Assembly (NCBI GenBank): GCA_000004695.1
Contig: CM000153.2
Coordinates: forward strand, 3,680,001-3,744,000
Direction: 5' to 3'
Source of the DNA: Dictyostelium discoideum
Taxonomy: Eukaryota
Length of the DNA: 64,000 nucleotides
Shown: piece after piece, positions 1-64,000 of the stretch
How positions within the stretch are numbered: position 1 is the first letter of the stretch
How the letters are laid out: the number at the start of each line of letters is the position of its first letter
Position numbers and translations under genes: made by a program
The notes under the pieces: generated by a model
The model's input: only the letters and a program-made list of their open reading frames with translations
Told to the model about the DNA's origin: nothing
The model's database searches: none

Positions 1-821
1 TGGTGGCGTTGTTAATGTTGTATTTGTTGTATTTGTTGGTGTTGTTTGTACATTTGTGTTATTGGTGGTTGTAGTAGTGGTAGTGGTAGTGGTAGTGGCA
101 GTGGTGGTAGTAGTGGTGTTAGTAGTATTTTCAGGTTGTAGAGCAGTTGGAGTGACTACTTGAGGTCTATTATATAAATAAGAAACTTTTATTTTCTTTT
201 TATTGGTATTACTATTACTACTACTACTACTACTACTATTATTATTATTATTATTATCTGGTATCTTTTCTTTATTTAATAAATTATTATCACCATTATT
301 ATCATTATCTTTTTTATCATTAAAACCTTTTGGTATCATCGAATAAGCATTATCACCTAAAAGTGTATTAATTTGAAAAGGTAATTTTGAAAAATGACCG
401 TGTTGTATCGCTAAATCCCTATAACTTGAGAAAATTGATTTTATATGATCAGATTGTATATGTTTATATTTTTCATTCTAAAATTAAAAAAATTAAAAAT
501 ATATATATTAATAATCTTTGCTACATACTATATTTAGTTAAAAGTTTTAAAAAAAAAACTTACTAATTCATTTGATGTAAAATTTTCTTGTTGGCCTAAC
601 CAATTCACTTTTTTTGGTAAAAGGTCATTTTTATTAAAATCTTGAAATAATGATGTTACTAAATTCTTATCGATACCATTTTGACTATTTAACCATCTAT
701 AAACTAAATAATTTATTTCCCTATTTATATTATTGTCATCACATTGGTCTATTTCTTTATTATATATTTCTTTTTCATATTCTTTCCTTTTATCTAATAT
801 TTTATTCTCTGTATTCTCCAT
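1..821 (-). CDS. LisH domain-containing protein, 5' part of the gene. Exon 1 is 821..566, with a GTAAGT donor. Exon 2 is 477..1 and stays open to the window edge, so the gene continues beyond position 1.
   Basis: ATG at 821. The motif REINYLVYRWLNSQNG matches a LisH dimerisation motif. The tail of the track ORF (VSFFFKTFN) is intron read-through. After a consensus GTAAGT...TTTTAG intron the frame runs open for 159 codons to position 1 (checked triplet by triplet). The downstream sequence is rich in N, S and T low complexity. Confidence 0.55.
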
Positions 822-1492
822 TATTTCTTTAATTTATTGGAAAAATATTTATATTGATAGATTTAATTGTTTTTATTATTGTTATTATTATTATTATTAA
901 TTTTATTATTGTTATTTTTAATATGGTATTTTTTTTTTTTTTTTTTTTTTATCTGTTTTTATTTTTATGTTTTTGTGGGGAAAAGAAGGAGAGTGGGTTG
1001 TAAATTAATTGATTTTTTTAATTTTTCATGAGATATTTATAGTTTTTTAAAAAAAAAAAAAAAAATAAAAAAACTATAATTTTTTTGAATTATTTAAATA
1101 ATATTAATGATACAATATTAATATTAGTTTGGATTTTATAATATATATAAATATATATATATTATAGTATATATATATTTATATATTGTGTGAACTATAC
1201 AATTATTTGTGGTGAAAAGTGTAATTTTTTTTTTGGGAGGAAAAAATTTAAAATTAAAAAAAAAAAAATTAAAAAAAAAAAAAAAAAAAAAATTTTTTTA
1301 ATTTATTTTAAAAATTTAAGCGTGCGCGCCAAAACCGTTATTTGTTTTTAAAAAGTGAATAAAAAAAAATTTTTTTTTTTATGAAAATTTTTTTTTTTCT
1401 CCAATTATTTTTTTAAATTATAAAGCAACTTTTATATTCCATAGTTTTGTTAAAACTAAAAAAAAAAAAAAAAAAATCAAAATCAAAATCTA

Positions 1493-2165
1493 ATGACGAC
1501 TTCAAAGAGATCCTTAAAAAGGTCTCTTGAAACTAATGACGATTCTGATTCTGATAATAATAATTTATTAAGTCACTTATTAGAATTGCAATATGATAAT
1601 ATTAAAATAAACGAAAATTGTAATAACAATAATAATAATAATAATAATAATAAAATTAAATATTCTAGCCAAAATGAGGAAAATGGAAATGAAAATGAAA
1701 ATGAAAATAAAAATGAAAATGATAGGTACCAAAAAAAGAGAAAAATTATAAATTCACCACCAAAACCAAATTTTGAGCAACAACAAGCACCACCACAATC
1801 AAATATCCCATTTAGTACACCTAAGAAATTGGAAAATTCAAATAGTTATTTTAAAAGTTTTACACCATTTAAATCAAGGTTTTCAATATTACCAAATGGC
1901 AATAATTTTGGTGGTAATAATAATAATAATAATAATAATACCAACACCAATGGTAATAACAATAATAATAATGAAAATAATAATAATTTAATTCTAAAAA
2001 GTTCAAGTAAAAAATCAATTAAAACTCAAATTGAAAACGTTTATATCCCAGAATCACCATTTAATATAAAACTTAAAACTAATAAAATCATACCATTAAA
2101 ATCACTATCTCAATCACAACAAAATGTTTCAAACAGTCCAATTAAATCATCGAAAATACCTAATA

Positions 2166-2197
<32 letters not shown>

Positions 2198-2336
2198 GAT
2201 AACGATGAAGAAGATATTGATAAAAAATATTTCACAGAAAGTGATATGAAAGATGCAACTAATTTCTTAAATACTGAAATTTATAATACAACAATTAAAT
2301 TTAATATTAATAATAATGATACTGATAATAGTAGTA

Positions 2337-2371
<35 letters not shown>

Positions 2372-3887
2372 AATGGATTAATTGATAATCCATCAGCATT
2401 AAAACAACAAATGTATCATGGTAAACCTCAATTAATTATATTAAAACCTCCCGAGAATGAAAATGAAAATGAAAATGAAAATAATGAAAAAAGTATACCA
2501 TTTATTCCATTTGATTTAAGTTTAAAATCAACTATTCAATTTGTATCATCTACTTCATTCGATTGGTGCAGTAGATCTTTTTCAACATCATCAGTTTGTT
2601 CAACTTCATTATCATTATTTCAAAGTGAAATAGTATCAACATCAACAGCAACAGCAACAGCAACAACAACAACAACAAATAATAATAAAAAATTAGAAAT
2701 AGAATCATCAATTGATAAAGAGAATTCATTTATTAAATCATTAATGTATTATTCACATCCACAATCGATTCAATTACCATGGGATATCAATATACCAGTA
2801 TTTCAACATGAAGAATTTAAACATCAATGGATGAAACAACGTTGGTTAAGTTGGTATGAATCTTTTAATTCAATATATTCAAATTTTAGAGATGGTCAAA
2901 TTAATTATTTTTACCTTTTAAATGGTTTAGAATTTTCAATTTTATTTTTATCTGATCAATTAGATAATAATGATAATAATAATAATAAAAAACAACAAAA
3001 AGTAATAATGAATTCATCAACACCACGTATTCGTTCAATGCTAACAAGAGAGAATATTAATTGGCAAACTCCATTTATTAATTCTCAATTATATAACTCA
3101 ACTGATAGTGGTGGTGGTAGTGGTGGTGGTAGTGAAAAGAATGAAAATGGTAATTTGAAAATCACAAAAAAAACAATTGATCCAGCTTATTATCAAACAT
3201 CTTTATCATCATCACAATTAGTAATTCAAGGTAGTGATCAAATTGATAAATTTTTTAAACTTTTAAAAAAGAAATTAATTTGGTCAAATGATTTATCACA
3301 AATTAAACAGCAGCAGCAACAACAACAGCAACAACAACAACAACAAAATGGTTTAAACAATTCTAATAGTAGTACAAATTCAACTAGCAGTATGAATAGT
3401 TCACAATCATCACTTAGTAATACAATGTTATTATCATCATCAGCTCAAAATTTAAATAAGGTTATGTTCACTCCAAAGAAATCAAGATCAATGGATAATG
3501 TATTTACAAATGTAAATTCTCAACAACAACATCAACAACATCAACAACAGGCTCAAGATGATTTAGATGAATTTGGTGAAAATGTAATGATATTATGTAA
3601 AGATGTACCACAACTTTTAAGTAAACAGTGTTTTATTGGTTCAACTATTCAAATTAATAAAATTATATCATGTGGTCCATTCACTAAATCATTTCAAACT
3701 TCAAAAACTCAATTAGAAACTGCATTTAGAATTGAAATTGAAGGTCCAATCTTACCAGATACCTCCTATGATCTAATTAAGTTATTTTCTTTACATTTTA
3801 ATGATTTTCAATGTAAACAAAATTCTTTACCAATTACATATGGTTTTAATTATTCAAATAATAATAATAAAAATAATGATGAAAAAA

Positions 3888-3920
<33 letters not shown>

Positions 3921-4021
3921 TGAATGAAAAAATGGAAAAATCTTCAAAATTATTAGAAAGAAATGTAATTGAAAAAATTGATTTTATAAATAAAACCTTC
4001 CAAATTACACCTATTGGGTAA
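1493..4021 (+). CDS. Hypothetical poly-N/Q-rich protein of 842 aa, intronless. It has conserved-looking blocks (LPWDINIPVFQHEEFKHQWMKQRWLSWYESF..FYLLNGLEFSILFL and a C-terminal Cys-containing block).
   Basis: A single uninterrupted 2.5-kb ORF in roughly 20% GC DNA. Non-repetitive blocks are interspersed with (AAT)n and (CAA)n-encoded homopolymers. I cannot assign a family. Confidence 0.6.
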
Positions 4022-4226
4022 ATTAAAACATAATTAATTGATGACTTTTTTTTATTTTTTTTATTTTTTTTTTATTTTTTTTTTTTTAAGCAAATCTTTT
4101 TTAATTTTTTATTTTTTATTTTTATATTTAATTTTTTATTTTTTATTTTATTTTTGCAATTATTATTATAAATAATATTATTTATTTATTGCTTTTCGAT
4201 ATCATTTTATTGTAATTAAAAAACTA

Positions 4227-4279
<53 letters not shown>

Positions 4280-4633
4280 TGTATTAAACCACACGAATTT
4301 ATGTATAATTATACTTGCCGCTTTGTAAAATTTTCATATTGTTTAATAGTGTGTATTAAAAAATATTAAAATTAATAATATTTTAAAAAGGTAAAATGTC
4401 TCTTTTATAAAACACACCATTTTATCATAATTTGGTGTTTTACTCCCATAAAATAATAATTTTTTGTGTGTGTGGGTTTATACGTATATGGTGTTGCGTT
4501 TAAATAAAATAAAAAATAAAAAAAAAAAAAAAAAAATAAAAAAAATAAAAAAAATTAAAATAAAAAAAAAAAAAAAATAAAAAAATTATGTGTGTAAAAT
4601 AAGCTTCTAGATGCTCTTTGTTACTAATTAATT

Positions 4634-4664
<31 letters not shown>

Positions 4665-4830
4665 CTAAATTTTGAAATTTCCAACTTGAAATGGAATATA
4701 AATTAAAATTTTTTATTTTATTTTTTTTAATTTTTATATAATATTAATTTTAAAACAATACAACAAATATATTCTCTATATTTTTTTTTAGTGTTTATAA
4801 AACATTCATAATAGAAATAAAGAAATCAAA

Positions 4831-5211
4831 ATGTCTTTTTCAAATGTAGGTTTTTAAAATAATTTATATTTTTCTTTTTTAGAAATAAAATTATTAAAAT
4901 ATTAATTATTTTTTTTTTATTATTTTATATTTTATATATAAAAAAAAAAAAAAAAAAAAAATTATTATTAATATTCTCAGAGTTTAGCTAGATTTGCAAT
5001 CATTTCAAAAAATAGTGGATCAAATGCAAAATATTTACAATACTATCCAGTACACAAATTTAATAAAATGCAATACAATGAAAAGCAACAACATATGAAA
5101 TTCCAAAAAATTTCAAACCCAGCTCCTCCTCAATCCAAATTTAATAAACAAAACACAAATAGCACTCATTTAAATACAAACTCTAATTACTTAGTTGTTG
5201 ACGATGCTTAA
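4831..5211 (+). CDS. Possible small two-exon gene (exons 4831..4845 and 4981..5211) encoding MSFSN|SLARFAIISKNSGSNAKYLQYYPVHKFNKMQYNEKQQHMKFQKISNPAPPQSKFNK...VVDDA (about 82 aa).
   Basis: A 15-nt first exon is followed by a GTAGGT donor and a 135-nt AT-rich intron ending TTCTCAG. An open frame of 77 codons is unusual in this AT-rich context. I recognise no homology. Confidence 0.25.
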
Positions 5212-5967
5212 AACATAAAAAATTATATTAAACAATTATATTTTATATTTTCGATTTTAAAAAATAATAAAAATAAAAATAAAAAAAAAAAAAATAAAAA
5301 AATAAAAAAATAAAATAATAATAATATATAATAAAATAATTTTTTTTAAATAAATAGATTTGCATCTATTTATTTTTAATTTAATCAACAAAAAAAAATA
5401 AAAATAAAAAAAAAAAGGTTATTTCAAAATAAAAAAAAAAAGTAAATTATTTTCACAACTATTTTTAAGTATACTATGAGGTTTAAATATTTTTTTTTTT
5501 TAAAATTTGATAGATTATTAAATTGTTTGTAAGAAACCCAATTTATTTTTATTAAATTTCTTGCTTTGGTTTTATTTTAAAAATTATAAAAAAAAAAAAA
5601 CAAACACAACTCCTCCCTAAAAAAAAATTATTAGAAAAAAAAAAAATAATAAAAAAAATTATTTGTTTTGGAATCCATGAGGAAAAATAAAATTTACAAA
5701 ACAATTTACAAACTTGTAAAAGAGTGGTGTGTGTGTGTGAATGTCAAATAAAGAGGTATGAATGTGTTTTTAACCCATTTACAAATTTTCTTTTTTTTTT
5801 AATTAATTTAATTATGAGTAAACATTTGCTATTTGTAAAAAATAAATTCCATTTTGGTTTATTTTATTTTTATATTTTTTTTATTATTTAATATTTTTTT
5901 ATTTTTTATTTTTTATTTTTTATTTTTTATTTAAATAACAAATAATAAGACCATTAAAATATCTTTA

Positions 5968-6002
<35 letters not shown>

Positions 6003-6006
<4 letters not shown>

Positions 6007-6739
6007 AATATAAAATTAAATTATTTTTATCATTTTTAATTATAAGATCAATCTTTGGGGAAGAAGTTAGACAATTATCATTTTTAAATGGAAATTGTGA
6101 TGGTATTCCATATGCTACGTATGCCAATACATTATGCTATCCAGACACATTTGCAATTGTAAATGAAAGTACAATTAAATTAAGAAATTCAAATGGTTTA
6201 CAAGATTGTAAAGTTGATACCACTAATTACAATGAACAACAACAAAGTGGTGATATTCATAATTTATATCAATGTACTGTTTTATCAGATTCTTATGAAA
6301 ATAGTATCAGTGAAAATTATGATACAATTATAGATAAAAAAACAATTATTAATAATGATGATGATTCATCATCACATCATCATCATATGAAATTCCATCA
6401 TTTTCATATTTATTCACCTATACTAAATCAAGATTACCATTAATGGTAAATGGATATTGTAATCAAATTAAATTATATAATTGTGAAAATTATCAAATTT
6501 ATTCATTTAAAAATGATAGTTGTTTCTCAAATACTGATTCATTTAGTTCATATTCATATTATAAACAAATGTGTAGAGGTGATTCAATTTTAACTTTTAA
6601 ATGTGAAGAATGTTCTTCAAATTCTTTAGAAACTTGTATACTTGATAATACTGAACCTTCAAATTTATCAGAATGTCCAAATATTAAATATACAACAATT
6701 GAAAAACTTTTAAAAGAAATTAAAAATAACAATAAATAA
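6003..6739 (+). CDS. Secreted cysteine-rich protein gene. It is apparently disrupted: ORF 6003..6443 ends at a TAA that overlaps an ATG opening ORF 6443..6739 in the +2 frame. It may be a pseudogene or a frameshift/assembly error.
   Basis: The N-terminus has a signal peptide (MEYKIKLFLSFLIIRSIFG). Both ORFs are Cys-rich (CDG..C, CEECSSNSLETC). No GT dinucleotide exists in the last ~100 nt before the stop, so a splice cannot rescue the frame. Confidence 0.4.
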
Positions 6740-6829
6740 ATAAATAAATAAAATAAAAAGAGATAATTTCATTTTTAAAAATTATTATTTTATTTTTATT
6801 TATTTTATATTTTTATATATAGTAATATT

Positions 6830-6857
<28 letters not shown>

Positions 6858-6860
<3 letters not shown>

Positions 6861-7620
6861 ATTTGGCTTTCCAAAGAAAGTTTGTCTTGGATTATAAGAA
6901 GCAACAATGATGAAAGCGATGAATGGACAAACTAACATTGCATAAAATGCACACCAAAATCCTTTGAAAATGCAAAATGTCCATTTTATTAACATACCTT
7001 CTGAACCTACTGCAACATATATTAAAATTAAACTAATTGGTCCTGCTAAAATAAATCCAACACAACCTAAAATAACTGATCTCTTTAAAACTGATTTCCA
7101 ATAAATACCTATATTTGGAGAGAGAGGAGAAAAGAAAAAAAAAAAAAAAAAGTATTATTAATAATTTTTAAAATTGGATTTCAGAGAAGAGATAAATAAA
7201 ATAATAAATACCAGTTGGAACTCTTCTTATTAATGGATGATTTAACCAACGTTCGTCGATTGGTTGAATCATTTTACCTTTTCTAAGGTCTAAAGTTACC
7301 ATAAATGAACCTGCAATATTCGAAAGGAATGGTAATACAAAACATGTTACTGTGATATCTGTGAAAAGACATTCTGTGAATTTTCCACTATAAGTAATCC
7401 AATAATTTTCGGTTTTTGGATACATTAACCATGTAAGGAAAAAATTTAAAACAAAATTCAATACAAAATTTGCAATTGCTTGATTTACAATAAAATAAAA
7501 CCATTGTTTTCTTGTAAATGGTATTCTATGTGTTGCCCAACCATATTTTGATTTTGGATATTCTTCGAAATCTTCTTCCAACTCGAAATGAACTGGTTCA
7601 TCTTGACTAACTAAAATCAT
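6858..7620 (-). CDS. Multi-pass transmembrane protein of unknown family. Two exons: 7620..7212 and 7108..6858.
   Basis: A 150-aa ORF with hydrophobic helices (FYFIVNQAIANFVLNFVLNFFLTWLMY, VTCFVLPFLSNIAGSFMV). A GT donor follows ...RRVPTG, and the AG acceptor at 7109/7110 restores the frame into a further TM-rich exon ending FFGKPN*. Confidence 0.55.
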
Positions 7621-8402
7621 ACTAATTTTATATATATATATTATTTTATTTATGCGTGTGTGTGTATTATTATTGTTATGGTATTACTTTTTTATTATTA
7701 TTATTATTACTATTATTATTTTATATGGCTATAATGTTATAGTTTTATTTATATTTATATATATATTATATTAAATAAATGAGTCGTTTTGAATTATATA
7801 AAAATTTTTTTTTTTTTTTTTTTTTTTATATACTGTTTTTATTATTTTATTTTTTTTATTTTATTTTTCAAAAAATAAATATTATATTATTATTTTTTTT
7901 TTTTTTTTCAATTTTTATAAAATTTTAAATGTTTTTTTTAAAATATATATATTTTGTATTGTTACTTTATTTATTATTTTTAAAAGATATTTTTTTATTT
8001 TTTTTTTTTTGTGGGGGGTGTTTTTTTTTTTTTCTTTATATGTTTTTGTGCATACAGTTCATAAAAAAAATGAAAATTGACTTGAAAAATTATTTTCATT
8101 TTTTTTAATTTTTTTTTAATTTTTTTTATTTTATTTTTTTTTATTTTTTTTTTTTATTTTTTTTTTTTTTTATAAAAATCTGTGTGTTTTTACAACCCTG
8201 TATTTAATTTTTTTTTTTTTTAAAAAACAAAATTAAAAAAATAAAAAAAATAAAGATATACGTATATCTGTGTGTGTGGTAATTTTTCGATTTGTTAATT
8301 TTAAAAAATAAAACAAAATTAAATTAAATTAAAATAAAATTAAATTAAAATAAAATAAAAATAAAAATAAAATAAAAATAAAAATAAAAATAAAATAAAG
8401 CA

Positions 8403-10416
8403 ATGGATGAGGCTGATGGAATTATCTTAATTACACTCAAAGATTTAGGATGGTAAATATCCTCACTTTTTCTTTATATATTAATCAATAATAAATTAAC
8501 TAATAATTTCTATTAATTTTTATTTTATTTTATTTTAAAATTTATTTAATAGTGAAATTGAAGAAAATGAAACAATTAAAAATTTTGATTCAGAGATGGT
8601 ATATAAATGTATTTTAGCATATTTAAGAGTTATTAATGAACAAAAAGTTATAAATTTAACCAATACATTACCAAAGAATATGTCAGCACGTGTTAATGCA
8701 TGTTCATTGATTGCCAATATTATAAAAGATAGTGGATATAGATCAGAGTTGTCATATCATAATTTATTATATCCAAATGTTAATGATATTAGAAAGATCT
8801 TTATATTTTTAGGACAATTATTACCAAAGAAGGAAGTTGAAAGTGGTGGTGTTAGCATTCAAAAATTGGAAGACCAAATATGTCAATATCTTCAAGGATG
8901 CGTTAAAGAATCATGGATACCTTATTTTTGTCCATTTTCAAAACGTATACCAGGTAATTACTCAACAGCAACTCTATTCACAACCACAGGTGGTAATCTT
9001 AGAATTCCATCACGTGGTCGTCAATTAAAGGTGACACCTGGATTGGAGCAATACTATAGCCAATATTTAGAACCATTAACATTACAAACCAATCGTTTCG
9101 AAGATATTGCACCATCAGTTTTCGAATATAATCTATCGATTTATGCAGAAGCACAAGAACGTGATAATGAATGGAATGATAAAGGTGTAAGCTCTGGTAT
9201 GAATCCAATTGATTATCGTAAGAATAAACAAAAACAAGTTTTATCAAAAATGAATGATTCAATTCGTCAATCCATCATTGATGGTGGAAATAATCAAATT
9301 AGTAGTAATTGTAATAGTGGTGATAGTTTTCTTGATATTATCTCTGAATTTCGTGGTAATTCATTAGATGTTGGTGGTCAATTTAATAGAAAGAAAGCAT
9401 TTACAAATGAATTAAATAATAATAATAATAATAATAATGATAGCACTACCAACACCAATAAAGTTGAGACAGAAATCGAAACAGAAGAACAAAGACAATT
9501 AAAACGTCAAGCTGAAATTGATGCATTACAATCACAAATTGATGAAATTTCAGAATCAATTCAATTACATAATAAAGAGATGTTAGATTTCTTATCATTG
9601 ATGCGTCAATCAGAGAGTGAAAATCTTGAACAAGATCAACAACGTGAAGTATTGGAGAAACAATATAAAATCAAAAAGAAGACATTCTCATTATTGGATG
9701 ATGCAGAGGGTAACATGAAAGAACTTCAATCACTTTGTAATCAAACCTCATCCAATCTATTGGAAATGTCTGGTGAATGGGAGAAGGTTCGTAAACCAAT
9801 CATTGAGAAATACCGTTCACTAAAGGATAAACAAAATAATCAAGCAGATGAAACTAAATCCAAATTGGATCGTATTAAAGAGATGAGAATATTGATAAAG
9901 AAATTGGTTAGTGAAGTCCAACAAAAGGATGACCAATTCCAACAGTTACAAGATCAATATAAACAAGCTCCAAAAGATTCAAATCGTTCACAATATACTC
10001 GTCGTATATTGGAAACTGTGAAAAATATAAAGAAACAAAAAGTTGATATCGATAAAGTACTATTGGATACTAAAAACTTACAAAAGGAAATCAATACCAT
10101 CACAGATACCGCCGTTCGTACCTTTGAATTGGTTAAAGATTTACTCTACAATGATGCTAAAAAGGATCAAACCGCCAAACAAGCCATTAAATCATTTGCC
10201 ATCATTGATGATAAATTCCAAAAACTCTTTAAAACTATCGATGAAACTGGTAACTTTCAAAATAATATTCTCAATCTTAATTCAAAGATTGAACATGTAT
10301 CTCAAAAAACAAATACTCTTAATTCTGATCGTGTAGTTCAAGATCTTAAAAATATTAAATCTGAAAATCAATCTTTAATTAAACAAATTAAAACTTTAAT
10401 AGAAACTAAAAATTAA
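8403..10416 (+). CDS. ccdc22: CCDC22 homologue (coiled-coil domain-containing protein 22, a CCC/Commander complex subunit). Exon 1 is 8403..8452, exon 2 is 8553..10416.
   Basis: The spliced N-terminus MDEADGIILITLKDLGC-EIEENE...VYKCILAYLRVINEQ...NMSARVNACSLIANIIKDSGYRSELSYHNLLYPNVNDIRKIFIFLGQLLP aligns to the human CCDC22 N-terminal domain (MEEADRILIHSLRQAG...MSARFRLAMSLAQACMDLGYPLELGYQNFLYPSEPDLRDLLLFLAERLP). The C-terminal half is a long coiled coil, as in CCDC22. Intron: GTAAAT...AATAG. Confidence 0.85.
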
Positions 10417-10561
10417 AAAAAAAAAAAAAATATATTTATAAATATTTAAATAAAATGGTAATAATAATAATAATAATAAATCTAAATTCGAAGATAAATA
10501 TTGTTTTATTTAAAATTAATTTTTTTTTTTTTTGATCAAAAATTTTCATTTCTCTCTATGG

Positions 10562-10596
<35 letters not shown>

Positions 10597-10695
10597 TAGA
10601 TTTTTTTTTATATATTTTTGAATATAATTTTTATGACAACAACAATCCAACGATTACAAAAAAAACCTTTTTTTTTTTTTTTTTTTTCAAAGTTT

Positions 10696-10734
<39 letters not shown>

Positions 10735-11005
10735 GTTTAATTTTTTTTGGTGGTTTGAAAACTAAAAAGAATTTACTTTTTTTTTTTTTATTTTTATTTT
10801 TATTTTTGTTTTTATTTTTTTTTTTTTTTTATTTTTTTTTTATTTTTATTTTTATTTTTATTTTAATTTTTTTTTTTTTTTTTCAAATCATTATCTTCAC
10901 ACACCCACACACACAAACAAAAATAAAAAAAATAAAAAAAAGATATATGACATTATAATGAAAATATTTTAGGTTTTAAAAAAAATTTATACATTCTCAG
11001 AAAAT

Positions 11006-11036
<31 letters not shown>

Positions 11037-11116
11037 AATTTATTAAACTAAAACAAAAACAAAAAAAAAAACAACCCCACGAATTTACTTTATTTAATAT
11101 ATACCAACTTTAAAAA

Positions 11117-15040
<3,924 letters not shown>

Positions 15041-15619
15041 AGATCTTTATCAAAATTTTACAATTATATTTATTACAAAATAATATTAAATTAAATAAAA
15101 AAAAATTAAATAATAAAATTAAATAAAAATAACAATTAATAATACAAACCAAATAAAAAAAAAAAAGATTAAAACTCTAATTTTTTTTTTTCTTTTTTTT
15201 TTTATTAATTATACAGGATATTTAAAAGTGACTTATTTTTTTATTTCTTCCCTTTATTATTTTTTTTTAGTCAAACCCTTTCAAATAAATAAAATAATAA
15301 ATTAATGGAAAGTCAATAGTTGGGGAAATGCATCTTTGGGTGTGGATTAGAAATTTAAATTAACAATGAAGTTAAAATAAATCAAAAATCCTAAAATAAT
15401 TTTAATAAATTTCTTACGAATTAAAAAAAGTATAAGTAAGACTATTAATTATTATTTATTCATTTTCTTATTTATTTTTTCAAAAAATGTTGATATAATA
15501 TTAGATTATTAAGTTTTTTTGTTTTTTCATATATTAAAAAAAATAATAATTTTTAGATTGTTTTTTATAATAAAAATTTGAGCTTTATTTAAATTTAAAA
15601 ATTTAATTGTAAAAAAAAA

Positions 15620-16444
15620 TTAAGCAGTAGCGTTTAAGTTGAAGATGAAAGAGGTATTATCATCTTGAACAGTATCCATATTTGGTGGGAAAGTTTCTAC
15701 TGGTTTTCTAATTGAAACTTGACCAGTTGATGGATCATATTTGAAATAACAACTACCATTTGCAACCTAATTTTTAAAATAAGAATATTAATATTATTTT
15801 TTTTTATTTGTTTAATAAAATTTTTAAAAAAAAAAAAAAAAATTCTTACATATACACCGGTTCTAGTATCACGCACAGCAACTTGAGTAACAATTTCTGA
15901 ATCAGCTGGTGAGAGTTGTGGAATTGGCATTTGAACGAAATCATCTCCATCACGGCAAACAACTTGTGGGACACCAAATGGAATTAAGGTCATTTCATAT
16001 GATCCGACTGGTGTATTTGCAATATTATCAACAATCTTAACATCAACTGCCCATTGGAAATCACCTGGGATGACTTGGAACTTAGATAAACCATTAATTG
16101 AGGTTAAATCATTGTTGGTGCTACCTTGAGCTAATTGTTCATATTTACCTGGAGTTGGGGTATCTATAAAATTTTTTTTTTAAAATTAAATAATAAATAT
16201 AATAATAAATAATTTTGAAAAGAGAATATAAAGATAATTATGAAATCTTATTTTTCAACATACCAATTTCATTGTGTTCCCAAATGTTACATTTGACACT
16301 TGCACCGACAATACATGACATGAATTTATCATTCCATTCATCACCATAGTTGAATCTTACAGTTTCACCTTCATCATACTCGAATGATTCACCAGTGCAG
16401 TTTTTGCCAAAGAAGAATTTAACTTTTGTTGGAGCTACAGACAT
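15620..16444 (-). CDS. DdCAD-1-like Ca2+-dependent cell-cell adhesion protein (gp24 family; cadA or a close paralogue). Exons: 16444..16264, 16163..15850, 15766..15620.
   Basis: [60 protein letters not shown]...[30 protein letters not shown]...[15 protein letters not shown]...[13 protein letters not shown]...[11 protein letters not shown] matches the DdCAD-1 sequence as I recall it (beta/gamma-crystallin-like N-domain plus Ig-like C-domain). The length is about 213 aa. Introns are GTATGT.. and GTAAGA.. with consensus AG acceptors, and phases are consistent. Confidence 0.8.
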
Positions 16445-17021
16445 TTTGAAATAATTTGTTTGAATTGATAAATTTGATTTGTATTGAAACTTAATGTTTA
16501 TTGATTTGATTTTAAAAAAAAAAAAAAAAGGTCCTTTTATAGTTTTTTTTTTTAAAATAAAAAATAATTATTATTTTATTTTTATTAATAAAATATAAAA
16601 AAAAAAAAGAAAATTTAATTTAAAAAAAAAGAAATTCAAATAATATTGTAAGATCTTTCTAAAAATTAGAATCTCTATTGGGGGAGTGATTGAATTTGTA
16701 CAAAAATAAAATTAATTAAACACCCAAAAATTATTTTAAATAAAAATCCCCCATAAAAATTGGTTTTATTTTATCCATTAGTGAATTTTAGTGCCCAATA
16801 AAATTTTAAACATTTATTTTTTAATTAAATTTTTTTTTTTTTGGTGTAAAAAAAAAAAAAAATTAAATCTGATTTTTTTTTTTTGTCCAATAAAAAAAAA
16901 AAAAAAAAATTTTTGCTCAATTATTAAAAAATCTATGAACGTAAAATGTTAAAAACATCCAAAAAATAAATTGATTGAAAATGGTTATCGGGGTAATTTT
17001 AGTTTGTTAATTAATTGGCCA

Positions 17022-17061
<40 letters not shown>

Positions 17062-18105
17062 CTGAAAGATATTGAACAATGATTTAATTTTATTTTAATA
17101 ATAATAAAAATGGATCACTCAAAAATACCCAAAATGATATTAAATTTTAAAAATCATTTTTTAAATTAATTTTTTTTCAGCCATTTTATTTTAAGAATTA
17201 TTTATCATTTATTTTTTTGTAATTGTCTTTTTTATTTCGAGGAACAACTGGAATATATTTTATAAAGATAGATTTGATTATTGAATTGGTATTTTTTTTT
17301 TTTTTTTTTTAATTTGGATTTTTAAAAAAGCTAATACTGGATTTTTTTGATTTAAAATTATAAAAAATAGTTATAACTATTTAATTTAAAATTTTTATTT
17401 TGTCGGGATTTTTTTTTTATTAAAATAGAATATAACCATTCTATTTTTTTTTTTTTTATTAAAATAGAATGGTTATGTTCATTTTTTTATCATTTTGTGT
17501 ATTTTTGAGTGTTCTATTTAGATATACCAAATATCTTTCAATAACAAAAATGATATGATAAATCTTTCTTGATTGAAAAAAAAAGGTAAAAAAAAAAATA
17601 AAAAAATAGATTTTTTCGAGTTTTAGAAATAAAAATAAATAAAGATAAAATTATTAATAAAAATAAAAAATTTTATAGTTGACAACTCATAGTAAAAAAA
17701 TAATAATAACCAAATATTTTTAAACACAACTTTGAGTTTTTTTAATAAAAAAAAAAAAATAAAATAAAAAAAAAAAAAATGAATATAAAAAATTTAATTT
17801 TACAAATTCTCACACTACTGTTTAATATAAATAATTTCTATTTCAATGAGATCTCTAACCCACTCCCCCATTTTAATTGGTGGTATAAAAAAAGAAATAC
17901 AAAAAAAAAAAAAAAAAATAAAAAGTGTTAAATTAATTTAATTTTGCGCTATTAAGGAAACCAAAATGTGAAAAAATATTTAACATTTATAAATACTTTT
18001 TTCAAAAAAATTTTATTATTTTAAACCCCAATATATGAGTATAATCTAAACTTTTTATTTGTTATAAAATAATAATAATAAAAAAAAAAAAAGATTAAAA
18101 AAACT

Positions 18106-18142
<37 letters not shown>

Positions 18143-18144
<2 letters not shown>

Positions 18145-19668
18145 GGAACCAATTACATACGATTATGAAGATCAAGAACCTCCTTCACCATTACAAAATA
18201 TAAAATTAGAAATAAAACAAAAAGAATTATATAATCAAATTAAAAACAATGATAAAATATTATTAATGGAAAATGAAACTATATCAACTGACCAACTCAA
18301 TATTATAAATAAATTTTTAATAAAATTAAAAAAGATCCCAAGTGAAATAAATAAAATTCTAAAATCAAATTTTTTATTATGTATTTGGATGTTTATAAAT
18401 TTATCTTCATTATTAATGAATCAGTAAGTTGTTTATTTTTATCTTTTTTTTTGGGAGAAAAGAAAAAAAAAAAAACTAAAATCAATTAATTAATATTTTT
18501 TTATATTATTCACTATTTTAGAAGTTTAGAAGAAAATTTTAATTTTAATTCATATAACACATTAATAGGTTGTCAATTAATAATTTCATTTATTATTTCA
18601 CATTTTTATCAAAAAATAAAAAAAAAATATCAAATTAGAAAATTAATGGATATAATTTCAATAAATAAAAACAATTGTAATAATAGTAATAATATTGGCA
18701 ATAATAATAATAATAATTATAATGAAGAATATGAAATTAATAGTGAAGATAATATTAGTTTAGATATTAATTATAATAATAATAATAATTATAAAAATAA
18801 TAATAATAATATAATAATATCAATAAAAGAAATGATTATAATAATAATACCATTATCATTCATATTTGTAATTAATTGTATATTCAATAGTAAATTATCA
18901 GAGAGTATAGTTGAATTTTCAAAAACAGTTGTACCATTAACAGTTGTTGGATTACAATTTATTTTAACTAAAAAAAGATATGGTAAATCATTATATTATT
19001 CAATGATTGTTTTAGTTGTTGGGTCATGTATTTTCTTATTAGAACCTAGTGAATCGTTTAATCAATTATTACCAAATTTTAAACAATTCATTCTATCAAT
19101 TATAATCATTTCATTTCTTTCATTAACATTAATTTATTCTCATTCAATATTTTCAACTAGATTATCTACAATCGATCCAATAATAATAATTCATTACTTT
19201 TCACCAATATCTTTAATAATGTTATTACCTTTTATAATTTCAGAGAGATCATCATTAAACTTTTTCATTGAAACTTTTCAAAGTGAAAAAACTTTAAATG
19301 ATATTTATAATTTTTTAATTTGTTTAATAATTAGTGGTATTTTTTCTTATTTTACATGTAAGTGTGTTTTTAACAAATTAATAAAATAAAAAACACTAAT
19401 AATTTTTTTTTTTATTTTTTTTTTAGTTTATATTACATTTATCGCAAATAAAAAATATAATATATTAATTATGTCAATTTCTAGAAATTCAAAATCTGTA
19501 TTATTGAAATTATTTTCAAGTGGAGTATTTCATGAACCAATTTCAAATAGTAATTGGTTAGGATTTTTTATTTCAAGTGCTGGAATTTTAATATCCTATC
19601 AAAACTCTGATAGTGAAATAGATATTGATAATAAAACTGATGATATTGATACTGAACGTCAAAATTAA
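18143..19668 (+). CDS. TPT/nucleotide-sugar-transporter-like (SLC35/DMT superfamily) membrane protein. Exons: 18143..18423, 18522..19357, 19427..19668.
   Basis: Three ORF segments join through GTAAGT...AG introns with matching phases. There are multiple TM helices. The C-terminal ...WLGFFISSAGILISYQ is typical of TPT transporters. Exon 2 carries an N-rich insert. Confidence 0.55.
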
Positions 19669-20006
19669 AAATTAAAACAAATACAAACAATATTGTATAA
19701 TAGTATAATTCAGTCAAATATACCCAAATAATTAGAAATTAATATGGTTAACTCCAAATCCATTCAATTCAATGGCAATTATTTAATTGGAATTGCTCAA
19801 AATTAATTTTAAAAATAAAAAAATTAAAATAGGTAAAATAAATATACAAAATAAAAAAATCAAATAAATAATAATAGTTTTAATAAAAAATTAACAGACT
19901 AGAAAATAACAAATAAATTATTATTATTTTTTTTTTTTTTTTTTTTTTTTCTGGTTATTTATTTTTTTTTTTTTTTTCTTCAATTTGATTATTTTTTTAT
20001 TATTAT

Positions 20007-20537
20007 ATGTTTGTACCGCCCATGTTGATTATGTTAAAAGTTCTGGATATACTTGTGCTTTTTGTGAAATTCTTTCACCTGGTCGTCATGCTAGTCATTT
20101 TGGTGTTTGTAGAAGAATTCAATGTTTTGTGGGTTTTGATGTTCAGTTCACCAAAATCAGGCTCTGGATCAGGTTTAAAGAGTGATTTTTTCTGGGCATC
20201 AGGTAATGCAAATCCATGTCCATCCGGATGGTCAGTGGAATACCCAGTTAGAACTGCATCAATTAAAAATAATCAATTAACTTGGTACTGGTGTGCAGAT
20301 ATATTGGATGTTGGTGGCTTGATGAGCAATATACATTTCTCATCAGTGCTAAATTGTGGTGGTTATCAAGCCTATATTATTGGTACAATCACCTTCTCAA
20401 CAACCAATAGATATTTGGTTAATTCATTTTGTTCAAATGAAGGTGATATGGTTGAATCAAATTCTAAACCAATAACATCTGATTCTACTAAATATCTATG
20501 TTCAAAAGGAAAAGGAACAATCAATCACAGATGTTAG
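20007..20537 (+). CDS. Hypothetical 176-aa protein with a hydrophobic N-terminus and a Cys-containing C-terminal region. A degenerate partial duplicate lies just downstream.
   Basis: An uninterrupted ORF. There is no family assignment. The segment 20326..20372 is repeated at about 80% identity at 20596..20650. Confidence 0.3.
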   Translation: MFVPPMLIMLKVLDILVLFVKFFHLVVMLVILVFVEEFNVLWVLMFSSPKSGSGSGLKSDFFWASGNANPCPSGWSVEYPVRTASIKNNQLTWYWCADILDVGGLMSNIHFSSVLNCGGYQAYIIGTITFSTTNRYLVNSFCSNEGDMVESNSKPITSDSTKYLCSKGKGTINHRC

Positions 20538-21083
20538 GTACCTAGAAAATGGTTATACAGTAACAGCTCCTTCATGTACAGGTTTGTATTAGTGTAAGAT
20601 ACATTTCTCATCAGTTCTTAACCGTGGTGGTTACAGAGCCTATTCGAAGGTTTTAAAGATGATCTACTAAAATGAATATCAACAATCTATCACCAATTCA
20701 AATACTTTGTTTATAATATGAATAATACTTTATCAATAACAATTCATGATTCGACCGGCCACTCTAAAATATTCGAATACAAAAAATTAAAAATTAACTC
20801 TTTCAAAATATCTGAGCAATTTTAAAGATCCAAATGATCGTTTCTTTAAGTAATAATAAATTAAGAAAATAAACATATATTTAAAAAAAAAAAATTTTAA
20901 ATATGGATAAATCAGTGTTTATCCATATTTAAAACTGGATATTTTAAAAAAAAATAATAAAAATAAAGACAGTACTTTATTTTAAATTAATTTCTTTATT
21001 TGATTGACCTTTTTTTATTTTTTTTTTTAATTTTTTTTTATTTTTTTTTTTACTTTTTCAAATTTTGCTGACACCCTTAGTTT

Positions 21084-21125
<42 letters not shown>

Positions 21126-21202
21126 GTTTCTTCAACATCATATTAAATTTTTTTTTTTTTTTCTAGAATTCTCATTTTTTAAAAAAAAAAAAAATAGTAA
21201 CA

Positions 21203-23163
21203 ATGGCAACAAATATATCAACATCACCAAAAGAAGATGTTCCAAAAGAAAAATTTCATTTAGATAGTAGTGTATTTAAATAAATAAATAAAATAAAATA
21301 AAAAATAAAAATAAAATAAAATAAAAATAAATAAAATAAATATTAATGATTATTTATTAATTTTAATTTTAATTTTAAAAAGTTTTAAATTTTTCACAAA
21401 CATCACAAATTCAATTTGGTTTAAGATTACAAGATTATAAAAAGTATAGACAATATTGTAGTAAAAGAATTCAACGTTTAAGAAGTCAATTAAGAAAACA
21501 ATATGGTAAAAAGAATTATGTTAATAAGATTGTACTTAATGGTGGAGAGACAGAAAAACAAATTAATGATGTTAGATATTTACAAATTTCATTATTAAAG
21601 ACTGAAAGGGCATGGAGTTATGCAATGGATTTGAAAGCACAATTTGAAAAGGATAACGATTCACGTATTGGTTTTCATATGAATAGAAGATTTGGTAAAG
21701 CATCAAGAAATTCAACACAACTCTATGAACTTTGTAAATTGGTAGCTGATCAATATACAATCATCGAGGCACATGCTTATTCCTCTTGGATGGCATCATC
21801 ATTGTCATTGACTAAACAGGATTTCAAAAAGGCATTAGAAGAAATCAACATTTCAAAAACAATTTATGAAAAACTCTCTGAACAAGGTGACCATTCTCAA
21901 AAAGAATTATATCAAAAAAGAATTGAAGAAACTGAACCAATCATTAGATTTTGTTTATATAATCTTAAAAATGAAAAGAATACTTCTAATAAAGTTTCAC
22001 AAAATACATTAACAATTATTGAACAATCTTTAGAAGAATTAAAAAATCAAGAAAATAAAAAGAAATCGTCAACTTCTTCAACTACTACCACTACCGCTAC
22101 AACAACAATTGAATGGAAATCAAAATCAATTAAAGTTGATGAAAAACTTGATGAAAAATTAAAAATATTTAATGAATTTAAAAAAGAGAATGAAAATAAA
22201 TTACCAAAGAATATTAATGCATCAATTGATACAACATCAAATATTTCACCAATTTTCAATATTTATGATAAATTGGTTTATAATTTAATCAATTGTGAAA
22301 CCATTGTAAAGAATGATCTATCAACATTGGTTAGAGTAAACTTAAAGAATAAATCGGTAAAGAGTGAAATTGAAGAACAATCAACTAGAATACTCTTGGC
22401 CTACATTATGTATCATAAAATGAAGTATCTCTATGAGAGAAATTCAATTTTAATCACAATGATGCAAAGAGTATTGGATGGTGAAAAGGTGGATGAATCT
22501 GCAATTAAAAAGAAAGTTAAGAAAGTAACTTGGAATGATTTGGTACGTTTATCAACTCATCAAGTTAAAGTCTATACAATCATGAGTGAAAGTAGGGATA
22601 CCGATTCAAATAAAGAGATTGCAAGAGACCAAGATGCTCAGCTAATCCTATTGAAATCTATTAGACTCTATTATATTGCAGTTTGTTTAGCTAAATCTTT
22701 GAAATTCTCTGAAACTATGGCTGTATTGGATAGAGTACTTACAAACATTCAAAATGTTCGTAAAACCAATACTAAAAATCAACAAATTCTTAATGATACA
22801 AATGAATTGGAATCAAATATAAAGAAACAAAGATCACAAATTCATGCAAACTCTTTCATTCAACAATTGTCAGAGAATCAAGATTTAAAAAATCAAATGT
22901 CTTCTTTATCAATTGGTGGTATTACCACTGCCTCTGGCAAATCAAATGATTTAATCTCTGGTTTAGATTCATTCGATACCTCTTTCTTGACTGAAAAGAA
23001 ATTGGTTCAATTACCACCACAACTTCAACCTGTTCAAGCCAAACCAATCTTTTTCGATTTAGCTTTCAATAGTGTTACTTTCCCATCATTAGATCAAAGA
23101 AAGAAAGGTAGTTCAACTGGTACTCCTTCAAAAGGTTTATTTGGTTTTTGGGGTAGAGGTTAA
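21203..23163 (+). CDS. srp68: Signal recognition particle 68-kDa subunit (SRP68). Exon 1 is 21203..~21269 and exon 2 is 21383..23163.
   Basis: After splicing the sequence reads ...LNFSQTSQIQFGLRLQDYKKYRQYCSKRIQRLRSQLRKQYGKKNYVNKIVLNGGETEKQINDVRYLQISLLKTERAWSYAMDLK..KTIYEKLSEQ...EPIIRFCLYNL. This tracks human SRP68 ([41 protein letters not shown]...LLVLMDAERAWSYAMQLK...CKTIYEKLASAF..ISPNIRYCAYNIG). The exon-1 donor could be at 21266 or 21269. Confidence 0.85.
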
Positions 23164-23416
23164 AATTTTTTAATTTTAAAAATAATAATAACTAAAAATA
23201 AAAAAATAAACAATTAACCATAATATTAAAAAAAAAACATTAAAAAAATTAAATAATTAAAAATTTAAAAATAAAAAAATAAAAAAAAAAAAAATGGAAA
23301 AGAAAAATCCATTTCTTGTCGGTTGGTTTTGATTAAAAGATTAAAAACTGTTTTTTTTTTTTTATTTTTTTATTTTTTTTTTTTATTTTTAATTTTGTGA
23401 TTAAAAATTTTGTTTT

Positions 23417-23456
<40 letters not shown>

Positions 23457-23535
23457 TAAAGTTTGCATTGTTAATAACCCCTATTCGGATTATTACAAAA
23501 TTAAATAAAATAAATAAAATTTTATATAATGTATA

Positions 23536-25269
23536 ATGGCTTCACAATATACTAAATTACAATCAATTGAGGTTGAGGATAATTTATTATTACCCTATCA
23601 AGTTTCAAATCCGACACAAAAGAAATCACAAAATAAATTTGCATCTTATTTTTATAGAGTGTAAAATTATTTACCTACAAACAAAAAAAAAAAAAAACTA
23701 AATTTTTCCATATTTCTATGCGCATATTAATTTTTTTTTTTTTTTTTTTGCACTAATTATTATAATTTTTTAGAAAAGGATACATAATAAAGAAATGGAA
23801 AATTTTATTATTATTAATGTTTGTATTATTATTAATTGCTGGTGTTATTTTAATTCCAGTTTTAGTTTTAAGATGTAAGTTTAAATAATAATAAAAATTA
23901 TTATAATATGTAAATTTACATATTAACCAATTGTTATTTTTATTATTAAAAAAAAAAAAAAAAAAAAAAAAAAGATAAAACATCAACAATATCGGATCAA
24001 TGTGATGAATATGGTAAAGAGATTATTAATAATGCAGTACAAAAAGGTACAGAAGCATATAGTAGATTATCAACATTGGTAACATTATTTCCAGGTAGAT
24101 TATCAGGTAGTGAACAATTAGAGAATGCAATCGATTGGATACAAGATATGATGTTAGATGATGGATTTGATTTAGTTAAAACCGATGATGTTGAAGTTAC
24201 ACATTGGGTTAGAGGTGATGAAAGTGCAACTATTTTACAACCATACCATAGAAAAATGAATATGTTGGGATTGGGTGGATCAATTGCAGGTAATGTTACG
24301 GCAGAGGTTATTGTAGTATCAAGTTTTGATGAATTGGATACACTTCAAGATCAAGTTAAAGGTAAAATAGTATTATTCAATGCAATTTTCACCAACTATT
24401 CATCCACTGTTCAATATAGAAGTGGTGGTGCATCTGCAGCCGCAAAATATGGTGGTGTTGCAGCATTGGTTAGATCTATTACACCCTACAGTTTAGGTAC
24501 ACCACATACTGGTGTAATGTTTTATCAGGATGGTATCGACAAAATTCCAACTGCTGCCATTACATTGGAAGATGCAGATTTAATTCAAAATTTAGCAATA
24601 TTGAATCAAACAGTGATTGTAAATTTATATATGGAAGCACAAACTATGCCAACTAATGCAATCAGTAGAAATGTTATGGCACAAATTAATGGCTCCACTT
24701 ATCCTGATGAAGTGGTTGTAATTGGTGGTCATACAGATTCTTGGGACGTTGCACAGGGTGCAATGGATGATGGTGGTGGTATAGTTGTCGCATGGGAAGC
24801 ATTAAGATTAATAAAATCATTGGGTATCATACCAAAGAGAACTATTAGAGTAGTGGGTTGGACAAATGAAGAAAATGGTGCCGCTGGTGGTGCTGCTTAT
24901 GCTCAACTCTATACCAATGAAACTTTCTTCTCTATTGAATCTGATATTGGTGTAACTCAACCATTAGGTTTCAATGTTATGGCATCAGAACAAACTATCA
25001 CTGATTTACAATTGATCGCTGATAAAGTTTTATCACCAATTAAAACAACTTCAATCGTAGAAGGTGAAGTTGGTACTGATAATGGTTTCTTGGTTTCAAA
25101 TGGTAAACCTGGTGCTCAATTAATCACTGATGAATCAAAATATTTTTGGTATCATCATACAGCTGGTGATGCTATGGATAAAATGGACCCTTCTCAAATG
25201 AATCAATGTGTTGCTGCAATGGCAACAATGGCATTATGTATTTCAAATTGGGTTGGTCAATTAAATTAA
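23536..25269 (+). CDS. Carboxypeptidase Q / plasma glutamate carboxypeptidase homologue (M28 family). Model: 23536..23660, 23774..23874, 23975..25269. Alternative start at the ATG at 23817 in exon 2.
   Basis: The mature region VTLFPGRLSGSEQLENAIDW...TAEVIVVSSFDEL...IPTAAITLEDA...GGHTDSWDVAQGAMDDGGG...WTNEENGAAGG...WYHHTAGDAMD aligns with human CPQ (PRLSGSKNLEKAIQ...GHLDSWDVGQGAMDDGGG...WTAEEQGGVGA). A TM/signal anchor (KKWKILLLLMFVLLLLIAGVILIPVLVL) lies in exon 2. A 5' exon (MASQYTKLQ...FYR) joins in frame through a GTAAAA...TTTTTTAG intron. Confidence 0.8.
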
Positions 25270-25298
25270 ATAATAATAATAATAATAATAAAAACTGG

Positions 25299-25330
<32 letters not shown>

Positions 25331-25429
25331 GAATAATAATAAATCTGTAAACTACTATATACATGCTTTAAATTTTTTTAATTTTTCTATATTTTTTTTT
25401 TTAATTTTTTTTTTTATATAAATAGATTA

Positions 25430-26121
<692 letters not shown>

Positions 26122-26473
26122 TATTTATAAATTTAAGAATGATTCAAAAAATTAAAAAAAAAATAAAAATAAAATGAAAAAAAAAATTTTGATCGTTTTT
26201 TAAGTTTTTTTTTGCGCAAAAATTTATAATGCTTTTTTTTATTTTTTATTTTTTATTTTTTTTTTTTTTTTTTATTTTTTTAATTTTTTAAAACTTTAAT
26301 TAACCCTTGTAAGTAATCATTTTCCAGAAAAAAAAAAATAAAAAAAATAAAAAATAAAAAATAAAAAATCTTTTTTTTTTTTTTTTCAAAAAAATTTCAA
26401 AAACTTCACACTTCACGCTCTAATAATAATATATCATACAATACTTTTTAAAAAATAAAATAAAAAAAGAAAA

Positions 26474-26786
26474 ATGCAAGCTAAATTTGAAGAATTTTTT
26501 CAAAAAGTTAAAAATCAAACAACTTATGATGAAGAAGAATTATTTAAATTAGTTGAATTATCAAAAGTTACCCAAGAGGATAAAAAAGAAAAAGTTGCAA
26601 ATTTTGCAAATATTTTATTTAAATTAACAAAATCAACACCATCAGATTCAATAAATGCAACTATCATCAAACAAGTCAATGATGATGCTCGAAAATATAT
26701 TGATGAAGTTGGCGATGATGTTAATGTTAGTTTTACAATTGCTTTAATTTTCGTTACAATTGTAAGATTATTATATTATTATATTA

Positions 26787-26882
<96 letters not shown>

Positions 26883-27930
26883 TCATCTCCATTTTATCAA
26901 CAAACTTACTAATTAATTATAAATTATCACAGATACAATTATTTAAACAAGATGCAAGTATTAATTCACTCCTTAATAATGCATCAACAATTTTAGTAAA
27001 TATCCTTTATAAACAAGGTAATCACATTGATTCAATGGATTTATTAATTGAAACTTTTGAAATACTTGTATGTATAATAAATTTTTAATAAAAAAAAAGA
27101 AATAAAAATAATAATAATAATAATAATTATAATAATATTAATTTATTCATTTTATATTTCATTTGTTTTTTTTATCATAGTCAAAAAAAACAAATGATGA
27201 AAATAAAAGAATGTATTATGTATCAAGAAGTAATGAAATTGCTCGTTATAAATCTGATTTCCAATCTGGTAAACAAGTTGTAAGCTATTATAATATTAAT
27301 AATAATGTATAATAAAGATATATTTTTTAACATAATATATTTTATATATATATTTATATATATATAGAAACTTTCACCAACATCATCAGAAAAACTTCAA
27401 AAAGCATTTACCTATAAAGAAAAAGGTACTGATGCATTTAAAAAAAGTGATTGGAAAGGTGCAATTTTTAATTATCATTGTGTATGTAATTTTTTTTTTA
27501 AATTATTTTCAATATTTATTATTATTATAATTATTAATATTAATATTAAAATTTAATATAATAGGCAAATAATTATGTAACAGGATTAATGGGGTTAGGA
27601 GATGAAGAAGATACAATTTCAAAGAATTTAGTATTAGTTTTAACAAATAATATTGCAATTTGTAATATGAAATTAGGTAAATTCAAAAGATCAATCGAAT
27701 TATTAGATCAAGTTTTAAAGAGTGATCCAAACAATGTCAAAGCATTATATAGAAGAGGTAAATGTTTGGTAGCAGAGAAAGAATATATACATGCTGAAGA
27801 AGATTTAGAAAAAGCTCTAACTCTCACTCCAAATGATAAAGAAATTATAGCTGAATTGAAAATTTGTAGACAAAAATCAAATGAATTCAAAAAGGTTGAA
27901 GCAAAAGCTTATAGTAAAATGTTTGATTAG
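26474..27930 (+). CDS. TPR-repeat protein with a TTC9/FKBP-type TPR C-terminus. Five exons: 26474..26761, 26933..27067, 27181..27279, 27370..27483, 27565..27930.
   Basis: All junctions are phase 0 with GTAAGA/GTATGT/GTAAGC/GTATGT donors and (T)nAG acceptors. The C-terminal sequence ...AFTYKEKGTDAFKKSDWKGAIFNYHCANNY...NIAICNMKLGKFKRSIELLDQVLKSDPNNVKALYRRGKCLVAEKEYIHAEEDLEKALTLTPNDKEI...YSKMFD is a canonical 3xTPR unit resembling TTC9C. Intron 1 contains (TAT)n. Confidence 0.6.
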
Positions 27931-28076
27931 AATAATAAAAATGTATTTGAAAATATTAATATCCATATATTGTCAAAAAAAAAAATATATATATATAACC
28001 TTTTTTTTATTAATTGTTTTTTTATTTTTTTGTTTTTTTTTTTTTTTGTTTTGTTTTGTTTTTTTTTTTTTTTTTT

Positions 28077-29133
28077 TTATAAAACAAATTTCTTTCTATC
28101 AACATCCATATTATGTTGATGAAGATGAATATATTCACCAGTTGAAGTATTGAAAGAACCTTTTTGAAGTGATTTTAATTTTAAAGTGAAACGTGGTCCT
28201 AATTCTTGTACGTTTGCATCTTCTTTTGATTCGAAAATATAACGATGTTGTCTAAAAAATATGAAATCACGTTGATTATGAAGTGTACAAACTCTACGAC
28301 CTTTAAAATTTGGATCTTGTGCAAACATTGATGCAAACATTCTACCAATTGAATGACCTAAACGTGTTGTAAAATTATTAACAATTAATTCTGCTTTATG
28401 TGATGTCATTTCACCACCACCTGGTATATCCTCTGGCATAACTAAATTTGTTAATCTAAATACTGCTGTTGGTCCATTTGGTAAATGTGAAATTGTTAAT
28501 TCATCTATATAAAAAATAAAAAAAATAAAAAAATAAAATAAAAAAAAACCAGTTAATAATTATGAATATTATAAATATTATAAATATATATATATATATA
28601 TATTTACCTATAATTCCTTTTGTTTCATTTACAACAATAATATCAGTATAATCTCTATTATTACAAAATTGAACGATTTCTTTTAAATGATATTTTCTAC
28701 GATGAAAGAATTCACAATTTGGTAAAAGTTTAGTAAATACTTGAGCAAACTCAACGGCTTCTTTAGTTGATCTTTGATTTGTGGTTACTACAATCTTTGG
28801 TACTCTACCATCGAAATAGGATTCAAATTCATCCTTATTAATTTCTTCTTCAAATTCTTTATCATTCTCTGTATCTACAATGGTTTCATCAGCTCTTCTC
28901 ATAGATTCAATGGTTCTTGGTACTTCTTTGGCTGGTGCTGCATCACCTAATATCTCTCTTTCTTTCTTTCTTTGTTTTCTTGCTTTTTCTCTTGCAGTTT
29001 TCTTTGCTGCTTGAAGTTTTTGTACTAATAAAACCCTTTTGGCTTTACATTTTATATCTGTTGGTGATCTTCTTAATTTTAATTCTTCTTTTGTTAAATC
29101 ATCTTTATCAACTTCTTTTTTTGGTTTTACCAT
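28077..29133 (-). CDS. rpf1: Ribosome production factor 1 (RPF1, a Brix-domain protein). Exons: 29133..28611 and 28507..28077.
   Basis: A Lys/Arg-rich N-terminus, then PKIVVTTNQRSTKEAVEFAQVFTKLLPNCEFFHRRKYHLKEIVQFCNNRDYTDIIVVNE and ...[74 protein letters not shown]...KFVL. This is close to human RPF1 ([53 protein letters not shown]...[18 protein letters not shown]). GTAAAT donor. Confidence 0.85.
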
Positions 29134-29395
29134 TTTTTTATTTTATTTATTTTTTTTTTTTTTTTTCACTCCCCACAAATACAAAAAAACTTTAATTGAA
29201 AAAAAAAAAAAGATTTATAAATAAAAAAAAGTTTTTTTAAAAAACGATTGTTTTTTCGCTTTTTTCGGTTTTTTTTTTTTTTTTTTTTTTTTTTCTCAAA
29301 ATTAATTTTATTTTAATTAAATTTTTTTTATTTTTTATTTTTTATTTTTTATTTTTAATTTTTTTTTTTTTAATTTTTATTTATTTAAAAAAAAG

Positions 29396-29917
29396 ATGAC
29401 AGAATCAACATTAATTTCAACAGAAATAAATTCAGATTTATTCAAAGATATTAAAAAGATTAGATATGATGTTTTTGTAATTGAACAAGAATGTCCAGAA
29501 GAAGAGGAATGGGATGAATATGATGAAAAAGCAAAACATCTTTTATTAAAGATTAATGGTGATTCAGTTGGATGTGCAAGATGGAGAAAGATTTATTATC
29601 CAGATTATCAAGGTAATATGGATTGTGATGTTATAAAGATGGAAAGATTCGCAGTATTAAAACAATTTAGAGGTAAAAACTATGGTAAAGAATTGGTTAA
29701 AAAAGTAGTTCAAGAAATTTACCAAAAAACAAACATTGAACAAAACACTGATTATCCATTATTCATGATTAATGCTCAACAATATGTTGAAAAATTTTAT
29801 CAATCACTTGGTTTTGAAACTGATAAAAATATTCCAATCTTTTATGAAGCTGGTATTCCACATGTCCGTATGATCATTCCAAAAGATACTATAAAAAATT
29901 TATATTTTTCAAATTAA
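29396..29917 (+). CDS. GNAT-family N-acetyltransferase, 173 aa.
   Basis: A single ORF. The segment FAVLKQFRGKNYGKELV resembles acetyl-CoA-binding motif A (Q/R-x-x-G-x-G/A). It is divergently arranged with RPF1 across a 260-bp AT-rich spacer. Confidence 0.7.
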   Translation: MTESTLISTEINSDLFKDIKKIRYDVFVIEQECPEEEEWDEYDEKAKHLLLKINGDSVGCARWRKIYYPDYQGNMDCDVIKMERFAVLKQFRGKNYGKELVKKVVQEIYQKTNIEQNTDYPLFMINAQQYVEKFYQSLGFETDKNIPIFYEAGIPHVRMIIPKDTIKNLYFSN

Positions 29918-29922
29918 TTATT

Positions 29923-29983
<61 letters not shown>

Positions 29984-30356
29984 ATGACATATTAAAAAAA
30001 ATTTTTTTTTATAAATTAATAATTTCAATATTATTTATCATTATTGATATTATATTTTTTTTAATTTTTTTTTCTTTATATCCATGAAAGTCAATTATCA
30101 AATAATTTAATTAACCTTTAAAAGTTTTTTTTTTTTTTTCAAAGTTAAATTAAATTTTGTACTTTATGAATTCATTTTTTAAATGGGTCTTATATTTTTT
30201 TGTTATAAAGTAGAAAAATATTTTGAATTTTTTTGATCATTATTTATAAAAATCTTAAACAGACGATAATAATAAAATATTTTTTAAAAAATATTACTAA
30301 AAATTCCAGTATTTGATTTTATTTTTTTCGGTATTTTTACAAAAATTTTCATGTGA

Positions 30357-30446
30357 GCCCGTGTCGTATAGTGGTTATTATATCTGTCTTGTACTTAGTA
30401 CCAAAGCGATAACAGAGGGTCCTCAGTTCGATTCTGAGCTCGGGCA
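30357..30446 (+). tRNA. tRNA gene with a 17-nt intron in the anticodon loop. The anticodon is tentatively UGU (Thr) if the intron sits at the canonical 37/38 position.
   Basis: Folded by hand. Acceptor stem GCCCGTG/CTCGGGC with one U-U mismatch. D-arm GTAT-AGTGGTTA-TTAT. Anticodon stem TCTGT/ACAGA. Loop CTTGTA + intron CTTAGTACCAAAGCGAT + A. Variable loop GGGTC. T-arm CTCAG-TTCGATT-CTGAG. Discriminator A. The isotype needs tRNAscan-SE. Confidence 0.8.
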
Positions 30447-30475
30447 CTTTTCCTCGCAGACAGAATTTCGGTCAC

Positions 30476-30486
30476 AGGTTCGAAGT
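30476..30486 (+). promoter_or_regulatory. Putative external B-box (ex-B, a TFIIIC site), GGTTCGAAGTC, 30 bp downstream of the tRNA.
   Basis: It matches the B-box consensus GGTTCGANTCC. Dictyostelium tRNA genes often carry an extra B box in the 3' flank (established knowledge). Confidence 0.4.
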
Positions 30487-30544
30487 CTGTCTTCAAATAG
30501 TAAAACTATTAATTATTGTATATTCCCTTTAAAGGAACAATGAT

Positions 30545-32066
30545 TAATCAAAGTTTATCCTTTAAACGAATTAATCAACTATTGTAATGATAAAAGAATT
30601 AACGGAATAATTACACTATATGATTTCGAAAAAGCTTTTGACTCGATCTCACACGGTTCAATACTTAGATCACTACAACACATCAACATTCCAACCAATA
30701 TAATCAACCTGATAATGAATCTACTCACCAAATCTGAAGCAAGAATTGAAATTAATGGTAGAACTACTATACCCTTTGAGATCAAAAGAGGAGTTAAACA
30801 AGGAGATCCACTATCACCCACACTGTTCGTCCTTGTAATAGAGGCTTTAGCTAGAAAAATTTTACAAGATGATCGAATTACTGGCCTTCCTCTAAACAAC
30901 AGCAACCACAGAGAGAAATTCCAAAGCTTTGCAGACGACTCGGCTTCAATGGTCCCAGACTCTCAACAACTTGAATTAGTACTACAACACTTCAATTCAT
31001 TTTGCAAAGCCACTTCCTCAAAACTTAACATCGACAAATCTTCATCAATTCTTATAGGCAACCCAGACAATACCAACCAAAGAATTCCAATATCTACAAA
31101 TCCAGAAAGATACTTGGGATACTTCTTCACAGGTAAAGGGATAACAAGAAAAATGCCAGAAATATTAAACACAATAAGATCATCCTTAGTACTATGGAAA
31201 ACCACTGACTCAACAATAAAAACCAAAACCAACATCCTCAAAGCATTCGCACTNNNNNNNNNNNNNNNNNNNNNNNNNNNNNNNNNNNNNNNNNNNNNNN
31301 NNNNNNNNNNNNNNNNNNNNNNNNNNNNNNNNNNNNNNNNNNNNNNNNNNNNNCAAAGAAGATATGAGCAAAGACCCATACTTCTCATGCAAGAAAACAA
31401 AACAATTCATAAAAATAAATAAACTCAAAAATTTCATCTATATTACCACAGGCAAAGGTAAAAACTGGCACCATACAAGAATTAGGCAAAATAACAATTT
31501 CATTAATAGAATAACTCCAAAATTATCACCGACAGCCAAAAAAGATCAAGAAGTGAATGCAGATTACGCCAACCACAGATTCCACAAAGAATACTTTGAA
31601 TGGAACTATAAAGCAATAGACTATGATCTAACCAGATCATTCGCATATAGAAACCTAATGGCCCTTATCCTCCACAACATTTGGATTTGGATTTGCAATC
31701 AAATATACAGTGAAGATCCTTTAACAAATGAATCACTACCATACAGCTCCCTTCTAAAGAAATGGCACAAATTGGCCACTCTAGAATACATCAAAAAAGC
31801 AAAAGATCTGAAAAACTTATCAGCAAAAGACCATAATAATTTCAAAGATCCTAAGATCCTTCTCACCTCAACGACCAAGCTAAGAAAAACAACAGCTAAT
31901 TACTATTGTATTCCAGAATCATCTCTCCCAAATATTATATCTTTTGATCAATTCATATGATTAAAATAACCCTTCAGCTTAAATGATAAGCCTATAAATA
32001 AATATTAAATAAAAACTCGTATTAACACAGATGGACATATATCAATCTTGTTAATCCAATATTAAA
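30545..32066 (+). mobile_element. 5'-truncated TRE3-like non-LTR (LINE-type) retrotransposon copy. It has the C-terminal part of the RT domain, a Cys-His region and a 3' UTR. It begins about 100 bp downstream of the tRNA and contains an assembly gap at 31254..31353.
   Basis: It encodes YDFEKAFDSISH...GVKQGDPLSPTLFVLVIEAL (non-LTR RT motifs) and ...CKKTKQFIKINKLKNFIYITTGKGKNWHH... There is no poly(A); it abuts the next fragment. The position 100 bp 3' of a tRNA gene is the known TRE3 target preference. Confidence 0.75.
31254..31353. other. Assembly gap: 100 N.
   Basis: A run of exactly 100 N, the conventional placeholder for unknown length, inside a repeat copy. Confidence 0.95.
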
Positions 32067-33232
32067 ACCTTATAAAAATCAAAAAAGAATGGGAAAACTA
32101 TGCAACTCAAATTGGACATCTAAAAGATAAAGTTCAAACCCTACAACCAATATTAACAAAAAACCAAACCTCTCAAACATTAACCACAAATAATATTTCA
32201 CTACCACCAACACTCAAAGAAATCTACTCGACAATACTCAACAATCACCAATGCAAATCAAAAGACTATATTGGCAAGAAATATTCAGATCTACTTCTTA
32301 CTTCGCACCAACAATCAATACAACTATTATGGAAATACACATACGACCAACTTTTTGTCAAAATTCAAAAATTAAAAGATCCAAAAGGCCGTGATACAAT
32401 GCAAAGATTCCATGCTAGATGTCTTCCGATTAATCATCTACACAACAAAGTTTGCCCCATTTGCAACAATGAAATGAATAATGATCCCTATGGTCATTTG
32501 TTTTTCAATTGTCAACACACAATCAACTTCATAAACCACGACAAATTAAAATATTTTATATATAAAAATTGCAATGGAAACAAAAACTGGTCACTAAAAA
32601 AAAACCAAACAACAAAATTATACACACTCATTTATAAACCACAAACAAACAACAAAGCATTTAAACCAGATCCAACTATCAATATTAATTTTCATTTTGC
32701 AGAAAACGCACAATATAAAAAATACAGGTTCAACTGGAATTATATAAACACAAATCTTGATCTAGTCAGAACACATTCATATTGGAACATAATCTCATTA
32801 GTTATTCACCAAATATGGATATAGTTATGCAAATCATTATTTGACATCAATATAACTCAATCAATTGATAATTGGAACAACCAAATAAACAACACAACAC
32901 TAGATTATGATATATTAAAATCAAAATGGCACAAGCCAATAAGATTGGAATATTCAAGAACATTATCAAACTTTAACCAATACTCAATTAAAAACAACCT
33001 CACAAAAACTCAAAAAGAAACCCAATGGTCCGAAACAATCAAAAAATTTAAAAAAGAATGGAGCATAAACACTAATGAACCAATTCCAACAATTACACCA
33101 CCAATTAATTATTAATTACCTAATCTAAAATAACATACCATTTTAAATTCACAAAAACTAAAAAACCTAAAATAAATAAATAAAAATAACATACTAATTG
33201 TATACTACAATAGTTTATTTATAAAAACCGTC
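32067..33232 (+). mobile_element. Second, divergent TRE3-like retrotransposon 3' fragment (ORF2 C-terminal Cys-His domain plus 3' UTR).
   Basis: ORF 32399..32824 encodes HARCLPINHLHNKVCPICNNEMNNDPYGHLFFNCQHTINFINHDKLKYFIYKNCNGNKNW, paralogous to LHNKQCPLCKEDMSKDPYGHLFFSCKKTKQFIKINKLKNFIYITTGKGKNW of the other copies, so it is a different subfamily. Confidence 0.65.
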
Positions 33233-33271
33233 CTGGATAAAAATTCTCTTTGAAGAAAAAGTGCCCAAATA
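33233..33271 (-). other. Remnant of a tRNA 3' end plus trailer (GGGCAC + TTTTTCTTCAAAGAGAATTTT) in minus orientation.
   Basis: Its reverse complement matches the last 7 nt of the tRNA and about 30 nt of the trailer of the tRNA copy at 37164 (gggcactttttcttcRaagagaatttt). Confidence 0.45.
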
Positions 33272-33597
33272 AAAACCAACAGAATCACACTTCATTTGGT
33301 TAAAATTATAAATTATTGTTTATTTCCTTTAAAGGATAAACTAAGATTAATCAATATTAAAAAAAAAAAAAAAAAAAAAAAAACCAACCATAGATTGAAA
33401 AACATCATATACGCTAATCTTAGATTACACAAAAAATTTACTTTCAAAACTTATTGTATTCCAGAATAGGTGCTTCCAAACATAGTCTCATTGGGCCAAT
33501 TCATCAAACTTATTACAATTTATTTAATTTTAAAACATATTTAAAAACTAGATAAAAAATCAAATAAATTAAAAAATAATATCAAAAAAAAAAAAAT
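33272..33597 (+). mobile_element. Two short retrotransposon 3'-end fragments, each ending in poly(A): 33272..33385 and 33386..33597.
   Basis: The first ends ...gattaatcaatattaa(A)23. The second contains a homologue of the TRE3 ORF2 C-terminus and UTR (cttattgtattccagaata...caattcatcaaactt...) and ends in (A)13. Confidence 0.5.
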
Positions 33598-33746
33598 AGA
33601 GTAATCGTAGAGATATGTTTTTAAAATTTTAATGCCTTTTTTTGAATTGGTTAATGCAATTGTAAGTTGCTTCTCCTTGAGATATGTTTTCTCATTTTAT
33701 TTAAAGGTTTTTATGAAACCTTTTATTTAATGAATACAAACAAATT

Positions 33747-33826
33747 CACACATTTCTTGGTCATTTTGGTCCACTGTTTGAATGGAGTTTGATCTTTGGC
33801 TATCATTTAATGAAAATGGAGAGCTA
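33747..33826 (+). repeat. Copy 1 of an ~80-bp dispersed repeat (cacacatttcttggtcaYtttggYcca..gtttgaatggagtttgatctttggctatcatttaatgaaaat.gag.gcta). Copy 2 is at 60487..60566.
   Basis: About 90% identity over 80 bp between the two loci. The flanks are unrelated. Confidence 0.7.
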
Positions 33827-34648
33827 ATTAAAGATTTATTATCTCTTGATTTGATTGAACTGATGCTTTGGATTGATTCTATTAAAAATAATTTTTTATT
33901 AGAAAAAATTTTTATTCTTTTTTTTCTTTTTTTAATAAAAAATATTTACTGAATAACATTCTTTGATATTTGTAGTTTTTTAAAAAAAAATTTTTTTATT
34001 TTTATATTTTTTTAAACCTATTTATACTTTTTTTTATAAAAAAATTTATGCTTTTAATTTTTTTTCTTTTTTTTTTTTTCTTTATTTTTTTCTTAATATT
34101 AGAATATTCTAATATTTCATAAGTTTTTTTTTTAAGAATTTTGATTTTAAATATTTTATAGATAACTGGATATTTAAAGTCTGAAGTGAAGGTATTAAAC
34201 ACTTTTTTAAATGAAAAGTAAAAAACATGTTTTTAAAATATTATTAAAATGTCATATTTTATTAATATTATAAAAACAAAGATTCTATTCAAAAATTTAA
34301 ATATTTTAATCTATAATTAGAGTCTAACTAAACAATTTTTTTTTTCATTTGTGGTGTTTTATTTTATTTTATTCTTACCAATATTTTGTTTGAGGTTATT
34401 ATAATATTATTTTTATATTTAAGTGGAAATATGTAATTGGTAATTTTTATTGGTTGATTTTTAAATATTATCGATATATTATGGTAATTATTTATTATTT
34501 TATTTTTCTTTTATTTTTTTTAAAAGATTTAGTTTTGTGATATTCAAGGCGAATACTTTGAACTATTTTTTTTTTTTATAAAATTAATTTGGTTAAAATA
34601 CAATTTCAATTTTACTATTCTTTTTTTTTTTTAATATTGATTAATCAA

Positions 34649-34690
<42 letters not shown>

Positions 34691-35434
34691 TGGATTAACA
34701 AGATTGATATATGTCCATCTGTGTTAATACGAGTTTTATTTAATATTTATTTAAAGGCTTATCATTTAAGCTGAAGGGTTATTTTAATCATATGAATTGG
34801 TCAAAAGATATAATATTTGGGAGAGATGATTCTGGAATACAATAGTAATTAGCTGTTGTTTTTCTTAGCTTGATCGTTGAAGTGAGAAGGATCTTAGGAT
34901 CTTTGAAGTTATTATGGTCTTTTGCTGATAAGTTTTTCAGATCTTTTGCTTTTTTGATGTATTCTAGAGTGGCCAATTTGTGCCATTTCTTTAGAAGGGA
35001 GCTGTATGATAGTGATTCATCTGTTAAAGGATCTTCACTGTATATTTGATTGCAAATCCAAATCCAAATGTTGTGGAGGATAAGGGCCATTAGGTTTCTA
35101 TATGCGAATGATCTGGTTAGATCATAGTCTATTGCTTTATAGTTCCATTCAAAGTATTCTTTGTGGGATCTGTGGTTGGCGTAATCTGCATTCACTTCTT
35201 GATCTTTTTTGGATGTCGGTGATAATTTTGGAGTTATTCTATTAATGAAATTGTTATTTTGCCTAATTCTTGTATGGTGCCAGTTTTTACCTTTGCCTGT
35301 GGTAATATAGATGAAATTTTTGAGTTTATTTATTTTTATGAATTGTTTTGTTTTCTTGCATGAGAAGAACAGGTGACCGTATGGGTCTTTGCTCATATCT
35401 TCTTTGCAGAGTGGGCATTGTTTGTTGTGAAGGT

Positions 35435-35534
35435 NNNNNNNNNNNNNNNNNNNNNNNNNNNNNNNNNNNNNNNNNNNNNNNNNNNNNNNNNNNNNNNNNN
35501 NNNNNNNNNNNNNNNNNNNNNNNNNNNNNNNNNN
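35435..35534. other. Assembly gap: 100 N.
   Basis: 100 N inside ORF2 of the minus-strand TRE3 copy. Confidence 0.95.
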
Positions 35535-35690
35535 GGTGTGCTTGTGTTGCGTCGGCGTTGAGTTCATTGACTATGGTTATTGCCAATGAGTTTGGGGGGG
35601 GGGGGGATTTGATAAAGTCTGTTTTGTTTTTGAAGGAGGTGTCAGTGCCCCAACCTCTGACATTCCATTGGTTGATTTTGATTACTACCA

Positions 35691-36944
35691 TTATGAGATG
35701 ATATCGATCTCCTCTTGGGAGTCGTATAGCTGCGGTTTGGATGGTGAAGGGTAGATACTCTCTATGAAGCTCTCAATGATTCCTTTCCTTTCTTTATTGA
35801 CAGGTGTCTTAGGGGTGGATGGGATGTAAGGGTTGCTTCTGTTTATTGTTGGTGAGAGTTGGGTGACCTCGTTGTTTGAGTGGATTTCCTCGTTCTTGCG
35901 TTTATGTGATGGAGGGATGTTTGGTGTCTTCTCTCTGTTTTCCGAGGATGAATGGATGTTAGTGCTCGTTTTGTTGGCATTGTCTTTTTGGATGGCGTTG
36001 GATGTTGTGGTAGTGGTTGTGGTGGGTTTGACAGATTGAGATTCTGCTTGGTTTTTGGGGGGAAGAGGTTGAGAGGACTTTTTTGATTGGGCTTTTTTCT
36101 CATGGGTTGATTGTTTATCAGACTTATTGTTTGCTGGGTTGTATGTTTGTTGTTGTGGTTTTGGTTGAGAGGATTTGATTGCTATCCTGTTTTGGATGTT
36201 GGGAGGATCATCTGTCATCTCATCTTCTAATGGTTCTTCCGTGTTGTTTGACTCTACTTTCTTATTTTTCTTTTGTGAGGAGTAGGTTTTGGTGGCCGTT
36301 CTGATGGTAAAGTTGGCGATTTCTGTATTGTGTTGGCCAGATTTCATTTGATCGCCTATTTTGCATTCTATTAGACCGAATACTAGGAGGTGGTCGGTGG
36401 AGTATATAGTATGGTATATTGCATAGGGTATTTCTTCTGCAAAGGCAGTTTTGATGAGGGCATCCACTATTCCTGCCTTTTCTCTTGGAATTCTTACTCT
36501 TCCTGTGAGGACGTGGTAGTCTCTACTGGAGGTGATGAAGGTTCCCAATTTGCTTCTATCTCTAATGATATTTAGGAGAGATTGTTCGTTTTTAATCATC
36601 AGGTGGATCGTTTTTCTAGTTCCTTTGCCTATGTATATCTTGTCGATTGGGATATCGTAGTTTGAGAGTGTTTTTCTCATTTCTTCTAACCCCATGAGAT
36701 CCATTTTGGGGAATTCGAGTGTAATTGGGTAGAATCCGTTGTTTTTCTCGTAGGTTGAGAGAGCAGTCATGTTCAATATGGTCTCGCAGTATTTGGAGAT
36801 GTCTTTGAGGCCTATTGATAATTTGGGGTAGGTCTCCTTTATCTCTGCTGTTTTTGTGGAGAATTCCTTAATGAAGTTCTCTGATGCCTCGTCCATATGG
36901 GTGGAGGGGTTGGCCATTTTAGCCGCGTCTGCGTAGGAATTCAT
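35691..36944 (-). CDS. TRE3-like retrotransposon ORF1 protein, 417 aa.
   Basis: An uninterrupted ORF immediately upstream of the ORF2 start. Its C-terminal half is rich in basic residues and Ser/Thr/Pro. Confidence 0.65.
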   Translation of the reverse strand: MNSYADAAKMANPSTHMDEASENFIKEFSTKTAEIKETYPKLSIGLKDISKYCETILNMTALSTYEKNNGFYPITLEFPKMDLMGLEEMRKTLSNYDIPIDKIYIGKGTRKTIHLMIKNEQSLLNIIRDRSKLGTFITSSRDYHVLTGRVRIPREKAGIVDALIKTAFAEEIPYAIYHTIYSTDHLLVFGLIECKIGDQMKSGQHNTEIANFTIRTATKTYSSQKKNKKVESNNTEEPLEDEMTDDPPNIQNRIAIKSSQPKPQQQTYNPANNKSDKQSTHEKKAQSKKSSQPLPPKNQAESQSVKPTTTTTTTSNAIQKDNANKTSTNIHSSSENREKTPNIPPSHKRKNEEIHSNNEVTQLSPTINRSNPYIPSTPKTPVNKERKGIIESFIESIYPSPSKPQLYDSQEEIDIIS

Positions 36945-37163
36945 CTCGATGGGATTCCTTTGAATCGGCGATTTGGTAAATTAGATCTGTAGATCGTGGT
37001 GGATTGGTGATTTTTTTTGAAAGATTGGTTAAAATTGACCGAGATTAAGGATAGAAAAGGATGAATTACTTTTCACGTGTATCTTGTATCCTCTTGATCG
37101 CGGTGCGGTTTTTCAAAAACAAAACGACTACAACAATAATCAAAATTCTCTTCGAAGAAAAAG

Positions 37164-37253
37164 TGCCCGAGCTCAGAATCGAACTGAGGACCCTCTGTTA
37201 TCGCTTTAGTACTAAGTACAAGACAGATATAATAACCACTATACGACACGGGC
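37164..37253 (-). tRNA. Second copy of the same intron-containing tRNA gene, in inverted orientation. It differs from copy 1 by a single C-to-T change inside the intron.
   Basis: The reverse complement is identical to 30357..30446 except intron ...GTACCAAAG... versus ...GTACTAAAG.... The 3' trailers are similar for about 30 nt and then diverge. Confidence 0.8.
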
Positions 37254-37913
37254 TCACATGAAAAATTTTGAAAAAATACCGAAAAAATAAATTAAAAAAT
37301 TGAATTTTTAGTAATTTTTTTTTAAAAAATATTTTTAATAAATATACTATTATTGTAAAATATTTTTATTAATTAATTAAAAAATTTGAAAATTAAAAAT
37401 TATATTTTTCAATATTTTTAATTTTCAAATTATTTAATTAATTAAAACATATGTTCAAAGTGAATTTGTCATTTGATTTAAAAAATTTTTTTTTTTTATA
37501 TATTATTATTATTTTTTTTTTATAATAGAGTTTTATTAGGTTTAATAAATTTTAATAATGAAAATAAAATATAAAAAATCAATCATCTTAAGTTGTCGAT
37601 AACTTTTTTTTTACTATAACCAAAATGAGTTTCATTATTTGAAAAATAAAAAAAAAAAATAAAAAAAAAATTGAAATTAATATTTTCACACCCCACAAGG
37701 TGGTAAGCAATGTATTGGAAATTTTTAATTTTTTTTTTTATTTTTTATTTTTTTTTTTTTTCATTTTTTTTAATTTTAATATAACCCTCACGTTAGATTT
37801 ATACTTTATATAATTATACTACTTTTTTTTTTTTAAATTATTATTATTATTATCATTATTTTTTTTTTACACAAAAATATTTTTATATATATATAAATAA
37901 ATAATAACACAAA

Positions 37914-38712
37914 ATGAAAAACTTTACAAAAAAATTAGCAGAAGTTAAACAACAAACCATGGAGAAAATGGGTAAAACCGAATCACATGCAGATAATGAT
38001 GCCACTAAAGAACAAAAAGAGAAATTAAGAGTGATTAAAACTGAATACTCTCAAATTTATACAGTTGGTAAACTTTATGCTCAAGAAACTGAAAGTAAAT
38101 AATTATTATTATTAAAAATTATTAATTATTATTTATTGATTATTTATTAATTTTTATTTTTTTTATTTTTTTATTTTATTAAAAGAATCCACACAACAAG
38201 GATCACAATTTGCAGATGCATTAGCACAATTTGGAACAGGATTTGTATCAAATGAACAAGTTAGTGAGGCATTAAAGAATGTTGGTATTCAATTGAAATC
38301 AGTTGAACAAGCACGTCAAAGTTGTAATGTAAATTCAGTGCAATCATTAATTAATCCAGTTGGTAAATTCCAAGATACAGAGATTAAGAAAGCAAGAGAT
38401 TCAAAACATAAACAAGATCAAATTCGTATTCGTTATGATACTGCATTAGAGAAATTACAAGAAGCTAGAAAGAAGAATGATGCAAATTCATTAAAAGTTA
38501 AAGGTTTAGAGAATGAATGTAATGAAATTAAAGTCGAATATGATGCTGTCACCGCTGAATTCACTCAAACTATGGATAATTTAAATCAAGAAATGAATAA
38601 ACAATTGGTCGAAGAATTACGTGAATATACTTTACAACAATTGGCTTTCTATAAACAAGCTGCTGCACTTTGGGAAGAAACTAGTGATTTATTATCTTCT
38701 TTTCAAGCTTAA
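37914..38712 (+). CDS. N-BAR (endophilin/amphiphysin-like) domain protein of about 200 aa with no SH3 domain. Exons: 37914..38094 and 38186..38712.
   Basis: MKNFTKKLAEVKQQTMEKMGKTE..DATKEQKEKLRVIKTEYSQ... / ...FADALAQFGTGF...LKNVGIQLKSVEQARQS.NVNSVQSLINPV... follows the endophilin N-BAR pattern ([33 protein letters not shown].. / [30 protein letters not shown]). GTAAAT donor, phase 1. The acceptor is at ...TTAAAAG. Confidence 0.6.
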
Positions 38713-38801
38713 TAATTTATAATTAAAAAATAATAATAATAATAATAAAAAAAAAAACATATCATATTTATTTTATAACTCAAATTTATTCTTGTTGGGG
38801 G

Positions 38802-38838
<37 letters not shown>

Positions 38839-39510
38839 AAGATATATCGAAAAAACATCTTTGGTTGATTAAAAACTTTATTTGGTAAAATTTAATTATT
38901 TAATTATTTAATTTCTATAACTTTTTTTGTAGTTTTATTTTTTTTTGTTTTTTTTTTTCCCAACAAGAATAAATAAATAAAATTAATTAACTTTGGTTTT
39001 TGTCATTGTTATGACTTTTTTGGTTATTAATGTTGTTGTTGATTTTCACACCTATTTTCTATATATCAATAACTCTTTTTTATCCAAATAGTACCAAAAA
39101 CAAATTCAATTATACCAATCAAATAAATTTATTCTAAAAAAAAAAAAAAATTAAAAGAACAAGTTTACCATTTTTTGTTTTTTTATTTATATATTCTGTC
39201 CCACTCATTTATCTTATTATTTTTTTTGTTTATAATTATTATTTCTTTTTTTAATATAAATATTAATAAATAATATTTTTTTTTTTTATTTTTTTATTTT
39301 TTTTTTTAATTATTTTTCATTTCAACCCGCCTTTTTTTTTTTAATATTTTTTTTTTTTTGTTTTTTTTTTAATTTTTTTTTTTTTTTTAAAAAATCCATG
39401 TTCATCAAATGTTATAACAGCAAATAAATTTGAAAATAAAAAAAATAAAAATATATCCACATAATATATTTTTAGGATTTTAAAAAAAAAAATAAAAAAA
39501 AAAATTCAAA

Positions 39511-40284
39511 ATGAAACAAAACCAACCAAATTTAAATGTAAATTTAAATAATAGGTTACAACAACAACAATTAAATCAAGTAGCGCAACAGCAATTACAA
39601 CAACAACCATTAAAAAATACAAAACAAAATCCAATAAATAATCAAACAAATGGAATTTTAAATAATAAACCAATTACCACTTCATCAAACATAATGAATA
39701 GTGATAATATTTTAAATAATAATAATAATAATAATACAAATAAACCTTCTTCAACATTTAACTTTAATATAACTAATACACCACCACCACCTGTAAATAA
39801 ACAAAAACCAATTACTTCTTCGTCAACATCTAAACCATCTAATACCACCACTACTACTACTACTACAACTACTACAACAAAACCACCATCAAATTCATTA
39901 CCTTCATCATCATCATCAAAAGTTAAGGTTAATTCATTAACTTCACAAAATAATAATAATAATAATAGCAATACTAATACAAATATGACAACCCAACCAC
40001 CAACATTTAATAATTTAATAAAACCACAATCACTACCATCGACTACAGGTATGAACGAAATAAAGAATACACCAACAAGGACAACCACTACTACATCAAC
40101 ACAACACACTAAATATATAAAAGAAGATATTGTTGTTAAAGAAAATAATAATAGAATTAGTAACATGAATAATAATAATATAAGTGGAGCTAGTGGTGGC
40201 ACTACATTTAATAGTTATAACTATCTACCAAATAATACTCTTGATAATTTCATAAATAATTCTAATACAACTACAACAACCACA

Positions 40285-40316
<32 letters not shown>

Positions 40317-40735
40317 CAATAATAATAATATAATTAATAATATAAAACAACAACACGAATTAGAACTATTACAACAAAAACATATTGAAGAGATGAAAAT
40401 ATTACAAAATGAACAATTAAATCAATTAAAAAAACAACAAAAGAAATTAAATGAATCAGATACGGATGGTAGTGACGATGATGATGACGATGATGATGAA
40501 TATGGTGAAAATATGAATTTATCACCAAGAACATTAAGAGAATTAAAAAATATTCAAAGATTAAAAAATCTAGAGAAATTTAGTCCACCTTATTTAATAA
40601 CTAAAAAAACTTCACCATCAATTAAAACATTACCAAAATTCCCAGAATGGACAAAAGAAAGACCTTTTCTTAATTATGGTTATCTTGCAAATATATCTAC
40701 AAATTATACAAGTTTAATTTTACCTGTATGTAAAA

Positions 40736-40795
<60 letters not shown>

Positions 40796-43358
40796 GATCT
40801 ATAAGTTACTAATTAAATATTATATTTATTTAATTTTTTAATAGTCAAAATATGAACAAACTAAAATTCAATTAAGTTCAATACCAAATTATTTTAGAGA
40901 ACAAATTTTAATTGAGGATTTATTATCAACAATGATTGGAATTGAAGGAGAATGTATACATATAGGAGTTGTACAAGAGAATGAAGATGATTCATTACAG
41001 AGTAATTTAGTTAGTTTTGTAGTTGAAGGAGAGGTTGACCCAAGTAATAATGATTTAGTTCAAAGGATTCTACCATTATGTTCATATTATTCATTCGTTA
41101 ATGATTTCATTCAAATTCGATATGCCTATGAATGGGGTATAATCAATCATTCATTATGTTTTTCAATCGATCAACTATTGAAAGAGTATTTAGTATTGGT
41201 ATCACAATTGGAAGGTCAATTAAAATCAGAGAGATTAAGTTTACAAAGAATGTGGTTCTATTTACAACCAACCATCAAAACATTTGAAATACTTTATAGA
41301 GTGACCTCGGAAATTATGAGATGCAATAGTCATGGTGTTCAAGTGATTAATTTACTCTTAAAGCTACAATCGAAATATTCAAGTGATAAGAAAACCGATG
41401 ATCTATTTCATTATCTCATTAAAGCTACAACTTTACCTTTCTTGGAGATGTTGGACCTTTGGATTCATCAAGGTATAATTAGAGATACCTATTTCGAATT
41501 CATGATTGAAGAGAATACAGATTTAAAACGTGACAATATCAATAGGGATTTTAATGATCTCTATTGGGAACAACGTTATCAAATTCGTCAAGATCAAATT
41601 CCAAAATATTTACAATCACATGCTTTAAAAATTTTAACAACTGGTAAATATTTAAATGTTGTTAGAGAATGTAATCAATCAATTTCACAACAACAACAAC
41701 ATAATAAATCTGACAATAATAATAATAATAATAATAATGTAAAATTAAACAGTCAACAACAATTATTATTATTAAAATTAAATACAACTCAACAACAACA
41801 ACAACAACAACTTTCAAGTACATCAGCATCAATGATACCAACAACAATTATTGAATATTCAAAGAATGAAAATGTTTATATTGATAAGATTGAAAAAGCA
41901 TATGATTATGCAAGTGGTATATTATTAAATTTATTAATTAATGAAAGACATTTAATCTCAAGATTAAAAGCTATTAAACATTATTTCCTCTTATGCAAAG
42001 GTGATTTCTTTTCTCACTTTATGGATACCACTTATGATGAATTAAAGAAACCATTGGATCAAATTAATATGGTTAAAATGAATTCATTACTTCAACTCTC
42101 ATTAAGAACTTCTTCAATATCTGAAGAGGATGAATTTAAAGATGATTTAGAATGTGAATTCATTCCATATAAATTGGTTGATCAATTATTAAATATTATT
42201 AACATTAATAATTTTAATAATCCAACAACTACAACTACTACAAATACTTCTTCAAATAATATAACAGCGACTACAAATACTTCTTCAAATAATACAACTA
42301 TAAATACAACAGTTAATACAACACTAATTCAATCAACATCAGCACATGAAGTTTTAAAAACTAATAAATTATTTGGTATTGAATCTTTGGCATTTAATTA
42401 TAATGTTGGTTGGCCATTATCTTTAATTATTAGTAGAAAATCTTTAATAAAATATCAAATCATATTCAGACATTTATTCCTTTGCAAACATGTTGAAAAG
42501 GTTTTGGTTGATACTTGGAGTCAACATCAATTTAGAAGGTCATCCTATAATAAACCTGGTCTTTCAACTTTATTATCCTTTACTCATTTACTTAGACATC
42601 GTATGATTCATTTCTTACAAAATTTAGAATATTATATGATGTTAGAAGTTTTAGAACCAAATTGGAATAAAATGAAAAACTCAATTAAAACTGTAAGTTT
42701 TTAATTACATATATTTATAATATAATTTAAAAAAAAAAAAAAAAAATTATTAATTATCTTTTTTTTTTTTTTAATTAGTCAAAAACTGTTGATGATGTAA
42801 TTAGGATTCATAATGATTTTTTGGAAACTTGTTTAACAGAATGTATGCTTACTGATACTAAATTAGTTAATGTATGTTTTATTATTATTTTTATTATTAT
42901 CTTTAGATTAAATTAATTTACTAATTTTCTTTTTTTTTTTTATTTTTTTTTTATAGATTTTAATGAAATTCATGTCACTTTGTATTACTTTTGCAAACTT
43001 TACAAATGAAATGATGCAGGATGAAAAGAACATTGATACAGAACAAATTAAAAAGACAATTAGTAGTTCAGAAAATAAATTCCATGCCATTCTTAAAGTA
43101 TTAATGGATACATTGAAATCATTTTCAAAGACTGAATCAAATAGACATATGATTCATTTAATTCATAGATTGGATTATAATGGTTATTATTCACATTATT
43201 TTGAAAATAATCCAAATTTATTTAAGAATAAGACTTCTTCATCAAGTAATAAATCTAATAATGTATCACCACCTTTAGAACCAAGATTTTCATACCAACA
43301 ACAACAGCAACAACAGCAACAACAGCAACAACAACAGCAGCAGCAGCAACAACAGCAG

Positions 43359-43417
<59 letters not shown>

Positions 43418-43808
43418 GCAACAACAACAACAGCAACAACAGCAACAGAAACAAAACCAAATACAACAACAGAAACAAAATCAAATACAGCAGCAACAAC
43501 AACAAAGTAGGGGTAGTACATTACCAAGTAATTTTTCATTTCAAACAGCACTTCAACAACAAATAAATACAACATCAGCTACAACCACAACATCGAATCA
43601 ATCACCACACACATTAATTGATGATTTAAAGAAAAGAGCTTATGGAATACTTGATAGTAATAATACGAAAAAAACTTTAGAAAGAACTAGCTCATCGCCA
43701 GCTTTAGATAACCAAAGTAATAGTTTACCAATGACTCAATCAATTTCACAGTATGCCGAAAAATTAAAAAATTTAAGGGCAGTTATTAAAAATGATGAAT
43801 TAAAATAA
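39511..43808 (+). CDS. spc97: Gamma-tubulin complex component 2 (GCP2/Spc97) with a long low-complexity N-terminal extension. Exons: 39511..40725, 40845..42692, 42779..42871, 42957..43808.
   Basis: Exon 2 reads ...[18 protein letters not shown]...[19 protein letters not shown]...[28 protein letters not shown]...[12 protein letters not shown]...[28 protein letters not shown]...[41 protein letters not shown]. This is nearly collinear with human GCP2 (...HRILPVAASYSAVTRFIEE...LKEHLILVSQLEQ...SLQKLWFYIQPA...YFEVLEKWIYRGIIHDPYSEFMVEEH...[16 protein letters not shown]). All junctions are phase 0 with GTATGT/GTAAGT donors. Exon 4 carries a (CAA/CAG)n poly-Q. Confidence 0.85.
43296..43500 (+). repeat. 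(CAA/CAG)n array encoding about 60 Gln in the last exon of the GCP2-like gene.
   Basis: Direct reading. Confidence 0.9.
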
Positions 43809-43882
43809 TTAAAGATTTATACAATTTAAAAAACCAAAAAAAAAAAAAAAAAAAAAAACCCAAATTCTTTTTGTTTTATTAC

Positions 43883-43939
<57 letters not shown>

Positions 43940-44069
43940 CATATAATGAGGTGTTATTCTTTTCTTTTTAGATTGAGTATTATTATTTTTAAATAAAGAA
44001 ATTGAAAAAAAAAAAGAGATTTAAGAAATAATTTTTTTTATTTTTTTTTTTTATTATTATTATTTATTA

Positions 44070-45418
44070 TTAAAATTCCATTGGATCTTGAATTGTTAAA
44101 TTATATTTTAATTTCATTTGATTTACATGATTTTTAAATATTTTTTTAAATTTGTTAAATAATTTTGGATCATTAATTAATTGATCAACTGTTGGAACTT
44201 GATTTGGATTAAATTTATAAATTTCATTAATATCCAAAGGAACACAAAGTTTCTTTGTATCAGGGTGTATACAGAATGGAGATTTCAAAAGATGATCAAG
44301 ACCAATCGTTACTGGTTCATCAATTCTTGGCATTGTATAATGGAAAACTAAATTGTAGAGATGTTCCTTTAAATTATTATCTTCGAGATAAGATTTAACA
44401 GCGAACCAAATTTCAGAGTTTGATAAATTTTCATCTTGAATTTCTTTTAATTTCTTTTCAATATCTTCAGATGGCGTTAAAGTGATTTTTCTATCTTGTC
44501 TCTTGTAAGAGATTGGTAATAATGATAAAAAGTTTTTACGTTGTTTTTCATTGGTGAAAATTTGTTGTTCCTCTATAATGCATTTTTCAAAGTGTGGTAA
44601 TAGAATTTGGTCGAATGAACGTTTAAGAATTGGGATTTGATTTTGAGATAACTCAACTCTGATATGATTTAAAATTGAAGCACGATTCTCTCTTGTTAGA
44701 TGTTGTGCGGCTCTATCCGACACCCAAATGTGTAAACCACGACGACCACTAAAAACGTACATTATCTGTTGGAAACCAAAACATTCCCTAAGATAATTAT
44801 CTATAAACTCTGCTGAAACTGCTAAAAATCCCCAACACTTTTCACATAGTGATGTTGATGAACAACAAACACGAATTGGATTATAATCATCAACATCAAT
44901 ATCGAATACCAATTCCTTTGACACTGGTTGGTAATCTGAAACTGTTGCCTTTTTAGATGGTTCCCAACTACAGATGGGTCCAATATCTAATCTCTCTGGT
45001 ACTTCATATACACCATCAATATTTTGTCTACCTTTTAAAAATTCTTTTAAATCTTCAACTCTATTGAATGATTTATTACGAATAACAAATGATGAAGATA
45101 CTTTATTGATCCTTACTGAAAATTCTCTTCTTTCAAATGCTCTCTTTTTATCTTCTTCTTTTTCATTTATACTATTTATTGTTAACCAATCATATAATAA
45201 ATCAAATGGAAATAATTTATCTTTTTTTTTTTTTTTTTTTTTATTATTTATTTAAAAATAATAATAAAAATTTTAATATTAGTTTTAATGTATTAAATTT
45301 TTAATTAAAAAAAATAAAATAAAATAAAATAATTATTACCATAATATTCTCTTAATTGTAATACATCTTGTCTTGAGATTTCATTTGAAAAATCTATATC
45401 AATTTCATCTTCCATCAT
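44070..45418 (-). CDS. prim1: DNA primase small (catalytic) subunit, PriS/PRIM1. Exons: 45418..45340 and 45220..44070.
   Basis: KELVFDIDVDDYNPIRVCCSSTSLCEKCWGFL...YVFSGRRGLHIWVSD...GLDHLLKSPFCIHPDTKKLCVPLD matches eukaryotic p49 ([28 protein letters not shown]...WVYSGRRGVHCWVCD...INHLLKSPFSVHPKTGRISVPID). The 5' exon (MMEDEIDIDFSNEISRQDVLQLREYY) joins through GTAATA..(A)nAG in phase 1. Confidence 0.85.
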
Positions 45419-45564
45419 TATATTATTATTGATTGTTGTTATTATTGTTGTACAATTAGTTTATAAAAAAATAAAAATAAAAATGAAAATGAAAAAACTA
45501 ATTTTTTGAAAATGGCGGGAGAAACAAAGATTTTTTTTTTTTTTTTAAATTTTTTTTTTTTTTT

Positions 45565-45597
<33 letters not shown>

Positions 45598-45622
45598 ATC
45601 ATAAAATAAAAGCAAACAAAAA

Positions 45623-46100
45623 ATGGTAAAAGATATTTATAATTTACTGGGTTAGTGATTTAAACTTCTAATATTATTAACACATAGTTTTGTTTTTATA
45701 TATATATAGAATGTCGAATTAGAAGAATCATTTAAAAAAATCCAATCACATAAAGGTGTTGTTGGTGTATTAATTATAAATAAACAAGGATCAGTTATAA
45801 AATCAACATTTGATCAAGAAGTTAGTTTAAGTTATTCAAAAGTTATTTTAGATATGTTTCCAAAAGCACATGACCTTTTAAAAGTTAATGATAATAATGT
45901 ATGTTATGGAAAAGATGGGAAATGAAAAAAAAAAAAAAAAGAATAAAAAAGATCAATTTATAAACTTATAGATTACTAATTTCAATTCATTTATATAGGA
46001 CGAGTTATCATTTTTTAGGGTTAGATCAAAAGATAATGATATCATGGTAACACCAGATAAAGATTTCTTTTTAATGGTTGTAAATAAAATAAATAAATAA
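45623..46100 (+). CDS. Roadblock/LC7 dynein light chain (DYNLRB family). Exons: 45623..45625 (ATG only), 45710..45898, 45999..46100.
   Basis: The spliced product [94 protein letters not shown] resembles human DYNLRB1 ([36 protein letters not shown]...[30 protein letters not shown]). The first exon is only the ATG, followed by GTAAAAG. Confidence 0.8.
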
Positions 46101-46154
46101 AGTAATAATATTGTATAAATTGAAAATATATTTAATGAAACTATAATCAACTAC

Positions 46155-46191
<37 letters not shown>

Positions 46192-46533
46192 CAAAAAAAA
46201 GAGTATAATGATATATTGATAAAATACAATCAATAAATAATTAAAATTAAAATTCAATTTTATAATCAAATAAAGGAGGTTTTTTTACTTTAATTTATCT
46301 TTATTTTAATTTTGTTCTCTTCTTTTTTTTTTAAATAAATAACTATACATTTTGGGGAAAGGTATTTTTTTTTTTTTTTTTTTTCTTTATTTTTTTTTTA
46401 TAAATTTATAAATTTTTGAACATATCAGCAATTTCAACTAGAGTTAGGATAATTAAAAAATAATAATAATAATAATATTAGTAATTAATAATCATTTTAA
46501 ATAATGATTAATATTATTTATAAATTTAAATTA

Positions 46534-47246
46534 TTATTTACCTTTTTCATCATGTAAATCTTGATCTTCATATTCATCTTGAATTGTAAAAGTATTTGCT
46601 TGACCATCAATACTTTCAATAGTATTTTCATTATCAATGATATCATGTCTAGTTCCATTGTTATTGTTGGTATTATTTTTGTGACCTCTATGACTTAGAC
46701 CATCAATGGATTCTAATCCTATATCATCATCTTGATCAGCCAATTCAGAGTAGGCAAACTTTTGATTATTTGCATTTGGTTTCCAAATCCAACAAATTGA
46801 AACTAAAACTACAAAGTAACTTACACCCCAAGATACTTCTACGACCCAACTGGTTTGAGCAGAATATTCATAAGAGGTTGCCCAAGTGACAATAATCTCT
46901 GCCATAAGAATAATGAATGAACAAACTGCGCTACCTAATAATACCCAAATGAATGATCTAAACATTAACAATTTGGCTGTTTGATTCTTTGTTTGTAAAT
47001 TATTCATAATCTCTGTCAATGATGTTAAAATCCACCAATAAAATACTGTATCCAATACTGAAACTGGTAATGTTAAATAAATGAAAGATATTTGTGTACT
47101 ATTAGTTTGAGTTGGTGAATTATATACATAATTTTGTGCTCCTTTAATTAATAAATAAACTACTGTTATAACTGATAATTTGATAATTGTTGGTTTTGGT
47201 AATCTTGGTCTAAAAAAATAAATAAATAAATAAATTGATATATATA

Positions 47247-47322
<76 letters not shown>

Positions 47323-48650
47323 GTATTTTAACTTTTATATTATTGTTTGTTGTAATAATAAAATATAAGATATACATACACCATTACACCATAACCTAAT
47401 GAAACTAAAACAACTAATGATCTTGCAAAACCACTCTTTAAAGTACCAAATAAAGTAACGAAAAATACACCAGCATTTGAGAAATGACCAATTTTATTGA
47501 TTGAACTAAGGGTGAAATAATTTGTTAAAGATTCTAAGAAACCTAATAAAATAACTAAACTAATCCAATATTGGATTCTGAGTGCTGTATCTTTAAATTT
47601 GAGAAATAAAACTGCCCACATTATAAATAATCCAACATAAAATGCTGATAATATTAAATTAAACTACATATATAGTAAAAGTTGTATTGTTGTTGGTTGT
47701 CATGTTAATAAAACTATAATTATTAATATTAAGGAATATTAATATATATATATATATATATAATACATACATATAAGAATGGATATTTATCACCAGTTAA
47801 ATAACCATATGGATTCATAAAGATTAAATCAGCATCAACAGTGAAAGGAGAATCAATATTTGTTGAAGCAGGTTTACAAGTTGTAACGATTAAACTATAT
47901 AAACCAGTTTGATCAATTGGTATTGTTATTGAGATTGGGAATGATTGTAATTTTGGTACGATTGTAATACCATAAACATGAGAACCATCAGTATTATCAC
48001 TGCCACCATCACCAGTACTTGTTTTATGATTGATTATTAATGTGTAGTTCTTATTGGTGTCATCAGTGGTATATGTTGAATCTTGTATGAAAACAGTACC
48101 ATATTCGCATTGTTTACTCTTTGATAATTCAAGTGTACAACATACAGTGCCACTTACATCACCTATATATTTAACTTCATTCATTCTATATAATAAGAAA
48201 TTAATGTATGGTTCATTTGAATTACCATTACTATTATTGTTATTGTTATTATTATTATTACTATTACTATTATTATCATCACTATTTGGTGGAATAAATG
48301 CTTCGCTATTAATTGTAATGTAACCATTCATTCCTGCATAAGGTTTTCCATCTCCTGGTGATGTATGTGGGACACTACTCTTATTTGAATATACAAATGA
48401 TGTTGCTGAACTCTTGATTTTTATTTATTTTTTTATTTTATTTTTTTATTTTGTAGGTATTTTAAAAATGTAAGTATGAATGAATAACTAAAAATTGTTT
48501 TTTTTTTATTTTATTTTTTTTATTTATTTTTTTTTTTTTTATTACATACATATTGATCAAAAACACCATTGTTTATAATAGGAAATATACTAGACTCAAC
48601 ATTTCTATTTAAAAATAATATAAATATTATTACAAATAGAAATTGAGATA
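46534..48650 (-). CDS. Lung-seven-transmembrane-receptor family protein (GPR107/GPR108/TMEM87-like). Four exons, approximately 48650..48540, 48412..47771, ~47660..47377 and ~47205..46534.
   Basis: Signal peptide MKNLSQFLFVIIFILFLN. A lumenal domain ...MNPYGYLTGDKYPFLY. 7TM segments (MWAVLFLKFKDTALRIQYWISLVILLGF.., ..VLDTVFYWWILTSLTEIMNNL..). An acidic C-terminal tail. The exons join in frame through GTATGT donors. Confidence 0.7.
47251..47320 (+). repeat. (ATT)n microsatellite in an intron of the 7TM gene.
   Basis: Direct reading. Confidence 0.85.
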
Positions 48651-49304
48651 AATTTTTCATTTTTATTTATTTTATTCTTTATTGTGTGTGGACGTTTCAC
48701 TTTTTTTTTTTTTTTTATTTTTTTTTCTTAAAAAAACAACACCTTTAAAAAATAAAAAAATTTAAAAAAAAATAAAATTTTTAAAATTTAAGTGATTTGA
48801 CTTTAATTCGAACAAAAAGAATAAAAATGAAAACGATTCTTGAATTAAAAATAAAAAAATAAAAAATAAAAAATAAAAAATAAAAAATAAAAAATAAAAA
48901 ATAAAGCAAAGATACCTCAAATTATCTGCTTTAAAAAGATAATAAAAAAATCATAAAAAATAAAAAGAATATAAATATTTAAAACCTTTTAAAGTAGTTG
49001 TATGGTGATAATAATTCATTGATTTCATATTTTCAACTTGCGAACCAAATTGATATTCTAAAAATTCACCATAAAAAGTTTCATAATCAATTGTTTAAAT
49101 ATTGAATGTTTAAAACATTCATCATAAAATTCTCTATGATTGGATTTAAAATTTTCAAGTAATTCAATTCTTTCAGTTTTTACCAATCTTTTGATAATAT
49201 TATGTAAAGGTGTTGTTTTCTATAAAAGGTCAATATTTTACATAATCAAAAAAATCAATTGAAAAAAGACTTTCCAAAGAAAACACACAAAAAAGTAAAT
49301 AATG

Positions 49305-49337
<33 letters not shown>

Positions 49338-49523
49338 GAATCATCATATTTTAATAGTATACACACAAATAATATGAAAGTTTTTTAAGTAAAAACCAAA
49401 GGGAAAAAAAAATAGTGATAAAATATACTTTTTTATAAACCCAAAATATTTTAATTTTAAAATTATTATTTGTTTTTTAAAATAATTAAAATTGAATATT
49501 TATTTTAAAAAAAATTAATAAGT

Positions 49524-49715
49524 TCAGAGTACTTTAATTCCACAAGAACGCAAACAAATACTTGATTTGACTCCGTTAACTATTGGACATTTTGCTGCAC
49601 ATTCAGTTTTAGGGTCACTTGCTGCTAAATTTTCAAAATTGTAATTTTCTTCAGCATTTCCATTTGAATGAACAATAATGATAATTAAAAAAAATAAAAA
49701 TGTTAAATTTGAAAT

Positions 49716-49762
<47 letters not shown>

Positions 49763-49766
49763 ACAA
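49524..49766 (-). CDS. Possible small secreted Cys-containing peptide (...TISNLTFLFFLIIIIVHSNGNAEENYNFENLAASDPKTECAAKCPIVNGVKSSICLRSCGIKVL). The true start is uncertain.
   Basis: The ORF has four Cys and a signal-like hydrophobic stretch. The poly-K N-terminus in the track is a poly(T)-tract artefact. Confidence 0.2.
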
Positions 49767-50679
49767 TTAAATAAAATTGGAGGAAAATTCCTACATTTTG
49801 TTTTTATCTTTGAAACAAAAATTTTTATTTTTGGATCCTCTTGCAAGTGAATTCAATAATTTCTAATTTAAAAAAAAAATTAAAGTTTAGGTATTATCTT
49901 TATTTATAAAATAATAATTTGTTCTGTGTTATAATTAGAAAAAAAAAAAAATGTAATTAAAAAAAGAAAAAAAATAAATAATAATAAATTAAGATTTAAA
50001 AAACTCCCTTGGAAAAAAAAATAAAAAATAAAAAAAATAAAAAAGTTAAAAAAAAAAAAAAAAACTTTTACTCTTTTCTTTTTTTTTTATAAATTACAAA
50101 AAAATTAATTATATTATTCGAAAATCGATTTGTTGATTTTTTTCAAAATCACAATTATTTGCAGACAATCACAGCTTCACTTAAAGAAATTATTATAAAA
50201 ACTTCAAAAAATAATTCGAAAAAAAAAAAAATAAAAAAAAAAAAAAAAGATATTTTTAGCACAACTATTTTTATTTTTTTTTTTAATTTTTTTTTTTTTA
50301 ATCAATTTCGGTTGTAACCAAATTTTATTCATGTTAATTAATTAGTAATAAATTTTTTCCAAATTGTTTTTTTTTTTTTTTTTTTTCTTTTCCTAACAAC
50401 CACTCAAATCTAAAAAAAAAAAAAAAAATTTCAATCACTTTTGTTCAGTTAGTTATTAACTTTGTTTGTAATTTTAATTATATTGTATTTGTATATTTGT
50501 TTTTTTACAACTTTTAAAAAAAAATAAAAATAAAAAAATAAAAAATAAAAAAAATAAAAACAGTTACTGTTGTAAAATTGTAGTTTTATAGAATATATCT
50601 TAAAAAAAAAAAAAAGGAAAAAACAAATAATTGTATAACAAAAAAAAAAAAAAAGAAAAAAAAAATTATATAAAAAAAA

Positions 50680-53595
50680 ATGATAGATCCGGATACAGGA
50701 TCATCAAATAATATCTCACCAACTATTAGTATATCTAGAGTTGGAATGTTACAGCAAGGTGGCGGATATGATTCAATTGGGTCATCAAATAGTATGATGA
50801 ATATTGATGATACAGCAAGTAATATAAGTGGTGTTAGTAACTTTTATATGAAATCATCATTAAAAAATCATAATAATAATAATAATAATAATAGTAATAA
50901 CAGTGAATTATCACAATCACCAAAGAAAAAATTTGGAATTTCATCACATCATCAAGGTATTCATTTTTCAAATTTAGGAGGATGGTTTTCAATGTCACAT
51001 TTACATAATACACAAAAATCATTTACAGATTTAAGTCAAAAGATATTTCATGGAAAGGGTATAAAGAAACTTAGAAATATGAAAAAGAAAAAGAGAATTA
51101 AAAAAAGTAAAGCATCTTATATTAGAAGAAGGAAACTTAGTAAATTAATGAATAGTAGAGTATCAATGATAATAATGATAGTTGCGACACTATTCCTATT
51201 ATATATTGATGATATTTTGTATACATCATTGGCACCAAATTCACCGGCCACATTTAATTCAGTATCGGTTTTAAAGGTTATTGTATTTTTTATATTTGTA
51301 ATTGATTTAATATTTCAAATCTATGTTCAAAGATTGGCATATATTTTAACATTATTCTTTCCCATTGATTTAATATCGATTGCATCATTGGTGCCAGATG
51401 TAGTTGGATACGTTTTCAGTGTCACTAGTTTATTGTATGCATTAAATTCATTATCAATATCTAGAACTGCCAGAGTTGCAAGAATGGCATCTCGGTTATC
51501 AAGAATCGCAAGAATTATAAACTTTTTCGATGTTTTTCAATGTGGTAAACGTGTGGATGATAAACCAAAGAATGAGATATCAGTATCTGTTGAACCAAGT
51601 ACAATTGGAAAGAAACTATTGGCTAAAACATCTCATAAAATTGTGGTAATGTGTTTATTGATTGTATTGATCACAACATTAACTTCACCAGCACCAGATT
51701 CAGATCCATATTTTACTTCAATCTTAGAGTTATTGGTTATTTCTGCTAATCAAAATGGTATAAACTCTCAAGCATTTACAACATCATTTAATGAAATTCA
51801 AAGTAATAAAGATACAGTTGACCTTTTATACTTAAAAGTTAATGGTATCGATGTTTATCAATCATCAATTAATACAGACGAATGGTATCCAAGTTGGATT
51901 ATTAAAAATTCATTCAATGGTTCAGATATTAATGAAATGTGGGTAAACAATCAAAAGAATGAACAATATTTAGCAGCTTTATCAATTACAATGACAACTT
52001 GTTTAATAATTATACTTTCATTTGGAACTTTATTAATTTCAAGGGATTTTCAAATTTTAGTTATAAAACCAATTGAAAGAATGATATCATTAATTAAAAA
52101 GATCTCATCAATGGAAAGAGGGTATGACAGTGATTATGACTCCGATCCAGATGATGAATATACAAATCAAACCACTGAAGATGATGGTAATTGTGGTGCA
52201 GATGATGGTGATGCTAAAAATATAAATATGAATGATTTAGAAGTTGGTGGATTTTCAAGTGCAGGTGATTCAGATTTTGAAAGTTTTGGAGAATATGGTT
52301 CAGAAGAAAATGAAACAGAAATTCTTGTAGAGGTTTTAAATGAATTGGCATATAAAAAATTATCAAATCAAAATAATGAAAGAATTCAACATGAAAATAA
52401 ACAAAAAATAGTTGATGGATTGAATTGTTTATTGGCAAATATTAAATCATTTGCACAAAGAAAACATTTTACCAGTGAACTTAAAATTTATAATAGAAGA
52501 CATAGAATTGTTAAAGAGATTTTAACTACTGAACAAACCTATTGTAATTCATTATCAACAAAGATTGAAGTTTTCATTTTACCATTACGTAGTAAATCGA
52601 TTATTTCAAATGATGATCTTTCAACTATATTTAGTAATTCTGAAGTTATTCATCAATTTAATAGTGGATTTTTAGCATTACTAGAGGAGAAAATTAATAA
52701 TTGGTCTACTAATCAATCGATTGGTGAAGTGTTTAATTATTTGGAGAATTCAGTTCAATGTTATAGTACCTATGTAAACAATTATAATAACTCAATAAAG
52801 GCATTGGAAGATTGTAAGAGAGATAATGAGAAGTTTGTAGAGTTTTTAGCGGACCAACGTGAAAAGGCATCGATAGAGTTACCAGGTTATTTAATTATGC
52901 CCGTTCAACGTATGCCACGTTATGTGATGTTATTAGAGGATTTATTAAAACATACAGCACCTCAACATTTCGATTTTGAACCAATTGATAATGCTGTTAA
53001 ATCATTAAAGAAAATAACGGTACAATTGAATGAAAGAAAGAGAGAATCAGAGAACAAACAATCGATTCAAGATATCTATATGCAATTGGTACCACCAATT
53101 CAAGACATTTTAACACCTGGAAATTGTATAGCTGCAAATTCAAAATTAAAACAAGACTCTCTTAAATTCCATTTCATCCTTTTCCAAACTGGTCTATTAA
53201 AAGTTGAAAAGAGTCATGACGAATTACATGTTAAACAATATTATCAAATTAAAGATAAACCAATCGTATTAACTGTACTCCAAGATGTACCTTCAATGAA
53301 ATTCTTTAATGCTTTTCAAATAAAGATTGAGGATGAACATGAACTATTACTCTTTGCAAAAACTGAAGAAATTCGTAATCAATGGATAAACGCTTTAACT
53401 CAATTTACAAAAGTTCAAACTCAACGTACAAAGAGTGTTTTAATGATAAATTCTCATCTTCGTAAATCAACCATTAGTCGTGGTAGTGGTTCAAATATAC
53501 TTCAAAATTCACCTTTATCAACTTCAAGATTATCTTATTCTTCAAATTCTGGTTCTCAAAGTGGTGGTAGTAGTAGTAGAAATTTAAATAAATAA
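50680..53595 (+). CDS. Voltage-sensor-like six-TM domain fused to a DH-PH RhoGEF module, 971 aa, intronless.
   Basis: A basic pre-S1 region. S1 SMIIMIVATLFLLYIDDIL. S2 VLKVIVFFIFVIDLIFQIYVQR, with an F-x-x-D charge-transfer-like motif. S3 LTLFFPIDLISIASLVP, resembling Shaker NVIDIIAIIPY. S4 LSISRTARVARMASRLSRIARIINFF, with six Arg at 3-residue spacing. Two further TM helices (HKIVVMCLLIVLITTLTS and YLAALSITMTTCLIIILSFGTLLIS) are separated by about 100 aa, with no GYG filter. Then a DH domain (RRHRIVKEILTTEQTYCNSL...LPGYLIMPVQRMPRYVMLLEDLLKHT) and a PH-like region. Confidence 0.75.
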   Translation: MIDPDTGSSNNISPTISISRVGMLQQGGGYDSIGSSNSMMNIDDTASNISGVSNFYMKSSLKNHNNNNNNNSNNSELSQSPKKKFGISSHHQGIHFSNLGGWFSMSHLHNTQKSFTDLSQKIFHGKGIKKLRNMKKKKRIKKSKASYIRRRKLSKLMNSRVSMIIMIVATLFLLYIDDILYTSLAPNSPATFNSVSVLKVIVFFIFVIDLIFQIYVQRLAYILTLFFPIDLISIASLVPDVVGYVFSVTSLLYALNSLSISRTARVARMASRLSRIARIINFFDVFQCGKRVDDKPKNEISVSVEPSTIGKKLLAKTSHKIVVMCLLIVLITTLTSPAPDSDPYFTSILELLVISANQNGINSQAFTTSFNEIQSNKDTVDLLYLKVNGIDVYQSSINTDEWYPSWIIKNSFNGSDINEMWVNNQKNEQYLAALSITMTTCLIIILSFGTLLISRDFQILVIKPIERMISLIKKISSMERGYDSDYDSDPDDEYTNQTTEDDGNCGADDGDAKNINMNDLEVGGFSSAGDSDFESFGEYGSEENETEILVEVLNELAYKKLSNQNNERIQHENKQKIVDGLNCLLANIKSFAQRKHFTSELKIYNRRHRIVKEILTTEQTYCNSLSTKIEVFILPLRSKSIISNDDLSTIFSNSEVIHQFNSGFLALLEEKINNWSTNQSIGEVFNYLENSVQCYSTYVNNYNNSIKALEDCKRDNEKFVEFLADQREKASIELPGYLIMPVQRMPRYVMLLEDLLKHTAPQHFDFEPIDNAVKSLKKITVQLNERKRESENKQSIQDIYMQLVPPIQDILTPGNCIAANSKLKQDSLKFHFILFQTGLLKVEKSHDELHVKQYYQIKDKPIVLTVLQDVPSMKFFNAFQIKIEDEHELLLFAKTEEIRNQWINALTQFTKVQTQRTKSVLMINSHLRKSTISRGSGSNILQNSPLSTSRLSYSSNSGSQSGGSSSRNLNK

Positions 53596-53660
53596 ATAAA
53601 TTTTTTATTTTTTTAAATATATATATATTTTTTATTTATTATTTTTTTCAAAATTTATTG

Positions 53661-54753
53661 TTAACATTCAATTTTAAAAACTTCATATTCATCAACTTGA
53701 AAATATCTTTTACCTTTTCCTTTACTATCATAATAAGATTCAAAGAAATTCTCTTTATTTATATTACAATTATTTGAAATTGTTAAATTTTTACCCAATA
53801 TACCAAAAGTTGGACCATAATTAATGTTTGAATAAATTGATTGACTTGATGAACCTTCTTCTTTTTTTATAATTGATGGTGGTATATTTGCCAAATCAAA
53901 TAAAAATGATTTATCATCTTGAGTATATTGGGTAGACAATGTCCAATTACGACTTGCATATCCTCCAAATATACAATCCTTTGATCTAATAATTGTAATT
54001 GTGGATCCTTTAAAATCACATAATTCATGAAATCTCTTTGATGAAAAATCATTATCTGATCCCTAATTAAATATAATAAAATTAGATTTTCTTTTAATTA
54101 ATAATAATAATAATAATAATGGTAATAAAATGATTTGATTGGTCCTTACTCTATATAATAATCTTGTTTTTTTAATTTGTAATTTTGATTTTAATAATCT
54201 AATTAAATCTTTTGATAATTCAACAGATAAAATTTTTGATTGATAAAAATGATATGGATATAACAATTCTTTTAAACCTGATAAACAATAAAAATCTGCT
54301 TCAACATATAATTCATTTCTAATTTGTTCACACTCTGGAATATTTGAACAATCACCTCTTAAAAAATTTAAAATAATTCTAAAATGTGTACCATCTCTTT
54401 AAATTTATATATATTTAAAATATCAAAAAAAATATTTTAGTAATTAGATAAAATTATTTCCAAAAATTCCAAAAAAAAAGTAAAAAAATTATAAAAATTA
54501 CCTATCAATAAAATAAGTATCAGGTTTATTTGGAGTTTTGATTACATTTACATTATAATTACCAGAGAATAATATATCAAAGTAATTATTTTTTTGATTT
54601 GTTAAGGTTCCTTTTGTAGTACAAAATTTGAAACCACCTATATTTAATATTAATGGTTCATTATTTGATTGTACCTGTTGTTGAAATTGTTGTATTTGTT
54701 GTAATTGTTGTAATTGTGTATATAAATGATTTTGATTATTTTGTTGTTGTTGC

Positions 54754-54789
<36 letters not shown>

Positions 54790-54953
54790 CCATGACTATA
54801 ATATAATGTTGATAAATTTTCATTACTATTATTAAAATATGGATATAGTGAGTTTGATGAAGATCTTATTGATGAAGTATACTCATTTCCATCATCAACG
54901 GATTGTAATTTTAATGAAACTGATGAAACATCATTTGGTATAACTTGGTTCAT
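53661..54953 (-). CDS. BTB/POZ (T1/KCTD-type) plus TLDc-like domain protein. Exons: 54953..54502, 54396..54150, 54062..53661.
   Basis: BTB: LILNIGGFKFCTTKGTLTNQKNNYFDILFSG...YFIDRDGTHFRIILNFLRGDCSNIPE. C-terminal: GSDNDFSSKRFHELCDFKGSTITIIRSKDCIFGGYASRNWTLSTQYTQDDKSFLFDL (a TLDc-like motif, IFGGY..W). Donors GTAATT and GTAAGG. Phases 2/1 and 0/0 fit. Confidence 0.6.
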
Positions 54954-55637
54954 TGTTTTAATATTAATATTGTTATGGAAAAGTAGTTTTTATAATTAAA
55001 AAGTATGAAAAAAAAAAAAAAAAAAAAAGTAGTTTTAAAAAGAAATAAAAAAAAAATAATAATATTGAAACTTTTAATATGAAAATATATTAAAAAATTT
55101 GATACTATTTATTTATTATTAAAAATATTGTAGATACCCCCTCATTCAAAAAATTAAAAACACCTTTTCTTTTTTTTTTTTTTTTTTTTTTTTTCTCACC
55201 CTTTTTTTTCTATTTGAAAAAAAATGGAATTTTTTGGAAAATTTCTCTTTTACAATTAATTTAAATTAAAATAAAATGTTTAGGATTCACCTTGATCATT
55301 AAAATTAAATGTAAATATATTTATCAATGAGATTTTATTAATTATCTATAAACACACATAAAAAATTTGTAAGTTAAAAAAAAAAAAAAAATTTAATTAA
55401 ATAAATATTTTTAACTTTCTACATTGCAAGTAAAAAAAAAAAAATAATAAATATAATTAAATAAAAAAAAAATTAATTCAAAAATTTACCAATAAATATT
55501 TTTTATTTAGTAAAAACTTTCATTTAATTTAATTTTATATTTTGATTATTTATTATTACACTATAAAAAAAAAAAAAAAAAAAAAAAAAAATTATACCAC
55601 TTTTGTTTTTTTTGCTAAAAAAGCAATTTATTTATTT

Positions 55638-55800
55638 TTGTGGTGGCACAAAATAAAAAAGGATAATTCAATGATAGATGTGCAATATTTTTTATTTTGT
55701 GGTGGCACAAAATAAAAAAGGATAATTCAATGATAGATGTGCAATATTTTTTTTTTTTTTTTTGTGGTAAATTTATTTTAATGATAGTTGCCCAATAATT
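55638..55800 (+). repeat. Tandem repeat of a 56-bp unit (ttgtggtggcacaaaataaaaaaggataattcaatgatagatgtgcaatatttttt), two full copies plus a degenerate third.
   Basis: Direct reading. Copies 1 and 2 are nearly identical. Confidence 0.8.
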
Positions 55801-56081
55801 TTTATGCAACAATAAATGATTGATTTATCTGGCTTTTGAGATTGATAATATAAATTTTTATTTAATACCCCCAATTTTTTATGTATTTGTAAATTAATAA
55901 TAAAAAGAAAAAAATAAAAAAAAAAATAATTTATGGAAAATGAATTCATTTAGAAAAAAAAATAAATAAATAAAAAAAACAAAATGCTCAATAAAAAAAT
56001 GATATAAAAAGGGAAAAAAAAAATAAACAAAACATTAAATCATTTTTTGAAAATAGAAAAACAACAACTAAAAACATTAAA

Positions 56082-56394
56082 ATGACATTATTAAGTATGT
56101 ATTATTTAAATAATAAAAATTTAATCTCTTTTCATACTAATTTATTATTTCATTGTTTTTTTTTTAATTAAAATTAATTTTTTTTTTTTTTTTTACAGAA
56201 ACAATCTCTAATCTTGGTACCAATAATTCTTTGAAGGCCCAATCAAATATACAAATGCAACCAAATGAGCTTTTATTAAATAATAAAAACTCCTTTGGCC
56301 AGAATGAAACAAAGAATTTTGATGTAAATGGATTTTTAGCTACTATGGGCCAAGCTATTGAGATTGCCAGTTTTGCTGCACGTTTTTTTCTTTA
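56082..56394 (+). CDS. Small two-exon gene (56082..56094 and 56199..56394) encoding [69 protein letters not shown]. The N-terminus is HssA/B-like. It is a paralogue of the gene at 60816..61082.
   Basis: A 13-nt first exon, GTATGT donor, 104-nt AT-rich intron and TTTTACAG acceptor. The N-terminus MTLLxTIS resembles the Dictyostelium HssA/B-like small-protein family (tentative). Confidence 0.4.
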
Positions 56395-57675
56395 GCTATT
56401 TTGTATGTGATAAATGGCCATTGGTGATGGTGCCAAAATCAATCCTCATCAACTCATAAAAACAAATCTAATTTGGGTGGGATAAAGTAAAGAGAAAAAA
56501 AAAAAAAAATTAAAATAAAATTATATAAAAAAAGAAATGTTTATAACTACCATCGCTACTATTATTATTTTATTATTATTTTTTTTTTGATAATTCTGAA
56601 TTTTTTTTTTTCCTAAATGAGCAATTTGATCTTCCCAAATAAAAATTAATCTATTTTTAATATGTTACTATGTATGATATTAATGAAATTAAAGTGTCTA
56701 TCGATTGTTAATAGCAAGTATCGAACTTAGAAAAAAAAAAAAAAAAAAAAAAAAAAATTAAATTTTTAAAATTGGGTTTTCACTTAATAATTCAGAGTTT
56801 TCTATTTCCATCTTTTCTTTAACATTCATTCAAGCGTGTGGCAAACTGCAATACCTGCAATTTTTTATGAGTTGTAATAAATTTTGTTTTTCAAACCAAT
56901 TTAAACTTGACCAGCGGCCAAAGAAGCATATTTAGGACCAATGGGACATTATTAACCGTGGTTGTTTTAAATTTATTTTTCATGTGAATGGTAAAACAAA
57001 TCAATCATCATAGGACTATAAAATCTGTAAATTTTTGGAAAAAAAAAATTTAGTAAAATTATTTATTTATTTATTAATTTATTTATTTATTGATTTATTT
57101 TGATTCTTTTGTGACTATTGACGAACTTCATAAAAAAAATAAAAAAAAAAATTAAAAAAAATAAAAAAAAAATAAAAAAAAAATAAAAAATTAAATGAAA
57201 AATTTCAGCGTTTAAGGTCGGTTGGTTGCGATTACTTTTAATTTTTAATTTTTTTCTAAATAAACTTTAAAAATAAATTCATTCAAAAATATGCATATGT
57301 ACAAAAAAAAAAAAAAAAAAAATTTAAAAAATAAAATAAAAAAATAAAGATATAATAAAATAAAATAATAAAATTAAATAAAAAAAAAGAAATGATTTAT
57401 ACCAATTTTATAAAAAATAAATATCTCAATTTTTTTTTTTTTTTTATTTTCGGAAAAGGTATTTTCAACCTGCTCAGCGATCATTTCAGACCAAATAAAA
57501 TATTTTTTTTTTATTTTTTTTATTTTTTTTTTTTTTTATTTTTTTTTTTTTCTATTTTTAAACGTCCAGCTGGTAATAATTATTTTGTTATATAACTTAT
57601 AACCTTTTTTTTTTTTTTTTTTTAATTTTTTATTATAATGAAGAAAATAAAAATAAATAATAAAAAATAAAAAAA

Positions 57676-60354
<2,679 letters not shown>

Positions 60355-60486
60355 AGAGGGAGAGAGTGAGAAATAAAAAAAATAAAAAAATAAAAAAAAA
60401 AGAAAAAATAATATGTTATATTAAAATAAACAAATAATAAAATTTTTTTTATTTTTGTGTTTATTATAATCTACACATTTTTTGAT

Positions 60487-60566
60487 CACACATTTCTTGG
60501 TCACTTTGGCCAACAGTTTGAATGGAGTTTGATCTTTGGCTATCATTTAATGAAAATTGAGTGCTA
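60487..60566 (+). repeat. Copy 2 of the ~80-bp dispersed repeat (see 33747..33826).
   Basis: About 90% identity to copy 1. Confidence 0.7.
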
Positions 60567-60815
60567 CACACATTTCGGGAATGTGTAACAAACGTACTCA
60601 ATTTTGTTAATTCTGATAATAAATAAAAAAAATAAATAAAAAAGATTTTAAATGATTTATTTTCATTTTAATAGTAATTATATAACATTTTATTGATATT
60701 GTTTGAAATTAGAATGAAAATCTTTTTTTAAATTTATTATCAGAAAAAACAAAATATATTGAATATAGTTTACAAAATGAAGAAATTATATAGTCTTTTT
60801 TTCTTTTTTTTTTAT

Positions 60816-61082
60816 TTAATTCTTTAACTTTTCAAAACCATCTTTTGTTTTGTTATATGATTTTGTAAAAAATTCTGTGAATTTACTACTTGTTTCGTTG
60901 TGAGTATAGTTATTTACAGTTGTACCATTTAAATTCCCGATTGTGATATTTGATTTTAATGAATTTGATAAACTTAATTTTGAAATAGTATCTTTTAAAA
61001 TTTAATTAATAAAAAGAATAAAAAAAAATAAAAAAATAATATATTAAAAAATTAAAAAAAAAAACTTACTAATGATTGACAT
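60816..61082 (-). CDS. Small two-exon gene (61082..61070 and 60991..60816) encoding MSIINTISKLSLSNSLKSNITIGNLNGTTVNNYTHNETSSKFTEFFTKSYNKTKDGFEKLKN. A paralogue of 56082..56394.
   Basis: A 13-nt first exon, GTAAGT donor and (T)nAAAAG acceptor. Exon 2 was checked codon by codon for stops. The N-terminus MSIINTISKLS parallels MTLLKTISNLG. Confidence 0.4.
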
Positions 61083-61688
61083 TTTTTTTATTTTTTTTAT
61101 ATAATTTATTGTTTTACTTTTTTTTTTTTTATTTGTTTGAAAATGATTAAATAATATTTTTTTTATTTTCACACTTTAAATAGTTTTTTTTTTTTTTTTT
61201 TTTTTTTATTTTATTTTATTTTATTTTATTACTTATTTTGAAAATAAATAAAATTTTTAAAAAAATAAAATTATTTGATTTACATCATTCACAATTTAAT
61301 ACTTTTATTAATAAAAAACACACCAAATAGTACATATAAAAATATAAATAAACAATCCCCACATTTTTTTTTTTATCTTTTTATATTATAAAAGATTAAA
61401 AAAAAAAAATATATACCATTTTTGTACAAATTATTAAGATGTGTGGTATTAAAATCAAAATTAATGAATAATTTTAAATAAATCGAAAAAAAAAAAAAAA
61501 TCATGATTATTTTTGTTTAATTTTATATTAAAAGCCAATTAATCAAATAATGGCGTTTTATTTGTTTTTTTTGTAAGATGTTTAATAAGATTAATATTAC
61601 TGGTGATATTTATATAATTATTATTATTATTATTATTATTATTTTGTTTTCTCATCTTTTTTTTTATCTTTTTTTTTTTATCTTTTTT

Positions 61689-61729
<41 letters not shown>

Positions 61730-61818
61730 AAAATTGTTAATTATTATTGGTATTGTTTCTGTTTTTATTTTTTTTATTATAATATGATTATTATTTTATA
61801 ATTTTTGTTTGTTTGTTT

Positions 61819-63117
61819 TTATCTTAAAGTTGAAATTGTTAAAGGTTTGTATGGTGATGCATTATTATTATTATTTGAAAGGGGTGAAAAGATAATATTT
61901 GAAGGAGTATTTGGCTTTGTAATTGATTTTGGACTTAAAACTGAATTTTTAATATTGTTACTATTGGTAATATCTTTGAGTGGTGTTGATGTAGAACCTT
62001 TAGCAGTTGTGGTGGTAGCATTATTGGATGAAGAACTAGTAGTTGTTGTTGTAGCCGACTTTTTAACAGGGGTCAAAACACGTTTAAATGGTGATTTCTT
62101 TATACCAGCTGGAGAAGTGACAACTCTATTTCGAGCAGGTGAGCCATTAACACGAGATGGTGATGAATTACTTTGAGCGAATTTTGAGGATGTCTTTCTT
62201 AATTTTACACCTGTAATATCGGCCATAGAGATAGAGAATTGTGGCACACCATTAGATTTCTTTGAAGCTAAACTATTACTACTACTACTTGGAGTTGAAA
62301 CAGGTTGCACCACGATTGGTTTAGGTTTAAAAACCATTGGTGGTGGTGGTGGTGGTGGAGGTGGTGGAGCAACAAATGGTTGTGGTGGTTGTTGAATGAT
62401 TGATGTTGGTTGTTGTTGAATTAATGATGCTGCATTTATAATTTGTTTTAATAATTCATGATATTGGTTAAGGTTTTGTTTATGAATTTGATTTTGTTCA
62501 TTACGCATTCTTTGAATTTCTTTCTCTAAATTTACAATCTTTTGTTCCAATTGTACTATCTTTAATTGATCATTTAAATCGTCAACTGTTATATAACTAC
62601 CACCCAATGAACTTAATGAACTACCATTATTATTATTATTATTTGATGATTGGCTTTCATTAAAATGGTGGTGTTGTTGTTGTTGTTGAATTATAATTGA
62701 TGGTGAATTGCTATTGCCATTGGTACTATTATTATTATTATTACTATTTGTTGAAAATGTTATATTATCTTTTTGACTAATTGTTATATTACTATCTGTT
62801 AATTTATTTACATTTAATGATTGTTTTTGTATAGTTAAAAATGATTTTAAGTAGTTGAAAAGTACATCAAATTTATTAAAGAATGAACCAAATAAAAATG
62901 AACCATTTAAAACATTATAGCATTGGTTAACCATTACATTTACTCCACCACCATTTCCATTTTTATTATTATTATTTTTATTATTACTATTTACAAGGCT
63001 ATTACTATTTATTAATTTATTATTTGTATTATGGAGGAGAATTAATTCATTATCATTTTTATTTTTTTTATTTTGTTTATTTTTTCTATTTTTTTTTCTT
63101 TTATCTCCAATCGCCAT
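61819..63117 (-). CDS. Proline-rich, coiled-coil protein with a WH2-like actin-binding motif, 432 aa.
   Basis: A coiled coil (LNDQLKIVQLEQKIVNLEKEIQRMRNEQNQI). Then (P)11 with flanking PPQPFVAPPPPP, a profilin/SH3-ligand type. Then SMADITGVKLRKT, which resembles the WH2 consensus (..I..G..LKKV). A basic Lys-rich N-terminus. Confidence 0.55.
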   Translation of the reverse strand: MAIGDKRKKNRKNKQNKKNKNDNELILLHNTNNKLINSNSLVNSNNKNNNNKNGNGGGVNVMVNQCYNVLNGSFLFGSFFNKFDVLFNYLKSFLTIQKQSLNVNKLTDSNITISQKDNITFSTNSNNNNNSTNGNSNSPSIIIQQQQQHHHFNESQSSNNNNNNGSSLSSLGGSYITVDDLNDQLKIVQLEQKIVNLEKEIQRMRNEQNQIHKQNLNQYHELLKQIINAASLIQQQPTSIIQQPPQPFVAPPPPPPPPPPMVFKPKPIVVQPVSTPSSSSNSLASKKSNGVPQFSISMADITGVKLRKTSSKFAQSNSSPSRVNGSPARNRVVTSPAGIKKSPFKRVLTPVKKSATTTTTSSSSNNATTTTAKGSTSTPLKDITNSNNIKNSVLSPKSITKPNTPSNIIFSPLSNNNNNASPYKPLTISTLR

Positions 63118-63716
63118 TTTGAAAATATATGTAATTATTGTTTTTTATTTATTATTTTATTTTATTTTATTTTATTTTATTTTATTTTATTTTATTTTAT
63201 TTTATTTTTTTTTTTTTTGTGTGTGTATACAAATGTACAAATATAATTTACAAAATTATTTTACTTTATTGTGTATACTGAAACATGAAATAATAAATAA
63301 TATAATAATAAAAAAAAAAAAAAAAAAAAATTCTGGTATGATTTTTTTTTTTTTCCTTTTTTTTTTTCTTTTTTTTTTTTTTTTCCAGCGGGAAAGTTTT
63401 AACAACTAAATTTTAAATTATTTTTAAAAAAAAGAGGCAAAATTTTAATTTAAATCTTTTTTTTTTTTATTTTATAAAAAAATATTAATATCTTTTTTTT
63501 TTTTTTATTTTATAAAATATATATATATTATTATTTTTTTTTTTTTATTTTTTTTTTTATTTATTATTCTTGTATTTTTTATTATTAATTTAAAAAAGAT
63601 AGGTAAGAAAAATATTAATAAAACAAATTATCTATTATTCTTTTTTTTTTTGGTGAACTAATTTTCTTTGATGGAGGTTGTGATTGTGTTGAATTTTCTA
63701 TTTTTCATTCAATTTT

Positions 63717-63752
<36 letters not shown>

Positions 63753-64000
63753 TATAGAAAAATAATATATCTTGTTATAAAAAAACTAATAATTCCCAAA
63801 AAATGCGCTCAAAAAAAAAAAAAAAAATAAAAAAAAATAAAAAAATAAAAAAAAATAAAATTTTAAAAAAAAAAAAAAAAAAAAAATTTTTAAAAAAAAA
63901 AAGAAAAAGAAAAACCCCCCCCCCCAAACCCCTTTTGTAATAATGATAACCTGAACCTTGAAAATAATACCCGCATTGAAAAAATCCCCAAATTTACCGG

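Follow-up and report, generated by a model that had tools for sequence, protein, structure and literature searches.

On chromosome 4 of the Dictyostelium discoideum AX4 reference, two convergent tRNA-Thr(UGU) genes enclose a spacer whose present content is very probably best explained by a pile-up of TRE3 retrotransposons, which would have integrated downstream of both genes into the same interval. At least six TRE3 copies or fragments lie between the tRNA genes, and four distinct TRE3-type 3' ends with A tails are present at the locus. These 3' ends, together with a strain-specific, TSD-flanked TRE3-A copy, bear out the proposal of the initial annotation that integrations have recurred at one safe-haven locus. 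The window, i.e. the whole 64-kb stretch of DNA analysed here, has two N gaps that hide at least 3.5 kb. It was compared with a gap-free, near-isogenic assembly (L003), which is probably that of AX2-214.

The tRNA-Thr(UGU) gene pair

ARAGORN called Thr(UGU) genes at 30357-30447 (+) and 37163-37253 (-) of the window and, with intron reporting, a 17-nt intron at gene position 38 in both of them, i(38,17). Both calls are cloverleaves with an anticodon, and the intron separates positions 37 and 38, a single base past the anticodon. The Rfam tRNA model scored 30357-30446 at 47.7 bits vs a gathering score of 29, with 19 nt inserted at a point that takes up 2 in the model. The scan of the window at the Rfam gathering threshold gave zero matches, as even the tRNA genes are missed because of their intron. 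ARAGORN and Rfam thus agree with the initial description of an inverted tRNA pair with 17-nt introns, and neither call was rejected. The single C/T difference noted at the outset is also there, in the intron (30402 = C vs 37208 = T on the gene strand). The likeness of the two units reaches into the flanks (30274-30468 vs 37335-37143, 91.9% identity), and the homology between these flanks stops short of the elements. The features of the tRNA units are as follows.

30274-30356 (+): flank preceding tRNA copy 1, within the duplicated tRNA unit (91.9% match to 37335-37143)
30357-30446 (+): tRNA-Thr(UGU) copy 1, intron 30394-30410, variant base C at 30402 (ARAGORN, Rfam, sequence)
30477-30487 (+): putative external B box (ex-B), GGTTCGAAGTC, 30 nt after tRNA copy 1
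37114-37163 (-): 50-nt flank from tRNA copy 2 to the TRE3-A 5' end, with a decayed ex-B, TGTTGTAGTC (alignment)
37164-37253 (-): tRNA-Thr(UGU) copy 2, intron 37200-37216, variant base 37208 (ARAGORN, sequence)
37254-37335 (-): flank preceding tRNA copy 2, within the duplicated unit (sequence match)

The pair is flanked by an acetyltransferase gene (29396-29917) and the BAR-domain gene DDB_G0285851 (37914-38712). The right flank also holds a 433-aa ORF.

By its sequence, copy 1 is followed within a few tens of bp by a candidate ex-B: GGTTCGAAGTC is the sole match in 64 kb to the B-box consensus GGTTCGAANCC at no more than one mismatch. Since about 0.5 such matches are expected by chance, the argument rests on its position, exactly 30 nt past the tRNA gene as had been claimed, and not on the count. 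B-box-like motifs are found at the equivalent offset in a wild D. discoideum strain and in Dictyostelium firmibasis. Downstream of copy 2, the gap-free assembly has 91 nt between the tRNA gene and TRE3-A, vs 50 nt in the window.

TRE3-A copies next to the tRNA genes

The main element family is represented in the window by three segments, which we compared with a full-length relative at another locus (L001).

30565-32067 (+): TRE3-A copy A1, 5'-truncated in the RT domain (reference position ~3184), A4 tail; 99% to L001 11009-13064
34651-35434 (-): 3' part of a TRE3-A copy, A35 tail; 99.5% to L001 13092-12312
35535-37113 (-): 5' part of a full-length-type TRE3-A copy, A2', with the 5' UTR, ORF1 and the start of ORF2; 98.8% to L001 9410-7832

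A1 has an RVT_1 match (Pfam, E=2.7e-21) and is interrupted by the N gap at 31254-31353, which conceals about 0.6 kb. The second gap, at 35435-35534, conceals at least 2.9 kb of A2'. The ORF1 of A2' (35691-36944, minus strand, 417 aa) is identical to DDB_G0285951 as annotated in AX4, and its ORF2 starts at 35691 in the -1 frame, sharing 1 nt with the ORF1 stop codon. In the full-length relative (L001 7832-13064, 5233 bp), the ORF2 ATG likewise overlaps the ORF1 TAA by 1 nt. The 1234-aa ORF2 of this relative has a weak Exo_endo_phos match at residues 8-253 (E=0.0017, below the Pfam cut-off), an RVT_1 domain at residues 524-771 (E=1e-33) and a CPLC...H...C motif near the C-terminus. The sequences are thus consistent with the architecture of a non-LTR TRE3 element, with two ORFs, predicted endonuclease, RT and zinc finger, and an oligo(A) tail. 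Homology matches to ORF1 came from D. discoideum only, and the database matches to the family proteins, in both homology searches and the cluster listing, had only 'hypothetical protein' names.

TRE3-A, a tRNA gene-targeted retroelement of the 3' type in D. discoideum, was reportedly treated by Szafranski in 1999 and Glöckner in 2001, and also by Spaller in 2016. By its length, abundance and behaviour, we take the main family (5.23 kb) to be TRE3-A. The consensus lengths are 5229 bp for TRE3-A, 5279 bp for TRE3-B and 4734 bp for TRE3-C (PMC5006619, Table 1). The likeness to TRE3-A thus comprises 5233 bp vs the 5229-bp consensus, two ORFs in the -1 frame, the order of endonuclease, RT and Cys/His-rich C-terminal motif in ORF2, and the oligo(A) tail. 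We found no departure from the description, the window copies being incomplete (one 5'-truncated and both interrupted by N gaps).

By homology to the L001 copy, the elements start at 30565 (+118 from tRNA copy 1) and 37113 (+50 from tRNA copy 2), rather than at the boundaries first given, 30545 and 37060. The initial claim of elements beginning about 100 bp 3' of each tRNA gene therefore stands for the orientation and needs correction for the distances. Elsewhere, the TRE3-A offsets are +99 after the tRNA-Ser gene at L001, and +80 and +91 in the gap-free assembly. In all eight copies examined beside a tRNA, the orientation is that of the adjoining gene. All starts, from +40 to +118, are within the range of 40-150 bp downstream (14-228 bp observed for TRE3-A), and no element was found in the upstream flanks 30003-30356 and 37254-37625. 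An arrangement with the TRE3 3' end facing the tRNA gene was also considered and dropped, as the literature gives the same orientation as the tRNA (PMC5911963).

TRE3-type fragments between the TRE3-A copies

Further fragments belong to three other TRE3-type families, which we designated X, Y and Z. Several were matched to sequences at other loci (L002).

30491-30552 (+): family Y, copy Y1, an old 3'-end stub of TRE3 type; matches 33290-33354
32068-33227 (+): family X, a second TRE3 family, 5'-truncated, A5 tail; 98% to L002 9050-10205 and 17269-18372
33228-33266 (-): remnant of a tRNA-Thr 3' end with the flank that follows it, on the strand opposite to X, Y2 and Z; 33237-33266 is 93% identical to 37139-37168
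33290-33383 (+): 3' end of family Y (third TRE3-type), copy Y2, A25 tail; 33328-33377 is 98% identical to L002 14172-14221
33384-33596 (+): 3' end of family Z (fourth TRE3-type), A13 tail; peptide likeness to the TRE3-A ORF2 end
33597-34620 (no strand): AT-rich spacer without TRE likeness; conserved in the wild strain over 34121-34480
34621-34650 (-): 18-nt TRE3-type (Y) 3'-end stub, A12 tail; 97% to L002 14182-14214

Poly(A) runs are found at 33359-33383 and 33584-33596 and, read as T, at 34621-34632 and 34651-34685. The presence of at least two subfamilies with poly(A) tails of their own was thus rightly claimed, with X, Y and Z, most of them tailed, in addition to TRE3-A. The middle zone at 32.07-34.7 kb had been described as packed with such fragments. 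This is the case for 32068-33596 and for the 30-nt stub at 34621-34650; about 1 kb of the zone is ordinary spacer. An 81-nt repeat within this AT-rich part (33746-33826) gave no Rfam match and no folding signal.

Family X is related to TRE3-A, with 36% amino-acid identity over the ORF2 C-terminus (E=1e-52), and each of the two X copies of L002 is directly downstream of a tRNA-Val gene in the same orientation, at +40 and +65. Two AX4 proteins, P0035 and P0041, belong to family X. The Y1 stub matches 33290-33354 with a score of 76, vs a mean of 32 and a maximum of 54 for shuffled sequences. An inverted Y-like piece at 30541-30566 overlaps Y1 and is 96% identical to the Y 3' end (L002 14172-14197), and the left-hand TRE3-A, starting at +118, sits behind this older stub. 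The element that terminates at L002 14172-14221 has an ORF2 tail with 77% DNA identity to TRE3-A. Family Y has at least two 3'-UTR variants, and the single further Y copy inspected, that of L002, showed no tRNA gene upstream. The Z peptide (...YCIPE*VLPNIVSLGQFI) resembles the end of the TRE3-A ORF2 (...YYCIPESSLPNIISFDQFI). X, Y and Z are thus relatives of TRE3-A with A tails, and we left them unassigned with respect to TRE3-B, TRE3-C and TRE3-D. In the wild strain, orthologs of Y2 and Z are found at L005 8558-8635 and 8466-8540, respectively.

The 39-nt antisense tRNA-flank remnant (33228-33266) is not accounted for by simple stacking. It was considered as part of the Y 3' UTR. Its orientation does not fit a 5' transduction or a tRNA/TRE chimeric retrocopy, both of which we discarded.

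Comparison with the gap-free assembly

The gap-free assembly contains an extra TRE3-A copy of 3.26 kb (L003 11132-14393) at +80 of tRNA copy 1, with a perfect 15-bp TSD. Its target site is empty in the window.

30512-30526 (+): empty target site, ATTATTGTATATTCC, of the extra TRE3-A copy; present as the 15-bp direct repeat flanking L003 11132-14393

Clear TSDs were found for this copy only. In searches with both block orientations, no TSD abuts A1 or A2; only an 11-nt direct repeat, TGATTAATCAA, was detected, displaced by 13 and 3 nt. The TRE3-A next to tRNA copy 2 in the gap-free assembly is a different copy from that of the window; A2' and the copy at the same place show 47 differences, evenly spread.

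Contrary to the order and orientation first implied, the block between the N gaps (31354-35434) is inverted in the window relative to two independent assemblies, so that in those assemblies X, Y2 and Z are behind tRNA copy 2 and not behind copy 1. In the gap-free assembly, the A1 sequence that follows the gap (31354-32067) is part of the other element. Conversely, segment 34651-35434, with which the tRNA2-side element closes in the window, is identical to the complement of positions 15751-16528 of that assembly, where it terminates A1.

The inverted block is most likely a scaffolding error in the window. Both of its breakpoints fall exactly on the two 100-N gaps, it shows zero base substitutions vs the gap-free assembly, and the wild strain, which lacks the TRE3-A repeats, shares the gap-free orientation. 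The gap-free orientation also attaches the frameshifted 3' part to the copy that is older and more diverged, and it places A1 between the two halves of a Y stub. These observations argue against a real event in which recombination between inverted TRE3-A copies would have flipped 4 kb in the AX3/AX4 lineage. We regard such an inversion as unlikely, while far from absurd: the element 3' parts bounding the block on both sides (31354-32067 and 35406-34682) are inverted repeats with 98.5% identity, an adequate substrate for recombination, and the laboratory lineages differ here by other real events, namely the extra TSD-flanked copy and the different tRNA2-proximal copy. It is somewhat less probable again that the extra TRE3-A at tRNA copy 1, the different or additional TRE3-A at tRNA copy 2 and the 4-kb inversion are all real events that followed the split of the laboratory lineages.

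Ancestral state of the locus

The wild D. discoideum strain and D. firmibasis have the same convergent tRNA pair, only 1.15-1.17 kb apart and without TRE3-A. The intron variants are specific to each genome and yet common to both tRNA paralogs. The pair is thus ancient and evolving in concert, and this concerted evolution of the paralogs, intron and flanks included, takes place across up to 13 kb of retroelements.

These data bear on whether a recent inverted segmental duplication copied a tRNA gene and TRE3-A together, which would make the flanking elements duplicates of each other. The near-identical tRNA genes, the flanks at 92% and the element 3' parts at 98.5% identity would be expected from such a duplication. 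Nevertheless, only one of the elements has a full 5' end, the other being truncated in the RT domain, the elements start at different distances from the tRNA genes (+118 vs +50 or +91), and the tRNA-flank homology ends before the elements. As the pair exists without TRE3-A in the wild strain and in D. firmibasis, and as the genome-specific intron variants common to both paralogs lead us to attribute the near-identity of the tRNA genes to concerted evolution, a duplication of this kind is very improbable.

A shared target zone between facing tRNA genes

In the reading that we favour, a TRE3 pile-up in the shared spacer, the genes face each other and the downstream target zones of both would open into one spacer, which would be struck repeatedly by TRE3 elements for that reason. 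TRE3 would recognize tRNA genes by the B box and ex-B, presumably through bound Pol III factors; a role of TFIIIC at the B box is taken from the literature. The element would then integrate by target-primed reverse transcription, in the orientation of the tRNA gene, at a downstream distance of between a few tens of bp and about 150 bp. Each newcomer would land between the tRNA gene and the previous copy, in accord with the innermost position of the oldest fragments (Z and Y) and that of the youngest TRE3-A copies next to the tRNA genes. Such stacking has very probably expanded the spacer from about 1.15 kb to over 13 kb.

TRE3 elements integrate in the same orientation as the tRNA gene, 40-150 bp downstream, and can use an external B box, whereas TRE5 elements take the opposite orientation and a position about 50 bp upstream (PMC5911963). 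The elements of the window follow the published TRE3 rule, as do the copies at tRNA-Ser (L001) and tRNA-Val (family X), in agreement with the target preference claimed at first. TRE5-A resembles them in element class, ORF2 domain order and targeting of tRNA genes, but no element is found upstream of either tRNA gene here. We give practically no credit to a merely coincidental proximity between the tRNA genes and some family without a preference for tRNA 3' flanks (TRE5, DIRS-1, Skipper or DDT). Apart from the ORF2 domain order, which TRE5 shares, we found no support for it. The elements are downstream and in the same orientation, as are five further copies at other loci. The hallmarks of LTR, DIRS or DNA transposons (Skipper, DGLT-A, DIRS-1, DDT) are also missing: neither LTRs nor inverted terminal repeats were found, nor any integrase, tyrosine recombinase or transposase features, and Pfam gave only RVT_1 and Exo_endo_phos.

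Tandem arrays of TREs at a single tRNA gene are known (PMC5006619 supplement, note to Table S2, Spaller et al. 2016). The locus shares with those tandems the sequential targeting and the head-to-tail stack with the newest element nearest to the tRNA gene. It differs in having two convergent tRNA genes and one spacer, so that the stacks grow toward each other and long inverted repeats are present. TRE3 targeting, the use of ex-B and tandem stacking are all published, and our finding is an instance of this known biology.

Implications

The AX4 reference appears to hold a wrongly oriented 4-kb contig at this locus, and at least 3.5 kb are hidden in gaps, which matters for analyses of transposable elements and tRNA genes. 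The same site, empty in one and filled with a perfect TSD in the other of two near-isogenic assemblies, is direct evidence of recent TRE3-A movement. Documentation of such activity is far richer for TRE5-A. If all three differences between the assemblies were real, TRE3-A would be actively retrotransposing in laboratory strains, and the tRNA pair would be a hot spot at which new insertions create inverted repeats and these in turn lead to rearrangement. In a gene-dense genome, the region downstream of tRNA genes is a safe haven for such elements, and this locus offers a clean, multi-layered example of it in an annotated reference.

The tRNA-Thr pair and its candidate ex-B box

Across the 64 kb, ARAGORN detected exactly two tRNA genes: tRNA1 at 30357-30447 (+) and tRNA2 at 37163-37253 (-). 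Both are of the tRNA-Thr(UGU) type. When introns were reported, one of 17 nt appeared in each gene at position 38, which is where introns canonically sit, one base 3' of the anticodon. The initial annotation had described two near-identical, intron-containing tRNA genes with a single C/T difference in the intron, and these calls bear it out: the sole difference is in the intron, where tRNA1 has C at 30402 and tRNA2 has T, read on its own strand, at 37208. Both genes were missed at the Rfam gathering threshold with default filters, because the intron hides them. With the fast filters relaxed, 30357-30446 scored 47.7 bits against the Rfam tRNA model, with a 19-nt insert versus 2 in the model. 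Similarly, the intron-containing tRNA-Thr genes of loci L005 and L006 were found by ARAGORN with intron detection (-i), whereas a plain tRNA search reported none. An empty plain search for intron-containing genes is thus not to be read as absence.

The flanks of the two genes are also alike (30274-30468 versus 37335-37143, 91.9%). As the similarity extends past the genes, the repeated unit takes in the tRNA together with some 80 nt on its upstream side and 20-45 nt on its downstream side. The putative ex-B box proposed 30 bp after tRNA1 was recovered as GGTTCGAAGTC at 30477-30487, 30 nt downstream of the gene. It is the only match in a window-wide search for GGTTCGAANCC with at most one mismatch, for which 0.5 are expected by chance; the match count alone is not significant, and the case hangs on position. 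A decayed version is present at the same offset from tRNA2.

Identity and arrangement of the TRE3-type elements

The minus-strand ORF1 at 35691-36944 (417 aa) has relatives in D. discoideum only, in many copies, and over its final 359 residues it matches DDB_G0285951 without a difference, two distinctive substitutions included. Its neighbour at 37914-38712 is the two-exon BAR-domain gene DDB_G0285851. We accordingly take the window to be part of chromosome 4 in the D. discoideum AX4 reference. A full-length relative from another assembly, at locus L001 (7832-13064), was used as the reference copy. It is 5233 bp long, A tail not counted; a tRNA-Ser gene ends 99 nt before its start and points the same way. 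It codes for an ORF1 of 417 aa and an ORF2 of 1234 aa, which is read in the -1 frame and whose ATG shares one base with the ORF1 stop codon. In ORF2, an Exo_endo_phos domain (weak, below the Pfam cut-off) is followed by RVT_1 (E=1e-33), with a Cys/His motif near the C-terminus. TRE3-A, TRE3-B and TRE3-C have published lengths of 5229, 5279 and 4734 bp, respectively, TRE3-A being the most abundant (PMC5006619 Table 1), and TRE3-A needs a -1 frameshift (PMC5911963). Because length, abundance and reading frame agree with these descriptions, we call the main family TRE3-A.

The window has a G+C content of 22.5% and is interrupted twice by a gap of 100 N, at 31254-31353 and at 35435-35534. The elements between the tRNA genes are as follows.

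TRE3-type and intervening features in the window
30491-30552 (+): Y1 stub, an older, different TRE3-type 3' end, between the ex-B box and A1
30541-30566: inverted Y-like piece, overlapping the Y1 stub
30565-32067 (+): A1, TRE3-A truncated inside the RT domain (RVT_1 E=2.7e-21), A4 tail, starting 118 nt after tRNA1
32068-33227 (+): X, second family, 5'-truncated, 98% identical to two copies at locus L002
33228-33266: remnant of 39 nt, tRNA-Thr 3' end and downstream flank, between X and Y2 and antisense to both
33290-33383 (+): Y2, 3' end of a third family, A25 tail
33384-33596 (+): Z, 3' end of a fourth family, A13 tail, with a peptide YCIPE.VLPNIVSLGQFI like the TRE3-A C-terminus
33597-34620: spacer, not TRE-like
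34621-34650 (-): Yb stub, Y-type, 18 nt plus A12 tail, immediately beyond the A35 tail of the next feature
34651-35434 (-): TRE3-A 3' part, A35 tail
35535-37113 (-): A2', full-length-type TRE3-A with 5' UTR, ORF1 and ORF2 start, beginning 50 nt after tRNA2

The two L002 copies of X each follow a tRNA-Val gene, at distances of 40 and 65 nt, and X shares 36% amino-acid identity with the TRE3-A ORF2 tail (E=1e-52). The other Y copy examined, also at L002, ends an ORF2 tail with 77% DNA identity to TRE3-A. With four different 3' ends, the expectation of at least two TRE3-like subfamilies with poly(A) tails and stubs in the middle zone holds. Although this zone had been described as packed with fragments, roughly 1 kb of it is plain spacer. 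The elements had also been placed about 100 bp after each tRNA gene, which the starts at 50 and 118 nt revise. Overall, the initial observation is confirmed, its interpretation is supported and its coordinates are corrected; the structure is of an already known kind, in an annotated reference genome.

Besides the 39-nt remnant, a partial tRNA-Thr 5' half is present at 9493-9530 of L005, the wild D. discoideum locus. An 81-nt direct repeat (33746-33826 and 60486-60566, 92.6% identical) has no Rfam match, folding signal or long ORF and is absent from the wild strain's orthologous spacer.

Orientation of the middle block

Searches with the acetyltransferase gene and with the BAR gene both led to the orthologous locus in the gap-free assembly GCA_054883475.1 (L003 and L004), and the two overlapping sequences were joined into a composite of 35,967 bp. 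This assembly differs from the window by one substitution and seven homopolymer-length differences over 11.1 kb of left flank, and by no substitution over a 4.08-kb middle block. So few differences indicate that it is near-isogenic with AX4. We infer that the AX2-214 Nanopore/Illumina assembly of PRJNA1300491 is its most likely identity, since no other strain in that project is close to AX4 (PMC12745789).

In the composite, the block corresponding to 31354-35434, which the two N gaps enclose, is inverted (matching 19825-15751, 99.85%). In this orientation, the A1 5' part runs on into the 3' part found at 34651-35434 in the window, and X, Y2 and Z stand in tandem behind the tRNA2-side element, in the orientation of tRNA2. 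In the diverged wild D. discoideum (L005, GCA_054859385.1), the flanking genes are 2.5 kb apart and the convergent tRNA-Thr genes (7915-8004 and 9149-9238) 1.15 kb apart. The spacer holds orthologs of the window's spacer, Z and Y2, ordered and oriented as in the gap-free assembly, Y2 and Z pointing the same way as tRNA2; the wild strain has its own short TRE3 fragment beside tRNA2.

The window's orientation is thus the odd one out of three assemblies, and each of its breakpoints lies in an N gap within inverted TRE3-A sequence. On these grounds, the block 31354-35434 is probably misoriented by a scaffolding error. Recombination between the inverted TRE3-A copies, which would make the inversion genuine and specific to AX4, is a considerably less probable origin, and two weaker points also speak against it. 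First, the 3' part at 31354-32067 lacks 11 bp (31381 region) that are present in the other copy (35368-35378) and in the reference copy. This loss frameshifts the ORF2 zinc-finger region, giving KDPYFSCKKT instead of KDPYGHLFFSCKKT, and in the gap-free orientation this 3' part belongs to the older, more diverged copy, which is 98.2% identical to the reference copy and has its ORF2 cut to 1054 aa. Second, in the gap-free orientation A1 stands between the two Y-stub pieces, which have an 11-nt direct repeat in common.

TRE3-A differences between near-isogenic assemblies

The gap-free assembly contains an additional TRE3-A at L003 11132-14393, 80 nt after tRNA1. It is 5'-truncated (3.26 kb, reference positions 2003-5262), has an A27 tail and lies between perfect direct repeats of 15 bp, ATTATTGTATATTCC, for which window positions 30512-30526 are the exact empty site. 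As misassembly could not yield an exact empty site, the extra element is a real insertion polymorphism, which points to recent TRE3-A retrotransposition in one laboratory lineage.

On the other side, the tRNA2-proximal TRE3-A of the composite (22752-24417) is a different copy from that of the window (35535-37163). The distance from tRNA2 to its 5' end is 91 nt, versus 50 nt in the window, and its first 1.58 kb shows 47 evenly spread differences (97.1% identity). The 41 nt missing from the window's tRNA2 flank are bounded by TGAAA microhomology, and a search of the whole window found no occurrence of them. AX4 may carry an additional, younger TRE3-A at +50, with the older copy hidden in the second gap. 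In that case the gap would conceal a tandem, about 8 kb in total, in which A2' is followed by the 41-nt flank and the older A2, rather than a single TRE3-A remainder of about 2.9 kb. Alternatively, one lineage may have undergone deletion plus conversion.

Age, layering and concerted evolution

In D. firmibasis (L007), the order is the acetyltransferase gene, tRNA-Thr (+, 7719-7808), a 1.17-kb spacer, tRNA-Thr (-, 8980-9069) and the BAR gene. The tRNA pair therefore predates the split from D. discoideum, put at 50-100 My (PMC12745789). TRE3-A-like sequence was not detectable in the D. firmibasis spacer (L007 7809-8979), which contains several tRNA-like fragments with B-box-like motifs, e.g. GAGTTCGAACCCC and GATGTTCGATTCCC.

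Exons are identical in all six tRNA-Thr copies of the three genomes, and intron variants are genome-specific and common to both paralogs within a genome: CTTAGTAC(C/T)AAAGCGAT in AX4, CCAAGTACTAAAGCGAT in the wild strain and CCTAGTACTAATGCGAT in D. firmibasis. Over a 210-nt unit including flanks (window 30267-30476 and 37134-37343), paralogs within a genome are 80-85% identical, versus 62-75% for orthologs. Since paralogs are more alike than orthologs, these comparisons indicate that gene conversion between old inverted copies, i.e. concerted evolution, accounts for the near-identity of the tRNA genes better than a recent duplication would.

As the tRNA genes face each other, the downstream target zones of both lie in a single spacer. 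The AX4/AX2 arrangement can be read as layers, the oldest being Z and Y2 (common to the wild strain), followed by X, and the youngest the TRE3-A copies beside the tRNA genes, some of them lineage-specific. Such layering would be expected if each new element were set down at a fixed distance from the ex-B or B box, newcomers pushing earlier arrivals outward. The putative recognition step, taken from the literature, would involve TFIIIC/TFIIIB at the B box. Spaller et al. had already noted that copies can stack in tandem at one tRNA gene (PMC5006619 supplement). The locus is of modest interest in three respects: the reference is probably misoriented here, with sequence hidden in its gaps; near-isogenic laboratory-strain assemblies hold evidence of recent TRE3-A movement; and the tRNA-Thr pair appears to evolve in concert.

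Follow-up and report, generated by a model that had tools for sequence, protein, structure and literature searches.

The locus considered here raises the question of whether a single protein can couple a voltage-sensing domain (VSD) to an activator of Rho-family GTPases. It lies on the forward strand of a 64,000-nucleotide stretch of Dictyostelium discoideum DNA (hereafter the window, to which all coordinates refer; every feature described below is on the same strand), where positions 50680..53595 hold a complete single-exon open reading frame (ORF) of 971 aa, with an ATG start, 2,913 nt without interruption and the stop codon included. Both these coordinates and the length agree exactly with a preliminary description. 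The ORF is identical to RefSeq XP_637967.1 (Q54MM3, DDB_G0285859) of D. discoideum AX4, and therefore the public gene model also consists of one exon. The gene is single-copy, Q54MM3 is annotated as "DH domain-containing" and nothing more, and our literature search found no paper mentioning DDB_G0285859. The answer proposed here, which we regard as evenly poised, is that the protein would be an integral-membrane Rac GEF in which a six-transmembrane (six-TM) voltage-sensor cassette drives a DH-PH unit by a path from S4 to TM6.

An artefact of annotation, in which adjacent membrane-protein and RhoGEF genes fell into a common frame by chance, or in which an intron, stop or processing site between them went unrecognised, is extremely improbable. 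The host genome has a GC content of ~22-30%, where chance stop codons are frequent, and a frame of 2,913 nt staying open argues against this reading, as does the finding of the same collinear architecture in about ten dictyostelid species, representing all groups, and in one distant ortholog with 31% identity, whose 2.5-kb contig carries this ORF alone. Conservation of the fusion, listed as a check in the preliminary description, is thereby established for the dictyostelids and this one ortholog. One ortholog is present in three independent assemblies of ~3.2-3.3 kb with 5' and 3' ends common to all, and these ortholog contigs appear transcript-like. Furthermore, a conserved helix, termed ET..L and described below, spans the junction of the membrane and GEF halves.

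The C-terminal half is solidly predicted to be a DH-PH RhoGEF. The DH domain (residues 610-784, 52507..53031) matches the whole of Pfam PF00621 (profile positions 1-180 of 180, 169 bits, E=1.6e-49), and its matches in the PDB are Ect2, ARHGEF4 and collybistin, with E~1e-24 to 1e-26. Residues E613, T617, E618, Q743, R744, R747, Y748, L751 and L752 are invariant in the orthologs, and CR1 (IVKEILTTEQTY) is accompanied by CR3 (LIMPVQRMPRYVMLLEDL), the LxxPVQRxxRYxLLLxxL block named in the earlier claim of a complete DH domain. The PH domain (residues 820-908, 53137..53403), previously described as a PH-like region, scores 22.4 bits against a Pfam cutoff of 25.1 in D. discoideum; it is recognised by Pfam in 10 of 10 orthologs (best E=3.3e-6), and alignments with collybistin/ARHGEF9 run through residues 607-924, covering DH and PH. 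A Ser-rich tail (residues 909-971, 53404..53592) closes the protein, with RTKS and SRLS conserved in the ortholog alignment. Canonical Dbl-family RhoGEFs are soluble proteins recruited through SH3, BRCT, PH or lipid interactions. Even though Ect2, ARHGEF4/Asef and collybistin/ARHGEF9 share with DDB_G0285859 the DH-PH tandem and the conserved CR1 and CR3, they are soluble, whereas DDB_G0285859 is embedded in the membrane and has a sensor of six TM helices. In a survey of Dbl proteins from 175 genomes, a transmembrane or ion-channel partner domain goes unmentioned (PMC5499878). The Rho-family GTPases of D. discoideum are of the Rac type only (PMC1914345), and a Rac would be the substrate of this GEF.

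The membrane half is preceded by a low-complexity cytosolic region (residues 1-128, 50680..51063), which has no Pfam match and is only weakly conserved in the ortholog alignment, and by a Lys/Arg-rich juxtamembrane segment (residues 129-158, 51064..51153). The latter had been noticed as basic, a character found at 129-155; it is modelled by AF2 as a helix before S1 (model 6-18, corresponding to residues 145-157), and K130, L131 and R150 are invariant in the orthologs. Hydropathy places transmembrane segments at 161-179, 194-212, 220-255, 321-339 and 435-457. Helix S1 (residues 160-183, 51157..51228), delimited by hydropathy, alignment and AF2, carries the invariant countercharges I176-D177-D178, and S2 (residues 189-217, 51244..51330), defined by conservation in orthologs and relatives, bears the charge-transfer-centre motif F206-x-x-D209, as F206-V-I-D209. 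S3 (residues 226-257 with a short S3b, 51355..51450; alignment and AF2) contains the invariant D230 and P239-D240, and IDLISIASLVP is found at 229-239, as anticipated. Alignments and AF2 place S4 and its cytosolic extension at residues 259-293 (51454..51558). The six arginines expected in S4 are all present (SRTARVARMASRLSRIARI, residues 261-279; R262, R265, R268, R272, R275 and R278), but not at every third position throughout, since the spacing is 3,3,4,3,3; because of this one-residue register break, the number of charges that cross the field may be lower than six.

Taken from the D. discoideum protein alone, the sequence-level evidence for a VSD is weak. The expected match to PF00520 (Ion_trans), at 19.0 bits, stays below the cutoff of 25 bits and is lost once the VSD fragment is scanned by itself, and for this domain a phmmer search against the PDB gives no match. 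The orthologs and more distant relatives, however, give the domain its support. Of 10 orthologs, 8 match Ion_trans, the best with E=4e-6, and among 101 distant relatives the domain is recognised in 53, with E=4e-11 at best; some of these orthologs and relatives score above the cutoff, such as P0019 with 26.8 bits and P0094 with 28.7 bits. Ten orthologs from across the dictyostelid groups show no variation at F206, D209, D230, D177/D178 and R262/265/268/272/275, and in an alignment of 126 non-orthologous relatives no columns are better conserved than the voltage-sensing hallmark positions. Within this set, five of the S4 positions are basic in 86-96% and R268 in 69%; the S2 Phe is kept in 112 relatives (89%), and acidic residues occupy the D209 position in 92%, the S3 positions D230 and D240 in 98% and 91%, respectively, and the S1 position D178 in 93%. 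A family profile searched against the PDB has Hv1 (3wkv, E=2.4e-4) as its sole match, with S1-S4 in register, R262/R265/R268 aligned with R1-R3 of Hv1, and D177 with its E119. The four-helix bundle superposes on solved VSDs, and the fold search ranks VSD structures first, with Ci-VSP as the best structural match; Foldseek with two structure models yields nothing significant (E at least 0.16), and S4, modelled as a single long helix, has the lowest confidence within the VSD model (pLDDT ~60-69). Together, the Ion_trans matches, the Hv1 match and the invariant hallmark residues support the earlier call of a genuine S1-S4 voltage-sensor domain. Its charge ladder is full, it has a charge-transfer centre, and its S4 charges would presumably move.

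After S4, an amphipathic motif (EPSTIGKKLLAKTSHK, resembling an S4-S5 linker; family consensus PSxVGxxLSExTTRRVI) leads into TM5 (residues 303-339, 51586..51696; AF2 helix at 308-335, with consensus and hydropathy in agreement). The TM5-TM6 loop is an extracellular alpha2-beta4 domain (residues 340-424, 51697..51951) that AF2 models as folded, with pLDDT 81-91, helices at 342-359 and 364-375, and strands at 382-387, 390-394, 407-411 and 419-423. AF2 and alignments then define TM6 and a cytosolic helix named PIERM after its motif DFQxLVIKPIERMxxLIKKIS (residues 425-480, 51952..52119); both form one AF2 helix (model 286-341) that is nearly invariant in the orthologs, and P464 is kept in 86 of 87 ungapped relatives. 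An acidic low-complexity insert (residues 481-542, 52120..52305), specific to the RhoGEF orthogroup according to the alignments, separates PIERM from the ET..L helix (ETEILVEVLNELAYKK), which continues as a helical linker to the DH domain (residues 543-605, 52306..52494). The alignment with the family profile continues beyond the insert into this second helix (E=1e-11), where E543, E545, I548, V550 and L553 are invariant in the orthologs.

The description of the last two helices as S5/S6-like holds for topology only, as no pore-domain homology is found. The further remark that the second one contains TMTT and no GYG filter is correct: TM6 reads SITMTT, and there is no G-x-G in residues 283-620. 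These features bear on the proposal that the six-TM half is an ion-conducting oligomer, or an Hv1-like conducting VSD, with the GEF as an effector under the control of flux or gating. Such a reading would fit the six-TM topology with S4, and it draws on the K+ conductance reported for purified Paramecium cyclase (Schultz 1992, in the passages of PMC12414865 and PMC3283738 that cite it) and on the change in hyperpolarisation-activated conductance upon knock-down of Paramecium AC1/AC2 (PMC10587447). We consider it improbable, given that the Ion_trans matches are confined to the VSD half in every relative examined, ending at profile position ~116-125 of 241, and that TM5 and TM6 are joined by a folded ectodomain of unconserved sequence, without a re-entrant P-loop, GYG or TxGxG. 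Regarding the only pore element proposed in alveolates, the GXG after TM6, GxGxxG is present at this place in 75 of 118 relatives, but absent from all RhoGEF orthologs and RasGEFs. The position of the Hv1 selectivity residue, Asp112, aligns with T170 in one alignment and with an insertion in the other, with no Asp in either case. The alveolate-cyclase K+ conductance itself was never reproduced with recombinant protein (PMC10651576, PMC3283738).

The voltage-sensor cassette of our favoured reading, formed by the VSD, two TM helices and PIERM, has 1,499 relatives at E<=1e-3 in a family profile search, and nearly all of the top 150 cover the span from S1 to PIERM. Among the relatives examined, the output is a cyclase in 45, a RasGEF in nine, a phosphodiesterase (PDE) in five, an RGS domain in four and a RhoGEF in one, the latter output being limited to the dictyostelid orthogroup and the one distant ortholog. 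Joining to varied signalling outputs is the pattern expected of an input module, and by homology the cassette is a pan-eukaryotic sensor module whose usual partner is an adenylyl or guanylyl cyclase. This context, a shared module beneath the VSD-RhoGEF, is the main new result to be read from these sequences. Since the membrane half is a widespread, cyclase-partnered cassette, its nearest precedents are the protist channel/cyclase fusions and the plant CAPE proteins, and not the voltage-sensing phosphatases (VSPs) alone.

The alveolate fusions of a channel with an adenylyl cyclase, such as Paramecium AC and Plasmodium ACalpha, resemble DDB_G0285859 in placing a six-TM region that includes a classical S4 ahead of a cytosolic enzyme (PMC10651576, PMC10587447; Weber et al. 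2004). The response of the Paramecium enzyme to hyperpolarisation (Schultz 1992; Weber 2004; both as cited in PMC10651576, PMC12414865 and PMC10587447) offers a precedent for voltage control of this cassette. The cyclase-bearing relatives share the D. discoideum cassette end to end and have GxGxxG ~42 residues after TM6, like the alveolate 'GXG after TMD6'; they presumably correspond to the alveolate channel/cyclase family. In DDB_G0285859, by contrast, a RhoGEF replaces the class III cyclase and the GXG is missing; therefore, it shares the input module and is not a member of that enzyme family.

CAPE (combined adenylyl cyclase with phosphodiesterase), a protein of those streptophytes whose sperm are motile, offers a second case. 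The Anthoceros protein (P0111) has a complete cassette between its PDE and its cyclase (profile 7-333, E=1.6e-19), in which PIERM and the countercharges of S1-S3 are conserved and S4 is partly degenerate; its outputs are the PDE and the cyclase instead of a RhoGEF. The CAPE literature describes 'two hydrophobic segments', but not a voltage sensor (PMC11032487). A third case comes from the same organisms: the dictyostelid RasGEFs that bear Pfam PF26726 carry a paralogous cassette, 33% identical over residues 136-476, ahead of RasGEF_N and RasGEF domains. Only three of the six S4 basic positions are left in these paralogs, in which no ET..L motif was detected. Their loss of half of the S4 charges shows that the cassette can be retained when its ladder is incomplete.

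In the VSPs (Ci-VSP/TPTE), the enzyme is attached straight to S4 by a short linker, whereas DDB_G0285859 interposes two TM helices, an ectodomain and two conserved helices, so its coupling path must differ. The outputs differ as well, a PTEN-like phosphatase versus a DH-PH GEF, the D. discoideum protein matching no Pfam phosphatase even at E<=10, and sequence orthology is undetectable beyond the generic VSD. Hv1, in turn, is a proton-conducting VSD alone, to which DDB_G0285859 adds three basic residues, two TM helices and an enzyme.

A different view of the membrane half would dispense with voltage. S1-S4 would then be structural or sensitive to ligands, lipids or mechanical force, as in TRP channels or TMEM266-like proteins, or TM5, the ectodomain, TM6 and PIERM would form a receptor of the two-TM type, with the VSD mainly localising the GEF. 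Although we judge it unlikely, this view gains from several observations: the PIERM segment resembles the AS1 helix of HAMP domains in its Pro-x-x-x-hydrophobic pattern, the RasGEF paralogs retain the cassette with half of the S4 charges, and the authors of the CAPE work propose that its extracytosolic region may receive stimuli (PMC11032487). The resemblance to HAMP is limited, as a ~60-residue acidic insert parts the two conserved helices in D. discoideum, and neither HAMP (PF00672) nor Cache nor PAS is matched in Pfam even at E<=10. Non-voltage-sensing S1-S4 domains typically come without a charge ladder and a charge-transfer centre. Here, conservation within the cassette is highest in the ladder and the charge-transfer centre and lowest in the ectodomain, while the top structural match, Ci-VSP, is a bona fide voltage sensor. 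The modelled ectodomain nonetheless suggests that an extracellular cue may be the real or a second input.

According to the proposed voltage-driven mechanism, a change in membrane potential would move S4, and this motion would be relayed by the linker helix to TM5 and TM6 and then along the rigid extension of TM6, where the PIERM helix is a putative transmitter of the signal. The protein is probably dimeric, since the class III cyclases borne by most relatives are obligate dimers. The motion would alter the exposure or the membrane orientation of the DH-PH unit, and Rac activation at the plasma membrane would thereby become voltage-dependent. Voltage regulation of the GEF activity, and whatever direction it takes, are what we infer here, as the preliminary description did for the functional coupling.

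The preliminary description knew of no VSD-RhoGEF, and likewise our search of the literature, including relevant reviews and surveys, found no paper describing a VSD-GEF. To our knowledge, proven cases of VSD-controlled enzymes are essentially limited to the VSPs. A 2024 review of voltage sensors names channels, SLC9C1, VSP and Hv1 only (PMC13095418), and the primary electric-field sensor in electrotaxis is still called elusive (PMC4603535). If our reading is true, DDB_G0285859 would connect membrane potential with the actin cytoskeleton directly, within one protein, in a model organism for chemotaxis and electrotaxis. Tentatively, and with some doubt, the proposal may be widened to a voltage-gated Rac GEF that turns potential into Rac-GTP and actin remodelling without ion flux or second messenger, and that belongs, as its GEF branch, to a pan-eukaryotic superfamily that has gone largely unrecognised, whose cassette would put cyclases, PDEs, RasGEFs, RGS proteins and RhoGEFs under electrical control. 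On this wider proposal, enzymes regulated by voltage would extend beyond VSP and would be widespread among protists, algae and early land plants, CAPE included. As the gene is single-copy and single-exon and its host genetically tractable, the voltage-GEF hypothesis is directly testable. That one cassette is shared throughout the eukaryotes by cyclases, PDEs, RasGEFs and RGS domains also recasts the old 'channel-cyclase' problem of Paramecium, and offers a concrete candidate function for the part of plant CAPE that lies in the membrane and has so far lacked an explanation. A precomputed match to PF26726 ('Helical_RasGEFs') is found on the 98%-identical representative of the D. discoideum cluster, on all other orthologs and on module-only fragments, and some of the cyclase-bearing relatives also have TPR repeats.

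The feature at 50680-53595 (+) is one unbroken ORF of 971 codons within the very AT-rich DNA of the 64-kb window, with a GC content of 0.25-0.31 against 0.13-0.20 in its flanks. Its translation is identical to the D. discoideum AX4 protein XP_637967.1 (Q54MM3, DDB_G0285859), whose RefSeq model equals the ORF and whose existing annotation reads solely "hypothetical protein" or "DH domain-containing protein". The single 971-residue frame and the motifs quoted in the preliminary description were all found in this translation where they had been placed. The ten orthologs collected here span the dictyostelid groups at 47-98% identity, and the domain order is collinear in every one of them, with a conserved helix, the ET..L helix, spanning the junction between the membrane half and the DH-PH half. 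For P0008, a Polysphondylium-like ortholog, three independent assemblies of 3,227-3,279 bp start and end at essentially identical bases, the pattern expected from a defined mRNA. Judged by this agreement, DDB_G0285859 is one gene encoding one protein, and an origin of the fusion as an annotation artefact would be extremely improbable.

By its profile matches, the C-terminal half is an ordinary Dbl-family DH-PH GEF. The Pfam RhoGEF domain occupies residues 610-784 and all 180 profile positions (E=1.6e-49, 169 bits), and the closest solved structures in the PDB are those of Ect2, ARHGEF4/Asef and collybistin/ARHGEF9 (E~1e-24 to 1e-26); alignment to collybistin continues across the PH region up to residue ~924. 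The CR1 and CR3 residues of the DH domain show no variation among orthologs. The PH domain scores 22.4 bits in the D. discoideum protein against a Pfam threshold of 25.1 and is recognised in every one of the ten orthologs (best E=3.3e-6), so that the DH domain and PH-like region proposed beforehand are confirmed by Pfam, by the PDB relatives and by the ortholog matches. The GTPases of Dictyostelium are of the Rac type, without Rho or Cdc42 (PMC1914345), and the putative substrate is therefore presumably a Rac.

Profile matches and residue conservation identify the N-terminal half as a voltage-sensor domain (VSD, S1-S4), the evidence being fragile from the single D. discoideum sequence and strong once relatives are added. 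In that sequence alone, Pfam Ion_trans reaches 19 bits, below the cutoff of 25, over profile positions 9-121 of 241 only. When the membrane fragment was scanned in isolation, this signal was gone and no Pfam match appeared; phmmer of the fragment against the PDB gave no match, and a word-indexed protein search with it returned zero matches, its own protein included. Profile searches and searches by reference succeeded, and these blanks were taken to reflect a limit of sensitivity or of the tool, with no weight against a VSD. Ion_trans was detected in 8 of the ten orthologs (best E=4e-6) and in 53 of 101 distant relatives (best E=4e-11) that carry the same membrane cassette, namely the VSD, TM5, an ectodomain, TM6 and a cytosolic "PIERM" helix extending TM6; without exception, these matches are confined to the S1-S4 half of the profile. 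Thus, of the Pfam domains anticipated in the preliminary description, RhoGEF holds for the D. discoideum protein itself, whereas Ion_trans and PH are sub-threshold there and recovered in relatives.

Against the PDB, a profile of eight orthologs had Hv1 as its top match (E=0.01), and a 29-sequence family profile had Hv1 as its sole match (3wkv, E=2.4e-4), aligned from S1 through S4 with R262, R265 and R268 falling on Hv1 R1-R3. AlphaFold2 models reached pLDDT 80.1 and pTM 0.72 with the 29-sequence alignment and pLDDT 64 with eight sequences. Foldseek returned nothing significant for either model, which is attributed to its global alignment, the four-helix bundle being the only common part. Taken together, the Pfam matches in relatives, the Hv1 profile match and the residue conservation support the architecture first proposed, a VSD and a DH-PH unit in one polypeptide, and this architecture is real.

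The residues on which voltage sensing would depend are under selection, being conserved far beyond the orthogroup. Invariant in the ten orthologs are I176-D177-D178 in S1, F206 and D209 in S2, D230 and P239-D240 in S3, and R262, R265, R268, R272 and R275 in S4. When 126 non-orthologous relatives were aligned to the cassette HMM, the voltage-sensing positions were the best-conserved columns: positions D178, D209, D230 and D240 are acidic in 93, 92, 98 and 91%, respectively, F206 is Phe in 89%, and the S4 basic positions, in order, carry Arg or Lys in 86, 91, 69, 92, 96 and 92%. Such a pattern would be expected if the gating-charge ladder and the charge-transfer centre were functional, but not if S1-S4 served only as a scaffold. 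The six S4 arginines of the preliminary description are all present (262, 265, 268, 272, 275 and 278), but their spacing is 3,3,4,3,3 rather than strictly every third residue. This register, with its break between the third and fourth charges, is common to the whole family (consensus RAGRAARxxxRxxRxxR; S4 at 51454-51525 of the window). A one-residue break in the ladder is unusual against classical Kv S4 segments. In the AlphaFold model, S4 is a single helix of 35 residues (259-293) at lower confidence (pLDDT ~60-69), and the three lower charges may accordingly sit at the membrane-cytosol interface.

Beyond S4, an amphipathic conserved motif precedes TM5 at the position of an S4-S5 linker (EPSTIGKKLLAKTSHK in D. 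discoideum; family consensus PSxVGxxLSExTTRRVI). TM5 and TM6 enclose an ectodomain of alpha2-beta4 topology and ~85 residues, modelled confidently by AlphaFold2 (pLDDT 81-91), which varies more in sequence than any other part of the cassette. The protein could be a receptor or another non-voltage sensor working through this ectodomain, a reading we consider possible but less likely than voltage sensing. There is no P-loop and no GYG/TxGxG filter, nor any G-x-G in residues 283-620. The preliminary description was right that the filter is missing from its "S5/S6-like" helices, but TM5 and TM6, with an ectodomain between them, do not form a pore. A channel-enzyme, or "chanzyme", is improbable. 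This reading is weakened by the lack of pore homology and by the distribution of the GXG element that characterises alveolate channel-cyclase proteins (PMC3283738): 75 of 118 relatives have it after TM6, but none of the RhoGEF and RasGEF members among those relatives and the RhoGEF orthologs does. An Hv1-like proton pore within the D. discoideum VSD was also rejected, as no Asp aligns with Hv1 D112. The polycystin TOP domain lies in the S1-S2 loop. Weak PKD2L1 matches over TM5 and the beginning of the following loop (E~0.4, eight-ortholog profile) were judged noise, and a polycystin TOP-like domain was rejected because the topology differs and the match was absent with the broader 29-sequence profile.

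TM6 runs unbroken into the cytosolic helix DFQxLVIKPIERMxxLIKKIS, nearly invariant among orthologs, whose PIERM Pro is found in 86 of 87 ungapped relatives. A HAMP domain at this helix has no Pfam support and is kept purely as an analogy. The ET..L helix (residues 543-557) follows downstream of a ~60-residue acidic insert (residues 481-542; window 52120-52305), which the family profile bridges with E=1e-11. Rich in Asp, Ser, Tyr and Glu, this insert is specific to the RhoGEF orthogroup; cyclase relatives have ~16-20 residues at its position.

Searched exhaustively with HMMER, 1.84 billion representative proteins yielded 1,499 cassette relatives at E<=1e-3, of which 437 reach E<=1e-10, and 141 of 163 scored proteins, orthologs counted, are covered from S1 to the PIERM helix. 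A named-database profile search returned mostly unnamed metagenomic fragments. In a Pfam census of 101 non-orthologous relatives, Guanylate_cyc is the commonest output (45), followed by RasGEF (9), PDEase_I (5), RGS (4), TPR (4) and RhoGEF (1), with EF-hand, SH3, GAF and Calx-beta occasional. By these domain combinations, the cassette is widespread and modular. Its fusion also to RGS, PDE, TPR, EF-hand, SH3, GAF and Calx-beta suggests that it serves eukaryotes generally as an input module in G-protein and cyclic-nucleotide signalling. Cyclases with the cassette occur in Volvox, Edaphochlamys and Tetraselmis, and the filasterean Pigoraptor has two cassette proteins. The single RhoGEF of the census, P0019, is a full-length collinear ortholog (31% identity, E=2e-105; contig of 2,476 bp, 42% GC) in which the acidic insert is retained together with the ET helix. 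The VSD-RhoGEF fusion, conserved across dictyostelid groups and in this distant protein, thus predates crown dictyostelids.

Amoebozoan RasGEFs carry the cassette upstream of RasGEF_N and RasGEF: P0021 (D. purpureum XP_003291660), P0029 (Cavenderia fasciculata XP_004358992), P0020 and P0028 (Ceratiomyxa). Three of the six S4 basic positions are kept in the dictyostelid RasGEFs and more in that of Ceratiomyxa; D. discoideum presumably has a cassette-RasGEF ortholog elsewhere in its genome. Every ortholog is annotated with a recent Pfam family, PF26726 ("Helical_RasGEFs"), and the occurrence of this family on fragments that consist of the cassette alone places it within the membrane cassette; Pfam curators thus saw part of the region, under a name that makes no link to voltage sensing. 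In CAPE of the hornwort Anthoceros agrestis (P0111, BCL77501.1), the whole cassette (543-890) stands between the PDE (71-333) and the cyclase (964-1152). The CAPE papers speak only of "two hydrophobic segments" and nowhere mention a voltage sensor, and the cassette may be an unrecognised feature of this characterised plant sperm-motility enzyme.

Control of the GEF by voltage, backed by the strong residue-level conservation, is plausible, and we consider voltage gating of Rac activation through S4 and DH-PH the likeliest mechanism, with about an even chance of being correct. Membrane potential would shift S4, and its motion would pass by the linker helix to TM5/TM6; from there the rigid TM6-PIERM helix, followed by the ET helix, would carry it to the DH-PH unit, which would gate Rac activation at the membrane. 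[quoted passage not shown] In principle the VSP is similar, as a VSD would here too control a membrane-acting enzyme. Lacking a phosphatase and built with a different coupling architecture, the D. discoideum protein falls outside the VSP family. Protist channel-cyclase fusions, CAPE and dictyostelid RasGEFs have the input cassette in common with it, but differ in enzyme family. A single class III cyclase domain is active only as a dimer and, this being the cassette's commonest output, the D. discoideum protein is likely to be a dimer by analogy. The cassette's only physiological precedent is a Paramecium cyclase stimulated by hyperpolarisation (Schultz 1992, Weber 2004, as cited by PMC10651576, PMC12414865, PMC10587447), which was never reconstituted recombinantly (PMC10651576).

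VSD-coupled enzymes are already known as a kind; the breadth of the cassette was previously unremarked. No VSD-RhoGEF or VSD-RasGEF is described in the searchable full-text literature, a body that does not include the original Dictyostelium RhoGEF catalogue (Vlahou & Rivero 2006), in agreement with the preliminary description, for which such a fusion is not known to have been described. Transmembrane or channel partner domains are not mentioned in the text of a Dbl survey of 175 genomes (PMC5499878), and a 2024 review, "Voltage sensors", lists only channels, SLC9C1, VSP and Hv1 (PMC13095418).

Upstream of the gene, an 80-residue ORF at 49524-49766 (-) opens with 14 consecutive Lys and lies in intergenic DNA of 13-18% GC. 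Almost certainly it is no gene but a poly-A/T tract read as protein. Pfam scans of the adjacent ORFs gave no apparent functional link between the neighbours and the VSD-RhoGEF. Directly downstream, the ORFs at 53661-53939 (-) and 54498-54953 (-) resemble exons of one gene, one with a T1-type BTB_2 domain (E=3e-4) behind a poly-Gln tract and the other with the C-terminal part of a TLDc domain (E=1.3e-5). Further on, an 892-residue ORF at 57676-60354 (+) carries 11 stretches of FNIP repeats (E=1.8e-64), a family expanded in Dictyostelium.
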